From a virus, in the IMG/VR virus record IMGVR_UViG_3300005518_000002, positions 1-64,000 of that record: a stretch of 64,000 bases of DNA; one strand, 5' to 3'. The notes under the pieces are model-generated. The model had not been told where the DNA came from, searched no databases, and saw only the letters and a list, made by a program, of their open reading frames with translations. This document shows, one piece after another, positions 1-64,000 of this stretch. The number at the start of each line of letters is the position of its first letter. Position 1 is the first letter of the stretch. The position numbers and the translations under genes were made by a program.

Positions 1-117
1 GCCCTGCGCAGGGCGGGACACCGGGAAGCGGCCGAGACGTTCTCCCGGGAAGCCGTGGACTCCCCGTCGTACGACGCGCTGATTCAGCTCGCCATGCGCA
101 CGGTGGACGTCCGGTGA
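1..117 (+). CDS. 3' fragment of a phage hypothetical protein
   Basis: Frame 1 reads ALRRAGHREAAETFSREAVDSPSYDALIQLAMRTVDVR*; stop overlaps next GTG (GTGA). Confidence 0.55.
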   Translation, partial: ALRRAGHREAAETFSREAVDSPSYDALIQLAMRTVDVR

Positions 118-242
118 GCCCGGTCAAGCGGGCCAAGGTGTACAAGGCGGGAGAGGAGCCTCCCGAGGAGTACACCGGGGAGCTTCGGCTCCCGAAGGAC
201 AGGGCCGCGCGCAGGCGCATGATGAAGGACAGGAAGGTCTGA
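114..242 (+). CDS. small hypothetical protein
   Basis: GTG coupled to upstream stop; 42 aa with GC3-rich codons. Confidence 0.45.
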   Translation: MSPVKRAKVYKAGEEPPEEYTGELRLPKDRAARRRMMKDRKV

Positions 243-247
243 ACAAA

Positions 248-280
248 GCATCCCTCCCGCTCATGCGTCGGGAGGGATGC
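248..280. other. hairpin immediately upstream of tRNA-Phe
   Basis: GCATCCCTCCCG ... CGGGAGGGATGC inverted repeat. Confidence 0.6.
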
Positions 281-282
281 GG

Positions 283-355
283 GGGTCCCTAGCTCAGCCG
301 GAAGAGCGCCGGAGTGAAATCCCGGAGGTCACAGGTTCGATCCCTGTGGGGCCCA
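283..355 (+). tRNA. tRNA-Phe(GAA)
   Basis: Cloverleaf: acceptor GGGTCCC/GGGGCCC, D stem GCTC/GAGC, loop GTGAAAT, T arm ACAGG-TTCGATC-CCTGT; no encoded CCA. Confidence 0.9.
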
Positions 356-381
356 CGCGTACAACCGAAACGAGGAGTCAC

Positions 382-1563
382 ATGATCACCCCCAAGCAGT
401 GGCCGGACGCTCTCAAGTCCGTGCTGTGTTTCGCCGTGGCTGCCGTGCTGTTCGCGGCGGCTCCCGCGTGCGGCACGGCGCAGCGTCCGGCCGTCCACCG
501 GGACACCCTGGAGCTGTCTGTGGTCGCCGCCACGCAGCAGCAGGTGAAGCTCGATGCGCTGTCCGTCAGTCCGGCCGCCCCGCAGGAGGGCCAGCCGGTA
601 CGGGCCACGGCCCGGCTGCACGTCACCTCCGGAACCCTGACAGCGCAGAGGATCAAGATAGCCGTCCGGGACAGCGCCGGACGCAACCTGGACTTCACCG
701 GAGGGCTGACCGGCTACACGGTCACCTCCACGCCGCACAGCTTCACCACGGCCGCCCGGACCTTCGCGCCGGGGACCTACCGGTACTTCGCCAGCTACCG
801 CTACCGCGACGTCTGGCACCCCTTCCCGGCGAAGACGTTCACCGTCTCCGCCCGCCCGGTCCCGCCGGGCAGCGGTCCGCTGGGAGTCCCCGGATCGTGG
901 GCGCTGGCCCGCGCGGACGACTTCAGCGGCACATCGCTGAACACCGCGCTCTGGCGCAAGAACTGGGGCGGGGGTCCGGGCCCGATCAACTCGGCCGAGA
1001 CTGCCTGTTACGCCTCTGATCACGTCACGGTGTCCGGCGGCATGCTGAACCTCGCGCTCACCCCCGGCTCGTCCTGCGGCAAGGCGTGGACCGGCTCCGC
1101 GGTGACCACCGACCCGAGCGACGGGCGGGAATCCGGCGGCTGGCAGTCCAGCGGAACCACGGTGTTCGAGGCCCGGGTGTTCGTCCCGGCGGACAGCACC
1201 GGCAAGGTGAGCAACTGGCCTGCCTGGTGGGCGACCGGTCAGAGCTGGCCCGCCACGGGAGAGATCGACATAGCCGAGGGACTGAGTGGTCAGGTCTGTT
1301 CGTACTACCACTCCAGCTCCGCCAACGACGGCGACTGTGCACCGGGCAGCTACGCCGGAGCCTGGCACGTCTACTCCGCACAGCTCGTGCCCGGATCGAA
1401 GGTCACCTGGTACTACGACGGCCGGGTGGTCCACACGCAGACTTCCGGAGTGGCAGCCTCTCCGCTGTACCTGGTGATCGACAACACCAATGGGGACTTC
1501 GGAGGGACCAAGGAATCCAGCACCCTGAAAGTCGACTGGGTGCGCGTCTGGAAGAAGGCATAG
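382..1563 (+). CDS. secreted glycoside hydrolase family 16 protein with N-terminal Ig-like domain
   Basis: RBS GAGGAG; hydrophobic signal peptide; DDFSGTSLN..W, WPAWW, catalytic EIDIAE and VDWVRVW motifs of GH16. Confidence 0.85.
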   Translation: MITPKQWPDALKSVLCFAVAAVLFAAAPACGTAQRPAVHRDTLELSVVAATQQQVKLDALSVSPAAPQEGQPVRATARLHVTSGTLTAQRIKIAVRDSAGRNLDFTGGLTGYTVTSTPHSFTTAARTFAPGTYRYFASYRYRDVWHPFPAKTFTVSARPVPPGSGPLGVPGSWALARADDFSGTSLNTALWRKNWGGGPGPINSAETACYASDHVTVSGGMLNLALTPGSSCGKAWTGSAVTTDPSDGRESGGWQSSGTTVFEARVFVPADSTGKVSNWPAWWATGQSWPATGEIDIAEGLSGQVCSYYHSSSANDGDCAPGSYAGAWHVYSAQLVPGSKVTWYYDGRVVHTQTSGVAASPLYLVIDNTNGDFGGTKESSTLKVDWVRVWKKA

Positions 1564-1565
1564 TG

Positions 1566-1673
1566 ATGATGGAATTCGCGGTGGTCCTCATGGCCGCTGT
1601 ACTGGCAGTCACCGCAGGTTCGTTCGGCCTGTTCCGGGCGTACTTCGGGTACTGGCCCTGGAAGGGAATGTAG
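1566..1673 (+). CDS. small membrane protein
   Basis: MMEFAVVLMAAVLAVTAGSFGLF...; directly after GH16 stop. Confidence 0.55.
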   Translation: MMEFAVVLMAAVLAVTAGSFGLFRAYFGYWPWKGM

Positions 1674-1700
1674 ATCAGCGCCGGGCCACGGCCCGGTTGG

Positions 1701-1773
1701 TCCCCGGTAGCTCAGCAGGCAGAGCAGCGTCCTGTTAAGGCGTGGTGCGCTGGTTCGAATCCAGCCCGGGGAG
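1701..1773 (+). tRNA. tRNA-Asn(GTT)
   Basis: Acceptor TCCCCGG/CCGGGGA, loop CTGTTAA, T arm GCTGG-TTCGAAT-CCAGC, discriminator G. Confidence 0.93.
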
Positions 1774-1877
1774 CGAGGGGGTCAGCAGTACAGTGACGGA
1801 TCATGCGAAGCCTCCGGGCGTCCGTCGCTGACCAGAGCTGCTGACCCCCGCAACTGAACACCGAAGGAGGAAAGATC

Positions 1878-2246
1878 ATGGGAAGCCTTAAAGGACTCAA
1901 GACGGGTGACGAGGTTTACCTGGTGACCCGTTACGGGGGTCGCCGGGAGAAAGACCAGACACCCCCGACAGTCACCATTCACAAGGTCGGCCGCACGCTG
2001 GTGCACGTCCTCCTCTATCCGGAAAGGCTCGACCTCGGGACCGAAACGTACCGGATCGAAGACGGCGTTCGGAACGACAACTACGGGCACAGCTACCTGA
2101 TCACCCGGGAAGAATACGAAGCCCGGAAGATCCAAAGTGAACTGCTCGAAGAACTGCGCAAGCTCGGAGTCCGGTTCGACCACGGCCGGACTCCGGAGAG
2201 TCCCAGTGTTCTGCGCGCCATGATCGCAGCACTGGGCTGGCAGTAA
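1878..2246 (+). CDS. hypothetical protein
   Basis: RBS AAGGAGG; 122 aa ORF. Confidence 0.8.
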   Translation: MGSLKGLKTGDEVYLVTRYGGRREKDQTPPTVTIHKVGRTLVHVLLYPERLDLGTETYRIEDGVRNDNYGHSYLITREEYEARKIQSELLEELRKLGVRFDHGRTPESPSVLRAMIAALGWQ

Positions 2247-2295
2247 CACGGCATTGGATCCCCGCAGGACAACTGAAACCGAGAGAGGAAAGACC

Positions 2296-2712
2296 ATGGG
2301 AAAGATCACGCCCTACCAGCAGGTGGGGACAGACGGCCGGACGGTCCTGGAGTTCGGGCCCCGGTACAGCCGGGTACCGCAGGACGACACCACGCTCCTG
2401 AGCGTGTTCCACCGGACCACGAACGGCGGTGTCAGCTTCCTGCTGGAGCGGGACGACTTCGCTGTGCTGGCCGAGTGGTTCCGGGGCAGTGAGCCGGAGA
2501 TCGAGTTCTCCGACCTGACCCACCGGGCAACGGTGCGCCGGTACGAGAGCGGCTACGGCGTTGTCACCGTTGCCTGGCACAGTGCGTCGGGCGACTCCCG
2601 CTCGGTCGCTCTGTCGGCCGGGGACATGCGCTCCGTGGCTGCCTGGCTGGACAAGGCCGACCGGCAGGGCTGGGAGGGCTGGAAGTCCGGCCAGAGGCGG
2701 GTGAACGTATGA
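2296..2712 (+). CDS. hypothetical protein
   Basis: RBS GAGAGGA before ATG 2296. Confidence 0.75.
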   Translation: MGKITPYQQVGTDGRTVLEFGPRYSRVPQDDTTLLSVFHRTTNGGVSFLLERDDFAVLAEWFRGSEPEIEFSDLTHRATVRRYESGYGVVTVAWHSASGDSRSVALSAGDMRSVAAWLDKADRQGWEGWKSGQRRVNV

Positions 2713-2972
2713 GGATCCACACCAGGCTGGCCGTCGGTACCCGCGTCTACCACGGCGCGCAGCAGTGGGCTCGGGCACAGATCGGCGGTACCGGCGTCAT
2801 CGTTGCCGTGGCCGATCATCCCTGCTCCGACGGCAGCTGGGAGTACCAGGTGCGCACCGGCAAGGACTTCAGCCGGATGCCGGGACCGGGCAATCCGGAG
2901 ACCGACCTGCGCTGGTGGAACTCCTGCCATACCCGCAGGGCACTGACCGTGAAGGACCTGGAGCACCTGTGA
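2709..2972 (+). CDS. hypothetical protein
   Basis: ATGA overlap with upstream stop. Confidence 0.7.
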   Translation: MRIHTRLAVGTRVYHGAQQWARAQIGGTGVIVAVADHPCSDGSWEYQVRTGKDFSRMPGPGNPETDLRWWNSCHTRRALTVKDLEHL

Positions 2973-3055
2973 GAGGAGGCCGGGGGTTGTCCCCCGGCCT
3001 CCCACCTGATTTACTGAAATCGCAAGTCCAACTGAACGAACAAGGAGCAAAGATC

Positions 3056-4237
3056 ATGACCGACACTCTCCGCCGCACCGGATTCGACACCCTGCTGGCC
3101 ACGCTGGACGAGCAGCAGGAGCGCAAGGTGGACGTCGTCGTCCCCGCGACCAACCTCTGCTTCTCCGGCGGGAACCTGCGGGTCCTGCGCAGCGACCTGG
3201 AGCCGACCCTGACCGAGACCGGCGTGAAGTCCCCGGTGCAGGTGTTCCGCCCCACGGACATCTTCGACGAGGGGGTCAGCTCCCGCGTCGGCATCCCCCG
3301 GGCCTTCCTGCGCACGCTGCGCGAGAACGGATGGACCGACCTGATCGACGGCACCCTCAACGGCCTGATCTTCGGCAAGACTGTCTCCGACGGCAGCTCC
3401 CCCGAGCCCCGGGTGATCCGCGAGCCGCTGGACAAGTCGTTCATGCTCCGCGCGCTCAAGGATGCGGACGGCGGCGAGATCGGCAGCGCCCGCGCGCTCC
3501 TCAGCAACGCGTACAAGATCGTGGACCACACGGAGACGCTGCGCGCCGCGATGGCGGGCATGAAGGCCGCCGGACTCGGCCCGCAGAACATCACCTCGTG
3601 TGACCTGACCGGCCGCCGGATGTACGTCACGGTGGAGGTCCCCGAAATCCGGGTGCAGGCCGAGAGCCTGCTCAAGAACTACGTGAGCCCCTTCACGGGC
3701 AACCGCGGAGCCGAGAACCCGGTCGTCCACGCGGGCTTCGTCCTCGGCAACTCCGAGACCGGGCACGGGTCGTTCTTCCTCTACCCCCGCATCGTTGCGG
3801 AGGTCTGCACCAACGGGATGACCATCAAGAAGGACGTCGGTGCGCTGGCGCAGCGTCACCTCGGGGCCCGGCTGGACGACGGCCTGGTGGACTACTCCGA
3901 CGCCACCCGCAGGGCGAACCGTGAGCTGATCATGAGCATGGCTCGGGACACCGTCCGCACCTTCATGACCGAGGACTACCTGCACACGGTCGTGCGCAAG
4001 CTGGAGGAGAAGGCGGGCGAGCCGGTCCGCCAGCCGGAGAAGGCGATCAAGGAGGTCACTCAGAAGCTTGAGGTCTCCGCGCTGTACGACGACGTGCTGG
4101 CCCACTTCATCAAGGGCTCGGACCTCACCCGCGGCGGCATCATGCACGCGGTCACCGCAGCCGCCCAGTCCGGTGACATCGACGCCGACAAGGCGTTCAT
4201 GATGGAAGAGCGCGCCACGGCCATGCTTCTCGGCTGA
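3056..4237 (+). CDS. DUF932-family protein
   Basis: RBS AAGGAG; GFVLGNSETGHGS and VCTNGM motifs. Confidence 0.75.
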   Translation: MTDTLRRTGFDTLLATLDEQQERKVDVVVPATNLCFSGGNLRVLRSDLEPTLTETGVKSPVQVFRPTDIFDEGVSSRVGIPRAFLRTLRENGWTDLIDGTLNGLIFGKTVSDGSSPEPRVIREPLDKSFMLRALKDADGGEIGSARALLSNAYKIVDHTETLRAAMAGMKAAGLGPQNITSCDLTGRRMYVTVEVPEIRVQAESLLKNYVSPFTGNRGAENPVVHAGFVLGNSETGHGSFFLYPRIVAEVCTNGMTIKKDVGALAQRHLGARLDDGLVDYSDATRRANRELIMSMARDTVRTFMTEDYLHTVVRKLEEKAGEPVRQPEKAIKEVTQKLEVSALYDDVLAHFIKGSDLTRGGIMHAVTAAAQSGDIDADKAFMMEERATAMLLG

Positions 4238-4280
4238 GCAGCCGCCAGACGGCCGGTTACAACTCCCCCCGTGACCGGCC

Positions 4281-4329
4281 TGCCGGACCCTCCCCCGCCC
4301 CATCCCCCGGGAGGGTCCGGCACCCTTTT
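4281..4329 (+). terminator. putative intrinsic terminator or processing hairpin
   Basis: TGCCGGACCCTCCC ... GGGAGGGTCCGGCA followed by CCCTTTT. Confidence 0.55.
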
Positions 4330-4330
4330 G

Positions 4331-4421
4331 GCCTCCGTAGCTCATATGGACAGAGCGCCGGACCCCCACGTTTGACAGTGGGGGTATCCGGAGACAGCAG
4401 GTTCGAATCCTGCCGGAGGCA
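4331..4421 (+). ncRNA. tRNA-like RNA with extended anticodon arm
   Basis: Perfect acceptor (GCCTCCG/CGGAGGC), D stem and T arm (GCAGG-TTCGAAT-CCTGC); anticodon arm CCGGA-CCCCCAC-GTTTGACA-GTGGGGG-TA-TCCGG. Confidence 0.85.
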
Positions 4422-4462
4422 CGCAAGACCAGACGATCACATCCACCGATCAAGGAGTCCTC

Positions 4463-4582
4463 ATGAAGTCCAGTCTGACCCGCGCTCTCGCCCGCATCCT
4501 CGGCACGCTGGGTGATGTGTGCATCTCCTGCAAGCTCGGATCGTGCTGTGGCGGGTGCGGCTGCTGCACGAGCCGTCCCTGA
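4463..4582 (+). CDS. 39-aa cysteine-rich peptide
   Basis: RBS AAGGAG; MKSSLTRALARILGTLGDVCISCKLGSCCGGCGCCTSRP. Confidence 0.65.
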   Translation: MKSSLTRALARILGTLGDVCISCKLGSCCGGCGCCTSRP

Positions 4583-4652
4583 CCCCTCAGCATCCGGGCC
4601 CGGCCGTCGCTGGCGGCCGGGCCCTCCCGAACAACAGATCAAGGAGAACAGA

Positions 4653-5015
4653 ATGATCATCACGTACCTCACGCTGGGGATGCTGATCACCACCTCACTC
4701 CTCAACATCGTCGCCAAGGTGATGCTGGTCGGGAAGAAGCCCCCGGTCCTCGGGAACGGCGTTGCCGTGGCCTCGGTATTCCTCTCACTGTCGATGATCG
4801 CCGGGCTGGCCTTCATCGTGTCGCAGCACCGGGAGGACGCCTACGTGATCTTCTCGGTCGCTGCCCTGTGCTTCTGGACCGGGATGGAGATGGCCCGGGA
4901 CATCAGCCGGATCGGCAAGGAGACGGTGGTCCGCACCGCGCAGTCAGCCCGGCAGGCTGTACTGAGGGAAATGATCTATATCTCCCTGGCAGTCCTCGTC
5001 CTGGCCCACATCTGA
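4653..5015 (+). CDS. multi-pass membrane protein
   Basis: RBS AAGGAG; about 4 hydrophobic segments. Confidence 0.75.
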   Translation: MIITYLTLGMLITTSLLNIVAKVMLVGKKPPVLGNGVAVASVFLSLSMIAGLAFIVSQHREDAYVIFSVAALCFWTGMEMARDISRIGKETVVRTAQSARQAVLREMIYISLAVLVLAHI

Positions 5016-5030
5016 CAGGGAGAAATGACC

Positions 5031-5198
5031 ATGGCACAGCCAAGGGGTTATCAGTTCCGGCAGCGTCCCGGGGGGCGCGGTGCGGTCGTCCGCATCAGCG
5101 AGACGGGCGGGGCCAAGGTGATCGCCGTCTACAACGACCAATGGACGGCAGACCGCGTGGCAAGGCTGCTGGACGGCTTGAAAGACCAGGAGGCGTGA
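5031..5198 (+). CDS. small hypothetical protein
   Basis: RBS AGGGAG; MAQPRGYQFRQRPGG...; alternative ATG at 5025. Confidence 0.6.
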   Translation: MAQPRGYQFRQRPGGRGAVVRISETGGAKVIAVYNDQWTADRVARLLDGLKDQEA

Positions 5199-5202
5199 AG
5201 AC

Positions 5203-5439
5203 ATGACCTACGTTTTCTCCGCCCCCCGGCGGGCGGCCGACGCACAGGCGACCCTCACCCACCGGGGTGAGGGGTACCAGATTCTGGCCTGGAACCGGCG
5301 CATGGAGATCCAGGTATGCGCCTGGAAGGGCGAACGGCCGAAGGACAAGGCCGCCGCGCCGCTGCACGACTGGGCGTACCCGAAGGCTCTCGGACTCTCC
5401 GGTGCGATCGAACTGTTCTGCAAGGAGGCGTTCCGGTAA
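5203..5439 (+). CDS. hypothetical protein
   Basis: RBS AGGAGG. Confidence 0.65.
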   Translation: MTYVFSAPRRAADAQATLTHRGEGYQILAWNRRMEIQVCAWKGERPKDKAAAPLHDWAYPKALGLSGAIELFCKEAFR

Positions 5440-5807
5440 TGGCGAATCTCGTCCGGCGTCTAGATGAAGCAGAGGGAAAGATCAAGCGGGAGGAGGCGTT
5501 CTACAACCAGGGCCGTGCCTTCTGGGCGGGTACCGGCGGGGCGCGCTCGACTGGCTCACTCCCGCCGCGGTACCACGACGCAGCCCGGCGTGCGCGCTAC
5601 GTTGTCTACAGCTACCGGACCCCTATCGGCTGGGTCACCCAGGAGGGTGAGCGGGTCGTGCCGGACGTCGGGTACAGCGACACCACGTCTCAGCATCAGT
5701 ACACGGTCCTGCACGCATGGGAGATCCGCCGGTTCCCCGCCCGTGGCCGGGAAGTCCGGCGGGCAGGCGGAGGCCCCCGGCGCGGAGGTATCGACGACCA
5801 GCACTGA
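5439..5807 (+). CDS. phage hypothetical protein
   Basis: TAATG coupling, RBS AAGGAGG; YSYxTPI...YSxTTSxHQ pattern. Confidence 0.7.
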   Translation: MANLVRRLDEAEGKIKREEAFYNQGRAFWAGTGGARSTGSLPPRYHDAARRARYVVYSYRTPIGWVTQEGERVVPDVGYSDTTSQHQYTVLHAWEIRRFPARGREVRRAGGGPRRGGIDDQH

Positions 5808-5813
5808 CGCACC

Positions 5814-5848
5814 CGAAAGGGCCCTCCGGAATCCGGAGGGCCTTTTCG
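5814..5848. terminator. intrinsic (possibly bidirectional) terminator
   Basis: CGAAAGGGCCCTCCGGA-A-TCCGGAGGGCCTTTTCG. Confidence 0.8.
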
Positions 5849-5919
5849 TATTTAGGGGGTTCCGGCTTGACATTTCAGACGGATAGTTAAAGCAAGAACG
5901 AACATGGAAGGAGCCGCAC

Positions 5920-6330
5920 ATGCCTCCAGCCGAGCTGTCCTGGGCCGCTACGGAGGTCCGCTGGCAGGACGAAGCCGAGTGCAGGAACCACCCCGGTATT
6001 GACCTCTGCCCCGACCGGGAGACAGCAAAGGAGCGGGACGAGATTGCCGGGCTCCTGTGCAATCACTGCCCGGTCCGTGAGCAGTGCCTCATGTACGCAC
6101 TGATGAACCGGGCGGAGGGCTACTGGGGAGGAACGGACACCGCGCAGCGCCGCAAGCTGAGCGCGAAGAAGGACCGGGCCAAGTGCCCCGTCTGTTCGAG
6201 CAAGAACCTGGTCAGAACCAGCATCCACGAACTGTGCCTCTCCTGCGGCCTGTCGTGGACCAGGGCCAGCCGACCGGCACTGGGGCTGGTCCGTGAGCTG
6301 GATCCGGCTGCCATGGAAAGGTACGTGTAG
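5920..6330 (+). CDS. whiB: WhiB-family transcription factor with C-terminal zinc ribbon
   Basis: W..EAEC, CNHCPVREQCL, GYWGG WhiB signature; extra CPVC...CLSC. Confidence 0.85.
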   Translation: MPPAELSWAATEVRWQDEAECRNHPGIDLCPDRETAKERDEIAGLLCNHCPVREQCLMYALMNRAEGYWGGTDTAQRRKLSAKKDRAKCPVCSSKNLVRTSIHELCLSCGLSWTRASRPALGLVRELDPAAMERYV

Positions 6331-6332
6331 TC

Positions 6333-6560
6333 ATGACGATGACCCCCGGCGAACTGCTGGAGCATGCGGAAAGGCTCCAGGCAGACATCGACGTGAAGCG
6401 TCACCAGATTCTCAGCAGCGGCTGCACGGCCTCGCGCCGTGCAGCTCTCCTGTATCAGATCAACGCCATGTCCGACCGCGTTGACGAGATCCGCGCATTG
6501 TGTGCCTCTCAGGCCGCGCCGGTCCCTGCTGAGATCATCCCTGTCCCTGCAACCATCTGA
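6333..6560 (+). CDS. hypothetical protein
   Basis: Follows WhiB; 3' end overlaps convergent GT gene. Confidence 0.55.
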   Translation: MTMTPGELLEHAERLQADIDVKRHQILSSGCTASRRAALLYQINAMSDRVDEIRALCASQAAPVPAEIIPVPATI

Positions 6561-7603
6561 ACGCGTAGCGCCTGCTCCCAGACTTCGAGCCAGCGCCACG
6601 CCTGCCGCTCGATGCGGAGGTCATCCACCGCCGCGCGACCGGCAGCCGACAGTTCCTCGCGTGCCTGTGCACTTTCGTGGAGCCTCTTGAGCTCCCGGTA
6701 CCAGGCACGCGGGCGGTCCGCGAGGATCCCCGTCCCCATCCGGTGCAGCCGCTCGTACTCGGCCCGCGGGGACGCCACCCACGGAACTCCCAGCGCGGAC
6801 ATCTCAAGGGGTTTCAGCCAGCTTTTGGACCGGTTGAACTCCGTGTCCGCGAGGGGCGCGATCCCCACCCCGATCTTCGCCACTTCCAGGGGCCATTCGT
6901 GCGGGGAGCACGAAGCTCCTGGAGGGTCCTGTGAGAGCCCGAAAGCGATGCCTGCACCCGTGGGGTCGGAGACGACGCGGAAGTCCGCTCCTGCACTGCA
7001 CAGCCGCGACACGGCCCCACCTACGGGTGTCGGGTCGTCCGGGTGCGACTGGATCGCGGCGGGCCAGCCGAGGATGTTACTGTCCTGACGCTCCACCCCG
7101 AAGTAGATCTCCGGCAGGTAGTTGTAGAGCACGGCTCCGCGCCCGTGCTTGGCGTAGACGTTCAGCAGCTGCGGAGTGCTCACCGTGACCAGGCTCGCGT
7201 TGCGGCAGGCGGTCACGAGGTTCGCCCAGCTGTGGCGTCGCGGCCGTCCGTTCTCCACCTTCATCTCGTTGCGCGGGTGCATGGCCTCGAAGGCGGGGTT
7301 GCGGGGATGGATGCGTCCCAGGTCGTCGTCGATGTCCACCACGACGGTGTAGCCGCGCTCCCGCAGGATCCCGAGGCCCTGCGCCAGCCAGCGGTGCGTC
7401 ACCCGCTGGAACACGATCACGTCCGCCTCGGGAGGGTCGACCACGTCGACAACCGTCTCCCCCTGCATCTTGAACTTGAGCTGCCGCTCCCGGCTGTCAA
7501 TGATCGTGACGTCGTGGCCCTGGCGCTGGAGCGCTTCGGCGGGCCAGATCATCCGGAAGTGACCGCACCCGCCCTGGTCCGCAGGGTAGAGGAGAATCTT
7601 CAC
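6509..7603 (-). CDS. glycosyltransferase, GT-B fold (GT4-like)
   Basis: GCGHFR..P, VIVFQR, VVDIDDDL, IGIAPL.DT.FN.SKS.LK.LE..ALGVP.VAS. Confidence 0.85.
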   Translation of the reverse strand: MKILLYPADQGGCGHFRMIWPAEALQRQGHDVTIIDSRERQLKFKMQGETVVDVVDPPEADVIVFQRVTHRWLAQGLGILRERGYTVVVDIDDDLGRIHPRNPAFEAMHPRNEMKVENGRPRRHSWANLVTACRNASLVTVSTPQLLNVYAKHGRGAVLYNYLPEIYFGVERQDSNILGWPAAIQSHPDDPTPVGGAVSRLCSAGADFRVVSDPTGAGIAFGLSQDPPGASCSPHEWPLEVAKIGVGIAPLADTEFNRSKSWLKPLEMSALGVPWVASPRAEYERLHRMGTGILADRPRAWYRELKRLHESAQAREELSAAGRAAVDDLRIERQAWRWLEVWEQALRVQMVAGTGMISAGTGAA

Positions 7604-7806
7604 TTATGGGCCGTCCCGGTCGCTTCCGCGGCGGCAGCCTTGGCCTCCCGGGCAGCGCGGGCGGGGGCCGTCTTGGCTGCGTTCTCCAGCTTGGCCACCT
7701 TGGCTTCCAGCTCTTCCACCCGCTTCTCCAGTCCGCCCGTGGCAACCTCCACCAGGTTCTCCACGCTGGAACGGACCTGCTCCAGGATCTTCTGTTCGAG
7801 CGACAT
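7600..7806 (-). CDS. small coiled-coil protein
   Basis: RBS GAGGAG; LEKRVEELEAKVAKLE. Confidence 0.7.
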   Translation of the reverse strand: MSLEQKILEQVRSSVENLVEVATGGLEKRVEELEAKVAKLENAAKTAPARAAREAKAAAAEATGTAHK

Positions 7807-7815
7807 GATCTCTCC

Positions 7816-8763
7816 TCACTCGGTCCAGTACGAGCCACGGACCAGACGATGGGCGACGCTTGCGTTCTGTCCCTCGGGGTTGTGGACGAAGACCTCGAAC
7901 CGGAGCTCGTATCCGTCGTCCAGGACTCCCCCGGCGGAGAAGTCCAGGTAAGCGTCGCCGCCTGATCCAGGAGAGTACCGGTCAATGGCCAGACCGTTGG
8001 AATGCACGCCGTCGGCCACCCGGTAGTGGAAGAACCGTCCCTGCACCTTGACGTCGGGAGCCAGGTCCCTCAGCCGCAGCTGCACCAGGGCGTGGTAGCC
8101 GAAGCCCGGTCCGAGGATGGTGGGCTTCTCGGTGAATCCGAGCGTCTGCCACTGCTTCGGCTCGACGGCCGTCAGTTCGGGAGAGGTGACCGACAGGGAC
8201 TTCACTTCGTCCTCCAGGGGGACGGGCGGTGCGGGGTTCTTGGCACGGGCGATGATGCCCGGCATGAGTACGTTGTGGAACTGCTTGACGCGTGCGTCCC
8301 CGGGGCAGGAATGCAGGTCGGGGTTCCAGGTTCTGAAGAGCCTGTGGTAGCCGAAGCCCGGCTCCCCCGGTCCGGGGCAGACGCGCAGGGGAATGCCGTG
8401 CTCCTTGTGCACCCACACCCCGAGCTTGATCATCGTCTCGATCTGTGCAGGGGTCCACGGGTCCGTGGCGCCGAGGTTGGAGGCGGACTCCAGACTGATG
8501 GCTCCCGTGCCGTCCGGCCGCTTGTTGGCTGCTCCGGTGGCGTCCGCCCGCGTCTGCGTGCCGATGAACTGGCCGAGGGACCCGTCATAGTCGAGTCCGA
8601 AATGGGACTCCAGGTTGGTGCTGTCCCGCCAGTATTCGTAGATCCTTTTCTCGTCCCACGGTGCTGTGATCGAGTGGAAGATCAGTTGCGTCGGCCGGAT
8701 CGCCGGTTGGCTGTCACTCTCGGGCTGGAGCTCCATCCGGATGGCTCCGCGATACCAGCTCAT
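7816..8763 (-). CDS. endolysin, N-acetylmuramoyl-L-alanine amidase
   Basis: LIFHS, SHFGLD, AISLES, GYHR, SCPG amidase_2 motifs; RBS AAGGAG. Confidence 0.88.
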   Translation of the reverse strand: MSWYRGAIRMELQPESDSQPAIRPTQLIFHSITAPWDEKRIYEYWRDSTNLESHFGLDYDGSLGQFIGTQTRADATGAANKRPDGTGAISLESASNLGATDPWTPAQIETMIKLGVWVHKEHGIPLRVCPGPGEPGFGYHRLFRTWNPDLHSCPGDARVKQFHNVLMPGIIARAKNPAPPVPLEDEVKSLSVTSPELTAVEPKQWQTLGFTEKPTILGPGFGYHALVQLRLRDLAPDVKVQGRFFHYRVADGVHSNGLAIDRYSPGSGGDAYLDFSAGGVLDDGYELRFEVFVHNPEGQNASVAHRLVRGSYWTE

Positions 8764-9067
8764 CGGGATTCTCCTTGGTTGCACGGTTCAGTATTATGAT
8801 CATGAAGGTCTGGTACCAGAGTACAAAACCCACGGTGGCCTGGAGCCCGACCCAGACGACGCTGAACCAGGCCGGGTTGATGTGAAGCACCACGGCAGCT
8901 GCGAAGATCCCCGACATACCTGTTTCCGCCACGGCGTACGTGGCCAGCATCCGTCCGGTGTGCGACTTCCACCAGGCTGTCACATAGCTGTAGACGAGAA
9001 GCATGGCGAGACCGGCCGTGCAGGTGAACGTACCGGAAACTGCATAGACCACTTCCGTGCTGGTCAC
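8714..9067 (-). CDS. membrane protein, putative holin
   Basis: 3 TM segments directly upstream of endolysin. Confidence 0.65.
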   Translation of the reverse strand: MTSTEVVYAVSGTFTCTAGLAMLLVYSYVTAWWKSHTGRMLATYAVAETGMSGIFAAAVVLHINPAWFSVVWVGLQATVGFVLWYQTFMIIILNRATKENPDELVSRSHPDGAPARE

Positions 9068-9279
9068 TTCGCGCCCCCAAGGGCTTCTTTGATCGCTCGG
9101 GCGAAGTTGTTCTGTTCGCCGTACCGCTTGAGAATGTCGGCTTTCCTGGTGATCTCAGGGGTGTCCCGCTCTGCCTCCCGGAGGTCTCCGCTGGCCTTGG
9201 CCAGTGCCTTGTCCGCCTGCACCTGACCCTTGGACGTGCCGGTTTCCTTATCCTTCCGCAGAAGCTTTAGCAGCCCCAT
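9064..9279 (-). CDS. lysis-cassette small protein
   Basis: MGLLKLLRK...EQNNFARAIKEALGG; overlapping neighbours. Confidence 0.6.
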   Translation of the reverse strand: MGLLKLLRKDKETGTSKGQVQADKALAKASGDLREAERDTPEITRKADILKRYGEQNNFARAIKEALGGAK

Positions 9280-9573
9280 GGCCGCCCCTTTCACTGTTCA
9301 TCCCGGCTACCTGGGGGAGCGCCTGGATCACGCTGGTACTGACTTTGTTGGCCTCCAGGAGTGTGGTCACTTGCTGCCGCAGGACTTCGTTGGCGTCCTG
9401 GGATTTCTCGTATGCCGCGCGCCACGTGTCGATCTGCTTGTCCTTGTCGGCACGGATGTCATCGAGCATGGCGCGCGGGATCAGCTTGCCCCACAGCACG
9501 AGGAGAACCACCAGGGTCAGAATGCCGGTTGCACCGGCCGTCGGAGTGAGGAACGACGTGAATTCCATTTCAT
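9248..9573 (-). CDS. membrane protein with coiled coil (lysis cassette)
   Basis: MEFTSFLTP..., one TM then coiled coil; start approximate. Confidence 0.6.
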
Positions 9574-9851
9574 ACTCCCGTGACCGGGGTGACGTCGTCC
9601 CAGCCTGTGGCATCGACAGGCTCACGGTTGTAGACCGCCTGGCGGACCTGGTCGAGCGTTGCTTTCAGTTCCGCATCGGTGATCACGCCTTTGTCCACCA
9701 GGGACTTCATCAGGATGGCGGTCACCGTCAGGTTCGAGAGCATGAGCGCCCGCATCGGAGCGTCCGACATGGACAGGTCGGTACCGAACTTCAGGGCCAC
9801 GTCGTACTGAGCGTCCCGCAGATTCTTGACGTACTGCTTGATCGTGGCCAC
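9570..9851 (-). CDS. hypothetical protein
   Basis: RBS AAGGAG, GTG start. Confidence 0.7.
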   Translation of the reverse strand: MATIKQYVKNLRDAQYDVALKFGTDLSMSDAPMRALMLSNLTVTAILMKSLVDKGVITDAELKATLDQVRQAVYNREPVDATGWDDVTPVTGV

Positions 9852-9860
9852 GGACTCTCC

Positions 9861-10400
9861 TTACAGCGGCAGAACGACGATCTCTCTGAAAGAGAACGAG
9901 GCTGTGGTGGCCGACTGGCTCACGTACTTCATGGTGAAGGTATTGGAGCCAGGCGTCAGGGTTTCCTTGCTACAGGCCCCGTAACGGCACGGGTTGGTGG
10001 CTGAGGCACCGTCGCGGGCGATCCGGCGGGAGTTGTCCGCACCCTGCGTCGTAGCCCCGGAGATGGCGAACGAGGCACTTGCGCTGCCGTCCACGGTGCC
10101 GTTGTCGAGTGTGGCATTGATCCAGACGATTGCAGCCGATCCGGTGGTCACGGTGACGGCAGGGCCCGGGGTCGCCAGGTCGACATAGGACGTGGACGTC
10201 GTCGTCTCCGTCGTGTCGATCCGCTGGTTGCTGAAGCTGCGCGCCGCAATCGAGTTGGCGCCGGTCGCCACGAAGAGCTGACCGCTGGTGGTGGCCTTTG
10301 CGGGAGATGTCTCGTTCAGGTTGTCGCGGATGTAGGTGTTGAACTGAGCGGCGGTGAAGATGCTCCCCGCCACCGCGGTCATTGGCGCTGTCCAGGTAAT
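9861..10400 (-). CDS. minor tail protein (possible ATT start at 10400; first ATG at 10382)
   Basis: (I/M)TWTAPMTAVAGSIFTAAQFNTYIRDNL, Thr/Ser-rich beta protein. Confidence 0.7.
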   Translation of the reverse strand: MTWTAPMTAVAGSIFTAAQFNTYIRDNLNETSPAKATTSGQLFVATGANSIAARSFSNQRIDTTETTTSTSYVDLATPGPAVTVTTGSAAIVWINATLDNGTVDGSASASFAISGATTQGADNSRRIARDGASATNPCRYGACSKETLTPGSNTFTMKYVSQSATTASFSFREIVVLPL

Positions 10401-10433
10401 TTGGACCGCCCCCTCTCTGGCTGTGTCCGACGA

Positions 10434-10793
10434 TTACCGGGGGTCGACTCCGTTGGCTGCGTTCTCTTCGCGGAGCTGTTCGACGCTCTGGCCGTGCTCG
10501 ATGCGGAAGCGCACCGCGGTTTCGTGATCCGCCGGATACCAGTTCCGGGTATGGGGGATCGGGCGGAGCATCAGGACTTCCATCAGCCCGCCCATGTCGG
10601 AGGGCCATTCGATTACTGCGTCCATACCGCAGTAGGTGCAGTGGAACGACGGTGCCTGAATGGTGCGGGGCCCACCCTTGCGGATGGGGAGGTAGAGGTG
10701 GTCCACGTTGCCGCAGCCGGGGCGCGGGCAGTCGGCCACCCAGTCCCCGGCATACACATATGCGCGGGCCACCGTCTTCAGCAGCATGGTCAT
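10434..10793 (-). CDS. hypothetical zinc-binding protein
   Basis: CPRPGC and CTYC motifs. Confidence 0.65.
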   Translation of the reverse strand: MTMLLKTVARAYVYAGDWVADCPRPGCGNVDHLYLPIRKGGPRTIQAPSFHCTYCGMDAVIEWPSDMGGLMEVLMLRPIPHTRNWYPADHETAVRFRIEHGQSVEQLREENAANGVDPR

Positions 10794-13141
10794 GTCGCGA
10801 ATACTCCTAGATCGAATTGCCCCCGGATGGGGTCGTCGAAGGTGAACACCGAAGCGGGGTCGTCCGAGCTGAGCGGATCGAAGACACCTTCATCGAATCC
10901 GGCGCCGCGTTTGTCGAACGTGAAGGGGTTCGACTCCACGGCTTCCGGCTCTTTCTCGCAGCCGAGCACGACGGAATGGACCGGCTCCTGATCGCTCCAG
11001 ATGCGGCGGATATCGTGGGTGACCCGCTCCACGAAGAAGTCGGAGTTCAGACCCATCTCGTCGTTCTGGACGGTGATCCTGTCGGACACCGTCCGTGTCA
11101 CCACCTGGTTGAAATGGGACGGGTCCTTGGAGGCGACGCGCAGCTGAATGATCGGTTTGCGCTGGGCATAGCGGAACACGATCTTTGACGCGACGGCCAG
11201 CGCGTCGTGCACGTTCACCCAGGGGACGGTGTCCGGGTACGAGCGGTCCCCGTGCTCGCCGACGGAAGCACTGTCCACCTGACTGATGTTGATCGTCCGC
11301 TGAACCGTGACCGGCCGCGCCCGCACCTGAAGATATGTGATCACAGCTGTGCCGCCGGTAGATGTGATCCGCAGGATGATGGACTGTCCGCTGGTCCGGT
11401 TGAAGGTCGCAGTCACGACCGGTCCGGCCGCATAGACGATGTCCGTACCGTCGATCAGATCCTGCGCATCCGTGAACGGCTCGGAACTGGAGATGTGCAG
11501 GGAGATCGTTTCGTTCGGTCCGACGACCGTGGTCGACTCGGACGACCAGACGACTTCCAGTTCCAGCGACGGGGTGCGCTCCCCCACTTCGATCTGCGCT
11601 TTGTTGATGATGTCCCGCCAGCCGTGCGCGTAGGTGAACGGGGCCGTGTAGTTGAAGCCGGTCACGGGCGGGGCCGCGCAGTCGATCGCTTCAGCGGCGA
11701 ACCGTCCCTGCGAGATGACAGAGTGCTCCCGCACGATCCGGTGGTGCCGGTCGCGGAAGACGAACGTACCGTCGGGTGCCTGGTAGGCCATGGCGGGCGG
11801 ACCTTCGGACCGGACGATCTCCTGCATGGCGGCAAAGGCGTCCGTGCCGTCCACCCACCAGTAGGGGAAGAACGACGCGCCCAGGTCGATGTCCCTCGGA
11901 CCGGTCCATCCGATCTCGTCCAGGATGACGCTCACGGCCGCGCCGGAGCGGATCGAGGTGTACAGAGCAGTGGACAGTTTGGTCCCCTGGAGCAGCGCCT
12001 GTCCGTCCAGGAAGGTGAAGGATGCCGTACGGCTCTTGCGGTCGGAGCTGACGTTGTAGTCGTCGATCCGGCCGCGGAAGAGCGGATAGGTCACGCCGCT
12101 GTAAGTGACCTGAGCACGGGTTTCCCGGGCGGGGTCCAGATCACCGAACAGGGGAGAGCTGACGTTCTCCGGACTGTAGGTCCGGCCGGAGTTGTTCAGG
12201 TTGAAGGCCATCGTGCCCACGGACGTCGGGGAGAGCTGACGCTCCTGGTCCCGGCCGTAGCCGACGGAGATTCCGGCGCTGGTGATGTCCTGGCTGACTT
12301 CCTCGTTCGGGTCGGTGAAGTCCCCGTCCGCATTCCAGTCGATGGCGAAGGAGTACTGCGCGCCGGACACGCAGAAAGCCCATGTCGGCTGGACCACCGT
12401 CACCGAGGGGTTGTACGCCGTCCCTGTGGCGGAGGCCAGTCCGGCGGGGGCCTGCGTACTGCCCGCAGCGGTCGGCGGCCGGATCGCCAGCGTCGACATG
12501 TTGTTGCCGAAGTACGGGGTGTTACTGGCCGTGGTCTGGCGCAGGGCCGAGGTACCGGTGGACACCGTGGCGTTGGAGTCGTACAGCGCTACGGACAGCT
12601 CCCCGAAGCCGTCGGTGTCGTCCACCCGTTCGGCGTCCCCGCCCACCGAGTCCGTGAAGGTGCACGCCACCAGGGCACTGGCAGCCCGGAAGGTCACGAG
12701 CCAGCTGTTGGCGGAGGTGACGTTGATCTGCGGGTGATCGACCGTGGTGCTCGGGTTGGTGGTGTCGTCGGGCTCCCAGTCGTTCAGCGGCGTGGTCAGG
12801 TGCGTCCCGGACCAGGCCGCGATGAAGGACAGGATGTTGGGCGTGCCCGAGGGATAGGAACCCGAGGGGTAGGTGACCGAGACGTTCGCACCTTCGGAGC
12901 CGGTGGCGATGCGCCAGAAGAAGGTGGTCCGGGGCCAGGGGTGGGGGGCCGACTGGTCGTACCGTCCGGCAGTCATCAGGACGTTCCACCCGGCGGGAGT
13001 GGTCTCGTCCGTCCGGCTGTCCTGCGTGCTGAACATGATGAGCAGGTCGTTCGCGACCACACCCGCGGGCATGGGGACGTTCTTGGCACCGCCTCCGATG
13101 GTCTTCAGGCGGGCTCCTGCGGCGCGGAACGCGATAGCCAT
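10790..13141 (-). CDS. minor tail protein
   Basis: 783 aa immediately downstream of tape measure. Confidence 0.8.
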   Translation of the reverse strand: MAIAFRAAGARLKTIGGGAKNVPMPAGVVANDLLIMFSTQDSRTDETTPAGWNVLMTAGRYDQSAPHPWPRTTFFWRIATGSEGANVSVTYPSGSYPSGTPNILSFIAAWSGTHLTTPLNDWEPDDTTNPSTTVDHPQINVTSANSWLVTFRAASALVACTFTDSVGGDAERVDDTDGFGELSVALYDSNATVSTGTSALRQTTASNTPYFGNNMSTLAIRPPTAAGSTQAPAGLASATGTAYNPSVTVVQPTWAFCVSGAQYSFAIDWNADGDFTDPNEEVSQDITSAGISVGYGRDQERQLSPTSVGTMAFNLNNSGRTYSPENVSSPLFGDLDPARETRAQVTYSGVTYPLFRGRIDDYNVSSDRKSRTASFTFLDGQALLQGTKLSTALYTSIRSGAAVSVILDEIGWTGPRDIDLGASFFPYWWVDGTDAFAAMQEIVRSEGPPAMAYQAPDGTFVFRDRHHRIVREHSVISQGRFAAEAIDCAAPPVTGFNYTAPFTYAHGWRDIINKAQIEVGERTPSLELEVVWSSESTTVVGPNETISLHISSSEPFTDAQDLIDGTDIVYAAGPVVTATFNRTSGQSIILRITSTGGTAVITYLQVRARPVTVQRTINISQVDSASVGEHGDRSYPDTVPWVNVHDALAVASKIVFRYAQRKPIIQLRVASKDPSHFNQVVTRTVSDRITVQNDEMGLNSDFFVERVTHDIRRIWSDQEPVHSVVLGCEKEPEAVESNPFTFDKRGAGFDEGVFDPLSSDDPASVFTFDDPIRGQFDLGVFAT

Positions 13142-13142
13142 G

Positions 13143-16100
13143 TCAGCCCGTCGCCGCCCTCACGATGCCCTGGAGCCTGCCCTTGCGCCGCAGGTTGTCC
13201 AGCGATTCGGTGAGCCAGTTCTCCATCTCGTGCTGCGAGCCGATCACGCCGTGGTTCTCGATGGTCAGCTGGACCAGCATGCCCCCGCCGCCCAGGAGGC
13301 TGGAGGTCTGGCGGGAGCCGAGCACGCGGCCGCCGGACTGGAAGTGTGCGAGCTCGATGCCGTGCTCGCCCACGGTGTGCCAGCCTGCCGAGGTGCCGTT
13401 GCTGCCGTTGGCGTAGCCCCCGGCACGGTTGAAGGCCCGCGGCAGCGAGCCGTAGGCAGCCAGCGCGTAGCGCATCGCGGCGTAGACGTTCGCCAGCGGG
13501 TTGACCGAGGTGCCGTACAGGAACGGCCCCGTCTTGAGCATCTTGCCCGCGTAGGCCCGGAAGGTCGGACCGATCACCTGCATCAGGCCGACCGAGGGAT
13601 GTCCGGCCTTCCAGTTGGAGTCCCATTTATTGACCACGGTCGGGTTGCCGCCGGATTCCTGGTTCATCCGGCGCAGGGTCATCGCGGTGTACCCGGCGGG
13701 CTGACCGAGCATCCGCAGGGCCATCTGGACCACGCCGGTCCAGCGCTTGACCCCCGCGCCGCCTCCCCCGGTGGCGCTACCGGCGCCGAGCCCGAACATC
13801 CCCGCAAGGCTGCCTGCGGCGTTCTTCAGGATGCCGCCCAGGCCGTCCACCATGCGCTGGGGCATGCTCCGGACCAAGTCCGCGATGCCTCCGTTGCCCA
13901 GACCGGCGTTGACCGACTTCATCAGGGGTCCGGTGAGCTTCTTCCACATGCCCAGGGGATCCATGAACAGGTCCCCCGCCAGACTGGCCGTGTCCTTGAG
14001 CAGGCCACCGACGCTCTTGGCTGCGCCACCGAGCCAGCCGATCACTCCGCCGTCCTTGTATCCGGGGATCTGCCCTCCCCCGGCGAACGGCAGGCGGCCG
14101 GTGCTGTTGATGTAGTCCAGCGCTCCGTAGCCGACGCTCTTGGCAGCCCGACGGTTGATCATGAACTCGTCCGCCATGGCCAGAATGGGGATGGAGTCGA
14201 CTCCCGGCTGTCCTCCCCGGGTGCGGCCGCCCTGCGCGAACTTGATCGGGTTGAGCTTCCCAACCTTCGTAATCTTGGCCACGGCGTTCCAGGTGGGAAC
14301 GATTCCGCGGTTGTATACCCAGTTGACCATGAAGGAGATGGGCCCCCGGGCAATCGCGTACAGCTTGTCCCAGGCCACCTTGATGCCGTGCACCCCGGTG
14401 TCGAACCCGAGCTTCACCAGGTGGACCGCAGACTTGATCTTGTCGAACACCGGACGCAGATACCGCTCCCAGACCAGGGAGATGGCCTGGCGCAGGACGG
14501 TCCAGGCCGCGACGATCCCGTCCTTCGCCGTGCGGAAGCCGCGCACGAGGGGACCTACGACATACTGGACAAACAGGCCCAGAACGACCTTGATCCCCGC
14601 CCAGGCAAGGGAGATCACCTGACGGATCCCGTTCCAGGCCGGTACGACGTAGCTGCGCCAGAGCAGCATGACCACGGAACCGACCAGGCGGAAGATCGAC
14701 ATCATGTTGTTCAGCGCAGGCTTGATGATCACGAGCCAGACCAGCTTGATCGCAGAACCGATCCCGTCGAATGCTGGCTTCAAGATCGTTTTCCAGAGCC
14801 AGGTCCCCGCAGCCGCCAGCGCCTTGAAAAGCAGGATGATCGGATAGACGACCAGCACACCGATGATCGTGGCCATGATCCGGGCAGCCAGACTGATCCC
14901 CTCGAACACGGGCTTCAGATAGCGCCAGGCCCACTCCCCCGCAGCCTTGATCGCATTCCAGGCGTACTTCCAGGCCGTCTGGAACCAGGTGGTCTTGGTG
15001 GCGATCCAGATGATTGCGCCCACCAGCGCGGCAATGGCCACGATGATGATCCCGATCGGGTTGGCAGTCATCGCGGCGTTCCACAGCCACTGCGCAGCGG
15101 TGACGATGCCGGTCCAGACGGCGACGGCCTTCTGGGAGATCCAGAGGATGGCGAGCTGGGCGCGCATGATCATAAGGCTGTCCGTCTGTGCCATGGTGGC
15201 GACGGTCCAGGCCACTGTTGCCGTGGTGGCCAGCGCAGTGTAAACGGCGAAGATCTTCATTCCGAGGTAGACGGCCATCGTGCTCGCGAGCAGCAGAGTC
15301 AGGGCCCCGACCAGCGTCATGGTGATCTTCTGGTGGCGGCCGAAGAAGTCGACAATTCCTGTGACGACCGGGATCAGCTTGGTCCCGATCTGGATCGCGA
15401 ATGCGGCTACGGTCTGCTTGGCCATGTCGAGCCGGACGTTGAAGAGCTTCTGTGTAACGCCCCAGCCCTCCACGTCCTTGGACGCGTTGTGCATGGAATG
15501 GCCAGTCTTCTCCACACGCTCCTTGAAGCCCGGCAGGCTCTCCCCGGTGAGCTGGAGAATGGTGTTCAGACCGATGGCGCCGCCGGACATCTTCCGCAGC
15601 GCGTCGGTGTAGGTCTTGGAGGCCGAGCCACCGGCCTTGAGCTCCCGGCTGAAGCCCTTGGACCGGTTGACCAGCGTGGCGAAGTTCTGGAGCATGGGAC
15701 GGCTCTCGACCGGCACGCCCTTGAGGAACTTCGTCCAGTCCTCCAGGATCATCTTCCCGCCCAGGAACTCCCGGGCCATGTCCTGGAACTCCGGTGGGAT
15801 CTTCTTCAGCATCTCCTGCGCTGCGGCGGCCGACTGCTTGGTTCCCTCGAACGCGCTCATGAGGACAGTGCCCGAGGGGCCCATCCTCTTCAGGATCGTG
15901 TCAGTGAGCAGTTCGAAGGTCCCGGTCAGTCCGCGCTTGCCGATCTTTGTGGAGACGTCCACGCTGCTCAGACCGAACCGGGCCATCTCCCGCTGCGCCA
16001 CCATGTTGGGCGCGGTGAGGTTACGGATCGTCGCCGACAGTTCCTGGGTGGCTTCCCGGGCGCTGGTGCCGTGCTGGGTGAGGGTGGCGATGGCGCCGCC

Positions 16101-16742
16101 GACTTCCTCAAAGCTGATCTTGTTGGCGGAAGCGATCGGGATCACGGTGGAGAGCGCGCCGGAGAACTGCTCCATGGTGATCTTGCCTTCACCCGCGGAG
16201 GTCTTCAGCGCGTTCATGACGCGGACGGCGTCCGAGGATTCCAGGTGGTACGAAGCCATGACGGAGGTCATGGCGTTGGTCACGTCGGCCAGGTCCGCGT
16301 TCTCCTCGCGCGCTCCCTGCGCGGCCGCCTTCAGGATGACCAGGCCCTTGGCTCCCCGGTACCCCGCCTTCTCAATGGTGTACATGCCTTCGGTGAGCTC
16401 GTTCATCCCGGTGCCGGTACCCCGGGCAATGTCCATGATCCCAGCCCGGACGACCTTGAGTCCCTTGGCCGTCTCACCGGCAGCCGTTTGGAGCACCGCG
16501 GTGTGCGCCTGGAAGTCACCAGCCATCTTGAGGGAGGCGACCGCGGCACCGGCCGCCACCATCGTGGTGCCCTTGCCGATGCGCGCCATGCTGGCGCCAA
16601 CGGTGGCGGCCGCAGCCTTGAACCCCCTGGACGACCCGTCCATCTGGGTCTTGGCCAGGGCCATCTCAGCCTTGAGCTTCTTACCGAACCCGCTGAAGTC
16701 CGGGAGGATGTGTACGAGTCCCTGGCCGACCAGCTCAGCCAT
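13143..16742 (-). CDS. tape measure protein with C-terminal lytic transglycosylase domain
   Basis: 1199 aa Ala/Gly-rich helical protein with Trp periodicity; QESGGNP..VN.WDSN...G.PS.GLMQ.I.PTF SLT motif. Confidence 0.92.
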   Translation of the reverse strand: MAELVGQGLVHILPDFSGFGKKLKAEMALAKTQMDGSSRGFKAAAATVGASMARIGKGTTMVAAGAAVASLKMAGDFQAHTAVLQTAAGETAKGLKVVRAGIMDIARGTGTGMNELTEGMYTIEKAGYRGAKGLVILKAAAQGAREENADLADVTNAMTSVMASYHLESSDAVRVMNALKTSAGEGKITMEQFSGALSTVIPIASANKISFEEVGGAIATLTQHGTSAREATQELSATIRNLTAPNMVAQREMARFGLSSVDVSTKIGKRGLTGTFELLTDTILKRMGPSGTVLMSAFEGTKQSAAAAQEMLKKIPPEFQDMAREFLGGKMILEDWTKFLKGVPVESRPMLQNFATLVNRSKGFSRELKAGGSASKTYTDALRKMSGGAIGLNTILQLTGESLPGFKERVEKTGHSMHNASKDVEGWGVTQKLFNVRLDMAKQTVAAFAIQIGTKLIPVVTGIVDFFGRHQKITMTLVGALTLLLASTMAVYLGMKIFAVYTALATTATVAWTVATMAQTDSLMIMRAQLAILWISQKAVAVWTGIVTAAQWLWNAAMTANPIGIIIVAIAALVGAIIWIATKTTWFQTAWKYAWNAIKAAGEWAWRYLKPVFEGISLAARIMATIIGVLVVYPIILLFKALAAAGTWLWKTILKPAFDGIGSAIKLVWLVIIKPALNNMMSIFRLVGSVVMLLWRSYVVPAWNGIRQVISLAWAGIKVVLGLFVQYVVGPLVRGFRTAKDGIVAAWTVLRQAISLVWERYLRPVFDKIKSAVHLVKLGFDTGVHGIKVAWDKLYAIARGPISFMVNWVYNRGIVPTWNAVAKITKVGKLNPIKFAQGGRTRGGQPGVDSIPILAMADEFMINRRAAKSVGYGALDYINSTGRLPFAGGGQIPGYKDGGVIGWLGGAAKSVGGLLKDTASLAGDLFMDPLGMWKKLTGPLMKSVNAGLGNGGIADLVRSMPQRMVDGLGGILKNAAGSLAGMFGLGAGSATGGGGAGVKRWTGVVQMALRMLGQPAGYTAMTLRRMNQESGGNPTVVNKWDSNWKAGHPSVGLMQVIGPTFRAYAGKMLKTGPFLYGTSVNPLANVYAAMRYALAAYGSLPRAFNRAGGYANGSNGTSAGWHTVGEHGIELAHFQSGGRVLGSRQTSSLLGGGGMLVQLTIENHGVIGSQHEMENWLTESLDNLRRKGRLQGIVRAATG

Positions 16743-17100
16743 CGAGAACCACTCCCATCGACTTCATGAAACTCGCGGACGCTTCCTCTTCGTCCACCCA
16801 CCACAGCGGAGCGCCCGGCTCCCGCGCGGCAGGCTCCCTGACCTTCTGTCCCGGTACCGTCCACCCGGCCACGCCCAGCTGCTCGTCGAACCTGCGGCGT
16901 ACGTCCTCGTACTTCTCGTTCTCACCGACAGGCAGGCGCTCGGTCATGGCGTAGTAGACGACGTTCAGGAATCGGTCGGCAGGGAGATCGCTGAGATCGA
17001 CACCTCGGCTTGAGTGTTCTCCGTCGAGCTCGTGCCAGATTCCGGGCTGGGTGACCCATCCGAGGAGCGCTCGGATGGCAGGGTAGGGCGCATCCCGTAC
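16735..17100 (-). CDS. tail assembly chaperone, -1 frameshift extension (gpT-like)
   Basis: -1 frame open from 17100 to 16735: PYPAIRALLGWV...GVDLSDLPADRFLNVVYYAM... Confidence 0.65.
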   Translation of the reverse strand, partial: VRDAPYPAIRALLGWVTQPGIWHELDGEHSSRGVDLSDLPADRFLNVVYYAMTERLPVGENEKYEDVRRRFDEQLGVAGWTVPGQKVREPAAREPGAPLWWVDEEEASASFMKSMGVVLDG

Positions 17101-17384
17101 TCACTCATGATCCACTGAACGACGTCGTTCACCTGGTCTAGTTCGATGGGTTGCTGTGGATCACCCATCCTGGCCCGGAAGTGCTGGAAGGACTCCGGTA
17201 CCAGAACCGTCTCCAGAACAGTGACCATGGCGAGCTGAGCCTTGGCTCCGTCGTTCTCGTCCATGCCCTCGAACTGCGTGGCGAAGTCCATGAGCGTGTC
17301 GGCGGGAAGAGCCGGGGCAGCCTCGAAGACGTCTCCGTCGATTTCGAACTTCAGTTCCTTGCGCACCTTCGTGAAGCTCTTCAT
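16965..17384 (-). CDS. tail assembly chaperone (gpG-like)
   Basis: Upstream of tape measure; FEIDGDVF, RPT plus Ser-rich tail; -10-like TACGGT 7 nt before ATG (leaderless?). Confidence 0.75.
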   Translation of the reverse strand: MKSFTKVRKELKFEIDGDVFEAAPALPADTLMDFATQFEGMDENDGAKAQLAMVTVLETVLVPESFQHFRARMGDPQQPIELDQVNDVVQWIMSEYGMRPTLPSERSSDGSPSPESGTSSTENTQAEVSISAISLPTDS

Positions 17385-17678
17385 GGTCGACACCGTACGC
17401 GGGGATCAGACAAGATCATTCCGGAGGATGTTCCGGAGCCTGGTATACGGAAAGCCGTATACCTATGTGGTAGCTCTTCGTAGGGTTCGTCCTGGTTACC
17501 GGTCCGTAGAGTAGGAAAGTCCGGAGGTTCCCTTCTCCGGACCTTCCAGAACCACCCTGGTACCTGTTTATCTAAATCAGATTCTAGGAATAGTGGCTGG
17601 TCAGGGAGTTGATCGTTTCAGCATCCCTGCCCGGTTCCCCTCCCGGACGGGGAAGACCGTATATCCATACCTTCGGTC

Positions 17679-18053
17679 TCAGCGCGTCCGGGATCCGATC
17701 AGCGCCTTGAGCAGGAAATTGTTGGGCTTGGTTCCGGGGTGGTGGACCACCCGGGCGAAAACGGTCTTGCCCCGCACCTCGAACTTCAGCACCTTTTTGT
17801 TCCGCGGGCGGATCTCGTGAGGGTTGGTCCCGTGAATGACAAAGCTCGTCGCGGGGTGGTCGCACATGACGATGCCCAGGGGCGCCGGTCCGCCTTTGAA
17901 GATCGGGCGGATGTGGTGCTTCATCGAACCGGGGGCGAGCAGCCGGGCACGGGCAGCGACTGCTTCGGTCTTGAGGGCGATGTGAGCAGAAGCCGTCTTG
18001 CGGGCAAGGCGCATGGCCTTCTCCGGCGACACGGTGATGAAGTCCTTGGCCAT
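17679..18053 (-). CDS. HK97 gp10-like tail completion protein
   Basis: GT.PH.IRP...K.L.F...VHHPGT.PN.FL pattern. Confidence 0.7.
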   Translation of the reverse strand: MAKDFITVSPEKAMRLARKTASAHIALKTEAVAARARLLAPGSMKHHIRPIFKGGPAPLGIVMCDHPATSFVIHGTNPHEIRPRNKKVLKFEVRGKTVFARVVHHPGTKPNNFLLKALIGSRTR

Positions 18054-18056
18054 GGT

Positions 18057-18551
18057 TCAGCCTCTCGGAAGCCCGACACGGATGCGGAGCTCGGTACCGA
18101 CGCAGCCGCCCTCCGGACCCTTGACGATCTGTGTGTCAATGATGAAGTCCTCAATCTCCACGTCCTTCATCAGGCAGAGCTTGTGGGACACAGCATTGAG
18201 GACTTCCTGTGCGTCCACCCGGACCTGGAGGGCCGAGGTGTCCAGCTCGGGACAGGGCACCTCCATGTTCTGGCCGGTGGGGTTCGGCGCACAGCGCATC
18301 AGGGCGAAGATGAGCTCCTGCGTTTCGTACGGGGAGTCGCACGGGGACAGGACAACACCACGCTGCTCGGGGAAGGTGTCCGAGAGCACGAGGATCGTGT
18401 GGCCGACGTACAGAGCGCCGCAGGTGCAGCCGTCCCACGCGATGTCCCCGGGCACGATGCAGCTGCGCTGGACCGGGGTGGTCAGTCCGGCGACAACCGC
18501 GTCCCGCAGGGCAGCGGCCACCTGGTACCACTTGTCCGTACCGGTGATCAC
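18057..18551 (-). CDS. putative tail terminator or neck protein
   Basis: Position; WDGC.CG.L, GP.GGC.G. Confidence 0.6.
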   Translation of the reverse strand: MITGTDKWYQVAAALRDAVVAGLTTPVQRSCIVPGDIAWDGCTCGALYVGHTILVLSDTFPEQRGVVLSPCDSPYETQELIFALMRCAPNPTGQNMEVPCPELDTSALQVRVDAQEVLNAVSHKLCLMKDVEIEDFIIDTQIVKGPEGGCVGTELRIRVGLPRG

Positions 18552-19345
18552 GTCCCTGCCCTCCGGTGGCGCGGCCTGTCGATGCTGTACACCCGGGCCT
18601 TCTGTGCCAGGCCGTAAGGATTGTCGGACGCCAGGAACAGATCAACCAGGTAGAGTCCGGTCCGCCCGTCCTTGAGCAGCTGACCCACGTCGGGGTAGCT
18701 GATGGTGATCCCCTGCCGTACCAGCTGTGTGACCCCCGGCGGCAGGCGGCAGTCCTCCCCGCTCATGGCCTTCAGGATCTCGCAGGCCATCTCCCCCACG
18801 GCGAGACGTCCCGCTACGGGAACCTCCTGGCCGTACTCCGCAGTGACGGACCAGGTACCCACCTGTGTGTCCGCAAGCAGCAGATTGTTGCAGCGGGGCC
18901 AGTCCGATCCGTCCGTGCGCACCAGAAGCCGGTTGTCATCCACCCGGTAGGCCCCGGTGACCAGGGCAACGCCGTCCACCTTCACGCTGACGATCCGGCT
19001 CACCGGGGAGGGGAGGATGACCTCGGGCACCTGGTTGCAGGAGCAGCTGTTGCCACAGGCGCCGCACAGCTGGGGAAGCCAGTACCAGTCGAAGTACGGG
19101 CCGCTGTAGCTGAGCCCGGACCAGATGGGGTAATCCCAGCTGAGCCAGTTCTCGTTGCCGCAGTACTTCCGGCACGGGCGCAGGGTGATCTCACAGGTGC
19201 CGTACCGGCGGCCGGACAGCGCCCACAGGATTTCGGTTGCCGCGGTCACGGCGTTGCCGGTCGCGGTGGGGCTCGATGTGGAGACCAGCTCAGGACAGTT
19301 CCAGATGACGGGCCAGTCGGAGCAGGGACCGAAGTCAGCAGTCAT
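18548..19345 (-). CDS. head-to-tail adaptor
   Basis: ATEILWALSGRRYG.C...RPC, CRLP..V....RQG, TGL..VD.F. Confidence 0.75.
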   Translation of the reverse strand: MTADFGPCSDWPVIWNCPELVSTSSPTATGNAVTAATEILWALSGRRYGTCEITLRPCRKYCGNENWLSWDYPIWSGLSYSGPYFDWYWLPQLCGACGNSCSCNQVPEVILPSPVSRIVSVKVDGVALVTGAYRVDDNRLLVRTDGSDWPRCNNLLLADTQVGTWSVTAEYGQEVPVAGRLAVGEMACEILKAMSGEDCRLPPGVTQLVRQGITISYPDVGQLLKDGRTGLYLVDLFLASDNPYGLAQKARVYSIDRPRHRRAGT

Positions 19346-19352
19346 GATCGCC

Positions 19353-19691
19353 TCAGATGCTCGGGACAGGGCCGACGGCTACACGGACGTTGTACTCCAG
19401 GCGCAGGGAGCAGAACTTCTGGACGGTGTTGCCGACCCAGAACTCCGCCCAGAAGTCGCCCGCCGACGGGAACTCCGCGCCGGTCCAGGTGTGGGTCACC
19501 TGTCCTGTAAGGGGAGTGGTCACAGTGGCCAGGCCCGCAGTCGACGTACCGTCCACCGGCCTGAAGTTGAACACAGCCGTGTACCCGGTCAGGTTGATGG
19601 CTGCGCCCGCGCTGTCCAGGAACTGATAGACCAGCGGTGGGGGCTTCTCACCCTGAACGTACGGGCCGATCGTGACGGACGTAGCGGCCAT
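19353..19691 (-). CDS. virion structural protein (BppU-N-like)
   Basis: AINLTGYT..F, GQVT.TW...F..AG.F.AEF. Confidence 0.55.
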   Translation of the reverse strand: MAATSVTIGPYVQGEKPPPLVYQFLDSAGAAINLTGYTAVFNFRPVDGTSTAGLATVTTPLTGQVTHTWTGAEFPSAGDFWAEFWVGNTVQKFCSLRLEYNVRVAVGPVPSI

Positions 19692-19693
19692 GG

Positions 19694-22006
19694 TCAGGGC
19701 TCCCTTCCCGATATCGAACTGGTCGGTCCTCTGCCCGTGATCGACGATACCGGCTCGCGCGCCACTGGCCTTTCCGCACCGTACCGGCCGGACGCCGTAT
19801 CCCCCGGCTCATGGCCGTACACCTGCTCCCGGGAGGACGTATGAGGATCAACGGTGTCGTACGCCGTACCGGTAGACTGCGCTGTGCCTGGAAGGGCCGT
19901 CGCCGCAGCCATAGGGCTGGACGCAGCACCGGCTGCGGCGGCAACTCCGGCGAATGCCTGGTAGTTCGCGTCCACCGTGGCCCCGAAAGCAACGGCAGTC
20001 ATACCGGCAGATGTTGCCAGTGCTTCGATCCGGGCCAGTTCGGTATCAACTGTTGCGGCCGCACTGGCAACATCTGCCGCTGCACCTGCGCCCGTACTGG
20101 CACCGGACGTGCTGCCTGCGGCAGCCGCCGTCCCCGGGAAGACCTCCAGTGCCGCCCCGGCGTCCTGCGCCGCACCCGAACCTGAGGAAGCCTGCTCCGG
20201 AACTGTGATCGCAGTACTCGGGGTGAGGGCAGTTCCGGACGCTGCGATGTCCTGCGCCGGGGCGTTCGTGTTGCCGCTCGTGCTGACAACCGGATCTTCG
20301 CTCGTACCGGTCGCGGCTGCTGTGCCAGCACCCGGGGCGGCAGCGACCGACGGATCCGGAGCTGACCCCGTGGCTGTAGCTGCCTGGGCAGGAGCTTCGC
20401 GCCCGGTGAGCACCGCAGCGTCGGACGCTGCCCCCGTGGCGGACGCTGCACCCGCACCGGCCGTGACGGACGTGCTGGGACTCTCAGCACTCGCGGCAGC
20501 AGATGCAGCGTCCGCCGTCACGGTACCCGAGACGGCCGCTGCCAGGGCCGTCGCTGCCGCGGAGGGGGTATCTGGGGCGGTGGTACCAGCCACAGAGGGA
20601 TCGGCCGCTACAGCGGAAGCTGAAGCCGTCTGTGCAGGTGCGCTGGTCTCCGCCACCGTGCTGACAGTGGCATCGAACGCCGTACCTGCGGCTGCGGCCT
20701 GGCCGGAATTGACGGTGGCATCCGTGGAGGGGGCCAGCGCTGAACCTGTTCCCGCGGGAGTGTCCGGCTGCGCACCAGCGGCCGCCTGCGGACTGCTAGC
20801 CGAGCCGCTAGCACTCGCAGCCTCCGCAGGAGCGTCCTTGCCCACGGCCGCGGTGGCGTCGAACGCCGTGCCTGTGGCTGCGGCCTGTCCGGCGTTCGCC
20901 GTGAGCGCCGCGGAGGGATCAGTGGCCGTGCCTGTGGCTGCGGCCTGTCCGGCATTCGCCGTGAGCGCCGTGCTCGCGGTGTTCGCCGTGCCTGCCCCTG
21001 TCGGGGTATCCGGCTGCGCACCCACGGCCGCGGTGGCGTCGAACGCCGTGCCGGTCGCGCTCACTGCCCCGGCGGGAGCCTCGCGTCCGGTGAGCACGGT
21101 GGCGTCGGATGCTGCACCTGTTGCTGCGGCCTGACCCGCGTTCGCCGTGAGCGCCGTGCTCGCGGTGTTCGCCGTGCCTATGGCTGCCGGGGTATCCGGC
21201 TGCGCACCAGCGGCCGCCTGACCCGCGTTCGCCGTGCCTGTGGCTGCCGGGGTATCCGGCTGCGCACCAGCGGCCGCCTGACCCGCGTTCGCCGTGCCAG
21301 TCGCGGCTGCCTGCTCGGCCGGGGCACTGGTGGCAGGGTCTACCGCGAGGATGGAACGGATCGGGGGCGAGCCCCAGCTGAGTCCGGGGCCGTCTTCGGT
21401 GGTGGCTCCGGAACCGCCGGAAAGGGTATTGTCCAGGCCGCTGTAGTCAGTGGTCTCCGCCTGAGTGAGCGGGTACCAGGCAGTCATGTTCGCCGTGCGG
21501 GCGGGCCGTATGGACCAGCGCTCCTGAGCAAACTCCGCCGCGGTAAGCGTAGCCCCCACCCAGAACTTCACCCCGGTCACGCAGCCGTTGAGCCAGTCGT
21601 TCGAGGTGGAGTCGTGCAGGTTGCCGATCAGCAGCGACGTAGCCGTGGTAGTCGTGGATCCCCCGGTCCAGGTAGTGGCCGAGGGGAAAGCTTCCGTGCC
21701 CTGCGCCACAGCCCAGAGCGAACCGTTCGCCCCGTTGCTCGACATGGCGATGAAGTACCAGGTGCCCACGGTGAGCGCCGGACCGGCCGTGGCACTGGCG
21801 TCGTCGTAGAAGCGCAGCGTCGTGCCGTCGGTGTTGGTGCCCAGACTCCAGTACTCCGCGGTGGAGGAGCCGATGGAGAAAATGCCGGAGATAACGTTCC
21901 GGTCGGAGGAAATCTTGGCCCAGCAGCATGCGGAGAGCTGGGACTGGGAGCCGAGCGTGACGGTACGGCTGTAGGTGTGCGCACTGGCCGAGAACCGGAC
22001 AGCCAT
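19694..22006 (-). CDS. fibre-like protein: N-terminal LamG/ConA-like domain plus long Ala/Thr-rich repeat
   Basis: GTWYFIA, LLIGN, LNGCV..V.FW...LT..E LamG pattern; about 500 aa of APxxxAxATGTA repeats. Confidence 0.75.
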   Translation of the reverse strand: MAVRFSASAHTYSRTVTLGSQSQLSACCWAKISSDRNVISGIFSIGSSTAEYWSLGTNTDGTTLRFYDDASATAGPALTVGTWYFIAMSSNGANGSLWAVAQGTEAFPSATTWTGGSTTTTATSLLIGNLHDSTSNDWLNGCVTGVKFWVGATLTAAEFAQERWSIRPARTANMTAWYPLTQAETTDYSGLDNTLSGGSGATTEDGPGLSWGSPPIRSILAVDPATSAPAEQAAATGTANAGQAAAGAQPDTPAATGTANAGQAAAGAQPDTPAAIGTANTASTALTANAGQAAATGAASDATVLTGREAPAGAVSATGTAFDATAAVGAQPDTPTGAGTANTASTALTANAGQAAATGTATDPSAALTANAGQAAATGTAFDATAAVGKDAPAEAASASGSASSPQAAAGAQPDTPAGTGSALAPSTDATVNSGQAAAAGTAFDATVSTVAETSAPAQTASASAVAADPSVAGTTAPDTPSAAATALAAAVSGTVTADAASAAASAESPSTSVTAGAGAASATGAASDAAVLTGREAPAQAATATGSAPDPSVAAAPGAGTAAATGTSEDPVVSTSGNTNAPAQDIAASGTALTPSTAITVPEQASSGSGAAQDAGAALEVFPGTAAAAGSTSGASTGAGAAADVASAAATVDTELARIEALATSAGMTAVAFGATVDANYQAFAGVAAAAGAASSPMAAATALPGTAQSTGTAYDTVDPHTSSREQVYGHEPGDTASGRYGAERPVAREPVSSITGRGPTSSISGREP
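20690..21310. repeat. coding repeats, about 60-nt (20-aa) unit
   Basis: 21181-21238 and 21241-21298 are identical; related copies at 20690-21180. Confidence 0.85.
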
Positions 22007-22016
22007 GGGGTTCTCC

Positions 22017-22520
22017 CTACGTGTTGGAGTAGGTGAACCTTGCCTGCGTCAGCCAGGCATCCCCCGCCATCGTGTCGTTGGCGTGCGCCCCGAGACGGCT
22101 CAGCTTGATCCAGAGCACGTCCCCATTGGTGATCGAGTCGAGGTTTGTGATGGTGATCGTTGCTTGCATGATGCGCCGGGCCGTCGTACCCAGATGCGTG
22201 TCGTCGACTGTCTGAGCCGTAGCGAAGGCTTTGGTGGTCGCATCCTGCGTGTCAGTCTCCGGGGTGATTGCAGCAAGCTGCGCCTCCCACCGGACCACGC
22301 CGCTGGTGGCCGTGTCGGCAGCCCACTCGATGTCCAGAACCGGGTTGCCGCTGGCGTACCCGAACGGGTCGATCACCCAGAACGCAGTCTCCGTTGCAGC
22401 AGCGTCGAACTTGAGAACCGGCACCGGGCCGTTCGTACCGTTGATCTTGTCGTACTGCGGGAACGCGGATCCCAGGTACTGCGCGGATCCGGGATCGAGC
22501 ATGACGCGCACATTGGCCAT
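22017..22520 (-). CDS. virion structural protein
   Basis: RBS GAGG; beta-rich, in structural operon. Confidence 0.65.
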   Translation of the reverse strand: MANVRVMLDPGSAQYLGSAFPQYDKINGTNGPVPVLKFDAAATETAFWVIDPFGYASGNPVLDIEWAADTATSGVVRWEAQLAAITPETDTQDATTKAFATAQTVDDTHLGTTARRIMQATITITNLDSITNGDVLWIKLSRLGAHANDTMAGDAWLTQARFTYSNT

Positions 22521-22522
22521 GA

Positions 22523-22795
22523 TCAGCCGTCCTCTTCCGCCCGCAGGCGTCCCGCCCGGCGCATGGCCACGTAGCAGAAGAGGAAGGTCTTGGTCGCCAG
22601 GTTCGCGTTGGTCCGGAAGTTGACCGGCAGCGCCGTGTTGAAACTGGCCTGGTTGGTGTCGATCCAGTCATCCGTCGCTGCTACGGCTGCGGTGATATCG
22701 GTCTTGGTGATGCCTGCCAGGGACGCACCGGCAATCACCGCGTCGCGCATGAACTGCGCAACGGCACGGGCCCGGTTGGTGGCGTCCAGAGGCAT
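22523..22795 (-). CDS. hypothetical protein
   Basis: MPLDATNRARAVAQFMRD... Confidence 0.6.
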   Translation of the reverse strand: MPLDATNRARAVAQFMRDAVIAGASLAGITKTDITAAVAATDDWIDTNQASFNTALPVNFRTNANLATKTFLFCYVAMRRAGRLRAEEDG

Positions 22796-22797
22796 GA

Positions 22798-23277
22798 TCA
22801 GACCGTCACTCGGTAGATCCCGTTGGCGTTCCAGACGATCGTGAACGTCCCCGCGGTGACACTCTGCGCCCCGCCGAAGTAGTTGTAGCAGACCCCCTGG
22901 TCGGCCACGGTGCCGCCGGAAATCGTGTCGTCGTAGACCAGGCACCCGAACGCGTTGGTGATGGTGACGGTGCCGCCACCTGCCAGGTCCGCAGCGTCGA
23001 ACATGAAAACCCCGGTGGACGGGGTGGTGAAGGTCTTGGACGCCAGCGCGCGGCCGCCACTGACCCAGTTGGTCACGTCGGTCACTTCGTTGGCCGTGAC
23101 CCAGGTGCCCGTGTTGAAGCCGGTGGACGCGGCGGCCGCGTCCTTGTCCGGCGTCACGGAGTTGTTGAACAGCGCCGCCTTGACCGTGTCGGAGTCCAGG
23201 CCGGTGTAGCTGGTGCCGGAGACCTGGACCTCCTGGGAGAACCACTCCCGGAACAGCTTGCTGTCAGCCCATGCCAT
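22798..23277 (-). CDS. virion structural protein
   Basis: LDSDTVKAALF...FDAAD...GTFTIVWNANGI; RBS AAGGAG. Confidence 0.7.
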   Translation of the reverse strand: MAWADSKLFREWFSQEVQVSGTSYTGLDSDTVKAALFNNSVTPDKDAAAASTGFNTGTWVTANEVTDVTNWVSGGRALASKTFTTPSTGVFMFDAADLAGGGTVTITNAFGCLVYDDTISGGTVADQGVCYNYFGGAQSVTAGTFTIVWNANGIYRVTV

Positions 23278-23588
23278 TACCGATCACTCCTTGCATACGC
23301 CGTGGGCGCATAAGCCACGCAGTCCTGGCCGTCGTCCCGGATGGTGACCACCGACATGATCGGACGTCCGGCACCGTTGAGCCGGACGTCCTCGGTGCCG
23401 ATGTAGTCCTCGCGCTCCACAGCGACGACCCGGCAGTTCGTGCCCCGGCGGACCATGGGCGCGAGCAGCCCCTCCAGCCCGCGGCAGTCGTGGAACCGGT
23501 TGGGGCAGTCCCAGGGCGTGCGGGCGACCACCGGGCAGTTGGGGCACTCCCACTCGACCGGCGGCCGCTCGAATACCGGAATCTTCAT
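23277..23588 (-). CDS. hypothetical zinc-binding protein
   Basis: CPNC...HDC motif; coupled to neighbours. Confidence 0.6.
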   Translation of the reverse strand: MKIPVFERPPVEWECPNCPVVARTPWDCPNRFHDCRGLEGLLAPMVRRGTNCRVVAVEREDYIGTEDVRLNGAGRPIMSVVTIRDDGQDCVAYAPTAYARSDR

Positions 23589-23592
23589 CGGA

Positions 23593-24291
23593 TCACGTCA
23601 GGGTGGTCGGGTTGCAGGCTTCGGTGGGCGGTGCCGTGGTGGTGATGTTCCACAGCCAGTGCTCCCCGGCGCCCAGCGTCTCGGACGTCGGGAGCCAGTT
23701 GGTACCGGTACCCGGTCCGTTCAGCCAGCCCGTGACCGCGGTGGTACTGCCTGCCCTCGTCTCGGACATGACCTGGAGCGTGGTCCGGCCGTTCTCGATG
23801 TCGTATCCGCCGAGCTTGCTGGAGCCGACGTTGGGCCAGGCGTTGTAGATATAGCGCTGCGCACCCGAGGCATCACAGGCACCGGAACCCGCGACCCGCT
23901 GCCAGACTTCGAGGGAGTACCGGTTGGTCGGCTGGCCCTCCGCGAAGGCGAAACCGGATCCGGTGACCCCCGCCGCGCCCACGGTGAGTTCACGGGCGCT
24001 GGTGATGTACGCCGTGCCCGTCGTGTTGATCTCACAGAAGTCGATCGTCAGCTGCATGCGCTTGAGGACGGGGTCGTCCTTCTGGTTCACGCAGACGCTG
24101 CCGTCGGCCGTCCTCTCGAAGAACTCCTCGCCGTCCTCGTACTGCGGCTCCATGGAGACCTTCACGAAGCCCTTGGACACGATGACCATGGACCCGGAAC
24201 CGGTCACCGGGTTGCCACAGGTGTCCAGCTTGACGATGCGGTAGTGCGTGCCCTTGATCGGGGTTGCACACGCGGAAACAGTTGCGACCAT
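23593..24291 (-). CDS. major tail protein
   Basis: R..KLD.CG, YEDGEE....ADG..C, SLEVW; position after capsid genes. Confidence 0.75.
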   Translation of the reverse strand: MVATVSACATPIKGTHYRIVKLDTCGNPVTGSGSMVIVSKGFVKVSMEPQYEDGEEFFERTADGSVCVNQKDDPVLKRMQLTIDFCEINTTGTAYITSARELTVGAAGVTGSGFAFAEGQPTNRYSLEVWQRVAGSGACDASGAQRYIYNAWPNVGSSKLGGYDIENGRTTLQVMSETRAGSTTAVTGWLNGPGTGTNWLPTSETLGAGEHWLWNITTTAPPTEACNPTTLT

Positions 24292-24301
24292 GATTCACCC
24301 C

Positions 24302-25189
24302 TTACGTGGGTACTCCGAGGTTGACGAGCGCCGCGATCAGGCAGCATTCGAAGCCGAGCACGTACGTGCGCTCAGCCAGCATGTGGACGGTGTTCTCCGC
24401 CCGGTTGAACGACTCGGCCAGCGTCGTGACGCGCATGTCGCTGCGGTAGCCGAACACCGCGCCGGTCGCGTAGATCCAGCTGGTCTGGTCCGCGGCCGCC
24501 GTGCCGATGGGTGAGGATCCGTCGTACCCGGTACCGACCACGACCAGATTGCCCGCCGCGGTGTGCAGGACGCCGTTGTCCTCCTCCACCAGATCCCACG
24601 CGACGAAGGTGGGCAGCGCCTCGGGAGCCATGTGGATGACTCCCTGACCGTGGTAGCAGTCGGCCAGGGAAGCCTCCACAGCACCGAGGGCATGGGCGGC
24701 GTCCCCGGTGGCTGCTACGGATGCGGCGGACTGGAGCGTGATGTTCTGCGGGTCCACCAGCTCTGTGCTGGAGGCCAGGTGGGGCCAGACGGTGGTGCGT
24801 CCGCCGGACGTCCCCGTCCATACGGCGCGCTCCACCCACCAGCCCTCCACCCGGGCCAGCGCGTCGGACGCGAGAGCATTGGTCTCCGCCTCGGTCCGGC
24901 CGACGGGCGAACAGGTGTACTCCGCGAACACCGTGAACGGCGTGGCTCCGCGGAACAGCTGGTCGACGTTGTCAGCCTTGTTCTCCGGTGCGGGCGGAAC
25001 AGCTCCGCCCGTACCCGTGACCGCGATGCACTCGTCGTAGGTGGTCGCACCTGCGTCGCAGCGCTCTTCCCAGGTGATCCCGTGCTGCCAGTGGGGATTG
25101 TCGATACCGGGCTTCTGCGCTGCGTCCCACAGGCCGTAAGGGAGCGGTGAGAAAGACGGGCCGCTGACGATCTGTCGTGCTCCGGCCAT
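24302..25189 (-). CDS. second capsid protein (pentamer-type)
   Basis: PYGL, W..G..W, PF.V.A...C, G..GYD, AERTYV.GFEC; follows main capsid gene. Confidence 0.6.
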   Translation of the reverse strand: MAGARQIVSGPSFSPLPYGLWDAAQKPGIDNPHWQHGITWEERCDAGATTYDECIAVTGTGGAVPPAPENKADNVDQLFRGATPFTVFAEYTCSPVGRTEAETNALASDALARVEGWWVERAVWTGTSGGRTTVWPHLASSTELVDPQNITLQSAASVAATGDAAHALGAVEASLADCYHGQGVIHMAPEALPTFVAWDLVEEDNGVLHTAAGNLVVVGTGYDGSSPIGTAAADQTSWIYATGAVFGYRSDMRVTTLAESFNRAENTVHMLAERTYVLGFECCLIAALVNLGVPT

Positions 25190-25202
25190 CGGTTACGCCT
25201 CC

Positions 25203-25484
25203 TCACACAATCGTGGTGTTGACCATGTAGCTGATGTAACCCGGACTCAGCGAACTCATTGACCAGGCCCAGAGCGCCGCCCCGGCTGCGAGTGGGAATG
25301 AGACGGGGCCGCTGTCCCCGGTCTGCACCAGGCGGCACCCGTGCTCGTTGTCGTTCGCAGACCCGATCTTCACGGAGTACTCGGACCAGAAGATCGTCAC
25401 CATGCGCGTCCCGAGCAGGGACGACGCGACGATCTGGACCGGCGTCGTCCCTTCGAGATATGCCTCTTCGGTGATCAGAGTCAC
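25203..25484 (-). CDS. hypothetical virion protein
   Basis: RBS AGGGAGG before GTG 25484. Confidence 0.6.
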   Translation of the reverse strand: MTLITEEAYLEGTTPVQIVASSLLGTRMVTIFWSEYSVKIGSANDNEHGCRLVQTGDSGPVSFPLAAGAALWAWSMSSLSPGYISYMVNTTIV

Positions 25485-25518
25485 GCTGTCCTCCCTGCGG
25501 ATACGGATGAAGGGAGAA

Positions 25519-27327
25519 TCAGACGTGAGCACCGTTCGGCGTGGCAACCGCGCCACCGGCCTGGCCGGAGACGTTGAAGGCCACGGTGTACTTACGTGCG
25601 GCGTGGCCGACCAGAGCGATCAGGTGGCACTCCTCCGCCCACAGCGCGGTGTAGTCGTTCTCCGCGTTGAGGACCGAGTCCCTGATGACGCCCAGGTCGA
25701 GCTGGAGGCCGGTGCCGTGGAGGAACGTCCCCGCTGCGTACATGAGGAAGTTCACCGTGCCGGGCCACACGAGCTGGACCGTGCTGTTGCCGGGCTGGGA
25801 AGCGCCGCGCACCTGGTAGTCGTTGACCCACTGGACGCGGACGTTGCGCGCGGAGAAGAACGAGTCGATCTCTGCGTCGCTGACAGCCTGCTGGTTGGAG
25901 ACACCCTGCTTGAGGGCCAGGTCCGCCCGGATCACTTCCCGGATGTAGTACGGCATGATCACCTCAAGCACCGCATTGGTGCTCATGGCGAACCGGGCCC
26001 GGTAGTCCGTCGCAGCCAGGGCCACGGAGTTGTAGATCCTCGGGGCAGGGCCGTCGGTGGCAACGGCACCGATGGTGTTCGCACCACCGGCCGCAGTGTC
26101 CATCAGGCTGATCAGCCGCGCATTGATCGCGTGGGCGTAGGCCGCGCGCATCAGCCGGATGAAGTTCTGCGTCGACTCGGGGTACGCGTCGTCCGTCAGG
26201 TTGCCCGCGGTGAGGCTGAGGCCGTAGCACTCCAGCCGGACCTCGGAGAACGTGGGGCAGGGGACGCGCAGCGTCGGCTTGTTGACGGATCCGGTGACAG
26301 TGAGAATGTCGTCGGACTCGGTCCACAGCCACGGGTCGGTCGCGTTGCTCATCGGGAAGGCGAAGCCACCGAGACCGGAGGCCGCCGTAGCGCCGCCGCC
26401 CACGGACGCCTGGAAGAACACGTCGCCGATGGCCGGGGAGACCGGGAAGCGGATACCGCCACGGCTCACACCGACGGACGGAAGGTCGACCATTCCGTCT
26501 GCTTCGGCGATGTTGAAGAAGTTATACATGATCTCCGACGGCGCACACCATCCGCCACCGGCAACCAGCGCGTCCAGGTTGCTGGACTTCCCCTGGAGGA
26601 TGCTCTTCCAGAGCTCTTCCACCGTGGCGGGGTTGGTCCGCTCGTCGATGGTGTGCTCGAAGGTGTTGCGCACCGAGGCGACCAGGTGACGCGCGGCACC
26701 CCTGCCGTCGCGGGTGATCGGGATGGCGCGGGCCTTCTGCTGGAAGGCACTGCCGAGGGCTTCGATGGTGGGCAGGGCCTGGCCGGTGGCCACGCCGGGA
26801 ATGTCCACCGAGGCGGTGATGGCCGGTACGGCTCCGGGAACCTTGAGCGGCGGAGCCTGGTTACGGGTGGCGGACAGCGACGCCATCCGGCTCTTGACCT
26901 GCTCCATCTGCGGGCTGTTCTCCCCGAACAGCGCCATGGCGACACCCTGCGCGGTGGCCTGCGTCAGCTCCCCGAGGTTGATCTGTCCGCCGGGACCGGC
27001 GGCCGCAGCGGCGGTGGCAGTCTCGCCGCCTTCACCCGTTCCGTCGCCGTGCACCCGGCCGCGGAGATCCTGCATACGGCGCTCTGCCGCCAGGCGCTCC
27101 GTCTCGGCCTTCCGGCTGGCGCGGTCCTCACGCACCTGGAGCTCGGCCCGGATACGGTCGAGGCTTTCGGTGATGGTGGCGGAGTAGGTCAGGGCTTCGG
27201 CCGTGAACTCCCCTGCCTGCTCGATCCGGTCGAATTCAGCGACGGCCTGGTCCTGGAGTGCTGCCAGATCGGCATCACTGACCAGGGAGAGGTCGTCGGG
27301 TGCGTGGAAAAGCTCAGGCTCCGGCAC
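25519..27327 (-). CDS. major capsid protein (hexamer-type) with N-terminal scaffold region
   Basis: LVAGGGWCAPSE..Y, DLP.V...RGG, LDLG.IRDS.LN..ND; RBS GGAGG. Confidence 0.85.
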   Translation of the reverse strand: MPEPELFHAPDDLSLVSDADLAALQDQAVAEFDRIEQAGEFTAEALTYSATITESLDRIRAELQVREDRASRKAETERLAAERRMQDLRGRVHGDGTGEGGETATAAAAAGPGGQINLGELTQATAQGVAMALFGENSPQMEQVKSRMASLSATRNQAPPLKVPGAVPAITASVDIPGVATGQALPTIEALGSAFQQKARAIPITRDGRGAARHLVASVRNTFEHTIDERTNPATVEELWKSILQGKSSNLDALVAGGGWCAPSEIMYNFFNIAEADGMVDLPSVGVSRGGIRFPVSPAIGDVFFQASVGGGATAASGLGGFAFPMSNATDPWLWTESDDILTVTGSVNKPTLRVPCPTFSEVRLECYGLSLTAGNLTDDAYPESTQNFIRLMRAAYAHAINARLISLMDTAAGGANTIGAVATDGPAPRIYNSVALAATDYRARFAMSTNAVLEVIMPYYIREVIRADLALKQGVSNQQAVSDAEIDSFFSARNVRVQWVNDYQVRGASQPGNSTVQLVWPGTVNFLMYAAGTFLHGTGLQLDLGVIRDSVLNAENDYTALWAEECHLIALVGHAARKYTVAFNVSGQAGGAVATPNGAHV

Positions 27328-27371
27328 GATAACCTCCGACGGCTGGCCAGAATGATCTGTGTGTCAGCCGG

Positions 27372-27426
27372 AAGATAGCATCAGAAAACCGATTCACCAA
27401 AGATCGAATTCTCTTTGGTGAATCGG
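27372..27426 (-). promoter_or_regulatory. capsid promoter with overlapping inverted repeat
   Basis: TTGGTG-17 nt-TATCTT on minus strand; CCGATTCACCAAAGA/TCTTTGGTGAATCGG inverted repeat. Confidence 0.6.
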
Positions 27427-27447
27427 CTAAATGAATGCTGGACACTG

Positions 27448-27510
27448 TCAGGTCAGCGATTCAGGCTCCGGTACCGGCGGCGGAGGCGCAGGCTTGTTGC
27501 AGCCGCACAT
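27448..27510 (-). CDS. 20-aa peptide MCGCNKPAPPPPVPEPESLT
   Basis: RBS GGAGAGGGG; fills the gap between protease and capsid genes. Confidence 0.5.
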   Translation of the reverse strand: MCGCNKPAPPPPVPEPESLT

Positions 27511-27515
27511 GATGA

Positions 27516-30500
27516 TCACCCCTCTCCGTGGACGCGACGGCGCATGATGTCCATCACCCGAGCGTATGCCCATTTGTCGAGCTGATCCTCCCGGACCTGG
27601 TTGGACAGGTGCGGGATGCCGCTGGCCACCAGGGCGAACTGGGATCCGGCCTTGACCGAGGTGCGCAGCTTCGGCACAGGGAAGCCCGGAGTGTTCACGG
27701 CCAGCAGGCCCACCAGGCGGAGCTGTCCGCCGATCCTGCGCCAGTCTCCGGAGACCTGTCCGGCACCGCGGAGCTCGTGCACACGGCTGCTGTCCGCGCC
27801 GGGGCGCACCGCACCGGCCACCCAGATCCCGTGAGCGTCGTTGCCGACCACGACGTCCGCCACGGCGGCACCCGTGTTGTCGTAGTGGTCGCTGGCAGCG
27901 TGAGCGTTGTAGCTGATCGGGGCGTGCCCCGTACCCACGGTGATCTGACCGACGGACACCCGGGAGTCGTCCGCACAGACGATCTCGCCCGTCATGAAGT
28001 ACGGGTGGTCCTCCTCGTGCGGCGGGGTGACGCACACTCCGGCCTGACCGATGTGGCAGGTACCCCACAGGGCGGCATGACCGTAAACGCGCCCCTCGTT
28101 GTCCACGGTGATTCCTGTGGGCACGGAGAGGGCAGGATCCTGGAACCAGGTCACGGGGGGAGCCCAGCCGGAACCGCTGGCGCGCAGGACCGGACCGGTG
28201 AACACGGGCCGCGGAGTACGGGAAGCGCGCAGTGCGCCGATGCGCTCACCCCCGGCAAGCACGGCTCCCTCTTCATCGAGCAGGGCAATGTACGCCTCAG
28301 CGAAGGCGGGGATGTCCACCACCGTGGCTGCACGGATGCGTCCCCGGTGGAACACGATCTTCTCGGGGGACGCGAACAGCATCTCGAACAGATCGGCTTC
28401 CTCCCCGCCCTCCCCGTCCGGCATGTCCGGCCAGACGAGCTCCATGTCCGCGTCCTTGATCGAGTCGACGTCTACCGAGACACCGCGGAGGAACTGACCC
28501 TTGATCTTGTCGTGGACGCGCTGGCCGTCCTCGTCACCCAGGTCGAGCAGGCCCTCTCCCATGACCAGGCTGCCCTCACGCCAGATCTTGGTGATGTTGC
28601 CGACGTTGACCGCCACGGTGTGCGGCTCCCCGCCGTGACTGTCCTCCTTGTTCCAGCGCAGGGGGAGGGGGAGGTCTGCCCAGGTGAGGGAGTCGGTGTC
28701 GAACTCGCGTCCGTCGCCGGTCTCGATGCCCTCCACGGTGAGGGGCCCGCGCCAGGGGGCCGTCTTGCCTTCCAGCTCAACGGGTCCTGAGGTGAGCTCC
28801 TGCTCCGCCTCGGTAACGACGACTCCCGCCTCCTCCCCGTACTTGTTTTCCTTGATCCTCTTGTCCTTCTTCGTGCCCTCGCTCGGCTTGGCTCCCAGGT
28901 CGGCTTCGGTTGTCATTTCACCGCTCGATTCCGCCGCGTAGAGAGCGGCAAGCTGATCATTCGCTTCCTGTTCCGAGGCATGGCATCCGGCAACGCTGCC
29001 GTCCGAATCCTTGACTACCGCCCAGGGCTCAGAGGACGGGCATCCGGAATGTCCCTGCACCGTGTGCCACGGCATGGTTCCCTCCTCCACCAGGGCTTCG
29101 GTCGCGCTCATGATGCCACCGTCGGCCGTTACCGAGTCGTCCAGACCACCCCACACGGCCAGGAGCGTGCCCCGGCAGCGGGATCCGCCCTGGCATTTTG
29201 CGTAGCCCGATCCGCCGCTGGGGTACGCCTCCATCGCATCCTGGCGGGAGACGAACTCCATGCCGTCGATGCTGATGCAGGGCTTGCAGGTGTTCTTGTC
29301 CAGCGCTTCCGACGCGACGTACTGACCCAGCGGGGCAACCATGAGCACGGCCATGCGTCCGGTGTTCTGCGCGCCGGTCATCGCGGCACCGATGGCCTCC
29401 TCGTCCGAAGCGTCGGACAGCTCGTCCAGAGCACCGTCCACGTCGTCCGCCAGCTCCTCGCTGTCCCGGCCGGAGCCGAACAGGGCTGCCAGACGCGAAC
29501 GGGCCGACTGAACCAGCCGGTTGCCCATGATGCTGGCGCGCATGGAAGCGACACCCCGCAGGATGTCCGAACCCGAGAGTGCGGCAGTCAGACTGTCCAG
29601 GGTCCACTCCGGAACCGTGACCCCCTGCTCCTCGGCCTCCCGCTGCTGTGCTTCACCGGCCTGCTGAGCGAGCAGCAGCATGCGGTGGTACAGGGTCTCG
29701 GCCGCTGCCGTGGTGTCCACGGAGATCTGCGGCGAGATCCCCCCGGCCGAAGTGATCTGCTGCCGGATCTCCCTGCGCCATGAGAGCTTGACCTCCTGCC
29801 AGCTGCTCAGTGCATCAGCGACCGCTTCGGTCCAGTCCTTCTGGTGAGCGGCGAAGTCCCAGCGGCTGGCCTCCTCCAGAGGCGTCAGATTGCGCCTGAG
29901 GGGAGCGGCAGCAGCTGTCAGAGCGGCCGTCAGGGGAATGTCGGTGTCTTCGTCGGCGAAGCTGATGCGGATGCGGTCGAACGTCACCTCCCCCAGCCTC
30001 TTCTCCAGCTCCTTGGCCAGGGTGAGGTCCCCGGTGTACGCCGCGCAGATGTGCGCGACCCAGGGGGTGTGCTGCGCGGGCAGGGTAGGGTGGTTGTGCA
30101 TGTACTCCAGTGCCTCGGTGGCCAGAATGTGGGCGAAGGAGAGGCTGCCTCCCAGCTGTACGGCTGGCTCAGGTTCTGCGTCGCCCACCGACCACACCCA
30201 GCTGGGTGACTCCCCGCCAGCGTTCCAGTGGGAGACGCCGAACACCTTGGCACTGACAGGGCCGTCCAGCTCCTGAGCGAGCATGGTCATGCTGGAGATG
30301 AGCTCCTGGCGCTGCTCCGGCGTCCAGAGCTCCGCATCATCACCCACGAAGAACAGGGTGCAGTGCAGATCTTCAGCCTTCTCCCCGCCCTTGATCGCCA
30401 GACGCTTCGCGTCGGCCACTGTCGGCATGAGCGCGATCATGCAGCCGGACAGATGACTGCTGTCACTCGCCATCGTCACCCGGCGCCCGTGGGCCTTCTG

Positions 30501-30557
30501 GACGTGCTGGCCACGGCGGTGCATGGCCACTCGGTGATCAGAGCCGTGCATGACCAT
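27516..30557 (-). CDS. fusion: 2H phosphoesterase + MuF-like minor head + capsid maturation protease
   Basis: LHCTL and AHICAAY 2H motifs; D.NTC.PC...C.G..RCRG MuF motif; GIETGDGR, GVSVD.D, IRAAT.V.IPAF, VSGDWR; start could be 30557, 30551 or 30473. Confidence 0.75.
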   Translation of the reverse strand: MVMHGSDHRVAMHRRGQHVQKAHGRRVTMASDSSHLSGCMIALMPTVADAKRLAIKGGEKAEDLHCTLFFVGDDAELWTPEQRQELISSMTMLAQELDGPVSAKVFGVSHWNAGGESPSWVWSVGDAEPEPAVQLGGSLSFAHILATEALEYMHNHPTLPAQHTPWVAHICAAYTGDLTLAKELEKRLGEVTFDRIRISFADEDTDIPLTAALTAAAAPLRRNLTPLEEASRWDFAAHQKDWTEAVADALSSWQEVKLSWRREIRQQITSAGGISPQISVDTTAAAETLYHRMLLLAQQAGEAQQREAEEQGVTVPEWTLDSLTAALSGSDILRGVASMRASIMGNRLVQSARSRLAALFGSGRDSEELADDVDGALDELSDASDEEAIGAAMTGAQNTGRMAVLMVAPLGQYVASEALDKNTCKPCISIDGMEFVSRQDAMEAYPSGGSGYAKCQGGSRCRGTLLAVWGGLDDSVTADGGIMSATEALVEEGTMPWHTVQGHSGCPSSEPWAVVKDSDGSVAGCHASEQEANDQLAALYAAESSGEMTTEADLGAKPSEGTKKDKRIKENKYGEEAGVVVTEAEQELTSGPVELEGKTAPWRGPLTVEGIETGDGREFDTDSLTWADLPLPLRWNKEDSHGGEPHTVAVNVGNITKIWREGSLVMGEGLLDLGDEDGQRVHDKIKGQFLRGVSVDVDSIKDADMELVWPDMPDGEGGEEADLFEMLFASPEKIVFHRGRIRAATVVDIPAFAEAYIALLDEEGAVLAGGERIGALRASRTPRPVFTGPVLRASGSGWAPPVTWFQDPALSVPTGITVDNEGRVYGHAALWGTCHIGQAGVCVTPPHEEDHPYFMTGEIVCADDSRVSVGQITVGTGHAPISYNAHAASDHYDNTGAAVADVVVGNDAHGIWVAGAVRPGADSSRVHELRGAGQVSGDWRRIGGQLRLVGLLAVNTPGFPVPKLRTSVKAGSQFALVASGIPHLSNQVREDQLDKWAYARVMDIMRRRVHGEG

Positions 30558-32343
30558 TCCTCACCGGCAGCAGATTGGTGCTGATCATCTTGCTGGTGTC
30601 CTGGTAGGGAGAGGGGCCGTCGATCTTCAGCAGGCCGAAGGCGTCCAGATGGCAGACGTAGGCACCGCTGGTACCGGGTACGGCCTGTGGCGCTGCCGTT
30701 CTGATCGCGTAGGTGAACGGACAGCTGTAGACGTGTCCGGTGCACACCTCGGGATGCAGGAGGTCCCATCTGCTGCCCGCGGTGAACTTGAGCACGTGCT
30801 GTGTGGCTGCCTGCCGGGACATGCGCTCCGTGCGTGCGGCGGCCGCCTTGGGAACCGCCTCCTCGGGCGGCGACGGAGGACCGTGCGCCTCGGGCGGGCC
30901 GCCCTCCTCCCCCGGCGGTGGCTTGCCGGTACCGGAGGGCGGCTGGGACGCCTTCGGTGCGGTGAGCAGGGGATCGAGCACCTTCTTACCGGTGAGCGCG
31001 TCCAGCGCAGCAGGCCCGGCGCCCGGCACCGTACGAACCATGATCTTGAGGCCGATGGCCTCCAGCTCCTCTTCGGTCGGAGCGTCGTCCTCGTCGAACC
31101 CGACTTCCCGGCGCAGCGCTGCACCGGACAGCTCCATGCGGTCGTACGCGTCCTTGGCGTTCTCGCTGCGGTCGGGGCGCAGGGCCAGTTCGCTCATGTC
31201 GTACCAGACGACCCACTGCCCGGCGTCAGTGGCGCCGCTGGCAGCCAGTCGCGGCTGGAGGTACCCCCGGGTGAGGGAGTCGCAGATGAGCTCCGCCACG
31301 GGAGCGATGTGCGTCTTGAGCGCCCCTTCCTCCAGCTGCCAGGCACCCCAGTGATTGACGTCGCCCATGCCGAGCAGGATCTCCGCGGGCATGTCGAGTT
31401 TGGTCGCCAGACGCTTGATCGCGGAATCCCGCTTCTCAATGATCTTCTCGTCGGCCTGGAGTGTGAAGTCGACGTGGCGGAACTCCTTCAGCACCTCGGC
31501 CGGTCCCGTGATCGGAATGGGGATGACGGCGGAGGCAGAGCCGGGGTTCTTGATCGCCTCAGAAGCGATCTCGATGAACTCCAGCATGAAGGGGTTCGGT
31601 TCGTCCAGGAACTCCTCGCGCACCGGGAAGTCGATTTCACTGGGTACGAGGACGACTCCCGCAGACGCCAGTCGGCTCAGGTAGTCCGCCTGAATCTTCC
31701 GGTTGACCAGCTCCAGCTCCCGCAGAACCTCCCGGGCGCTGCGCGCCGGGGAATCGGCCAGGTGGTAGAACCGGTCGTCCGGCCGCCAGATGCGCACGAC
31801 CAGGCTGTCCGGACCGAGCTTGCGCCAGTCGCGGCCTGCGTTGACGGACTCCTCGTCCATGACGAAGAACGTGCCGGACTCGGCCCTGATCTCATCGACG
31901 GAGCGGATCATCCACCTCTCCGTACCGTCGGTGGTCTCACCCACCAGGTAGCCCTCACCGGGGACGGAGAGGTGGACAGTGGCCCGCTTCAGGATCTGGG
32001 ACTGCCCGCCCACGCCTCCGCCGAGCATCATCATCAGCTCGGCCGCGGGGCCCTTCATCTCGATCTCCGGCTCATCTGCGTCCGGCTGGAGCTTCGCCGC
32101 GCGCAGCCGGACACGGGAGAGCATGTTGGAGAGCCACCACACCCCGAAGTTGAACTCCCCCACGGTGGTGTAGTACCGCCACAGCTCGTCCTGCCACGAC
32201 TCGGTATGGCGCAGAAGCTGATCGCGGGCACCCTTGGCCTGTGTGGCTGCGGCGGTGAGGGCGGGAGGCGCAGAAGCCGTCAGGGCGGCCGGAACGGAAT
32301 CCTTGGGCGGGGTGCGCTGGAGCCGGGGGATCCTCCATACCAT
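30538..32343 (-). CDS. portal protein
   Basis: WQ...W.YY..VGE, VPGE.YL, R.W.P......ADSP, LD.P.E.L.G....NHW.AW. Confidence 0.85.
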   Translation of the reverse strand: MVWRIPRLQRTPPKDSVPAALTASAPPALTAAATQAKGARDQLLRHTESWQDELWRYYTTVGEFNFGVWWLSNMLSRVRLRAAKLQPDADEPEIEMKGPAAELMMMLGGGVGGQSQILKRATVHLSVPGEGYLVGETTDGTERWMIRSVDEIRAESGTFFVMDEESVNAGRDWRKLGPDSLVVRIWRPDDRFYHLADSPARSAREVLRELELVNRKIQADYLSRLASAGVVLVPSEIDFPVREEFLDEPNPFMLEFIEIASEAIKNPGSASAVIPIPITGPAEVLKEFRHVDFTLQADEKIIEKRDSAIKRLATKLDMPAEILLGMGDVNHWGAWQLEEGALKTHIAPVAELICDSLTRGYLQPRLAASGATDAGQWVVWYDMSELALRPDRSENAKDAYDRMELSGAALRREVGFDEDDAPTEEELEAIGLKIMVRTVPGAGPAALDALTGKKVLDPLLTAPKASQPPSGTGKPPPGEEGGPPEAHGPPSPPEEAVPKAAAARTERMSRQAATQHVLKFTAGSRWDLLHPEVCTGHVYSCPFTYAIRTAAPQAVPGTSGAYVCHLDAFGLLKIDGPSPYQDTSKMISTNLLPVRNGHARL

Positions 32344-32504
32344 GGCACGCCTCCGATCATGAGGTCGTGCTCATGGTAGCCGCTGGCCTGCGGATGACCA
32401 TTCCCGCAGCACGAAGGCCCCCCGCTGTCCATACGAGGGGCCCTCTGTGCACGCTTCGGCATACCCACCCGAGAAGCACGTTCAGTGTGCCTTACGCTCG
32501 CCAC

Positions 32505-32894
32505 ATGTCCAAAGCCCGATGGACCCTCGGCACGCTCAAAGCGCTGATGGACGAGCGCGACACCCGTTACCAGCAGCGCTACGACGCTCAGCAGAAGGCT
32601 CTTGACGCTGCGCTGCTGGCGGCGAAAGAGGCCGTACAGGCAGCGCTGCTGGCAGCGAAGGAAGCCGTACTGAAGGCGGAGCTCTCGGCCGACAAACGTC
32701 TCGAACTGCTGAACGAACTGCGAACCGGAGTTGCCACCACGGAGCAGCTGGAGGCGCTGGACAAGGTCGTCACGAGCCTTTCCAAACGGCTCGACCTGAC
32801 CGAGGGGCGCAGCATGGGCAGAGGGGCGACGTGGGGATACCTGGTAGCGGGAATCAGTCTGCTGACCGCGGTACTCGCCTTCCTGCTCCGTTGA
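32505..32894 (+). CDS. coiled-coil protein with C-terminal TM
   Basis: AALLAAKEAV repeated twice; lone rightward gene in the late arm. Confidence 0.65.
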   Translation: MSKARWTLGTLKALMDERDTRYQQRYDAQQKALDAALLAAKEAVQAALLAAKEAVLKAELSADKRLELLNELRTGVATTEQLEALDKVVTSLSKRLDLTEGRSMGRGATWGYLVAGISLLTAVLAFLLR

Positions 32895-33128
32895 TCATCC
32901 GGGCAGGATCAGTCCGCTCATGTTCGCCACGCCCGCGTTGATCGTGGAAGCCCAGTTGGTGGCGACGTCCCGGGGCAGCAGGACAGTCAGCGTGGTGGAC
33001 GTCGTCCGCACGGTGACCATCAGACGGCTTCCGCTAGGGCCGTTGACCGGCGTCACGGACATGGCCACGGGAACCTCGGTCAGCAGTCCATTGCTTTCGT
33101 CCCAGCCGGATGTTCCGTTGCCGGTCAT
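32895..33128 (-). CDS. hypothetical protein
   Basis: RBS AAGGAGG. Confidence 0.65.
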   Translation of the reverse strand: MTGNGTSGWDESNGLLTEVPVAMSVTPVNGPSGSRLMVTVRTTSTTLTVLLPRDVATNWASTINAGVANMSGLILPG

Positions 33129-33220
33129 GACTGCCTCCTTTCATAGCGCCAGACGAGGTACAGCACGACACCGACGACAACGCCGGAGCCGAGCAGGGCA
33201 CCGATCATCTCCAGGATCAT
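33125..33220 (-). CDS. small membrane protein
   Basis: MILEMIGALLGSGVVVGVVLYLVW; ATGA couplings on both sides. Confidence 0.55.
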   Translation of the reverse strand: MILEMIGALLGSGVVVGVVLYLVWRYERRQS

Positions 33221-33813
33221 GACGCCGTCCACATCTGGAACAGGTACGTGTCGGGGTGGTCGTACTCCGGCTGCCAGAGCTCGTGCTTCAGATCCGTCCA
33301 GCCTGCCGCCAGGAGCATGTCTTTGACGTCCTGCCAGCCCCAGCCCCAGTAGTGCTCGGGATTGCGCGTGTGGTTCTCCCCGCACGGCGTGGTGAGGAGG
33401 AGGTGCTTCGCCCTGTCCCGGATGGCGCGCAGCAGCGCGTCAGGATCCTCCACGTGCTCCAGGGTCTCGGAGCAGAGGAACATGTCGACCGCGGGGATCC
33501 GGGCCACCGTTTCCTCGATCGGTCCGGAGTAGTAGTACCCACGGACTCCCGGCGGGGGGAGAACGAGATCCCCCACATGGACGTCGCGCCAGGCGTGGGT
33601 GCAGTTCTGAATGATCGCGGCATCTCCGCAGGACAGATCGGCGATCGTCTGCGCCCCGGTTTCCGCGGCAAACCGGCCGAGCAGCTGGGAGGTTTTGGCC
33701 ACCCGCTCCAGATGGTCCGGCCACCAGGTGTGGTCGTAGGTGCGGTGGTAGATGCGGGCGCGCTCTTCATCGGTGTAGAACGGGCGGATCTGCCAGCGGG
33801 TCATGACCAGCAC
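33217..33813 (-). CDS. class I SAM-dependent methyltransferase-like protein
   Basis: IADLSCGDA, D...CSETLEHVEDP, LLLTTP. Confidence 0.75.
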   Translation of the reverse strand: MLVMTRWQIRPFYTDEERARIYHRTYDHTWWPDHLERVAKTSQLLGRFAAETGAQTIADLSCGDAAIIQNCTHAWRDVHVGDLVLPPPGVRGYYYSGPIEETVARIPAVDMFLCSETLEHVEDPDALLRAIRDRAKHLLLTTPCGENHTRNPEHYWGWGWQDVKDMLLAAGWTDLKHELWQPEYDHPDTYLFQMWTAS

Positions 33814-34325
33814 TCCGTGTCCGGCAGCCCGAGGCGGGCCAGATCTCCGGGGGTGACGTCGTGGGGCTTGCGGCCGTCGCTGAAGAGATGATCCCCGGCA
33901 TGTTCGGCGATCCAGTCCACGGCCTGTGAACAGATCATCTTGTTGGGGCGGGACACCCGCTTACGCAGCAGGCGTGTGGTGAGCGGGAGGTGCAGCCGGT
34001 AGGCCGAGAGGTAGAAGTAGGTGGTCCAGTTGTACGGGCTGCCCTCCAGTCCCCGGGCAATCTGGATCATCATGGCGCGCTGGGAGTCGGACAGGTTGAC
34101 CCTGTGGAGCACCCGTACGGGATGCCCGTCGTACCGGTCCTGATGACTGAGCACTGCACCGCCGGGCTGCGCCTCGAACAGGCGGCCGTCCGGCATCACG
34201 AGACCCGCGTGGGTCCATTCGGACAGGTCTCCGTTGATCGCCTGTCCGAGCCAGATGAGCTTGCCCCCGATGCCCGGGATTTTCGTCAGGAAGATGTCCC
34301 CTGCCACTGCTCTGTCGAAGGTCAT
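33801..34325 (-). CDS. permuted papain-like NlpC/P60 (YaeF/YiiX-type) protein
   Basis: GDIFL, WTHAG, G.PYNW, ICSQ, VTPGDL. Confidence 0.75.
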   Translation of the reverse strand: MTFDRAVAGDIFLTKIPGIGGKLIWLGQAINGDLSEWTHAGLVMPDGRLFEAQPGGAVLSHQDRYDGHPVRVLHRVNLSDSQRAMMIQIARGLEGSPYNWTTYFYLSAYRLHLPLTTRLLRKRVSRPNKMICSQAVDWIAEHAGDHLFSDGRKPHDVTPGDLARLGLPDTECWS

Positions 34326-34759
34326 GCCCACTCCTTGGAAGCGATCAGTGCGCTGGCGCCCCAGACGGCGGGCCAGACGAGCAGCGGAGCCGGGAGACCG
34401 ACGGCGAACGCCGCGCCGAGGGTCAGGCCGAGGGACACATACGCGCTGACGCACCACGGGCAGCTGATCAGGTCTCCGAGCCAGAACGGAGCCCAGCCGA
34501 CTTTGCGTACGTAGATCTGGACCTCTTCCTCCACCAGACCGAACATCCCGAGTCCGGGCACATTGGTGAGACTGCCCTTCTCAATCTGCCCGGTGGGGTA
34601 GCTCTCGTGATGCTGCTCCTTGGTGGTGGGACGGCGCCAGCCCCCGGCCAGCCTGTCGCGCACCCAGAGCACGGGCGGGAAGTCGTCTTTGGTGATCAGC
34701 CGTGTGAGCCGGTAGGAGCCGAGCACGAGCACGATCAGCAGGAGCCAGAGCGGCATCAC
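34322..34759 (-). CDS. DUF1360-like membrane protein
   Basis: YRLTRLIT.D ... L..CPWC.S.Y. Confidence 0.7.
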   Translation of the reverse strand: MMPLWLLLIVLVLGSYRLTRLITKDDFPPVLWVRDRLAGGWRRPTTKEQHHESYPTGQIEKGSLTNVPGLGMFGLVEEEVQIYVRKVGWAPFWLGDLISCPWCVSAYVSLGLTLGAAFAVGLPAPLLVWPAVWGASALIASKEWA

Positions 34760-34890
34760 GCACCGCCGGTTTCACTGTTCACGGGTCACTGTCCTTTGAT
34801 CTTGGGCACGGGACGTCCAACGTCTCAGATTGGAGGTGGTCGGCCGGACGTCCCGCTACCTGGCAGACGTCCGGCCGGACCGGTTGGTTC

Positions 34891-35262
34891 CTAGCTGGCG
34901 GGAGCCTTCAGCTGAACGGGTCCGGACACTGTCGAAGCCGGTACGGGCGCTACGACATTCTGCCGGGTGATGTAGCCGAGGATCAGTGCGAGACCGCCCA
35001 GGAACATGGTCTGCTTCTCCGCGGACCAGTCGAGACCGAGACCGGTGAACAGGGAAATCGCAGCCTGGACGAAGCCGAGTGCGGCGGCAATGATCCCGTC
35101 CCCGACCATGAACGCCACGATCAGGCCGAAACCGGCGGTGACGAGTGCAGTGATGATCGCCTGCCACTTGGGGCTGACGTCGATGCCGAAGGACGTCAGT
35201 ACCTGGATACCGGCCGACACCAGGCCCAGCCAGACGGCGAGCTCTCTTCCGAAGACCTTCAT
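34891..35262 (-). CDS. holin-like membrane protein
   Basis: FGRE.A, 4 TM segments, RQNV.P. Confidence 0.65.
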   Translation of the reverse strand: MKVFGRELAVWLGLVSAGIQVLTSFGIDVSPKWQAIITALVTAGFGLIVAFMVGDGIIAAALGFVQAAISLFTGLGLDWSAEKQTMFLGGLALILGYITRQNVVAPVPASTVSGPVQLKAPAS

Positions 35263-35309
35263 ACTTCCTTCTCTCCACGGGCGGCACGCATGGAATATAG
35301 CGCACCGGT

Positions 35310-36683
35310 TCAGCCAATTTTGCGGCTGACTGCTGCGAGCCCCTTACCGCCGGATTTGTTGCCGGTCATCATCAGCTTGACGATCCGCTGATGCCACGCT
35401 GGCCACACCATCGCGTCCAGCCGGTCGGGAGACCAGTCGAGCTCTTCGTGCCATGTACACAGCTGGTCCTCAAGCTCAGGATGCACCCCGACGAGGTGCC
35501 AGCGGTTCTGCTCGGTCAGCGCGCTGACGGGGGAAGCACGGACCTTCTTCCCCCGGCTGGCTGTGACCTTGCGCACCGGGATGCTGATCCCCATGGAGTC
35601 CGCGGCCGCGCGGATCGTGCCGATCGCCATGTCGCCCCCGTAGTTGATCTCTACGCAGATGTCGTCCGCCTCGTAGTCGACGGCAGCCTGGACAGCGCGC
35701 CGCCCCCATCCGTCAGGGGTGAGGTGACAGGTACGGTCGGCCAGCACGAAGCCGTGTGCCAGGGGAGTGCGCAGCCGGGCATCCTCCGTCTCCCGGGTGA
35801 TGAGGGACTTGCCGACAACGACGATGCCCTGCTCCCCGGCTCCGCCCGACGGGTCCACTCCGACGCTGCGCCGGACGTTGGGGGTCATGAGATCGAGATT
35901 CGGTATGCGGCTGGAGTCGAGACCGGCGTGGGTCCACAGTGCGTTCTCGTCCTGGTCGAGGACTTCGGCATGCAGCTCCTGACGGCCCAGCTGCGTACCG
36001 CCGTACTCGTCCTCCAGCTCCTGGCGGAGCTCCCCGTCCAGGTGGGGGTTGTCGTACATGGAGGCACGGGAGACGGAGACGTTGCGGAACTCCCCGCGGT
36101 CCAGCTTTTTGATCAGCGGACGTGGCTTCGGCGTGGTCGATGCAACCCAGTGGGGCCGCTGTCCGACGCGGAGACCGAAACGCATGTGAGGCCAGCACGC
36201 GTCGAGGTAGCGCCAGGCTGCAAGCTCTTCTGCCCAGACCACACAACGGTTACCACCGGAACGAAGACGTTCAACATCCTCCGGAGTATGCGCACCAAAC
36301 AGCTTCGCCTCGGATCCATTGGGCCAGCGTACGGACAGACCACCGGCACCGGAGAACATGCGTGCGTCGGGGTTGTGCGCCTTGAGGCCCGAAGGTCCGT
36401 TGACGCAGCTCGTCGCCGCGTCGCCGAGAGTGGGAGCGATGATGCCGATCCAGTGCGGGGTGTGACCGGGCAGGCACGGCGGACCGTTGACATGATCGGT
36501 GATGTACTTGGCGCAGGCGTCCGTCTTACCGGCGCCGCGCCCCGCGAGCAGCAGCCAGCCCCGCCAGTCGCCCGGGGGAGGAATCTGGTGAGGCAGGGGC
36601 TGCCACTTGACGATGGACATGGCACGCAGATGCATGGCCAGCCGGTCGCTGGCCCCGCGTGCGATGCTGCCCTTCGCGCTCAT
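35310..36683 (-). CDS. terL: terminase large subunit
   Basis: AGRGAGKT Walker A, WAEELA, TTP, GVDP, SPDRLDA. Confidence 0.93.
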   Translation of the reverse strand: MSAKGSIARGASDRLAMHLRAMSIVKWQPLPHQIPPPGDWRGWLLLAGRGAGKTDACAKYITDHVNGPPCLPGHTPHWIGIIAPTLGDAATSCVNGPSGLKAHNPDARMFSGAGGLSVRWPNGSEAKLFGAHTPEDVERLRSGGNRCVVWAEELAAWRYLDACWPHMRFGLRVGQRPHWVASTTPKPRPLIKKLDRGEFRNVSVSRASMYDNPHLDGELRQELEDEYGGTQLGRQELHAEVLDQDENALWTHAGLDSSRIPNLDLMTPNVRRSVGVDPSGGAGEQGIVVVGKSLITRETEDARLRTPLAHGFVLADRTCHLTPDGWGRRAVQAAVDYEADDICVEINYGGDMAIGTIRAAADSMGISIPVRKVTASRGKKVRASPVSALTEQNRWHLVGVHPELEDQLCTWHEELDWSPDRLDAMVWPAWHQRIVKLMMTGNKSGGKGLAAVSRKIG

Positions 36684-36731
36684 GTGATCAGTGTGCATCA
36701 GCGGGGACCGGACACTTTCCGGCCGGGCACT

Positions 36732-36938
36732 TCAGCTGGCTATGTGAACGCTGACCTTGCCAAGGATGTCTCCGATGACCGGCCACACCTGCGGTCCCCA
36801 GGACGTCGTCGTTCCCATGGAGATCCCGGTGAGGATGGCGATCACCGCGACAATCTTCGTCACCCGCTGGCGGCCGGAGAGGAAAGCCAGCAGAACGAGA
36901 ACAGCGAAGATCCATAAACCTACGGTTATGTTTGTCAT
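36732..36938 (-). CDS. small membrane protein
   Basis: Two TM segments; RBS GGTGGA; TTA at codon 8. Confidence 0.6.
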   Translation of the reverse strand: MTNITVGLWIFAVLVLLAFLSGRQRVTKIVAVIAILTGISMGTTTSWGPQVWPVIGDILGKVSVHIAS

Positions 36939-36974
36939 TCCACCGAAGCTACTCGTCCAGCTCAGGACAGCAAG

Positions 36975-37011
36975 AAGACCCCTCCGCGAGGCAGATACCC
37001 GGAGGGGTCTT
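36975..37011 (-). terminator. hairpin or terminator
   Basis: AAGACCCCTCCG ... CGGAGGGGTCTT. Confidence 0.55.
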
Positions 37012-37074
37012 CACCCGTGAACCGGAAGTCGGTGAGACTCCGAATCACGGACCAGCATAGCCGCACCCGGTGCA

Positions 37075-37110
37075 CAGAAAACCCCCGCTGTCAGGAGCGG
37101 GGGTTTTCTG
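37075..37110. terminator. intrinsic bidirectional terminator
   Basis: CAGAAAACCCCCGCT-6 nt-AGCGGGGGTTTTCTG. Confidence 0.8.
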
Positions 37111-37234
37111 GAGCGGCGTGTCCTGCCAGGGACGACAGGAGCAGACTACCGCAGGGAACCAGCGCCACGTGGGTTTAGACGTCCTGGTCGGCCTTGAGCC
37201 CCCGGACTCGCCAGTTCCCTGCTCACTCAGACTA

Positions 37235-38491
<1,257 letters not shown>

Positions 38492-38517
38492 CTACCAGGG
38501 CCGTGCCCAAGGGTGGA

Positions 38518-38547
38518 ACGGTAGAGGGTGAAACCCGATTCACCAAA
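38518..38547 (-). promoter_or_regulatory. promoter upstream of the Rpf gene
   Basis: TTGGTG-17 nt-TACCGT; shares TTTGGTGAATCGG with the capsid promoter. Confidence 0.55.
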
Positions 38548-38550
38548 CGG

Positions 38551-39600
38551 TCACGCAGACGCCAGCCATTCGGGATGAGCCAGGGTCCAGGCAACAGTCT
38601 TGGCCATGGAGTCGTCCAGACTGATCGGCGCGCGCCAGCCGAGGTCAGCAATCTTGGAGCCGTCCAGTGCGTAGCGCAGATCATGGCCGGGGCGCGAGGA
38701 GTGGAAACTCTCCATCTTGATCTCCGGGGGCCGACGGGCCTGGAGACCGGCCAGACGCATCCATTCGTAGATCATGCCTACCAGGTCGAGATTATTGACC
38801 TCCCTGTCCCCCACGATGTGGAACCGGGGCGGCCTGCGCGCGCCGCCCGCGTAGGGGACCATGTCGACTTTCTCGTCCAGAACCTGGCGAGCGAGGTAGA
38901 GCCAGGCGTCCGCGAGGTTGCGCGCGTGGAGGTAGAAACGGGAGCCCGGGGTCCCGTCCGGCGCGCAGTGCACGATGACCGGCACACTACGCATGATCTT
39001 GCTCATGGTCATCGGCACGAACTTCTCGGGATCCTGCATCTCCCCGACGATGTTCATCGTATTCGTGATGACCACCGGCACACCGTAGGTGCGCCAGTAG
39101 CTGAAGCAGATCGCCTCCTGCGCAGCCTTGCTGGCGCTGTAGGGATTGGACGGTGCGAGCGTTTCCCACTCCTTGTGCCGGTGGTCGCCGTAGGCCGGAC
39201 CGTAGACCTCGTCCGTGCTCATCTGGAGGAAAATCTTCGGCTTGTGCCGCCGGGCCAGCTCCAGCACGTTGAGCATCAGCGAGGTGTTGTTCAGGGTGAA
39301 GCCGACGGGATCTTCAATCGACCGGTCCACGTGGCTCTCCGAGGCGACGTTCATGAACACCTCGCAGCCCTCCAGCGCAGCGTGGAGACTCATGGGCGCG
39401 GGGGCCTGCATGTCCCAGTGGACGATGGTCACGCGCCGGGCCCACTTGTCGTCACCGCAGGTGCTCGAAGCGATGCGCTCCGGCATGCCCTTGTGCTGGA
39501 ACGAGACAGAGCAGACGATCTCCCAGTCCGTCTCCATGAGCAGGTGGCGCAGGACGTGCGAGCCGACGAAGCCACCGGCTCCGGTGAGGAACGCCTTCAT
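38551..39600 (-). CDS. rmlB: NDP-sugar 4,6-dehydratase (dTDP-glucose 4,6-dehydratase-like)
   Basis: TGAGGFVG, ASESHVDRSI, STDEVYG, PYSASKA, RPGHDLRYA. Confidence 0.9.
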   Translation of the reverse strand: MKAFLTGAGGFVGSHVLRHLLMETDWEIVCSVSFQHKGMPERIASSTCGDDKWARRVTIVHWDMQAPAPMSLHAALEGCEVFMNVASESHVDRSIEDPVGFTLNNTSLMLNVLELARRHKPKIFLQMSTDEVYGPAYGDHRHKEWETLAPSNPYSASKAAQEAICFSYWRTYGVPVVITNTMNIVGEMQDPEKFVPMTMSKIMRSVPVIVHCAPDGTPGSRFYLHARNLADAWLYLARQVLDEKVDMVPYAGGARRPPRFHIVGDREVNNLDLVGMIYEWMRLAGLQARRPPEIKMESFHSSRPGHDLRYALDGSKIADLGWRAPISLDDSMAKTVAWTLAHPEWLASA

Positions 39601-39616
39601 GATCTTGCTCCTGTGG

Positions 39617-40360
39617 TCAGGGGTGGACGATCCAGTTCGGGTTGCCGGACGCCACCGACGGGAACAGCGACGTGCCGACCGAGTGATAGCCGACGGCGAA
39701 GCGCCCCTGGAGCGGAGCCCAGCAGCTGTAGGCCCGCGCGGACTGCCGGACAGCGATCTTGGTTTCTTCCGCGTACTGCGCCGGGATGACGTACTGATCG
39801 CAAGGGATCTCGCCGGACAGTGCCTGCGACTCCCGCACCAGCCAGCGCACGTCCGGCCACGCGGCAGGATTCGCCTCACGGAGCTGCTTGAGCGCGAGCC
39901 CGTACATGGAATGGGTGGGGTCAACGTCCTGCCAGTGCATGGTGTACATGCCTGCCGCGGGGTCCAGATCGTGGAAGTACTGGAGGACTGCCTTGGCCTG
40001 GTCGATGGTGGGGGAGTCGTGACGCAGGGCCGTGTTGAGATGGATCTCCCCGGGCACGGCGCCGAGCAGCGCGGCGGAGTCCATGAACTCCGCATCCCGG
40101 CTGGCGACGATGTCGTCCGGGGTCAGGGTGGCGTATCCCTCCCGGGCCAGGTCGTGCGTTCCGCCCCACCAGGAGTTCGCCGTCAGGCCATTGATCGAGT
40201 CGATGGCTGTGGTGGTGCGGCCGGGCGCACCGAGGATGAACGAAACCCGGCGGCCGACACGGGCGTGGTACCAGGCAACCTGTCCCATGGACAGGCAGTC
40301 GTCGTCCGCATGGGGCGAGAGGAAGTACACCCGGCGCCCGGTCGGATTGATGATCGTCAA
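39617..40360 (-). CDS. PIG-L/LmbE-family deacetylase
   Basis: SPHADDD, R.AEF..S...LG, D..PTH. Confidence 0.8.
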   Translation of the reverse strand: MTIINPTGRRVYFLSPHADDDCLSMGQVAWYHARVGRRVSFILGAPGRTTTAIDSINGLTANSWWGGTHDLAREGYATLTPDDIVASRDAEFMDSAALLGAVPGEIHLNTALRHDSPTIDQAKAVLQYFHDLDPAAGMYTMHWQDVDPTHSMYGLALKQLREANPAAWPDVRWLVRESQALSGEIPCDQYVIPAQYAEETKIAVRQSARAYSCWAPLQGRFAVGYHSVGTSLFPSVASGNPNWIVHP

Positions 40361-40374
40361 GCTGGTCTCCTCGG

Positions 40375-40587
40375 TCAGTCACCAGGCTGGTAGCGGACGG
40401 AGTCCGCCGTGTCGGACATCTCTTTGAGCCCGCGCATGAGAGTCAGGATCTCCTCCACGCTGTAGCCGCGGAACTCCTGCGTTTCGCCGCTCAGGACCAC
40501 GTACCGCCGTTCGTCGTAGCCCAGGCGCAGGATTTCCCCGGCTCCCCAGTTCTCCGGATGGGCGGTGCCGCCCTGCGATTCGGTCAT
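40375..40587 (-). CDS. hypothetical protein
   Basis: RBS GGAG; operon position. Confidence 0.55.
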   Translation of the reverse strand: MTESQGGTAHPENWGAGEILRLGYDERRYVVLSGETQEFRGYSVEEILTLMRGLKEMSDTADSVRYQPGD

Positions 40588-40589
40588 GG

Positions 40590-41234
40590 TCAGTCTCCGC
40601 TCTCCGTGGTCTCTTCCACCACTTCACCGTCGATGGTGCGCAGGTGGGACTGTGCTGCTTCCAGCGCGAGCATACGCGACTGCGGTTCCAGTCCCGCGGC
40701 GTCGAACCCCGCGAGGATCGCTTCGGCCACCACGGCTGATTCGAGATCCTGCCGCCGCTCCAGTGCGACGTTCAGCTTCTCCGGAGCGTTGAGGCCGTGA
40801 CGCATGGTGTACCGGTCCTCCACCTTGAGCAGCCGGTCGATTGCCGCGAAGACGGGACCGAGGTCATTGACGGTTTCCTCCTCCCCGGTCTCCTCGTTAT
40901 GGATCTTTACGATCTTCCCGTTCTGGATCAGAGGATGCTTCCTGGACATGATCGTATAGAGCCTGCGGCGCAGATCGTCGTCGCGCATGTCGGCCAGCTG
41001 GACCAGTTCTTCGAGGTTCTGGTTCAGCTCGTTACGTGCTGTCATCAGTGCACGCTTGACGTCCTCGCACGCAGCAGCACGGGAAGGTTTGCCACCGCTA
41101 TCAAGGTAGGGGACAGCCTCAGCCACTTGTTCCCAGGTCAAACCCTGGTTCCGTAGCTTGATCGCCTTTGCTCGCCGTTGCGCAACGAGGGCCCGGTTGC
41201 TGTTCTCGTGCGACGGGGGAATGTGATGTCCCAC
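40590..41234 (-). CDS. terS: terminase small subunit (HTH)
   Basis: RR.KA..LR..G.TW..VA HTH; AIDRLLK...R....GL.AP; RBS GGAGG. Confidence 0.7.
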   Translation of the reverse strand: MGHHIPPSHENSNRALVAQRRAKAIKLRNQGLTWEQVAEAVPYLDSGGKPSRAAACEDVKRALMTARNELNQNLEELVQLADMRDDDLRRRLYTIMSRKHPLIQNGKIVKIHNEETGEEETVNDLGPVFAAIDRLLKVEDRYTMRHGLNAPEKLNVALERRQDLESAVVAEAILAGFDAAGLEPQSRMLALEAAQSHLRTIDGEVVEETTESGD

Positions 41235-41257
41235 TTGTTACCCCTCCAATAAAGTAA

Positions 41258-42151
41258 TCAGCGAGTGACGCCCTTGGTTGTCTCCCGGAACTCCTGCGCC
41301 CGCTTGATCTCTTCCCGCTCGCTCCCGCAGTTGACCATGGCCGTGCGCATGTAGCTGACGACGCTGATGCGCTCCGCCCCGCAGTCCGGGCAGGCCGAGG
41401 TGCGCGTCACCCCGCAGGCGCAGACGATGGCCGTGTTGCCGTGCCACTGGTGCGCGTCCATGAGGATCAGGTCGCCGTCCTGTAGATCCACGGCCACCCG
41501 GTACTCCGGGAAGACGAAGACTCCCCCGGTGTACTCCCCCCGGCGCAGCGTGAAGATCGTGCTGAAGCCCTTGTCCAGATCACCCTTGTCCGTGTGCACG
41601 CCGGTCGGGTACGTGTTGTTCACCGTGATCGTGGTAAACGGGGTACCCGGCACCACCCAGTCATCGTGCGTCCGGCCGATCTCCTCCATCTGCGCCTGCC
41701 AGCGGTCCGGCACGTGGATGCTCATCTGCTCGGAGACCTGACGGAGCAGCGGATGCAGCGCCTGCCACTCCGGGAGGTGGCGACCGGTCCACTGGGTGAG
41801 GCGGCAGAAGTTGAAGGCGTTGGTCGGGTCAGCCGAACCGATCATCGAACTGGCAAGGTTCTTGGCATAGGTGCGCTTCTGTTCTCCGACCTTGACCCTG
41901 CGGGTGGCACCGGCCAGGCCCCGGTTGTCCGTACGTACGCTGCGCAGCGAGTGCAGGATCTCGTACTGCTCGGGAGTGACGGCTTCGCGCATGGCTCCGG
42001 GGAGGTACACGCACAGCGGCCGCCCGTCGGGCAGGAGAAGACGGGTGGGTCCGGTCATCAGCAGGCTGTACGCCCCGGACGTGATGACCTTGCCCTTCAT
42101 CTCCTCCAGTGTCTGAGGGTCGATACGGCTGCGCAGCCGGGCACTGATCAC
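41258..42151 (-). CDS. TET/JBP-family 2-oxoglutarate/Fe(II) dioxygenase
   Basis: CRLT, PFTTITVN, H.D (HTDKGD), GG...FPEY, HGNT, ERISVV.Y.R. Confidence 0.88.
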   Translation of the reverse strand: MISARLRSRIDPQTLEEMKGKVITSGAYSLLMTGPTRLLLPDGRPLCVYLPGAMREAVTPEQYEILHSLRSVRTDNRGLAGATRRVKVGEQKRTYAKNLASSMIGSADPTNAFNFCRLTQWTGRHLPEWQALHPLLRQVSEQMSIHVPDRWQAQMEEIGRTHDDWVVPGTPFTTITVNNTYPTGVHTDKGDLDKGFSTIFTLRRGEYTGGVFVFPEYRVAVDLQDGDLILMDAHQWHGNTAIVCACGVTRTSACPDCGAERISVVSYMRTAMVNCGSEREEIKRAQEFRETTKGVTR

Positions 42152-42732
42152 GAGCGCACTCCGTCCGTGAGGAATCCGAGAGCGGGGATGTCCTGCACCC
42201 GTTCAGCCATGCAGCCGGGCTCCACCAGATGCGTGCTGGTCATGGAGTGGAAGTCGATGCCCCCGTCAGCCGCTGCCCACTCCGCCAGGTTGTACGCGCG
42301 GGTCTGGGCTCCCTTGCGCCAGCTGTAGTTCTGGGACGTGCCCCGCTGCGCGCAGCGATGATCCAGGACATCGTCGTCCGCATACAGGTAGAGCAGGTGG
42401 ACCCGCACTCCCGCAGCCGTCAGCCGGGACAGGAAGGGACGCGTGGCCAGCCGGGCTCCCTCCCCCAGGGCGAAGTCGACCGGGGTGCGCAGCAGGAAGT
42501 CCGAGGCACGGAAGGAGATGTCCATGGCCAGGCTGTCCGTGCCGGGATGCTGCTGACGGGGCACTCCGAGTTCGAGCCCGTGCAGGGCTCCGCTGTTCAT
42601 GGAGCGCAGCAGCGTGTGCGGCACGGGCGGACCCTTGACGACTTCCATGTCCCAGGGCAGGCGCAGGTAGCGCATCAGCGTGGACTTGCCGACGCCGGGT
42701 GCTCCGCAGATGTACAGCAGGTCTTTGATCAC
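42148..42732 (-). CDS. P-loop kinase, 5-hmdU DNA kinase-like
   Basis: GAPGVGKST, GTDSLAM, EGARL, R...RG..Q...W.KG. Confidence 0.8.
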   Translation of the reverse strand: MIKDLLYICGAPGVGKSTLMRYLRLPWDMEVVKGPPVPHTLLRSMNSGALHGLELGVPRQQHPGTDSLAMDISFRASDFLLRTPVDFALGEGARLATRPFLSRLTAAGVRVHLLYLYADDDVLDHRCAQRGTSQNYSWRKGAQTRAYNLAEWAAADGGIDFHSMTSTHLVEPGCMAERVQDIPALGFLTDGVRS

Positions 42733-43577
42733 AGTGGTCCTCCGACGATCCAGAAGCAGGTCGTGCCGTCCCGGCGCTTCCACCAGTCCGGCGCAAGCTG
42801 GTCCAGATGGTGGGCGACCTTTCCCTCATAGGTGGGGTGCAGGACGATGCCGTCCAGCGTGTGGGGCTGCCGGTCACCGTAGGCATAGACGCCTGTGCCG
42901 TGCAGGTCGATGTGCTCGTAATCATCCCAGACCAGACCCATGCGCAGCAGCCGCGCGCGCATCCACTCCCGCCGGTCCGGGCCTATGCCGATCAGCTTGA
43001 CCTCCACGTCGCTGCGCTTGTGGGCGATCAGTCCGGTGAGGATGCCGGTCGCGGTGTTCGCCGACCCGAACGGGATCACCAGCGTGCGCACCTCCAGCGG
43101 CAGGTTGGCGACCTGTTCGGCCACGGGACCGTGGAACGCCATGAGCTCCACAGCACTGGCGTCCGGCGGGGTGGTGATGCCGTACTCCAGGAGATAGGCC
43201 GAGCCGTCCCTCCGCACGAGCTCCCGGGCTGCGCGCTGCAAGGCCGGGTTGTACCCCACGCCGATGAAATCGAAGTCCGCTCCGGCCGCCTGAGCAATCT
43301 GCGGAGAGGGGTGGCGGAAGGCAGTCGACGGACGGGTGCCCCCGTAGATCACGAGGCAGTCCATGTCCAGCTCCCGCGCCGTGATGGAGACCATGGCCGC
43401 CTGCGGGCTGAGCACGCTGCACGCGGTGACCACCCGGGTGTAGCCGAGGGCGGACGCGCGGCGGAGCAGGTGCTGGCAGGCACGGAGCTTGGATCCGTTG
43501 ATGCCGTGCTGTCCGGTGTAGAGATCTTCCCGCTTGAGCTGGAGTCCGCCGCGCAGCTGTACGGGGGTCAGATCCAC
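42729..43577 (-). CDS. PLP-dependent enzyme, fold type II
   Basis: LTPV...LKREDL...NGSKLR (Schiff-base Lys), SPQ, PFGSANT, LHPTYEGK, FWIVG; GTG start with RBS GGGAG. Confidence 0.85.
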   Translation of the reverse strand: MDLTPVQLRGGLQLKREDLYTGQHGINGSKLRACQHLLRRASALGYTRVVTACSVLSPQAAMVSITARELDMDCLVIYGGTRPSTAFRHPSPQIAQAAGADFDFIGVGYNPALQRAARELVRRDGSAYLLEYGITTPPDASAVELMAFHGPVAEQVANLPLEVRTLVIPFGSANTATGILTGLIAHKRSDVEVKLIGIGPDRREWMRARLLRMGLVWDDYEHIDLHGTGVYAYGDRQPHTLDGIVLHPTYEGKVAHHLDQLAPDWWKRRDGTTCFWIVGGPL

Positions 43578-44644
43578 CGGATCTCCCGGCGCCCGAAGCT
43601 GCCCTGCGCCACGGCGGACTCGAAGCCATTGGCGAAGCAGGGCCACTCCTCCGTCATGTTGATCACTTCTCCGTGTTCGAGGAACCAGTTCTGCTTGACC
43701 GGCACGCAGCCGGGGTCCAGCGGACTGTCCTCCAGGAGGAGCCGGGGCGGGAATGCGGTGCGCCGGGCCTCCCACAGCAGATCGAACCTCCGCCCGAACT
43801 TGATCTCTCCGTGGCGGATGCGGTCGTACAGCATGTCGTTGTACACACCGGGGTAGCGCCGGTTCGGCTTGTGCCAGCTCTTGAAGGTGCACAGCGCACT
43901 CTCCAGGCTGAGGTAGCCCAGCGCACGGTCGTCCCAGCCGAGCGTGCGCACCAGGTCCCGTGCGTCCCCCAGAAGCCGGGCACCCTCGGATTCGAGCTTC
44001 CTGATCATTCCCGGGGAGTAGCGCCCGCCGTAGCTGCCGAGCTGGTGGTCACTGATCCAGCCCTCGTGTCCGGACACCAGGCACAGGCCGTTGCGGTGGG
44101 AGCGGGATCCGGAGATGTCCTGGAGCATCAGCGTGTCCGCGTCGGGCACCGGCAGGCCGAGGATGCGCAGGTACTCCAGGTAGCTCCAGGCCGAGAGCCG
44201 TCCCATGGTCGGAATGGCGAGAGCACGCTCCCAGCAGCTGTCCCAGTCACCCTTGCGCCAGTAGCGGGCCTGTCCCGCTCCGGTCAGCGCACGGTACCCG
44301 GCGCAGGCCCGGGGGAACTTGGCCTTGTGGTAGCGGCGGTCGGTGTCCCACTGGAGCGCGCCCCAGTGCTCGTTGAGAAAGGCGACGGCCTTGTCCGAGT
44401 CCTCCGGCCGGGGCGCAGCCCCGAACAGCAGCAGCGTCGTGACGGGGTTCTGCGTGTTGCCGTTGAGGAAAGCGAGCCAGGCCCGCTGCTCCTCGTCGAG
44501 GTCCAGCTCCCGGGCGACGTGCGGCAGCACGTAATGCACACCGCCGGGGAAGGACTGGTACTTCAGGGACCAGGCGTAGAAGCGCAGGAAGATCTCCCTC
44601 CGGTACTCGGGCTTGCGGAAGTCAGCGCCGTGCTCAGGATTCAT
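43568..44644 (-). CDS. amino acid:DNA transferase (aGPT-Pplase2-like)
   Basis: NGNTQNP, WDTDRRY.K, GRLS.WSYLEY, SRSHRNGL, LES.LC..K......RYP..Y.DM. Confidence 0.8.
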   Translation of the reverse strand: MNPEHGADFRKPEYRREIFLRFYAWSLKYQSFPGGVHYVLPHVARELDLDEEQRAWLAFLNGNTQNPVTTLLLFGAAPRPEDSDKAVAFLNEHWGALQWDTDRRYHKAKFPRACAGYRALTGAGQARYWRKGDWDSCWERALAIPTMGRLSAWSYLEYLRILGLPVPDADTLMLQDISGSRSHRNGLCLVSGHEGWISDHQLGSYGGRYSPGMIRKLESEGARLLGDARDLVRTLGWDDRALGYLSLESALCTFKSWHKPNRRYPGVYNDMLYDRIRHGEIKFGRRFDLLWEARRTAFPPRLLLEDSPLDPGCVPVKQNWFLEHGEVINMTEEWPCFANGFESAVAQGSFGRREIRWI

Positions 44645-45404
44645 CCGGACCCTCCGGGGAGTCCGCGTACTCCAGCGCGTTGCCCTCGTCGCTCAGTCCG
44701 TGCTGGTCGATCACCCGCGCGGTCACCCGGGCCGCGCACAGCAGGATCTCTCCCTGGCTGCGGGCGCCCAGATTCTCCCGGATCTTCATGATCAGCTGTC
44801 CGAGCTCGTCGGCCTGCGCACTGGGCAGGGCGAGGACGATGTCCCGCACCCCCCGGCTGGCCATCGTCGTGGAGTCGTGTCCGCCGTGGGACGCAATACG
44901 CCGCTCCACGTCCTCCGGGGTGTCGTTCCAGGACGTATCGGGGGTGGCATAGGGGGTCACCTCGGCCTCCTCTCCTGAGGCTGCCTCCAGGGCTTCCAGG
45001 AGGTCCGCCACTTCGTCATCCGCGAAGCCGGTCCCCTCGTAGTCGCCCTCCAGCGCGGTGAGCAGCGCGGCGAGAGCTCCGGAGTCGTAGTCCCCGTCGT
45101 CGGCCGCCTTGTTGTCCACCAGGTTGATCTTTTTGGCGGTCCTGTCGTCGCACGTGATCACCTCGCAGCGGGCTTCGGTCTCGCCCTCCTCGGCCAGCGC
45201 GATCATCGTGTGGTTGCCCGCCAGCACGACCAGCCCGGCGTCCGGCGTCTCGCGGACGACCAGGGACCGGTACTGACCGTGCTCCCGCAGGCTTCCGCGG
45301 ATCACGTCCACCCGGCCACGCTTGGCGTTGCCCGGGAAGGGGGTCAGCTCCCCCAGGGGGATGACATCGGTGCGGACATAGGTGCTCTTGGCTGTCTGGG
45401 TCAT
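44634..45404 (-). CDS. ParB/Srx-fold protein
   Basis: L.P.PGNA.RG....I..SL...GQ...LVV...VLAGNHT, LVDNK...G.YD. Confidence 0.85.
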   Translation of the reverse strand: MTQTAKSTYVRTDVIPLGELTPFPGNAKRGRVDVIRGSLREHGQYRSLVVRETPDAGLVVLAGNHTMIALAEEGETEARCEVITCDDRTAKKINLVDNKAADDGDYDSGALAALLTALEGDYEGTGFADDEVADLLEALEAASGEEAEVTPYATPDTSWNDTPEDVERRIASHGGHDSTTMASRGVRDIVLALPSAQADELGQLIMKIRENLGARSQGEILLCAARVTARVIDQHGLSDEGNALEYADSPEGPDES

Positions 45405-45757
45405 CGGGCTTTCCTCGCTCCTCGGACGGTCCACTGGACAACATGATCCAGCTCATGGCGCACAACAGCGTCCAGCCGCTTCTGCGCCTCGGGACTCAGC
45501 AGTACGTACGAGCACCCGGTGCGCCGCTCGATGCGCTCCAGGACGATGTCCTCCAGCTGCTGGTTCGTCCTTCTGATCCAGTTGTCGGTATCCAGGCAAC
45601 CAGCCTGGAACACCTGATATTCGAGCAGTCTGGTCTTCCGCTCCTGCTTCTTCCGCCGACCGGCAGGGGTGAGTTCGTTCTCCCTGATCAGGAAGACGGC
45701 CAGACCGAAAAACGTCAGGGTGGTCACGATGAGGCCGATCACCGTTTCAGCGTTCAC
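45401..45757 (-). CDS. membrane-anchored hypothetical protein
   Basis: N-terminal TM; ATGA coupling to the ParB-like gene. Confidence 0.6.
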   Translation of the reverse strand: MNAETVIGLIVTTLTFFGLAVFLIRENELTPAGRRKKQERKTRLLEYQVFQAGCLDTDNWIRRTNQQLEDIVLERIERRTGCSYVLLSPEAQKRLDAVVRHELDHVVQWTVRGARKAR

Positions 45758-46058
45758 GGTTGCCCTCCCAGACGATGCCCCGGGAGAAACCCCCGCGCTC
45801 CATGGCCTTCGCCCTGCGGATCTCCTCCAGCTCCGACGCACTGACGCCGAGACCCAGCGCCAGCGTGTAGACGACTTCGAGCACGTCGGCCAGTTCCTCC
45901 GGCGCGGTCCTGTCGTCGGCCTGGAGGAATTCACCGACTTCTTCGGTCAGCTTCTGGCGCAGCCTGCGGCGGTACTCTGCGGAGTCCGCGATGTGGGTGA
46001 CGGGCTCCTGCCCGTTCTCCCGGCAGATCTCAGGGATCCTGTCCCTCACGAGCTTCAT
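45747..46058 (-). CDS. MazG-like nucleoside triphosphate pyrophosphohydrolase
   Basis: KLVRDRIPEI, KL.EEV.EF, EELADVLEV, ERGGF. Confidence 0.85.
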   Translation of the reverse strand: MKLVRDRIPEICRENGQEPVTHIADSAEYRRRLRQKLTEEVGEFLQADDRTAPEELADVLEVVYTLALGLGVSASELEEIRRAKAMERGGFSRGIVWEGNRER

Positions 46059-46246
46059 GACGGTGTCCTGCCGCTCCGCTTCAGCAGCTGCGCGGCGATA
46101 GCACTGATCTCCTCGGCCACGGCCCCCACCACGGCCGCGCCGTGCTCCCGCTCCAGCTCTTCGGGCCACCAGCCCGCCTGAACCACAGACTTCAGGATGA
46201 GCGCCGCGCGGAACGCCGCATACTTCTTGATCTCTGCCTTGTTCAT
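46055..46246 (-). CDS. hypothetical protein
   Basis: RBS AAGGAG; MNKAEIKKY. Confidence 0.6.
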   Translation of the reverse strand: MNKAEIKKYAAFRAALILKSVVQAGWWPEELEREHGAAVVGAVAEEISAIAAQLLKRSGRTPS

Positions 46247-46494
46247 GCCTGCTCCTTGATCACTTCTGGTCCGAACAGTGTCGCCCTGTCGGAGTAGTCG
46301 GCCATGAAGTTGCCCGGTGCACCGACGGGAGACCGTGAGCACACGTCATAGAAGATCACATCCGCACTCGTGTCCTGGTCCGGGAGTGCACCGGAATACC
46401 CCAGACACAAGTGGTCCTGGTCCGGGAGGTGACTTTCGGGAAGGTCGCAGCCGTGGGACGTCCAGCACACAGGACATGTACGGACCGATTTCAT
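46243..46494 (-). CDS. hypothetical Cys/His-rich protein
   Basis: CPVCW.SHGC; ATGA couplings. Confidence 0.6.
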   Translation of the reverse strand: MKSVRTCPVCWTSHGCDLPESHLPDQDHLCLGYSGALPDQDTSADVIFYDVCSRSPVGAPGNFMADYSDRATLFGPEVIKEQA

Positions 46495-46988
46495 ACCTGC
46501 TCCTTGGTCAGTTGTCCGGCCAGGCGCCGCTCCCAGCGCTCAGCCTCCTTCTCATGACACGTGATCAGGTTCGTCGCGATCCGCACGTCGCGGTCGCTCA
46601 TCTCCTCCAGGCCGTAATTGTTGCGCAGCCAGGTCATCTTCCGGGCCCGGTGCCCGCGCTGGTTCAGCTGTACGCAGTGCACGAGTTCGTGCACGCAGGT
46701 GGCGGCAGCCTGGAGACCGTCACCCCGGGGGTGCAGGTCCCAGTTGACCAGCACCAGACATCCCGTCCGGTTCAGTGTGGTGCATCCGTAGGGAACGTCC
46801 GTCTCGGGCCACAGCGGAGCGCTGCGGATGCGCAGCACTTCCTGTTCCGCGCGCTCCCGGATCCGGTTGAGCTCGTGCCCGCGCACGATCTCCAGCGTCA
46901 CCCGTCCGGGGTCCCCCACCCGGCGCCGGACCAGATCCCTGGCCCGGCCGAAGATCTCAAAGATCTCTTTGATGTCAGGACGGTTCAC
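46491..46988 (-). CDS. HExxH (zincin-like) protein
   Basis: VHELVHCVQ ... HEKEA; GTG after RBS AGGAG. Confidence 0.6.
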   Translation of the reverse strand: MNRPDIKEIFEIFGRARDLVRRRVGDPGRVTLEIVRGHELNRIRERAEQEVLRIRSAPLWPETDVPYGCTTLNRTGCLVLVNWDLHPRGDGLQAAATCVHELVHCVQLNQRGHRARKMTWLRNNYGLEEMSDRDVRIATNLITCHEKEAERWERRLAGQLTKEQV

Positions 46989-47203
46989 GGGGTACTCCTG
47001 TTCACCGGCAGCTCGCCCCACGTGGCCAGGAATGCCTCGCTGCTCTGCTGGCCGCTGGCCACGGCACGCTCGTCCATCCGGCGAGCCGCATGCTGCGCTT
47101 CCTCCGTGCCGCCCTCCAGGTAGGTCTGGAGATCGTAAGAGTTCAGGTCCGTGCAGCCTTCGGGGTAGGCATACGTGTCCGGGCGGTCGTCCGGGTGCGT
47201 CAT
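46985..47203 (-). CDS. hypothetical protein
   Basis: RBS AGGAG. Confidence 0.6.
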   Translation of the reverse strand: MTHPDDRPDTYAYPEGCTDLNSYDLQTYLEGGTEEAQHAARRMDERAVASGQQSSEAFLATWGELPVNRSTP

Positions 47204-47218
47204 GATCAGTGCTCCTGT

Positions 47219-47410
47219 TCAGTGATCGGTGGATTCTGCATGCTCGGCCGCCGTGATGATCGCAACGGCGTCGCTCCGGAAGCTCCGGTCCTTCATCTGT
47301 TCGCAGCCTGAGCAGATGACGCGCCGCTGTCCGGTCTCGCGGTCGGCCTCCGCGTAGACGAAGGAACCGTAGAGGGTTTCAGGGATCTTGCTGATCCTCT
47401 CCCACGCCAT
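47219..47410 (-). CDS. small zinc-finger-like protein
   Basis: CSGC...A.EHA. Confidence 0.55.
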   Translation of the reverse strand: MAWERISKIPETLYGSFVYAEADRETGQRRVICSGCEQMKDRSFRSDAVAIITAAEHAESTDH

Positions 47411-47412
47411 GA

Positions 47413-47937
47413 TCAGACCCTTCCGCTCTGGCCGTGCTCGAAGCGCGCGCTGCGCGCAGCGTCGTAGGGGCAGTGCCCGGTGCAGGGTCCCGGCTGTACC
47501 GGAACGCTGAGCCAGGGGCCTCCGTAACCCTTGAGGGTCTTGCTGGCTGCCGCGCCGCGCGGCCGGTAGTCGAACCAGCTCGCATGCAGCAGGGGCGGGC
47601 CGTCCGGCCGGGCGAGCAGCACAGCCCGTCCCGGCAGGCCCTGCGTGCAGTTCGGCACCGGACCGAGAACGGTCAGATGACCAAGAACCGAGGCTGCCCG
47701 CATAAGGTACGGTTTGTCCAGATTTTCCTCGGTTCCCTTCACTTCGACATATCCCGAGCCGTTGGTGCGGAAGTCCGGCAGGTACGTTCCCCCGCCGGGC
47801 AGCGCCACCCTCTCGGGCTCGTACTCGTAGTCGATGCCCGCGGCGGCGAAGAAGACAGCCCAGCGGGCCTCCAGACGGCTCCTGAAAAGGATGCCGTTGT
47901 AGCGGGTCTCGATGGCTTTGATCTTTGGTCGTTTCAT
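47413..47937 (-). CDS. PD-(D/E)XK nuclease
   Basis: FRSRLEARWA.FF, YEPE, YLPDF, VEVKG. Confidence 0.8.
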   Translation of the reverse strand: MKRPKIKAIETRYNGILFRSRLEARWAVFFAAAGIDYEYEPERVALPGGGTYLPDFRTNGSGYVEVKGTEENLDKPYLMRAASVLGHLTVLGPVPNCTQGLPGRAVLLARPDGPPLLHASWFDYRPRGAAASKTLKGYGGPWLSVPVQPGPCTGHCPYDAARSARFEHGQSGRV

Positions 47938-47962
47938 GATTCCTCCATTCCCTGATCACTGA

Positions 47963-50900
47963 TCACTTGGCGGAGATTTCTCCCCAGTTGTGGCCCGGCT
48001 TCGAGAGATCGCACAGGATCGGCACATCCCTCCATTCCCAGGTGAAAGCGTCCTTGATCTCTGCGCCGACTTCCGCCGCCAGGTTCTCGGGTACCGAGAA
48101 CACGAACTCGTCGTGGACCCAGCCCCTCAGGTACGCCCGGTACTCGGGGTGGCGGTCCATCAGGCGGAGCAGCACCTCACAGGTGATGTCCCGCGCCCCG
48201 CCCTGGCCCATCAGCGCGGGAGCCACCGTGTACGCCCACTTCGGGTCACAGCGCATCAGGCGCCCGAATCCGTTGTCGAGCAGTTCCCCGTTCGCCCCCT
48301 TGGCCCGTACGTCGTCGCGCCATTCCATCAGCCGGGGGAACCGGGCCTCCATTCCGTTGACGAAGGCATAAACGATTTTCGGGTCCGCACCGTCTTCGAT
48401 CATCCGCCGGGCCCCGAGACCGTAGTTCCAGCCGTGACCCCGGGCCTTCGCATCCTGCCTGCTGATTCCGAGCATGTCCGCGATCAGCTGGTGCGCGTCC
48501 TTCTGTGTGCCGTCCTCCTCGAACCCGAACAGCGCCATGTAACCCGGGTCCTGGCAGTGCCCGGCAATCGCCCGCATGTCGACCTGCGCCAGGTCGCAGG
48601 CCATCAGCACGTCCCCGTCGTCCGCCTCGAAGATCTCCCGCTCCACGTGGCGGCCGCCGTGCTTCCCGTAGACGGTCATGCCCGGTTCGGTGACCGAGCC
48701 CCGGCCGCTGGCCTGGCGCATGGACACCTTCGGGTGCACGCGCCCCTCGGGCGTCAGGTACTTCTGCGCGGTCTGGTAGACGGTGCGGGTGGTGGTGACC
48801 ACGCGCATCAGCTCCAGCGCCCGCTTCAGCTCCGCAGGGCACCGCGGGTGCTCCGCCACCCGGTCCAGCGTGTCGGCCGCCGTGCTCAGCCTGCCGTTCT
48901 CGGTCTTCGGGGGCTGGGTGACGCCGTGCTGCTTCCACAGGTCCGTGAGCCAGGCGATCCCCTCCGTGGTGGCGAGAGGGGAGCTGAACGGCTCCCTGAC
49001 GGCCTTGCGTGCCTTCCCCCGCCCCCGCATCACCTCCCGGGACAGCGGGAGCCCGTAGCCCTCGCTGAGCTCTTTGAGGGCTGCCTGCTTCTTCTCCTCC
49101 CCGTCCCGCAGCCGCTGGTTCAGCAGCTCCGTGTTGACCTTGAACCCGTTGAGCGTCATCCGCCCCATGAGGGGGAGGATCCTGTGCTCGCGCCGGGTGT
49201 AGTCGTCCGAGGGCAGGATCCCGCGCACCGCCCGGGAGGCTTCAAGATCGCCCCGCAGGTAGTCGTTGTACTCAGAGTCATCTTTCGGGATCTTGTCGAA
49301 CCCGCCGTGCTTGCGCGCCAGAACCCGGATGTCGTTGGTCTTCCCGGCCACCCCGTAGCGCTGAGCCACATGATCCAGATCGTACTCGTCCACCGACGAC
49401 TTGCCCCGGCTCCTCGGGGGGTGCGCCTGCCGGGCGAGAGGTTCGGTGTCGACCGCCTTGCGGGCGAACGCGTCGAAGTCCATCCGGTGCCAGTGCGCGA
49501 GTGCCGGGCCGTCGAACCCGAGGATGTTGTGCCCGTAGACCTCCGGTGCCCGGGAGATCATTTCCACCAGTTCCGCGGGGGGCACGCCCGTCCTCGAATT
49601 GCCGTGCTGGTCGATCACTCCGGCAAGGCGCACGAAGCCCTCCCCGTAGGTGAACGCGGCGGACGCGTCAGCGGTCTCCAGGTCGAACCCGATGGGGCCC
49701 GAGAGGTCGATTTCCACGGGGGGTGCGGGGTCCGCAAAAGGATCTACGGAGAGGTCGAAATCAAGATCGTCCCCAAGGGCGTTCCAAGATCGGGTACCGT
49801 CAGTACCGTCAGCGCCGTTAAGTCCTCGTGATGGCTCATTTTTTCTGGTTAACCGGGCTGACGGTACTGACGGTACCTGATCTTGGTCCAGCTCTGTGAC
49901 GTGCATTTTTTCATTTTTCGCTTGTTCAGTGTTCAACGACTTTTCTCCCTCCAGAATTTTTTCTGCGCCCGTTTTGTACCCATTCTCGCGACCGGCCGCG
50001 GGACCCTCCGACGGACCCCGGAAAGGATCATCAGGACAGTCCGTGCAGTCGTCCCCGGGAAGATCGTCCGGGGTGAATTTCAGCCCCCTCCAGGCGTAGT
50101 AGGTCGACCCGAGAGGAACGGACATTCCGGACGGCCGGGAGAGCCCCGACTGCTTTTTGATCTTCTTCCTGTCGACCGGATTCTGCGACACCAGGTCGTG
50201 TCCCCCGAACCGGCTCACGAAGGTTTTGTCCCCCCATTCCTTCTGTCCCTTGTCCTTGATGTAGGAGTTGAAATCCGCGTACAGCTCCTTTGCGATCACG
50301 TGTGAGGCGTCGTCGAACTCCAGCCGGTCCTGGATGTACGACATGATCAGATCGGAGGACCGGCGCCATTCCTGGGTGTCCTTGTCCACCCGGTCCGGAG
50401 GAGGGGGCATGATCGTACCCAGCTCGTACCAGCGCCGGGCACCGGCCGCCATCCACGCCAGAACGGCCTCCTGGATCTTCGGATCGGTCTTGCAGCGGTC
50501 ACGGAGCGTAGCGTCACCGAGCCGGTCGTTCGGCCCTTTCACCTCTTCCTGCGTCTTGCGGTAGGTGTAGGGCCAGCGCACCAGCGCCAGGCGCCTCCAG
50601 GTGCCGTGGTCCGTCTCGTCGACCACCGGCTTGTGGTTGGAGTTGATGAACAGGCTGTGCGTCGCCTTGAAGGTCACCGGGTCCTGCCGGATGCGCCGGG
50701 CCGTCACGTACGCCGTACCGGCCAGCTTCTTCGCCCGGTTGGTGTCCAGGCGCCGGGCCTCCGGCGTCTCCTCCAGCACCGCGTAGCGCGCCCCCATCAG
50801 ATCCATCATTTCGGTGGGGTGGTTGTCGTTCGCGTTGCCGAGCATCACCCGGTCGCTCACCTGCACGTGGTACTTCCCGGCTGCTTTGGCGCACGCGTCG

Positions 50901-52261
50901 TAGATCGTGCTCTTGCCGTTGGCCCCGCCGCCCTGACAGATCAGGATCAGATCGTCCGGAGTCATGTGCCCGGTGATCGCCTGTCCCTCCCTCAGCTGGA
51001 ACCACTCCACCACGTCACCCGGCAGGGCCAGCAGCGCCTTGTCCCAGTCCGCGTGGTGTGCGTCCTTGACGAAGTCCACTCCCGCAATCTTCGTCATCAG
51101 CTGGTCGGGATCATGCGGCGTCAGCACCCCGGTCTTCAGGTCCACCACACCGTTGGGGCAGTTGAGCAGATCCGGATCGCCGTCGAAGCTCTCCGCGTCG
51201 CACTCCAGCGTTCCCTTCGCCAGCCGGATCACCGCACCCACCCGGCTCGCGCTCAGCACGCCCCGCCAGCCGTCCACCGCCGCACCCAGGTCCCTGCCCG
51301 TGCCGCTGTGCTGCGCGTCCACGGCCCGGTGGTAGTGCTCCAGTGCCCAGCGGCTCACCGTCTCCACGACAGTGACCTCCGTGGCCTCCTTCCACACCTT
51401 GCCGGTCCACTGCATCCACCCCATGCCCGCAGCCCAGCGGAAGCGGCCGTCCAGCTCCTCGTCGCACACCGTGTCGGCCAGCACCCTGTCCGTGAACGTG
51501 GCGTCGCGCGATTCGTTGGGCAGCTGGTCCATGCTGGCCTGGCCGAGGACTTCCAGCGTCCCTCCGGCATGGAAGAAGTCGTCCACGCCCTTCACGGCCG
51601 TGCCGTCCACCTCGGCCGGGATGATCAGGTACCGGACCGTGGCACCCTTGCTCTCCAGCCAGCGGCCGAGCCGCTGCATGGCCAGAAGAACGTTTCTCTT
51701 CTCCCGGGCGTCCGCGTCGAAACAGACCACGACCGTCCGGTCCATCAGGGGAATGTCTTCCCAGTCCCCGAGCGTTCCCATCTTGCTGCGCCAGTTGAAC
51801 ACCCCGGTCAGCGTGATCACTGCCTTGCCCAGGGAGGCCAGGCAGTCGGCCTTCTTCAGCCCTTCCGTGATCCACAGCGGTTCGCTCGGGTCGCGCACCC
51901 CGTCGCTCACGGGCGGGGGGACGTCCAGCCGGTTGGGCACGCCGGTCTGGCTGGCGTACTTCTGGAGCTTGCCGCCGGGGGCCTCCTGCGGAATGGCAGG
52001 CTTGAACTGGCAGCCGATCTTCTCGCCGGTCACCCGGTACATCGGGATGAGCAGCCCCGGGAACGCCATCGGGTCCCGCCATGCCCAGCGCGGCACCCGC
52101 AGGTCGTGCAGCCGGGCCTGGTCGTCGTCCGAGCCGTACAGGGTCTCGTACCCGCGGGCGCGGCGCACCTCCTCGCTGATGCAGCTCTCCTCCAGCTCCC
52201 GCAGGTGCCCGGCCATCAGCTCCTGGGCAGCTGCCACGGGTGGTTCCTCGGTGGTCGTCAC
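47963..52261 (-). CDS. primase (DUF3854/TOPRIM-like) + SF3/D5 helicase + family A DNA polymerase fusion
   Basis: ITEG.KKA, CFDAD, KGVDD; GGGANGKST, WRR; FDLET, GHNI.GFD, Y...D; CDLAQVDMR, R..AK....G..YG, VHDE. Confidence 0.92.
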   Translation of the reverse strand: MTTTEEPPVAAAQELMAGHLRELEESCISEEVRRARGYETLYGSDDDQARLHDLRVPRWAWRDPMAFPGLLIPMYRVTGEKIGCQFKPAIPQEAPGGKLQKYASQTGVPNRLDVPPPVSDGVRDPSEPLWITEGLKKADCLASLGKAVITLTGVFNWRSKMGTLGDWEDIPLMDRTVVVCFDADAREKRNVLLAMQRLGRWLESKGATVRYLIIPAEVDGTAVKGVDDFFHAGGTLEVLGQASMDQLPNESRDATFTDRVLADTVCDEELDGRFRWAAGMGWMQWTGKVWKEATEVTVVETVSRWALEHYHRAVDAQHSGTGRDLGAAVDGWRGVLSASRVGAVIRLAKGTLECDAESFDGDPDLLNCPNGVVDLKTGVLTPHDPDQLMTKIAGVDFVKDAHHADWDKALLALPGDVVEWFQLREGQAITGHMTPDDLILICQGGGANGKSTIYDACAKAAGKYHVQVSDRVMLGNANDNHPTEMMDLMGARYAVLEETPEARRLDTNRAKKLAGTAYVTARRIRQDPVTFKATHSLFINSNHKPVVDETDHGTWRRLALVRWPYTYRKTQEEVKGPNDRLGDATLRDRCKTDPKIQEAVLAWMAAGARRWYELGTIMPPPPDRVDKDTQEWRRSSDLIMSYIQDRLEFDDASHVIAKELYADFNSYIKDKGQKEWGDKTFVSRFGGHDLVSQNPVDRKKIKKQSGLSRPSGMSVPLGSTYYAWRGLKFTPDDLPGDDCTDCPDDPFRGPSEGPAAGRENGYKTGAEKILEGEKSLNTEQAKNEKMHVTELDQDQVPSVPSARLTRKNEPSRGLNGADGTDGTRSWNALGDDLDFDLSVDPFADPAPPVEIDLSGPIGFDLETADASAAFTYGEGFVRLAGVIDQHGNSRTGVPPAELVEMISRAPEVYGHNILGFDGPALAHWHRMDFDAFARKAVDTEPLARQAHPPRSRGKSSVDEYDLDHVAQRYGVAGKTNDIRVLARKHGGFDKIPKDDSEYNDYLRGDLEASRAVRGILPSDDYTRREHRILPLMGRMTLNGFKVNTELLNQRLRDGEEKKQAALKELSEGYGLPLSREVMRGRGKARKAVREPFSSPLATTEGIAWLTDLWKQHGVTQPPKTENGRLSTAADTLDRVAEHPRCPAELKRALELMRVVTTTRTVYQTAQKYLTPEGRVHPKVSMRQASGRGSVTEPGMTVYGKHGGRHVEREIFEADDGDVLMACDLAQVDMRAIAGHCQDPGYMALFGFEEDGTQKDAHQLIADMLGISRQDAKARGHGWNYGLGARRMIEDGADPKIVYAFVNGMEARFPRLMEWRDDVRAKGANGELLDNGFGRLMRCDPKWAYTVAPALMGQGGARDITCEVLLRLMDRHPEYRAYLRGWVHDEFVFSVPENLAAEVGAEIKDAFTWEWRDVPILCDLSKPGHNWGEISAK
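49793..49877. repeat. 21-bp perfect inverted repeat, origin-like
   Basis: GGTACCGTCAGTACCGTCAGC (49793-49813) / GCTGACGGTACTGACGGTACC (49857-49877). Confidence 0.85.
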
Positions 52262-52464
52262 AGCGCAGCCTCTTTCCTGGCCGGGCTGGCGACGGGCTGC
52301 GGGGTGATGAGCTGCATGAGCTCACTCCGCCGCACCCGCACGCTCCTCGGGCCGACGCGGTACTTGGTCAGCCGCTGCTCGTTGAACCAGCGGCGGATGG
52401 TCTTCGGGTCCTTACCGGCCAGCCGTGCAGCCTCCGGAACCGTGATGTACTCGTCTTCTTCCAC
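52258..52464 (-). CDS. excisionase-like HTH DNA-binding protein
   Basis: YITVPEAA.L.G....TIRRW...L...RVG...VR.RRSEL; RBS AAGGAGG. Confidence 0.8.
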   Translation of the reverse strand: MEEDEYITVPEAARLAGKDPKTIRRWFNEQRLTKYRVGPRSVRVRRSELMQLITPQPVASPARKEAAL

Positions 52465-52570
52465 CTGGAGCACCTCCTTCCACATGTAGGGGTCAACTGA
52501 CCTCACTGTACCCCGCGAGGGGTCAGGGGGGTATATTGGAGGGAGCATACCGCGAACAAGGAGACTGATC

Positions 52571-53077
52571 ATGGACCAGTGCCTCAGGTGCGCCCATCCG
52601 GCGCATCCCACGAAGACCTGCCAGGAGAACACCGATCCCGACTTCCCCGACGCGGGCACGGACTGCGGCTGCACTCCGGTGCAGGTGCACGAGGTGTTAG
52701 CGGCCGAGCGCCGGGCACAGCACCTGGCCCGGTTCAGCGACGGAGAACTGCGCAGCCGCCTGAACGACCTGCTGGTCCAGTGCGACAAGGAGCAGAAGGC
52801 GTACCCCGCTACGGGCAAGGCGGGTTACCTGTACGTCGAGGAGATCTACCGGCTGCTGGGCCTGTCGCCCGAGGGGAAGATCCGGGAGAGCCGCGCGGCC
52901 GCGGAGCTCTCCCAGATGATCGAGCAGGGCCGCGCGGCCGAAGTGCTGGAGGCGTACGACGACCATCACCTCAGCTGCGGCTACGTCGCCGGGATCATCA
53001 GCCACGTGGCGGCCGAGGGCGGCGAGATGACCGCGCAGGAGTTCGCCCGGTCCCTCCAGGAAGAGGCGCAGAAGTGA
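52571..53077 (+). CDS. hypothetical protein
   Basis: RBS AAGGAG; N-terminal C..C.H..H; TTA at 52697. Confidence 0.7.
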   Translation: MDQCLRCAHPAHPTKTCQENTDPDFPDAGTDCGCTPVQVHEVLAAERRAQHLARFSDGELRSRLNDLLVQCDKEQKAYPATGKAGYLYVEEIYRLLGLSPEGKIRESRAAAELSQMIEQGRAAEVLEAYDDHHLSCGYVAGIISHVAAEGGEMTAQEFARSLQEEAQK

Positions 53078-53190
53078 AGGCCGGACAGGACACGACCCCG
53101 TGCCCCTGCGCGTGCAGTCCGGGAACCCGGTGCAGCTGCACCGGCTGTGTCTGCGAGGAGCACCACCCGGAGGAAACCGATGAGCGCTGA
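53074..53190 (+). CDS. 38-aa metallothionein-like peptide
   Basis: GTGA coupling; CPCACSPGTRCSCTGCVCEEHH. Confidence 0.55.
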   Translation: MKAGQDTTPCPCACSPGTRCSCTGCVCEEHHPEETDER

Positions 53191-55837
53191 CATGATCCGC
53201 CTGCGCGACTACCAGAACGAGTGCGTGGACAAGGTGATTGCCGCCTGGCTCACCAACACCCAGCGTCCGGCCGTCGTGCTCCCGACCGGCTGTCATCGGG
53301 CGGGGCAACGCGTTCTCATGTACGACGGCTCCGTCTGCACTGTCGAGAACGTCCGGGCTGGTGATCGCCTCATGGGTCCTGACAGCACCCCTCGTGAGGT
53401 TCTGTCCCTGGCCCGGGGTACCGGACCCATGATGGAGGTCCGGCCGGTCAAAGGACGCCCCTGGGTGGTCAATGATGAGCACGTGCTGACTCTGGTCCGC
53501 ACCGCAGCCGGGGGTAAATACCCCTCGGAGCAGGGGGGCGTGATCACCGACGTAGCGCTGCCGGACTGGTGGCAGTGGGCCCGGTACCGGAAGCACACCC
53601 ATAAGATCTTCAGGGTGCCGGTCGACTTTCCCGCTCAGCCTGTGCCGGACCTCGATCCGTATTTTCTCGGAGTAGTGCTCGGAGATGGGTCACTGTCCGT
53701 CCGGCACCGGCTGTCGATCGCCACGGCGGACCCGGAGATCACGGAACTGTGCGAGCAGGTGGCACAGGACCACGGCCGACGGGGCGGGGGCAATCCCCTG
53801 GTGACAAAAATCCGTGCACTGGGACTGTGCCCGATCGCATGCGCAGACCGGTTCGTTCCGGAGATCTACAAACTGGGCAGCCGGAAGGTCCGGCTGGAGA
53901 CCTTGGCCGGTCTGATCGACTCGGACGGAGCTCTGTCCGGGGACGGATACGACTTCGGATCCAAGTCAGAACGGTTGGCCGATGACGTGGCGTTCATGGC
54001 CCGGAGTCTCGGGCTGGCTGCGTACGTAACCAAGCGTCCGAGCGGCCATTACCGGGTGTCGGTCTCCGGGGACTGCACAGTCATCCCGGTGCGGATCAGG
54101 CGTAAGAAAGCACCAGCACGGACGGCAGTCAAGGATGTGCTGCGTACGGGATTCGATGTGATCCCCACGGGCACTGTGGAGCCGTATTACGGGTTCCACC
54201 TGGACGGCGACCACCGATACCTCCTGGACGATTTCACGGTGACGCACAACTCGGGCAAGACTGTGATCTTCTCCCATCTGGCGGACGACTGGCTCAACCA
54301 CCGCGGCCGGGGCACCCGCGTCGTGATCCTGGTGCACCGTGATGAGCTGGCCGACCAGGCGATCCGCAAGCTGCACGACGTCGCACCCCACATGAGCGTC
54401 GGCAAGGTCAAAGCGGCGGACAACGACGTCCATGCCGACGTCATGGTCTGCTCCGTGCAGACCCTGGCCCGCCAGTCCCGTCTGGACCGGCTGATCAGCA
54501 GCCAGTACGCGTTCTCTCCCCCGGGAGAACCGGCTCCGCTGGAGCGGCCGATCGGACTGGTCATCGTGGACGAATGCCATCATGCCGCCGCACCCAGCTA
54601 CCGCCGGATCATGGAACAGCTGGGCTGCTTCACCCTGGAGCCGGAAAATGCCTACGGCCACTGCGCCGGTACCCGGGCGGTAGGCTTCACCGCCACCCTG
54701 GCCCGCGGTGACGGGGTGGGGCTGGGCTCCGTGTGGGACAGCGTGGCCTACACCCGCACCACCCTGGAGATGATCCGGGACGGCTTCCTGACGGACGTCA
54801 AGGGGCGTAACGTCGATCTTGATTTCGACCTGTCGGGGGTCAAGACCTCCGCGGGCGACTACCAGGCCAAGTCGCTCGGAGAGGCGATCGTCTCGGCCGA
54901 CGGTCCGCGCAAGATCGCTGCCGCTGTCCTGGAGTACGCGGAGGACCGGCGCCCGATCGTCTTCACGCCCGACGTGGCCAGCGCCTATCTCACCGCGGCG
55001 GAGCTGGACAAGCTCGGCATCCTGTGTGACGTGGTGGAGGGCAACACCAGCCGCGAGGAGCGCCAGCTGATCTACAAGAAGTACCGCACCGGGGAATTGC
55101 AGGCCGTGGTCAACTGCATGGTGCTGACCGAGGGAGCCGACTTCCCCTGGGCGGACTGCGCGGTGATCGCCCGTCCGACCAGGAGCGCCCCGCTCTACAT
55201 TCAGATGGTCGGCCGTGTGCTGCGTCCCTGGCCCGGCAAGTCCGACGCGCTGGTGCTCAACGTGATCGGCCAGGGCGGCACCATCTCCACCCTGATCGAC
55301 CTGGACCCGGGCCTGGTCACCACGCCCCGGCCGGGGGAGTCACTGGCCGACGCCTACACCCGGCAGGAGGAACGGGCGGACTCGAAGGTCCCCGCCGGAT
55401 CACTCGCCTTCGAGCTCAAGTACCGCGACATGGACCTGTTCGCCGCCTCCAGCCAGGCGTGGCTGCGCACCCCCGGCGGGGTGATGTTCCTCCCCCTCGG
55501 ACAGGGAGAGGTCTTCCTGTGGCCGGACGCAGAGGGCACCTGGGCGGTGTGCTTCGCCCCCACTCAGGGTCGCAAGTGGGTCCGCCTGCACCGGGAGCTT
55601 CCCCTCGGCCTGGCCATGGCATGGGCGGAAACCGAGGCGGGCGCGGCGGTCTTCGCCCTGTCGGCCAAGGACAAGCGCTGGCGCAAGGAGAAGGCCGACG
55701 CCAAGCAGATCGGCAAGGCCCGCTCGATGGGTATCGACGTCGGGCCCGACCCCCGCAAGGGGTCAGTGTCAGACGCCATCAGTACAGTGCTCGCGAGCTG
55801 GAAGTTCGATGAGCGCGTGAAGAAGGTCCAGGTATGA
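53180..55837 (+). CDS. SF2 DEAD/DEAH helicase containing an intein
   Basis: LRDYQ, LPTG|SGKT, DECHH, GFTAT, LTEG.D.P, QMVGR.LR. Confidence 0.92.
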   Translation: MSADMIRLRDYQNECVDKVIAAWLTNTQRPAVVLPTGCHRAGQRVLMYDGSVCTVENVRAGDRLMGPDSTPREVLSLARGTGPMMEVRPVKGRPWVVNDEHVLTLVRTAAGGKYPSEQGGVITDVALPDWWQWARYRKHTHKIFRVPVDFPAQPVPDLDPYFLGVVLGDGSLSVRHRLSIATADPEITELCEQVAQDHGRRGGGNPLVTKIRALGLCPIACADRFVPEIYKLGSRKVRLETLAGLIDSDGALSGDGYDFGSKSERLADDVAFMARSLGLAAYVTKRPSGHYRVSVSGDCTVIPVRIRRKKAPARTAVKDVLRTGFDVIPTGTVEPYYGFHLDGDHRYLLDDFTVTHNSGKTVIFSHLADDWLNHRGRGTRVVILVHRDELADQAIRKLHDVAPHMSVGKVKAADNDVHADVMVCSVQTLARQSRLDRLISSQYAFSPPGEPAPLERPIGLVIVDECHHAAAPSYRRIMEQLGCFTLEPENAYGHCAGTRAVGFTATLARGDGVGLGSVWDSVAYTRTTLEMIRDGFLTDVKGRNVDLDFDLSGVKTSAGDYQAKSLGEAIVSADGPRKIAAAVLEYAEDRRPIVFTPDVASAYLTAAELDKLGILCDVVEGNTSREERQLIYKKYRTGELQAVVNCMVLTEGADFPWADCAVIARPTRSAPLYIQMVGRVLRPWPGKSDALVLNVIGQGGTISTLIDLDPGLVTTPRPGESLADAYTRQEERADSKVPAGSLAFELKYRDMDLFAASSQAWLRTPGGVMFLPLGQGEVFLWPDAEGTWAVCFAPTQGRKWVRLHRELPLGLAMAWAETEAGAAVFALSAKDKRWRKEKADAKQIGKARSMGIDVGPDPRKGSVSDAISTVLASWKFDERVKKVQV
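53291..54250 (+). mobile_element. intein (320 aa) with LAGLIDADG homing endonuclease
   Basis: Starts CHRAGQRV, ends VTHN/S; LGVVLGDG and LAGLIDSDG; splits Walker A. Confidence 0.93.
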
Positions 55838-58275
55838 CCACGGAAGAAAAGGATCAGAAGATGACCAAGGTTGTGTGCCCCGGGTGCCGGAAGGACTTCG
55901 TCCCGATCGCCTCGGGGAAGATCAAGGTCCACAGGATCAAGGGTGTGGAGTGCGAAGGGGTCGGCGAAGACCCGTACACCGGGGAGGAAGGCTCCCCGTC
56001 GGGCAGCCAGTGCCGGGTGTGCAAGGGACCGGTCGTGCTGGAGCCCAGCGGCCGCACCAAGCCCCACCTGACCCGCGAGCAGGTTCCGCAGCCGTGCGAC
56101 GGAGGCAGCGACTGGCCGCTGGGTGTCTACCCGGACATCGAGGGTTCCACCCGGGGTCCTGCCCGCAGCGACGTCGCCACCGCGGGGGACGAGAGCTGGC
56201 GGCCGGGTTCCGGCTGGCAGCTGGCGGATCATGACCACACCTACGAGTGGGGCGACGACAACAACGGCCACAGCGGCAGTTTCTGCACGACCTGCGGCAA
56301 GGAGGAGCCGCAGGACCCGCCGGACCGTCCGCTGATCTCCGGCGGATCCATGGGAGACATGGAGGACGACCGTTTCCCGAGCGGCGGACACACGATGGTC
56401 GGCTCCGGAACGGTGAAGGCCCGTCCCGTCGATGCGGCGAACGACTTTCTCAGCGGCACCCGGAAGGCCCTCACTCCCCCCGGCGCGGCCGACGACTTTC
56501 TCAGCGGCAGCGCGGAGGATGACGGAGACGACGACGAGAGCAGTGGTCCGGGCTCCTGGTTCGAGGCCCGGTACGACGGGGATTGCGGCACCTGCGGAAC
56601 GCACTTCGAGGCGGGAGACCGCATCCGTGCCGACGGGTCGGGCGACTGGGAGGCCGAAGACTGCTGCGGGGACGAGATCGAGACCCCCGCGGAGAAGGCC
56701 GCGGAGAAGGCCCGGCAGCCGGTCACCGCTGACCCCTCCCTGCCGGTGCGCAATGGCCGGTACGTCGCCCCGCACCCCAAGACCGGCAAGCAGGCCAAGT
56801 TCACCCGCACCACCACCTTCGCCGAAGCCGTCTCCGACTCCATCGCTCTGGACCAGTGGAAAGGCCGGATGGAGGCCATGGGCCTCGCGCTCAATCCGGA
56901 CCTGATCGCCAAGGTGCGCAGCGCGGTGCAGGGCCGTGTGCCCTACGAGGTCGCCAAGGAGCAGCGGGAGTTCCTGAACGGCGTGGTCGAGCAGGCCAAG
57001 CTTGCTGCCGGATCCAAGGACCGGGCGCGCAAGGGCACGATCCTCCACAAGCACACGCAGGAGATCGACTCGGGCCGCCGGACGCTGGCCGAGGTGCCCG
57101 AGGAGTTCCGGCCGGACGTCGCCGCCTACCTGACAGCGATGGAGGGAGCGGGTCTGCGCCTGCTGCCGCAGCTGATCGAGCGTTCCGTCGTGACCACGGA
57201 GCTGGACGTCGTCGGTACGTTCGACCGGATCGTCGAAGTCCTGTGGGACCAGGAGGCACAGGATCTGAGCGGACGGCCGGTCCGGCTGCGCAAGGGTGAC
57301 CACGTCATCGGGGATGTGAAGTCCGGCGCCAGCCTGCTGTTCGCCTGGCCGGAGATCGAGATCCAGCTGGCCATCTACGCGCACGCGGTCAACGAGAACG
57401 GCGTGGCCGTCCCCGACGGACCCCGGGGCCAGACCACCTGGCGCTGGGCTCCGCTGGCCGAGTTCGGGGTGCCCGCAGTGCGTCAGGACGTCGGCATCGT
57501 CATGCACATGCCGTACGGCGAGAAGACGTGCGAGCTGCACCTGGCCGATCTGGTCGAGGGCTGGCGCGGAGCGCAGCTGTGCAAGGTCGTCCGCGAATGG
57601 CGCAGGATCAAGTTCCCCGACGCGCCGTTCTTCCGCCATGTCGAGCTGGTCAAGGAGGCGCCCCGGGAGGACCGCCCCACCGGCTTCGACGTGACGCCGA
57701 CCGGCGAGAGCTGGGAGGAGCGGTTCCGCGCCGTGCAGACCAAGGAGGAGGGCAGTGCGCTGTGGCGCGAGGCGAAGGCGGCCGGAATGCCCCCGGACGA
57801 GCTGAAGCGGCTGACCGGCCTGGTCCGTCTCCCGGCCGTCGTTCACGCAGCGGCAGGGGACCACGCAGACTCCGAGCCGCTGCCTTCCCCGGAGCTCTCC
57901 GAAGCGCTGCATCACAAGCGTGAGGCTGACAGTGCTCTGGACCAGCAGGAGCGGTACGGGGGGTCCGGGGGAACCTCCCGGGCCGAGGACCCGTGGCCCA
58001 CGTGGGAAAGCCGGTTCCGCGCCGTGCAGACCAAGGAGGAGGGCAGCGCGCTGTGGCGCGAGGCGAAGGCGGCGGGTGTCGTGCCTGTCGAGCTCAAGCG
58101 GCTGACCGGCCTGGTGAAACTGTCCCCTCCCACCCTGGAGGAACGCGCCGCCGCAGTGACCACCCGGGCCGAAGCGTCCGCCCTGTTCCAGGAGATGCGA
58201 GACAACGTGGAGACGATCGGTAAGCCCCGTATCGCGGGGCTGGTAAAGATCATGCAGGAGGCTCTACCGGCCTAG
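55834..58275 (+). CDS. PD-(D/E)XK exonuclease (RecB/Cas4-like) with Cys-rich N-terminus and C-terminal repeats
   Basis: GT.LH, GTFDR, GDVKSG, QLAIYA. Confidence 0.8.
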   Translation: MTTEEKDQKMTKVVCPGCRKDFVPIASGKIKVHRIKGVECEGVGEDPYTGEEGSPSGSQCRVCKGPVVLEPSGRTKPHLTREQVPQPCDGGSDWPLGVYPDIEGSTRGPARSDVATAGDESWRPGSGWQLADHDHTYEWGDDNNGHSGSFCTTCGKEEPQDPPDRPLISGGSMGDMEDDRFPSGGHTMVGSGTVKARPVDAANDFLSGTRKALTPPGAADDFLSGSAEDDGDDDESSGPGSWFEARYDGDCGTCGTHFEAGDRIRADGSGDWEAEDCCGDEIETPAEKAAEKARQPVTADPSLPVRNGRYVAPHPKTGKQAKFTRTTTFAEAVSDSIALDQWKGRMEAMGLALNPDLIAKVRSAVQGRVPYEVAKEQREFLNGVVEQAKLAAGSKDRARKGTILHKHTQEIDSGRRTLAEVPEEFRPDVAAYLTAMEGAGLRLLPQLIERSVVTTELDVVGTFDRIVEVLWDQEAQDLSGRPVRLRKGDHVIGDVKSGASLLFAWPEIEIQLAIYAHAVNENGVAVPDGPRGQTTWRWAPLAEFGVPAVRQDVGIVMHMPYGEKTCELHLADLVEGWRGAQLCKVVREWRRIKFPDAPFFRHVELVKEAPREDRPTGFDVTPTGESWEERFRAVQTKEEGSALWREAKAAGMPPDELKRLTGLVRLPAVVHAAAGDHADSEPLPSPELSEALHHKREADSALDQQERYGGSGGTSRAEDPWPTWESRFRAVQTKEEGSALWREAKAAGVVPVELKRLTGLVKLSPPTLEERAAAVTTRAEASALFQEMRDNVETIGKPRIAGLVKIMQEALPA
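57712..58116 (+). repeat. 114-nt imperfect direct repeat (57712-57825, 58003-58116)
   Basis: WE.RFRAVQTKEEGSALWREAKAAG..P.ELKRLTGLV occurs twice. Confidence 0.9.
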
Positions 58276-58300
58276 GCGATTTAGCAAAATCCCCGTATCA

Positions 58301-58365
58301 TGGGTGGGGTAGCAGTACCCCACCCACTCACAGGTTCAAGCACTCACAGGTTCACAGGCTCACAG
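58301..58365 (+). promoter_or_regulatory. hairpin plus four TCACAG copies in the SSB leader
   Basis: TGGGTGGGGTA-GCAG-TACCCCACCCA; TCACAG at 58328, 58344, 58352, 58360. Confidence 0.6.
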
Positions 58366-58378
58366 AAGAGGCAGGAAC

Positions 58379-58975
58379 ATGACCACTCAGGCAGACCCGT
58401 TCAGCACCCAGAAGCGCGAGGCCGACGAATTCCTCTCCGGTGGCGGCTCCACCATGATCGCGGCCAAGTGGCCCACCGTCGGTGCCGTCGTGGAGGGGAC
58501 CATCACCGCGTGGGAGGGTCCCGTCCAGAAGACCGACATGGAGTCCGGGGAGCTCCTGTACTTCGAGGCCAAGAAGATGGTCAAGGAGTCCGACCTGAGG
58601 GGCAACCCGGCCACCGCACGCAAGGCCATGGAGCTCCGCGTCGATCTCCAGTGCGAGGCGACCGGCATCACCTGGAAGACCAACCAGTACATCGAGGAAG
58701 AGGTTCCGGACGACGACGGCATGCGCCGCATGTACATCAGCGGAGCTCTCCAGAAGGCGTTCGCCGCAGCCAAGGAGGCCGCGGGCACCGACGGTGTTCC
58801 CGCGCCGCTGGAGACCGGAGCGTACGTGAAGATCACCCGGACCAAGTCGAAGAAGATGCCCAACGGGTTCTTCGCCTACACCTTCGAGGGTGAGTGGACC
58901 CCCGCCAAGCAGAACGCCAAGGCGGCGGACGGCTTCCTGAGTGACGACGCGGAAGAGAACCCGTTCGCCGAGTAG
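58379..58975 (+). CDS. single-stranded DNA-binding protein (putative)
   Basis: Follows exonuclease; OB-like pattern, DDG.R..Y, acidic aromatic tail DDAEENPFAE. Confidence 0.65.
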   Translation: MTTQADPFSTQKREADEFLSGGGSTMIAAKWPTVGAVVEGTITAWEGPVQKTDMESGELLYFEAKKMVKESDLRGNPATARKAMELRVDLQCEATGITWKTNQYIEEEVPDDDGMRRMYISGALQKAFAAAKEAAGTDGVPAPLETGAYVKITRTKSKKMPNGFFAYTFEGEWTPAKQNAKAADGFLSDDAEENPFAE

Positions 58976-58984
58976 TCCCCCATG

Positions 58985-59021
58985 CAGAAGGCCCCCGGGA
59001 ATCTCTCCCGGGGGCCTTCTG
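58985..59021. terminator. intrinsic terminator between convergent genes
   Basis: CAGAAGGCCCCCGGGA / TCCCGGGGGCCTTCTG. Confidence 0.8.
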
Positions 59022-59040
59022 TTGTGCGAGGTCTCGTGTA

Positions 59041-59184
59041 CTACTCGCTGGTCCTGCCCTCTTCGCCGCAGTGGCACTCATCGGTCGACTGAGCATCTGG
59101 GTGGTGCGCGGCCATGTGCTCCAGCATTTCCCCGAATCCCTCGGGGATACCGGCCTTCGTCAGCAACTTTTCCCAGATATCCAT
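59041..59184 (-). CDS. small hypothetical protein
   Basis: RBS AAGGAGG; MDIWEKLL. Confidence 0.55.
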   Translation of the reverse strand: MDIWEKLLTKAGIPEGFGEMLEHMAAHHPDAQSTDECHCGEEGRTSE

Positions 59185-59216
59185 TACGTACCCTCCTTCA
59201 ACAGCTGTGTGGAGCC

Positions 59217-59759
59217 TCAGGCAGCGTTCTGAGGACTCCGGGGCCGCAGTCCGGCACGGGTGGCCGGGGTCCAGTCCACCCGCTCCAGACGGGCCCGCTG
59301 AGCGGCAGGAAGAGGGAACGCAGGCTCCCCCGCCCAGTCCAGTCCGAGCCAGCGCAGCCAGGCCGCGTCGCACTCGTTGTCATCCGTGAACTCGACGCCG
59401 GAGCGCTTGTACGCAGCCATGATCATCGCTGCCTTGTCCCCTGTCCTGCCCAGCGCGTACGCCTTGAGCGTGCTCGGGTTGACCTCCACATAGGGGAATC
59501 CCCGGCTCAGCAGCTCGACCCGCACGGCTCCGTGGACCATCGGGATCTGCCGGGCGGAGGCCCCCTTGAGACCGGCGCGGATGTCCTCCAGGATCACCAG
59601 GTCCGGCCAGGCGTCGAGCAGCGCGACCGCCAGATGATCGCGGATGTGCAGCAGACGGCCGTCTCCCCCGCCGTCCTTCGTCCTGATCAGTCCGGTGGAG
59701 CCGTCCGGATAGGCGAGCCCGGTGCGGGTGAGCGCAGCGTCTATTCCCATGATCTTCAT
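59217..59759 (-). CDS. ruvC: RuvC-like Holliday junction resolvase
   Basis: IMGID....TG.A, VILE, P.TLK....G, DDNECDA. Confidence 0.85.
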   Translation of the reverse strand: MKIMGIDAALTRTGLAYPDGSTGLIRTKDGGGDGRLLHIRDHLAVALLDAWPDLVILEDIRAGLKGASARQIPMVHGAVRVELLSRGFPYVEVNPSTLKAYALGRTGDKAAMIMAAYKRSGVEFTDDNECDAAWLRWLGLDWAGEPAFPLPAAQRARLERVDWTPATRAGLRPRSPQNAA

Positions 59760-59855
59760 GTCGTTCCTCCGTGGTCTGTTTGATTAAATCAACCGTACCA
59801 CCTAGGATGGAACAGGAGTGCATCGTGAACACCGACCAGATGATCAAGGAGTGGT

Positions 59856-60119
59856 ATGGCTCTCGACCCGGCGGCGAAACCCGCCTATGACGCTCTTGTG
59901 GAAGAACACAACGCTCTGCTGAAGGAAGTGGGACGCAGTCCCCTGACCCGCGCACAGCTGGCGGGGGTGCGCACCCAGCTCTCGTACGCCGCCCGCGGTT
60001 TCCGCATCACCTCTCTCATGGTTCCCCGCGAGGGAGAGAAGGGCGAGAACTTCTGGAGGGGCCTCGCGAGCATCCGTAAGAACCTGGCGGCCGCCCGCGC
60101 CGGACTGGAGGAGCGATGA
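59856..60119 (+). CDS. hypothetical protein
   Basis: RBS AAGGAG. Confidence 0.65.
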   Translation: MALDPAAKPAYDALVEEHNALLKEVGRSPLTRAQLAGVRTQLSYAARGFRITSLMVPREGEKGENFWRGLASIRKNLAAARAGLEER

Positions 60120-60556
60120 GCTTCACCACAGGACAGCTCGGCATGAAGGCATACGAGATCTACGTGGCCGAGGAGATCTCCCAGGAAGCGGCCTGTGCCC
60201 GGGTGGGCACAGGCCGCAACAACCTGCGCCGGGTACTGGAGATCATCCGGAACGACCCGAGCGAGGAACTGCTGCTCCAGCTGAAAGCCGGAGAGATCTC
60301 CCTGATGCAGGCACTGGCGGACAGCCGGAAGAACATGGACATCCCGGACCGGCTCAGTGTTCAGCAGATCCGCACCGCCATGGAGCGCTTCGTCGGATTC
60401 GACAGTGTGCGTGCCGAGTTCACCGACGCGCTGCTGCTCCGGGTGCCTGCCGATGAACTCGCGGAGTTCGAGCGCAGGCTGTGCGCCAGCCGCGCTGCCA
60501 CCTGGAACCTGATCAACGCAATCCGGAAGACCAACGAACAGAGGATCACAGAATGA
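60116..60556 (+). CDS. HTH-containing protein
   Basis: SQE.A...VG..R..L.R, L..GEISL..A resembles a ParB-type HTH. Confidence 0.6.
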   Translation: MSFTTGQLGMKAYEIYVAEEISQEAACARVGTGRNNLRRVLEIIRNDPSEELLLQLKAGEISLMQALADSRKNMDIPDRLSVQQIRTAMERFVGFDSVRAEFTDALLLRVPADELAEFERRLCASRAATWNLINAIRKTNEQRITE

Positions 60557-61365
60557 GCGAGATCATGAAGGACGGCGAACTCCGGTTCGTCATCGAGCAC
60601 CTGAGCGCCAACCTGCTCGAAGTCGACCCCGCCGTCCAGCGGGACATCAGCCAGGCCCGGGTGAAGAAGATCGCCAACAACTTCGCCGAGCACAGTCTCG
60701 GAGTCCTGGTCGTCTCCCGCCGGGGAGGCGTCACCTCGGAGCCCCGCTACGTCGTCCTGGACGGCCAGACCCGCCTGGAGGTGATCCGCCAGGTCGCCGG
60801 AACGGCGGAGACCACCATGCCCGTGCTGTGCCAGGTGTACCTCAACCTGAGCCGCAGGGAGGAGGCGGAGATCTTCCTCACGCACAACGACCGGGCCGCC
60901 GTGCGCAAGCTGGACGGCTTCCGGATCTCCCTGGTGGCGCAGGAGCAGTGGGCCGTGGAGATCAACGCCGTGGCCGACCGCTACGGCTACCACGTGAACA
61001 AGGACAAGGATCCCGGCCACCGGTTCCTGGCCGTGGGTGTCGCGGAGCGGCTGTACCGCGGGGAGCGGGGCCTGGACGTTCTCGACCGGACGTTCGACAC
61101 GATCAACCGGGCCTGGAACCACACCCCCAACGCCGCTTCCGCGGAAGCGGTCATCGGACTGGGGCTGCTCTACCAGCGCCACCCCGGGGACATCGACTTC
61201 AAGGGACTGGCGAGCAGGCTGGCCAAGGCAGGCAGCCCGCAGCAGTTCATGGGGGTCGTGGCTCAGCACCGGCACGCCCTGGGCATCACCATGCCCGAGG
61301 CTGCCTACCGGTACGCGGTCCAGCTGCACGACAAGGGCCGCAAGTCCCGCCGTCTGAGCGGCTGA
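60553..61365 (+). CDS. ParB-like (DGQHR-type, DUF6551-like) protein
   Basis: L.VDP.VQR, G...VS.R, VLDGQTR, EEAEIF...N. Confidence 0.75.
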   Translation: MSEIMKDGELRFVIEHLSANLLEVDPAVQRDISQARVKKIANNFAEHSLGVLVVSRRGGVTSEPRYVVLDGQTRLEVIRQVAGTAETTMPVLCQVYLNLSRREEAEIFLTHNDRAAVRKLDGFRISLVAQEQWAVEINAVADRYGYHVNKDKDPGHRFLAVGVAERLYRGERGLDVLDRTFDTINRAWNHTPNAASAEAVIGLGLLYQRHPGDIDFKGLASRLAKAGSPQQFMGVVAQHRHALGITMPEAAYRYAVQLHDKGRKSRRLSG

Positions 61366-61442
61366 CGGACACGGGCGGGGGCCGTCGGGGCTCCCGCCCT
61401 GCCGTACGATCTAGCTCAACGACCACGGACTGAGGAGAACCA

Positions 61443-61913
61443 GTGAATACGAACACGCAGCTCCCCGGGGAGGACGATGCCGGGACCGAAGGTGTCTGGA
61501 CCTTCACGGACCAGTACAACGAGACGTTCACCGTCACCGGGACGTTCCTGGGCGTGGGGTCCTCGCACCGGCCGCGCCACAAGGGTCATGAAGCGGGTAC
61601 GTTCATCCCCCGCCGGGAGCACTGCTCCACGTGCCGCTGGACGGAGATCCGCATCTTCGTGGAGGCCGGGGAGCGCACCCGGTACGCCGTCGTCAACCGT
61701 GGCGTGTCCATCGTTCCCGGTGAACGGGAGCTGGTCACCTGCGAGAGGTTCACCACCGGATTCTCCGTGGTGGAGGGTGTCACCACCCGCAAGACCCAGA
61801 GGGACGGCAGCCAGGTCGTTGCCCTGACCCTCCCGGCCGCCCGTGCGCTGGCGCAGGCGGCCGCCCATGACGAGAGCATCCGGGACGCGTACGTCAACCG
61901 GGCCACCGTCTGA
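61443..61913 (+). CDS. hypothetical protein
   Basis: RBS GAGGAG; CSTCRW.E. Confidence 0.7.
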   Translation: MNTNTQLPGEDDAGTEGVWTFTDQYNETFTVTGTFLGVGSSHRPRHKGHEAGTFIPRREHCSTCRWTEIRIFVEAGERTRYAVVNRGVSIVPGERELVTCERFTTGFSVVEGVTTRKTQRDGSQVVALTLPAARALAQAAAHDESIRDAYVNRATV

Positions 61914-61943
61914 GCACATCCGCACAACGACCAGGAGACCGAC

Positions 61944-62141
61944 ATGAACAGACCCTCCGTAACCACCTTCGCCGAAACCGCCGTCGTCTATGCCGTGATC
62001 GAAGGCCGTACGGACGAAGCCCGACGACTCCTCGGCAACATGCTGGACGACGAGCTGCGGGACTACCACCGCCAGGTCAGCACAGTTCTCGACCTGGTCA
62101 ACGACGAAGGCAACGGACGTCGCCTGGAGGGCGGGTTCTGA
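61944..62141 (+). CDS. hypothetical protein
   Basis: RBS AGGAG. Confidence 0.65.
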   Translation: MNRPSVTTFAETAVVYAVIEGRTDEARRLLGNMLDDELRDYHRQVSTVLDLVNDEGNGRRLEGGF

Positions 62142-62338
62142 TGACCGACTTCCCCTGGACGGATCCTCCCTGTACCTGCGAGGAGTGCCGTCCGGGGCCC
62201 GGCATCGACTACGCCAGCACGCACCTGAGCCGGATGCTGAACAGGCTGGACGAGGAGCGTGCCCAGCGGGCTGTGGAAATCACAGCATGGATCGACGGAT
62301 GTCACGGCAACCCCGTGATCAAGAAGGAGCCCTCATGA
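62141..62338 (+). CDS. hypothetical protein
   Basis: TGATG coupling; CTCEEC. Confidence 0.55.
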   Translation: MTDFPWTDPPCTCEECRPGPGIDYASTHLSRMLNRLDEERAQRAVEITAWIDGCHGNPVIKKEPS

Positions 62339-62412
62339 TGAAGCTCATCGGTTGCCTGGTGTTTCTCACCGCGCTAGCGCTGATCTTCCTGATAGCCACG
62401 AACAAGATCTGA
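62335..62412 (+). CDS. small membrane peptide
   Basis: RBS AAGGAG; MMKLIGCLVFLTALALIFLIATNKI. Confidence 0.5.
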   Translation: MMKLIGCLVFLTALALIFLIATNKI

Positions 62413-62636
62413 CCGTGGGCAGGCACCGCGCCGGGCCACCGGTCACACCACGCGCCGCGGAGGCTGTACCTCACCCTCCGCGGCGCGTACTGCGTCAGGA
62501 GTACGAGCGGCTGTACCGCTTCTACAAAGACCTCCAGCGGGAGCACAGTGCCCTTCTGGACAGGCTGGAGCAGGACACCGAGGAGGTTCCCCTCCCCCTT
62601 CCGGCCGACTGAGAAATCGACCAAGGAGAACAGATC

Positions 62637-63077
62637 ATGACCATCCGCTTCATCGCTGTGGCCGGGTACATCAACAAGGTCACAACGGACGGCCGCATCC
62701 TGGAACACACCCCGGATGTTCCCCTCGCTCCCGAGGACATGCTTTCACTGATGATCCACGACCATTCCCGGGGTGAGCACGTCGGCCGGATCGACCGGGT
62801 GAGCCTGATCGGGGACCAGATCGTCCTGATCGGCATCCTCTTCGAGGACAGCTGGGCCAGGCCCTCCGTCGATGCGCTCCGCGCCGGTACGGACAGGCTC
62901 AATCTCGACGTCGGCTCCCGTAGTTCCAGCTGGGACTCGCGGGACTCCGGGAAGCCCTTCAAGACGTATGCCGAGGTGATGCGCATCCACGACTGGTGGA
63001 TCCGGGCCGCACATGTCCACAGCAATCCCTGCTGGCCCCTCCCGGCGGCAGACGTCTGGGCGGACCCCGGATGCTGA
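62637..63077 (+). CDS. stand-alone protein resembling the prohead protease domain
   Basis: RBS AAGGAG; T.DGR, VG.I..V, IRAA.V...P shared with the protease of 27516-30557. Confidence 0.6.
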   Translation: MTIRFIAVAGYINKVTTDGRILEHTPDVPLAPEDMLSLMIHDHSRGEHVGRIDRVSLIGDQIVLIGILFEDSWARPSVDALRAGTDRLNLDVGSRSSSWDSRDSGKPFKTYAEVMRIHDWWIRAAHVHSNPCWPLPAADVWADPGC

Positions 63078-63147
63078 CTGCCCCTCCCGCCACAGGGGGT
63101 TCTGCTGTTAAGGTAAATTGACCCGATTTACTGAAAGGGGTACCACC

Positions 63148-63399
63148 ATGACCACCACCAAGCGACCCAGGGGACGACCCCGTCCCATCGAGACGATCGA
63201 GCGGGACGAGAAGATCCTCAAGCTGCTCCAGCAGAGCGGATCGTTCACCCGCAATCAGATCGCCGAAGCCCTGGGCCTGGACACCACCATCACCTACCTC
63301 TCCCTGGACCGGCTGCGCCGCCAGGGACGCGTCCGCAAGTGCGCGGGCACCGGCTCGAACACCCTGTGGACGAGCGAGGCGAATGCCCCGTGCCCCTGA
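63148..63399 (+). CDS. winged-HTH DNA-binding protein with AT-hook-like motif
   Basis: RPRGRPR; TRNQIAEALGL......SLDRLRRQGRV. Confidence 0.75.
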   Translation: MTTTKRPRGRPRPIETIERDEKILKLLQQSGSFTRNQIAEALGLDTTITYLSLDRLRRQGRVRKCAGTGSNTLWTSEANAPCP

Positions 63400-63605
63400 T
63401 CACCGGACCTGCGGACGAGCAGGAAGAGGCGCTGGGACCGCGGGAGATCTGCGAGCTGGGAGAGATCTGCGTAAAGATGGCCCGGCAGCTGCGAGAAACG
63501 AGCGAGGCAGCGGCAGCCATCTTCAGATCGCTCCCCGCCGCGGGAGCCCTGCTGACGTCCCCGGACGCCATGCGCTGGACCCCCGGGGAAGGAGTTGCGC
63601 TGTGA
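63390..63605 (+). CDS. hypothetical protein
   Basis: GTG after RBS GAGG; coupled to next gene. Confidence 0.45.
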   Translation: MPLITGPADEQEEALGPREICELGEICVKMARQLRETSEAAAAIFRSLPAAGALLTSPDAMRWTPGEGVAL

Positions 63606-64000
63606 GCGGTGACCGGCTCACCGTGGCTGTGTGCATCCCGACCATCGACGGCCGGGAGCGCATGCTGGCCAACGCCATGCGCACGGTAAGGATCCAGCGC
63701 CGCAAGCCCGACCAGATCCTGATCGAGCGGGACCGGGAAAGGACGGGCGCAGCAGCCACACGCAACCGGCTGCTGGCCCGGGTGGAGACCGACGTGATCG
63801 CCTGGCTCGACGATGATGACCTTCTGGAGCCGAACCACCTGATCGCCAACCTCCGGGTGCTCAAGGAGCGGCCGGAGGTCACACTCGTCTACCCCCGGCC
63901 GCGCATGGTCGGCGGGAAGGACCCCACGGCAGTGACTTACCAGGGACGGTTCCCGACCCCTCCCTGGGGCCTGCGCTGGTGCCCGGAGTTCGACAAGCAC
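63602..64000 (+). CDS. GT2-family glycosyltransferase (runs off window)
   Basis: V.V.IPT..GR, GAA.TRN, IAWLDDDD. Confidence 0.85.
   Translation, partial: MSGDRLTVAVCIPTIDGRERMLANAMRTVRIQRRKPDQILIERDRERTGAAATRNRLLARVETDVIAWLDDDDLLEPNHLIANLRVLKERPEVTLVYPRPRMVGGKDPTAVTYQGRFPTPPWGLRWCPEFDKH

Follow-up and report, generated by a model that had tools for sequence, protein, structure and literature searches.

A probable non-decoding, tRNA-Arg-derived RNA gene with a closed, elongated anticodon arm in a phage of soil actinomycetes

A 91-nt tRNA-shaped element in a phage genome is very probably a non-decoding RNA gene derived from tRNA-Arg. It keeps an intact tRNA body and carries a closed 12-bp anticodon arm in place of a readable anticodon loop. 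The element is one case of a clade-wide habit, in which anticodon-less look-alikes stand as single marks in a ribozyme-bearing operon. The explanation we favor, with a likelihood we place just short of even, is that the element acts in cis as a processing mark, a non-decoding tRNA-derived RNA that RNase P and RNase Z would excise from the transcript.

The source phage record in IMG/VR has 81,859 bp and 66% G+C, and the window, that is, the whole stretch of DNA analyzed here, is its first 64 kb. The record has a 120-bp terminal repeat, and contig L003 is a circularly permuted, 99.5% identical version of it; therefore, the genome is indicated to be complete and circularly assembled. Soil actinomycetes are the host group of this phage. 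A blastn search of positions 4200-4500 against GenBank phages returned no match. Several sequencing runs from soil and rhizosphere (2017-2025) yielded contigs that contain the element together with its unchanged hairpin, and no insert-less form of the element was seen in those contigs.

The original prediction had described flawless acceptor, D, and T arms and a doubled anticodon arm of 5 and 7 bp with a TA bulge and an 8-nt loop. The fold and the tRNA models agree with this description. ARAGORN called 4331-4422 as tRNA-???, with the anticodon undetermined. With Rfam RF00005, 4331-4421 scored 56.1 bits (E 2e-9 for the window) in an end-to-end match, above the gathering cut-off of 29 across the full model, which places the element in the family. 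The alignment covers model positions 1-71, and the element has 23 nt at the spot where the model has 6. All tRNA body features are present, including the 7-bp acceptor stem, U8, A14, G18, G19, and A21, as are the T-arm features G53-T54-T55-C56-R57-A58 and C61. The D arm has a 4-bp stem and a 9-nt loop, the discriminator is A, and CCA is not encoded.

The minimum-energy fold is a cloverleaf of -49.5 kcal/mol (z -5.6), which none of 200 shuffles equaled, and it is retained in 238 nt of surrounding sequence. The anticodon arm runs from 5 bp through a UA bulge on the 3' side to 7 bp (CCCCCAC/GUGGGGG) and the 8-nt loop GUUUGACA. Folded alone, this arm reaches -22.4, compared with -10.1 +/- 2.7 in composition-matched shuffles (2 of 2000 as stable, p about 0.001). 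The distal extension is single-copy in the genome and is found elsewhere only in near-identical strains; accordingly, a dispersed palindromic repeat or mobile hairpin was rejected. A tmRNA or YrlA tRNA-like domain was also rejected: no such family matched at E<=1 on 4250-4500 in Rfam, ARAGORN reported no tmRNA, and the element ends in a normal acceptor stem. The coordinates of the element and its surroundings are listed in Table 1.

Table 1. Features of the element and its operon context (positions in the window)
Feature	Position	Strand	Basis and remarks
tRNA-Phe(GAA)	283..355	+	ARAGORN, Rfam; same module and operon
tRNA-Asn(GUU)	1701..1773	+	ARAGORN, Rfam; same module and operon
Anchor gene phrog_1362	3056..4237	+	PHROG match 9.6e-67; 393 aa
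First GC-rich hairpin, C-rich loop	4251..4280	+	Fold; after the stop codon
Second GC-rich hairpin, 14 bp, C-rich loop	4282..4321	+	Fold; followed by ACCCUUUUG; layout recurs in relatives
Probable tRNA-Arg-derived, anticodon-less tRNA look-alike	4331..4421	+	ARAGORN, Rfam, fold; whole gene to discriminator A
Acceptor stem, 5' strand	4331..4337	+	7 Watson-Crick pairs with 4414-4420
D arm	4340..4356	+	GCUC / AUAUGGACA / GAGC; A14, G18, G19, A20, A21
Proximal anticodon-stem strand CCGGA	4358..4362	+	Pairs with 4387-4391 UCCGG; same as in cellular tRNA-Arg
Distal extension	4363..4384	+	Helix 4363-4369/4378-4384 (7 bp), loop 4370-4377 GUUUGACA
UA bulge, 3' side	4385..4386	+	Fold
Variable loop, 5 nt	4392..4396	+	A4394G in other strains
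T arm	4397..4413	+	GCAGG / UUCGAAU / CCUGC
Acceptor stem, 3' strand	4414..4420	+	Pairs with 4331-4337
Trailer	4422..4462	+	Starts with CGCAAG, common to the slots of relatives; then Shine-Dalgarno
39-aa Cys-rich ORF, next gene	4463..4582	+	

The origin of the body was traced by scanning one genome per bacterial species with the D arm plus the 5' strand of the anticodon stem. This cellular scan returned 120 loci with 111 callable tRNAs; because 110 of the 111 are tRNA-Arg, all 74-77 nt long, the element appears to descend from tRNA-Arg, in agreement with the earlier assignment of an Arg-like body with A20. The element also carries the Arg identity features A20 (D loop AUAUGGACA) and a purine discriminator, A73. 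The anticodon determinant of ArgRS is C35 with G36 or U36; in the element, these positions are replaced and base-paired. The loops of the cellular matches read C-U-NCG-R-A followed by UCCG(G/U), that is, with an A directly before UCCG, and another lineage, L022, has a GA bulge at the site of the UA bulge. The A of the UA bulge is probably the ancestral A38. Judged by sequence, the element is thus a tRNA-Arg derivative that appears to have kept C32 and A38 while positions 33-37 of the ancestral loop were swapped for the 22 nt of the distal extension.

Among IMG/VR tRNAs with the acceptor and D stems of the element, those with U73 are assigned to Thr and those with A73 or G73 and a GGA(C/U)A D loop to Arg(UCU), and the long arm occurs only in the phage of the window and that of L022. 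When IMG/VR was scanned for the conserved 5' half, matches came only from the phage of the window and from G006, a complete genome whose anchor protein is 44% identical. G006 has a second Arg-type gene of 91 nt at another locus; it can be aligned gap-free to the element, with near identity at positions 7-33. The arm of this gene likewise comprises 34 nt with 12 bp: a 7-bp helix is followed by an internal loop and a 5-bp helix that closes the loop CCUAAGU, and the distal sequence differs.

The element lies in an intergenic gap of a co-oriented gene string; 9 nt separate it from the end of the second hairpin, and the next start codon follows after 41 nt. The position behind a hairpin, which the original prediction had noted for this element and two normal tRNAs, turned out to be general: all seven tRNA-shaped genes share a module of stop codon, GC-rich hairpin, 2-9 nt, tRNA or tRNA-like gene, 25-40 nt with a Shine-Dalgarno sequence, and start codon. 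At all seven, the gap between hairpin and tRNA is too short for a promoter, and a promoter/terminator scan of 1-6000 found no promoter-like site and nothing at the element. The gene string runs from ~74 kb across the end of the record to beyond 9 kb and holds eight structured RNA elements, one per gap. One of the eight, at 76005-76068, is a hammerhead ribozyme of type II (39.3 bits against a cut-off of 37), and hammerheads also occur in three of the four other complete relatives. The two hairpins upstream of the element together gave a 6C RNA match below threshold (31.9 bits, cut-off 47).

The anchor gene upstream starts at M98 of a 490-aa frame that opens at 2765. Homologues that are 60-85% identical to its protein number more than 100; among GenBank phages, the only homologues are distant ones (below 45%), in phages of Arthrobacter, Gordonia, and Mycobacterium. 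Neither Pfam, NCBIfam, nor PDB sequences gave a match, and Foldseek found no PDB fold match for a model of moderate confidence (pLDDT 72.5); thus, nothing hints at RNA handling by this protein. For the Cys-rich ORF downstream, no PHROG, Pfam, or NCBIfam family was found.

In most relatives, a slot for a tRNA or tRNA-like gene follows the anchor gene. We surveyed its content, arm lengths, and covariation in about ten lineages. L009 and L010 have the identical arm, with two structure-neutral changes elsewhere in the element. In other strains, C4414U leaves a G.U pair in the acceptor stem and A4394G sits in the variable loop. L022 has the acceptor and T stems of the window and an arm of 4-5 bp, GA bulge, 6 bp, and tetraloop. 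L014 carries a 13-bp hairpin with two G.U pairs and a degenerate D arm, L006 an extended, imperfect arm, L005 a 7-bp stem with the loop CGUGACC, and L077 a 71-nt gene with the loop ACUGAUC. L007 has a normal tRNA-Trp(CCA). The gene is absent from L012, L074, and L076, where only the hairpin and the ribosome-binding site of the next gene are found. Short-arm versions with tetraloops occur at G005:45970 and G007:47474. In a relative that is 96% complete, the non-canonical gene of the slot is the sole match to the tRNA model. A UGA common to the terminal loops of the window, L005, and L077 was judged a post-hoc coincidence.

L014 and L022 are ~99% identical over 300 bp on each side of the slot. 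The block in which they diverge starts a few bases upstream of the tRNA-like gene and stops at its discriminator. The difference is a cassette swap of just this gene.

In the eight cassettes compared, each of the 56 acceptor pairs and 40 T-stem pairs is a standard one, and 7 of the 12 positions show two-sided changes. Strict covariation between the long arms of the window and G006 was rejected: their pairing registers differ, so the two arms represent separate solutions of the same length, not compensatory pairs that align. Between the window and L022 cassettes, 32 of 32 body-stem positions are identical, compared with 13 of the 25 positions in loops and linkers (p 7e-6). Together with the perfect body stems, this sustains the earlier argument that such pairing speaks against decay. 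The arms are less uniform. Those of the window and L014 lie far above shuffle stability, that of L005 is intermediate (p≈0.03), and those of L022, L006, and L077 do not exceed their shuffles. The L014 arm is strand-specific through its G.U pairs (-23.7 vs -15.2), and arms of 10-13 bp recur in four cassettes. Between the window and L010, third-position divergence is only 2.7%, and the element has two changes with 2.4 expected, a comparison powerless as a test of selection.

To define canonical anticodon arms, we required U33, a purine at 37, at least four of five stem pairs, and a 3-nt anticodon. By this definition, 14 of 37 tRNA-model matches (38%) in ten related records are non-canonical, compared with 15 of 417 (3.6%) in unrelated phage loci (p 1.5e-9) and 7 of 264 in bacterial loci. 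Ascertainment is slightly unequal between these sets; without three genes missed by ARAGORN, the clade still has 11 of 34.

For the cis-acting processing mark, we propose the following course. The element would be transcribed within the long co-oriented operon. Host RNase P would cut at its 5' end, and the upstream message would then end in a GC-rich hairpin lying a few bases short of the cut; specifically, the second hairpin (4282..4321) would protect the 3' end of the upstream mRNA after cleavage. RNase Z would cut after the discriminator and give the downstream message a 5' end ~40 nt before the start codon, with the trailer (4422..4462) serving as the RNase Z side and the 5' leader of the downstream mRNA. 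Real tRNAs, other remodeled look-alikes, and the hammerhead ribozyme may do the same job in neighboring gaps. The acceptor, T, and D arms would be constrained, and the anticodon arm would be free to vary because decoding is no longer needed; under this proposal, relatives carry many unrelated arms on intact bodies because the arm is unconstrained. An additional role is possible for the small RNA once it is released. This proposal explains why the body is constrained while the arm is free, why the module is repeated, why a ribozyme is found alongside, and why the gene is retained where no decoding tRNA is. However, several observations weigh against it. The element is dispensable, since L012, L074, and L076 manage with the hairpin and Shine-Dalgarno sequence only. 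The very stable arms of the window and L014 and the recurrence of 10-13 bp in four cassettes are not explained. The precise cassette swap is also unaccounted for and fits an accessory, conflict-driven locus at least equally well. Moreover, conservation of the body may predate the loss of real-tRNA status.

An action in trans is possible, if rather unlikely. Here, the element would be processed, receive CCA, and persist as a stable RNA that serves as a decoy, sponge, or inhibitor in the conflict between phage and host. Candidate targets are ArgRS (via A20), a tRNA-targeting toxin or nuclease, and an enzyme that modifies the acceptor end; alternatively, the arm could be a scaffolded hairpin payload. 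Lacking an anticodon loop, such an RNA would be immune to anticodon nucleases, which have been proposed as a pressure on phage tRNA evolution (PMC10264068), and invisible to the ribosome. Equally speculative are the earlier suggestions of a synthetase or stringent-response modulator and of an aminoacyl donor. Retention of A20 and A73 is in keeping with this role, as is the second Arg-type gene of G006, with the same length of 91 nt, the same 34-nt/12-bp arm, and a different distal sequence. The 10-13-bp arms of four cassettes point the same way, and the precise swap and variable presence among relatives resemble accessory counter-defense loci. In contrast, the arms are conserved in neither sequence, pairing register, nor stability, with those of L006 and L077 no better than shuffles; the cassettes stem from different tRNA bodies and have only the general tRNA shape in common; and the cellular tRNA pool against which a decoy must compete is very large. 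We consider it doubtful that soil actinomycete phages carry the long-arm look-alikes as a selected class of stable small RNAs that host tRNA enzymes release and that titrate, for example, ArgRS or a tRNA-directed defense enzyme in trans, with the cassette swaps as the trace of an arms race.

It is also unlikely that the element is a functionless relic, namely, a former phage tRNA-Arg in which an insertion or template switch made a perfect palindrome, too young to have decayed. The arms of the clade are heterogeneous and partly unstructured, the T loop of L006 is aberrant, the D arm of L014 is lost, and some relatives have no gene at all, as a relic would allow; the strain-level divergence equals the neutral expectation, in the test without power given above. 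However, the acceptor, D, and T arms are perfect in the window, L022, L005, and L077, and the contrast between stems and loops in the window and L022 is not decay-like. Both strain variants keep the structure, one in the variable loop and the other changing G-C to G.U, and the G.U pairs of L014 tie its 13-bp arm to the RNA strand. Furthermore, more than a third of the tRNA-shaped genes of the clade are of this kind, and one nearly complete relative kept such a gene as its only tRNA-shaped one. Both the pristine stems and how often such genes occur count against the relic explanation.

A decoding tRNA is very improbable, whether through an insert removed by the host or through a long arm that decodes unusually, with the 8-nt loop read as a quadruplet or suppressor. 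A 7-nt loop, U33, and a readable anticodon are all missing from the element, and the prediction that it does not decode normally stands. In intron mode, ARAGORN proposed Gly(CCC) with a 17-nt intron. However, this reading has C33, and the body carries A73 and C3:G70, which do not suit bacterial tRNA-Gly identity. When all contiguous excisions were enumerated, including those with the proximal stem shortened by 1-2 bp, none yielded U33 with a purine at 37, and no excision gave a Y-U-NNN-R-N loop in the window element, L006, or L014. The single 2-nt bulge makes no bulge-helix-bulge motif, an insert of 17-24 nt is far below the size of a group I intron (catalytic core of at least 200 nt), and no intron family matched in Rfam at E<=1 at the element (4250-4500). 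The 81.9-kb phage genome has no RtcB, RNA_ligase (Rnl-type), tRNA_int_endo, or RNase III domains, and no CCA-adding enzyme was found in it. Phage tRNAs with short inserts are on record (PMC6784885); for this element, the removable insert suggested earlier, as a mini-intron or by splicing, was rejected, as no excision restores a loop and the phage lacks genes to cut and join. As for unusual decoding, the 12-bp arm would place the loop ~20 Å past the normal reach of an anticodon by A-form helix geometry, and the longest anticodon stem among natural decoding tRNAs is 6 bp (review PMC7609411). Least probable of all is a DNA-level element, in which the 7-bp inverted repeat with its 8-bp spacer would be a protein-binding or recombination site: in the window, the repeat pairs perfectly and has about the same stability on either strand, but it is unique in the genome, sits exactly at the position of a tRNA arm and stacks on the native stem, and has counterparts in relatives that use strand-specific G.U pairs, as in L014.

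The usual view of phage tRNA genes is that they serve as codon supplements or replace tRNAs that host defenses have destroyed. In this phage clade, over a third of the tRNA-shaped genes gave up the anticodon and kept the tRNA body, one per gap. If they punctuate the transcript in cis, the tRNA shape would be a portable RNase P/RNase Z signal for bacterial viruses, and many 'odd' or 'undetermined' phage tRNA calls would be processing signals, not annotation errors. If they act in trans, they would be a new kind of RNA countermeasure. The element is small and well defined, and the precise cassette swap supplies natural variants for comparison.

In our literature search, we found no description of a tRNA-Arg body with a 12-bp closed arm, of a phage clade with over a third of its tRNA-shaped genes lacking an anticodon loop, or of cassette swapping of anticodon-less tRNA-shaped genes. 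tRNA-like processing signals and pseudo-tRNAs are already known kinds. RNase P releases mascRNA from MALAT1, leaving the upstream RNA with a structure-protected 3' end. The logic is the same as that of hairpin-then-tRNA here, in a eukaryotic setting and with an anticodon arm that is not elongated. Canonical tRNA-Arg shares with the element the acceptor stem, the D arm with A20, CCGGA/UCCGG, the 5-nt variable loop, the T arm, and A73; it differs in having a 7-nt loop, U33, an anticodon, and 74-77 nt, compared with 91 nt, 12 bp, a bulge, and an 8-nt loop in the element. Similar to the element, tRNA-Pyl, tRNA-Sec, and mitochondrial tRNA-Ser(UCN) have an anticodon stem that exceeds 5 bp and in some cases leaves a base on the 3' side unpaired (PMC7609411). 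However, they stop at 6 bp, keep a 7-nt loop, and decode. The tRNA introns of Lak megaphages are likewise short inserts in the anticodon region of phage tRNAs (Devoto et al. 2019, PMC6784885), but their inserts are flanked by a restorable anticodon loop, and nothing is restorable in the element. The tRNA-Other of B. cereus (PMC3399842) is tRNA-derived, undergoes tRNA-like processing, and acts outside translation; in contrast to the element, it has a normal anticodon loop with a Trp anticodon and no elongated arm. Finally, plant-mitochondrial t-elements are non-canonical cloverleaves at which RNase P and RNase Z cuts define mRNA ends (Forner et al. 2007, PMC1920247). They are defined by a non-canonical cloverleaf with a conserved T arm, GGUUCRANYCC, and GGUUCGAAUCC at 4400-4410 fits this definition. 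As the element would, they lie beside mRNAs in long transcripts; like it, they do not decode, real tRNAs serve at other junctions, and RNase P/RNase Z cutting has been proposed or shown (here proposed). t-elements differ in being organellar and often degenerate in several arms, whereas the body of the phage element is pristine and only its anticodon arm has been rebuilt longer.

Beyond the element, the tRNA-Arg-derived look-alike with the closed 12-bp arm, the full phage genome (G000) carries another non-canonical look-alike, which occupies the same hairpin-element-SD-gene module. Its T arm is perfect, the acceptor stem is imperfect, and the D and anticodon arms are weak; ARAGORN labels it 'Ala(AGC)', and no match was obtained with Rfam. 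A class-I-sized tRNA of the same genome has a C.C mismatch in the anticodon stem, at the loop end. Its anticodon, UAA, reads UUA, the rare bldA codon of Streptomyces.

The relative G006, a complete 88-kb genome, holds two odd tRNA-shaped genes. The first is a further long-arm gene of the tRNA-Arg type; its locus has no relation to the anchor gene (the phrog_1362 gene upstream of the element), and its first acceptor pair is replaced by a C.A mismatch. The second holds the amber-reading CUA in its loop, yet position 33 is G and the D arm is reduced. Odd tRNAs also occur occasionally in control-set IMG/VR phages unrelated to this clade; one combines a Thr-type body with an 11-nt anticodon loop, and the other gives a 4-nt anticodon call, 'UUUU'.

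As observed upstream of the element, two GC-rich hairpins are both capped by C-rich loops, and similar hairpins with C-rich loops also precede the slot behind the anchor gene in contigs of three relatives (L005, L006 and L007). Searched jointly, the two hairpins scored 31.9 bits against the model of the actinobacterial 6C RNA, below the cut-off of 47. Four of the group's five complete phages carry type II hammerhead ribozymes that score above the Rfam cut-off and lie between genes of the operon in which the tRNA look-alikes also reside; the relative G003 has two, with 400 nt between them.

The peptide gene next to the element encodes 8 cysteines within the C-terminal half of its product, whose end contains ...CCGGCGCC..., and searches of Pfam, PHROGs and NCBIfam returned no family. 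The protein with a ProQ C-terminal-like domain, encoded in the operon of the look-alikes and 2 kb upstream, is a possible RNA-binding protein. For the anchor gene (window 2765-4237), comparison with the near-identical strain L010 gives 41 nucleotide differences; because only 13 lie at third codon positions, the divergence between the two strains appears to be amino-acid-changing. The 600 nt downstream of this gene are nearly unchanged. Given the many homologues of the + strand gene, it is almost certain that the long antisense frame is a shadow frame of the high-G+C sequence.

Coordinates of RNA and protein features in the phage, its relatives and the comparison sequences
Feature	Location	Strand	Remarks
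Two hairpins	window 4250-4325		5' of element
39-aa peptide gene	window 4463-4582		directly 3' of element
122-aa protein, phage ProQ C-terminal-like domain	window 1878-2246		PF24203, 2e-13
601-aa open frame	window 3011-4816	-	antisense across anchor gene and tRNA-like gene
Second look-alike	G000 77111-77200 = L003:205-294		beyond window's end
72-nt tRNA (UAA)	G000 81130-81201 = L003:4224-4296		
91-nt long-arm gene	L098:1501-1591 = G006:81026-81116	-	
70-nt tRNA-shaped gene	L101 = G006:57027-57096	-	ARAGORN 'Pyl'
Type II hammerheads	L226-L230; L005:1994-2060; G000 76005-76068		Rfam
Control-phage odd tRNAs	L066:11540-11615; L034:8366-8441		
Dense tRNA arrays	L157:6903-7970; L166:207-1424		Amycolatopsis chromosomes, 11-12 genes each

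In the Amycolatopsis arrays, C33 replaces U33 in three genes each, namely Leu(CAG), Leu(GAG) and Glu(CUC) in L157 and Gln(CUG), Leu(CAG) and Glu(CUC) in L166, and the 'Leu' genes of both are just 75 nt long. The Glu loop of these arrays, CCCUCAA, is identical to that of the phage tRNA-Glu in the relative G008. These likenesses may reflect a shared mobile tRNA array and may hint at the host group.

Follow-up and report, generated by a model that had tools for sequence, protein, structure and literature searches.

The enzymes of Salmonella phage ViI (Vi01) known to hypermodify thymine, to 5-NeOmdU, comprise the kinases gp67 and gp243, the serine:DNA transferase gp247 and the O-seryl-T decarboxylase gp226 (Lee et al. 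2021, PMC8989533). The same study described contigs in which T hypermodification is linked to Tet/JBP enzymes (Fig. 2, sequences 22-25). More recently, ParB-dependent phage T-dioxygenases linked to kinases of the P-loop type and to amino acid:DNA transferases (AADTs) were shown experimentally (O'Toole et al. 2026, PMC13229309).

The locus considered here is a five-gene operon on the minus strand (41258-45404), encoding a ParB-like protein, a transferase, a PLP enzyme, a kinase and a Tet/JBP dioxygenase. Whereas ViI has its genes spread over 150 kb, two kinases among them, these five genes are contiguous and overlapping, with one PF18751 kinase. The analysed stretch, hereafter the window, covers the opening 64 kb of an IMG/VR phage genome that is complete at 81.9 kb (120-bp terminal repeat; CheckV 100%). 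The phage is uncultured and its hosts are soil actinomycetes, probably Streptomyces or relatives.

Operon architecture and genome setting

The five overlapping genes had been proposed as a self-contained thymine hypermodification cassette. Each has a significant Pfam and/or PHROG match, and all the catalytic motifs on which the proposal relied are found in the encoded proteins. With the adjoining downstream gene, the features are:

44634-45404, minus strand: ParB-like protein, 256 aa from ATG 45404 (phrog_723, 3.5e-42)
43568-44644, minus strand: amino acid:DNA transferase (AADT), 358 aa (PF18724, 3.2e-14; phrog_3271, 1.3e-75)
42729-43577, minus strand: fold-type II PLP enzyme, 282 aa, ORF open to 43892 (PALP, 2.2e-10; phrog_3650, 1.1e-67)
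42148-42732, minus strand: P-loop kinase, 194 aa from GTG 42732, in ORF 42148-42783 (PF18751, 1.3e-25)
41258-42151, minus strand: Tet/JBP Fe(II)/2-oxoglutarate dioxygenase, 297 aa (PF12851, 5.2e-17)
40590-41234, minus strand: HTH protein, probable small terminase (phrog_645, 3.5e-17; HTH_23, weak)

Every junction between the operon genes overlaps, no terminator-like site was found within the operon, and the five genes are translationally coupled. At the ParB-like gene itself, the ATG and the stop of the ORF upstream overlap by 4 nt, and an alternative GTG start lies at 45434. The AADT gene starts at ATG 44644, 11 nt inside the ParB-like gene, and the PLP gene starts at GTG 43577, preceded by GGGAG and overlapping the AADT gene by 10 nt. 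The kinase start has a GGAGGA Shine-Dalgarno sequence 5 nt before it and a GTGA overlap with the PLP stop, and the dioxygenase start, GTG 42151, shares 4 nt with the kinase stop codon. The gene order is kept in two relatives (L006 and L007) at 48-68% amino acid identity.

The operon lies between replication genes and packaging genes. It had been placed directly upstream of terS, and the HTH/phrog_645 gene does adjoin it after a 23-nt gap; the terS identity is probable, given its position, which is that of Streptomyces phage Zuko gp6, just upstream of Zuko terL. This gene is kept after the dioxygenase gene in L006, L007 and L032, its protein stands outside the modification chemistry, and terL is found 4 kb beyond it (35310-36698). 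ORF 38551-40095 was rejected as a terminase and is an NAD epimerase/dehydratase, the upstream end of which is overlapped by a PIG-L-like gene.

The earlier observation that the window contains no dUMP hydroxymethylase, dCMP deaminase or C5-methyltransferase extends to the complete genome. A Pfam search of the remainder found neither thymidylate-synthase-like nor C5-methyltransferase genes, and the whole genome has no match to ThyA-like (PF00303), ThyX (PF02511), C5-methyltransferase (PF00145), dCMP deaminase (PF00383) or radical-SAM (PF04055) families. By this search it therefore carries no dUMP hydroxymethylase, no source of 5mC and no M6-type radical-SAM isomerase.

Predicted functions of the five proteins

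Four of the five proteins were matched directly by Pfam. The ParB-like protein has no Pfam match of its own and was assigned through homologues of 60-74% identity that carry PF02195. It combines an N-terminal ParB/Srx-type domain with a conserved C-terminal region. The motifs FPGNA, GQYR, LAGN(H/N)T and CDD..A..N..DN show little or no variation among 28 homologues, GN(H/N)T standing in place of the canonical GERR box. By analogy, this protein is the predicted activator of the dioxygenase, in line with the ParB dependence of phage T-dioxygenases shown experimentally (PMC13229309).

Across 27 homologues, the dioxygenase residues H186-x-D188, H237 and R261 do not vary, nor do H234 and the cysteines C244, C246, C254 and C257; the protein bears a CxC...CxxC insert. 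An AF2 model (pLDDT 83.7, pTM 0.83) has NgTET1, CcTet and TET2 as its top PDB matches (E 3e-11 and weaker), and at the level of this model the Tet fold is confirmed. A tblastn search of the cultured collection at 1e-5 returned no actinophage match, the best being Pelagibacter phage HTVC112P (30%). The enzyme is predicted to be a ParB-dependent thymine dioxygenase that would make 5hmU in DNA.

The kinase carries the Walker A motif GAPGVGKS and matches phrog_800 (3.8e-13), the PHROG of the ViI 5-hmdU DNA kinase gp67. BLASTP comparisons with ViI gp67, ViI gp243 and M6 gp54 were not significant, and its Pfam family is PF18751, whereas the characterised families are PF18748 or PF18747. It is the only PF18751 gene of the genome, in which no PF18748 gene was found, and we regard it as a predicted 5-hmdU DNA kinase.

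The AADT shares phrog_3271 with ViI gp247 (8e-233), to which it is 28% identical (E 3e-22, vs E 0.03 for M6 gp51); a BLASTP matrix groups the two likewise, and its WDTDRRY and GRLSAWSYLEY motifs align with gp247. The PLP enzyme shares phrog_3650 with ViI gp226 (2.5e-241) and is 30% identical to it (E 7e-40, vs E 1e-3 for M6 gp52). Its GINGSKLR motif aligns on K92 of gp226, and NGSKLR with the PLP lysine of ACC deaminase, the closest solved structures being the ACC deaminases 1rqx and 1j0a. These similarities point to a predicted serine:DNA transferase, converting phosphorylated 5hmU to O-seryl-thymine, and a predicted O-seryl-thymine decarboxylase.

Predicted pathway and alternative readings

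The Tet/JBP enzyme, activated by its cognate ParB-like partner, would convert T to 5-hydroxymethyluracil in double-stranded phage DNA, at a sequence-defined subset of T. The P-loop kinase would then phosphorylate the hydroxymethyl group, and the ViI-gp247-type transferase would let the serine side-chain oxygen displace the phosphate, giving O-seryl-thymine. This would finally be decarboxylated by the ViI-gp226-type PLP enzyme to 5-(2-aminoethoxy)methyl-dU (5-NeOmdU). T would thus be hypermodified post-replication, most likely blunting host nucleases, and the place of the operon between replication and packaging genes suggests that this happens before packaging. The chemistry of each step, as well as the ParB dependence, is taken over by analogy from published homologues.

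We consider it probable that the dioxygenase replaces the nucleotide-pool hydroxymethylase and is followed by kinase, transferase and PLP decarboxylase, with the ParB-like protein as activator. The replacement, already part of the original prediction, is supported by a genome without ThyA-like, ThyX, C5-methyltransferase or dCMP deaminase genes, and by the relatives. Three complete relatives carry AADT, PLP enzyme and kinase with a ThyA-like gene and without Tet/JBP, and two others, G001 and G002, which are incomplete contigs (52% and 14%), carry them with Tet/JBP and without a ThyA-like gene. Among relatives with this module the two genes are mutually exclusive, and the PF18751 gene is the sole kinase of its kind in all five genomes. 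The later steps are backed by the membership of all three enzymes in the PHROGs of characterised ViI enzymes.

The product base, first given as unknown, can be narrowed to a predicted 5-NeOmdU because the transferase, PLP enzyme and kinase share PHROGs with ViI and not with M6, whose gp51 and gp52 belong to phrog_6364 and phrog_7093. This exact product is a tentative call, at slightly below even probability: the characterised ViI enzymes are only 28-30% identical, and donor specificity or the decarboxylase reaction could differ. We infer the serine donor, this product, a partial and site-specific modification and an anti-restriction role.

Another end product of the same pathway logic, with threonine, homoserine, glycine or a diamine as nucleophile or a PLP enzyme that does not decarboxylate, would yield an undescribed base and seems unlikely. 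The donors of PF18724 AADTs do vary (serine, glycine, putrescine; PMC8989533), the solved relatives closest to the PLP enzyme, ACC deaminase and D-cysteine desulfhydrase, are non-decarboxylases, and new products are still emerging, as diaminopropane-thymine in a 2026 report (PMC13458397). However, the AADT and PLP enzyme not only share the PHROGs of the ViI pair but co-occur as in ViI, with the same PLP lysine motif as gp226. An O-linked donor is further favoured because, without a radical-SAM isomerase, an N-linked glycine adduct would leave the PLP enzyme no free amine.

Departures from an amino-acid route on thymine fare worse. It is very improbable that the nucleotide-sugar genes of the genome serve to glycosylate some or all of the 5hmU, in the manner of base J, the amino-acid branch being minor or inactive. 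Glycosyltransferases are the commonest gene neighbours of phage 5mYOX enzymes (PMC13229309), the epimerase/dehydratase and PIG-L-like genes are found on the same strand, 1-2.5 kb downstream, and a second epimerase is encoded with a GT2 glycosyltransferase at 70.4-72.4 kb of the genome. But some 29 kb separate the GT2 gene from the operon, and the transferase, PLP enzyme and kinase (Walker A) have the catalytic residues that were checked, their genes being kept in diverged relatives. The sugar module is independent of the cassette, more likely serving virion or cell-envelope glycosylation, because Zuko, without Tet/JBP, has a homologous epimerase beside a glycosyltransferase and a terS-like gene. 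Least probable of all is that the dioxygenase acts on 5-methylcytosine made by a host methyltransferase, the later enzymes decorating 5hmC. The dioxygenase has 5mC enzymes as its best structural matches, phage Tet enzymes with 5mC as substrate exist (PMC8256090), and PMC13229309 reports in vitro oxidation of 5mC, too, by the characterised T-dioxygenases. Against this stand the lack of a C5-methyltransferase match in the complete genome, the alternation of Tet/JBP with ThyA-like genes in related genomes, the action of characterised kinase, AADT and PLP homologues on 5hmU derivatives (PMC8989533), and the neighbouring ParB-like gene, which marks the T-dioxygenase subclass (PMC13229309).

Comparison with known systems

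The transferase, PLP enzyme and kinase of ViI fall in PHROGs 3271, 3650 and 800 like those of the window, with GINGSKLR, DTD.RY and GRLSAW conserved and a radical-SAM isomerase unneeded. The systems differ in the source of the modified base: ViI makes 5-hmdU at the nucleotide level, through a ThyA-like hydroxymethylase, and builds it in as the DNA replicates, whereas the window has no ThyA-like gene and its ParB/Tet-JBP pair would supply 5hmU on DNA. Glutamicibacter phage Montesquieu and IMG/VR L008-L015 hold AADT, PLP enzyme and kinase in the same order as the window (AADT 44-48%, PLP 37-49% identical), but pair them with a ThyA-like pyrimidine hydroxymethylase and lack Tet/JBP.

On other aspects, a 92.7-kb contig of Streptomyces africanus NRRL B-24243 (L032) shares the backbone of the window (kinase 53%, TET 71%, terS-like 52%, epimerase 58% identical), including a PolA fusion and ParB-like gene. 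Its payload, unlike that of the window, is an M6/PaMx11-subgroup AADT (phrog_6364) with a FAD-dependent oxidoreductase instead of a ViI-type AADT and PLP enzyme, and a different modification product is predicted. The PLP enzyme and PF18751 kinase may also work in another context, since Mycobacterium phage Vincenzo has both (PLP homologue 42% identical) without AADT or Tet/JBP.

Likened by gene neighbourhood, the window resembles 5mYOX clade C1 (PMC13229309), where Tet/JBP shares an operon with a ParB-like protein of N- and C-terminal domains and no obvious DNA-binding domain, beside genes for a P-loop kinase, AADT and terminase and without a C5-methyltransferase. That study concerns the oxidation step alone, characterised with metavirome enzymes expressed in E. 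coli, and its main text makes no mention of a PLP enzyme. The statement that no full biochemical characterisation exists is current only in part: the neighbourhood type was described in 2021, and the first step with its ParB dependence was demonstrated in 2026. The contigs of Lee et al. (22-25) and the left-end cassettes of cultured actinophages, namely Mycobacterium B-cluster phages such as Prince, Gordonia phage Wooper and Rhodococcus phage Tonitrus, also place ParB-like, Tet/JBP, AADT and PF18751 kinase genes beside a terminase. Between Prince and the window the AADTs are 51% identical, and in none of the actinophage records examined does a gp226-type PLP enzyme stand alongside such a cassette. 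Because Lee et al. 2021 and O'Toole et al. 2026 already describe the design, the operon is a fresh example of it and not a novel principle.

A translationally coupled operon in a complete phage genome

The source record is 81,859 bp long, carries a 120-bp terminal repeat, has a G+C content of about 66% and is rated 100% complete by CheckV. The cassette recognized in the original prediction proved correct: between the replication genes and the packaging and structural genes, five genes run head to tail on the minus strand from 45404 to 41258, all with family matches.

Genes of the predicted modification operon
44634-45404, minus strand: ParB-like protein (phrog_723, 3.5e-42; start ATG 45404)
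43568-44644, minus strand: amino acid:DNA transferase, AADT (PF18724, 3.2e-14; phrog_3271, 1.3e-75; start ATG 44644)
42729-43577, minus strand: fold-type II PLP enzyme (PALP, 2.2e-10; phrog_3650, 1.1e-67; start GTG 43577)
42148-42732, minus strand: P-loop kinase (PF18751, 1.3e-25; start GTG 42732)
41258-42151, minus strand: Tet/JBP dioxygenase (PF12851, 5.2e-17; start GTG 42151)

Gene starts were refined from the junction sequences together with ORF coordinates and translations. The AADT start overlaps the ParB-like gene by 11 nt, the PLP enzyme start overlaps the AADT gene by 10 nt with GGGAG five bases upstream, the kinase start shares a GTGA overlap with the PLP stop and follows GGAGGA at five bases, and the dioxygenase start overlaps the kinase stop codon by 4 nt. 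Longer versions of the PLP ORF (387 aa) and the kinase ORF (211 aa) were set aside, because the internal starts come with Shine-Dalgarno sequences as well as start/stop overlaps. With no terminator-like or promoter-like sites within the five-gene block, these genes are a single translationally coupled operon. On the same strand, a small ORF containing a hydrophobic segment ends at 45401, and its stop overlaps the ParB-like start at 45404 by 4 nt, so that the operon may begin further upstream. Also upstream are a weak match to a MazG/PRA-PH-like NTP pyrophosphohydrolase (45747-46169, minus strand; E 1e-4) and a single 1432-aa ORF (47963-52261, minus strand) fusing primase/helicase-like and family A polymerase (PolA) regions. 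This fusion is kept at 40-49% identity in two related IMG/VR loci (L006 and L007) and in a Streptomyces africanus contig, and in each it lies upstream of the modification genes. Elsewhere, an SF2 helicase (53147-55837, plus strand; ResIII/Helicase_C) is split at residues ~49-304 by an intein that carries a Hint domain and a LAGLIDADG homing endonuclease.

Downstream of the operon, the terS-like gene (40590-41234), a candidate small terminase, matches only phrog_645 ('Rnase E') and, weakly, HTH_23. It lies about 4 kb from terL (35310-36698), which its homologue adjoins in Streptomyces phage Zuko. Just beyond it come two sugar genes, and between these and terL a cell-wall hydrolase. An ORF at 38551-40095 was rejected as large terminase, this 514-aa ORF being a composite.

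Genes between the terS-like gene and terL
39617-40360, minus strand: PIG-L-like putative de-N-acetylase (weak, E 1e-4)
38551-39615, minus strand: NAD-dependent epimerase/dehydratase (PF01370, 1e-37; GDP-mannose dehydratase-like)
37235-38407, minus strand: cell-wall hydrolase (Rpf-like transglycosylase, 8.7e-34; NlpC/P60, 1.7e-18; LysM)

Enzymes of the predicted pathway

The dioxygenase scores 62 bits against PF12851, above the curated cut-off of 34.9. At E<=1e-5 its homologues number over 1,600, with identities of 59% or higher for over 120 of these, many being on contigs of 75-93 kb; among cultured phages, no close relative of this lineage was found, the best match being 30% identical. In an alignment with 27 homologues, the iron triad (H186/D188/H237) and the 2-oxoglutarate arginine R261 are invariant, as are four cysteines (CxC...CxxC) between the distal histidine and the arginine. 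Comparison of the sequence with PDB sequences by phmmer returned chance matches only. An AlphaFold2 model (pLDDT 83.7, pTM 0.83) retrieved NgTET1, CcTet and human TET2 with Foldseek at E 3e-11 to 4e-9 and probability 1.00, and the enzyme is thus predicted to adopt the double-stranded beta-helix fold of solved TET enzymes. As expected of a ParB-dependent thymine dioxygenase, a ParB-like gene shares its operon and no C5-methyltransferase gene neighbours it.

The ParB-like protein itself is assigned to the ParB/Srx N-terminal domain through phrog_723 (3.5e-42); it has no Pfam match of its own, and its 60-74% identical homologues carry PF02195. The motifs FPGNA, GQYR and CDD..A..N..DN are retained, and LAGN(H/N)T, invariant in that form among 28 homologues, replaces the GERR arginine box (box II) of segregation ParBs. 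No helix-turn-helix (HTH) family was matched. Lacking both the GERR box and a central HTH, the protein does not appear to be a CTP-dependent chromosome-segregation ParB. In this it agrees with the ParBs associated with 5mYOX, the phage Tet/JBP class of O'Toole et al. 2026, and the substituted box fits the published dispensability of their NTP-binding residues (PMC13229309). Complex prediction for the ParB-like protein and the dioxygenase gave a score of 0.00, which we count neither for nor against an interaction. A DUF6551 protein (60481-61365, plus strand; PF20188, 1.2e-15) is possibly ParB-related.

Judged by family, the kinase is the weakest link. Three 5-hmdU DNA kinases (5-HMUDK) have been characterized in thymine-hypermodifying phages, M6 gp54, ViI gp67 and ViI gp243 (PMC8989533); the first two match PF18748 (HMUDK_HMUD1) and the third PF18747 (HMUD2). 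The kinase of the operon matches neither family, only PF18751, and has no significant BLASTP similarity to the characterized enzymes. It shares phrog_800, a looser PHROG level, with ViI gp67, and so it likely works like a 5-HMUDK without belonging to the Pfam families tested. A six-frame search with PF18748 found no match anywhere, controls included, and its negative outcome therefore carries little weight. The genomic setting also supports this role: PF18751 is the sole kinase of its type in this genome and four relatives, three of them hydroxymethylase-type genomes, and it adjoins AADT in mycobacteriophages, Streptomyces contigs and IMG/VR relatives. Genes 1-4 of Mycobacterium phage Vincenzo include a PF18751 kinase and a gp226-type PLP enzyme 42% identical to that of the operon, along with a ParB N-terminal domain that is joined to a region weakly matching N6/N4 methyltransferases. 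Neither AADT nor Tet/JBP was found anywhere in the Vincenzo genome, so the PLP/kinase pair also occurs outside the rest of the pathway.

Published thymine-hypermodification pathways differ in their transferase and tailoring enzymes. In ViI, gp247 couples serine via the oxygen, and the adduct is then decarboxylated to 5-(2-aminoethoxy)methyl-dU (5-NeOmdU) by gp226, whose aldimine lysine is K92; in M6, gp51 couples glycine via the nitrogen, and a radical-SAM isomerase must unmask the amine before gp52 decarboxylates (PMC8989533). The AADT of the operon (53.7 bits against PF18724, formerly aGPT-Pplase2; cut-off 26.2) is 28% identical to gp247 (BLASTP E 3e-22), with which its DTD.RY and GRLSAW motifs align and with which it shares phrog_3271; M6 gp51, at E 0.03, belongs to phrog_6364. 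With phmmer, it matched no PDB sequence at E<=1. Likewise, the PLP enzyme is 30% identical to gp226 (E 7e-40) and shares its phrog_3650, whereas M6 gp52 (E 1e-3) falls in phrog_7093. The lysine of its GINGSKLR motif aligns exactly on K92, and also with the Schiff-base lysine region of ACC deaminase. By direct sequence comparison, both proteins thus group with their ViI rather than their M6 counterparts, and no radical-SAM enzyme was found in a six-frame profile search of the complete genome. On these two grounds, the most economical prediction at 28-30% identity is that the AADT would add serine by an O-linkage, giving O-seryl-thymine, which the PLP enzyme would decarboxylate to 5-NeOmdU. The original prediction had left the product base undefined; it is narrowed here to 5-NeOmdU, as a prediction only.

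Predicted source of 5hmU and exchange of the payload

Two routes could supply the 5hmU on which these enzymes would act. Against a supply from the nucleotide pool, six-frame profile searches of the complete genome found no thymidylate-synthase-like gene (the family of dUMP hydroxymethylases), no ThyX and no dCMP deaminase; nor did they find a C5 DNA methyltransferase (PF00145). The absence of dUMP hydroxymethylase, dCMP deaminase and C5-methyltransferase had been claimed for the window, and with the remainder searched it now holds for the whole genome. Together with the intact enzymes, this lack of other 5hmU routes supports the post-replicative pathway as first proposed. Among the structural genes, a weak class I SAM-methyltransferase match (33217-33813, minus strand; Methyltransf_23, E 7e-5, below cut-off) is by profile not a C5 DNA methyltransferase.

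Related genomes divide along the same line. L006 and L007, 48-68% identical per protein, keep the order ParB, AADT, PLP, kinase, TET and terS-like, and no ThyA-like gene was found in these incomplete contigs. Three complete IMG/VR genomes (L009, L013 and L015) combine a homologous AADT-PLP-kinase module with a ThyA-like ORF of 493-560 aa and have no Tet/JBP gene; among cultured phages, Glutamicibacter phage Montesquieu represents this type. This distribution suggests that dioxygenase and hydroxymethylase alternate as suppliers of one downstream module, in a comparison of small numbers where both Tet/JBP relatives are incomplete contigs.

The 5hmU could possibly also be used by sugar-transferring enzymes. 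Beyond the window, a GT2 glycosyltransferase (PF00535, 1.6e-8) and a second NAD epimerase (PF01370, 3.5e-31) occupy 70401-72378 of the whole record (7401-9378 in locus L002), followed by a WYL-domain protein (72446-73147). The pair may serve virion or envelope glycosylation. In Zuko, which lacks Tet/JBP, a homologue of the epimerase downstream of the operon stands beside a glycosyltransferase and the terS-like gene.

In a scan of bacterial genomes, dioxygenases 47-71% identical turned up in Streptomyces africanus, S. hazeniae, S. andamanensis, Microbispora, Actinomadura, Haloechinothrix and two MAGs. A 92.7-kb contig of S. africanus NRRL B-24243 shares the backbone of PolA fusion, ParB-like protein, kinase, TET (71% identical), terS-like protein and epimerase; between ParB and kinase, it carries an M6-subgroup AADT (phrog_6364) together with an FAD-dependent oxidoreductase, as has been reported for phage PaMx11, and its predicted product is PaMx11/M6-like. 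In S. hazeniae the order is ParB, AADT, kinase, an unassigned stretch of about 0.9 kb and TET, with no PLP or FAD tailoring enzyme found in the locus. Both loci point to a stable ParB-kinase-TET frame within which the payload of AADT and tailoring enzyme is exchanged. The S. africanus contig, phage-sized and part of a cultured strain's assembly, is a possible cultivable handle on this lineage. Portals of cultured actinophages reach no more than 38% identity to the portal protein of this phage. A sequencing-run search located operon DNA in metagenomes of rhizosphere and soil that come from several studies, with no RNA run among those listed. A soil actinomycete is very probably the host, with Streptomyces as the best guess.

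Comparison with known systems

Contigs with a Tet/JBP gene in place of dUMP hydroxymethylase beside thymine-hypermodification genes were described by Lee et al. 2021, who proposed in situ 5hmU formation (PMC8989533). O'Toole et al. 2026 have since established that phage Tet/JBP enzymes oxidize thymine after replication, in vivo and in vitro, that this oxidation is partial and sequence-selective, and that one subclass requires a cognate ParB-like partner on double-stranded DNA (PMC13229309). The design principle and the first step are therefore already published, and the operon is a further example of a described class. The earlier statement that the combination lacked full biochemical characterization no longer applies to the first step; for the final base of a Tet/JBP-initiated amino-acid pathway it stands, no paper naming it having been found.

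Annotated forms of the cassette occur at the left ends of cultured actinophage genomes, as in genes 1-4 of Mycobacterium phage Prince and in Gordonia phage Wooper, under names such as 'Tet-like J-binding protein', 'aGPT-Pplase2 domain protein' and 'DNA kinase'. None of the actinophage records examined combines Tet/JBP, AADT and PLP enzyme, and megablast of the operon against cultured phages matched a single 122-nt stretch of the AADT gene. We found no description of the five-gene version that includes a PLP enzyme of gp226 type, and the PLP enzyme is absent from the main text of PMC13229309.

In its widest form, our reading is a tentative one, which we hold to be somewhat improbable as a whole: the operon would be the first natural, self-contained and fully post-replicative route to the ViI-type amino-ether thymine or an undescribed relative, installed only at contexts picked by a ParB-gated dioxygenase, in a widespread actinomycete phage lineage of about 80 kb that swaps its payload (ViI-type, M6/PaMx11-type or none) within a fixed ParB-kinase-TET frame; on that reading, the genes would be a portable kit writing site-selective amine handles onto ordinary DNA. 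Should the predicted pathway itself hold, five small contiguous genes would suffice to turn ordinary thymine into a primary-amine base in double-stranded DNA with the nucleotide pool untouched, which is attractive for enzymatic DNA labelling. Phages would then reach the same protective base in two ways, starting from a hydroxymethylase ahead of replication or from a dioxygenase once the DNA has been copied. The payload swap between this phage and its S. africanus relative offers a natural experiment on the modular assembly of hypermodification pathways. To the published work, our analysis adds the absence of other routes from the entire genome, a prediction of one specific product, and evidence for the alternation of dioxygenase and hydroxymethylase and for the swapping of payloads. 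It thereby provides a well-defined example with a complete genome, and a product prediction open to testing, for a class characterized so far at its first step only.
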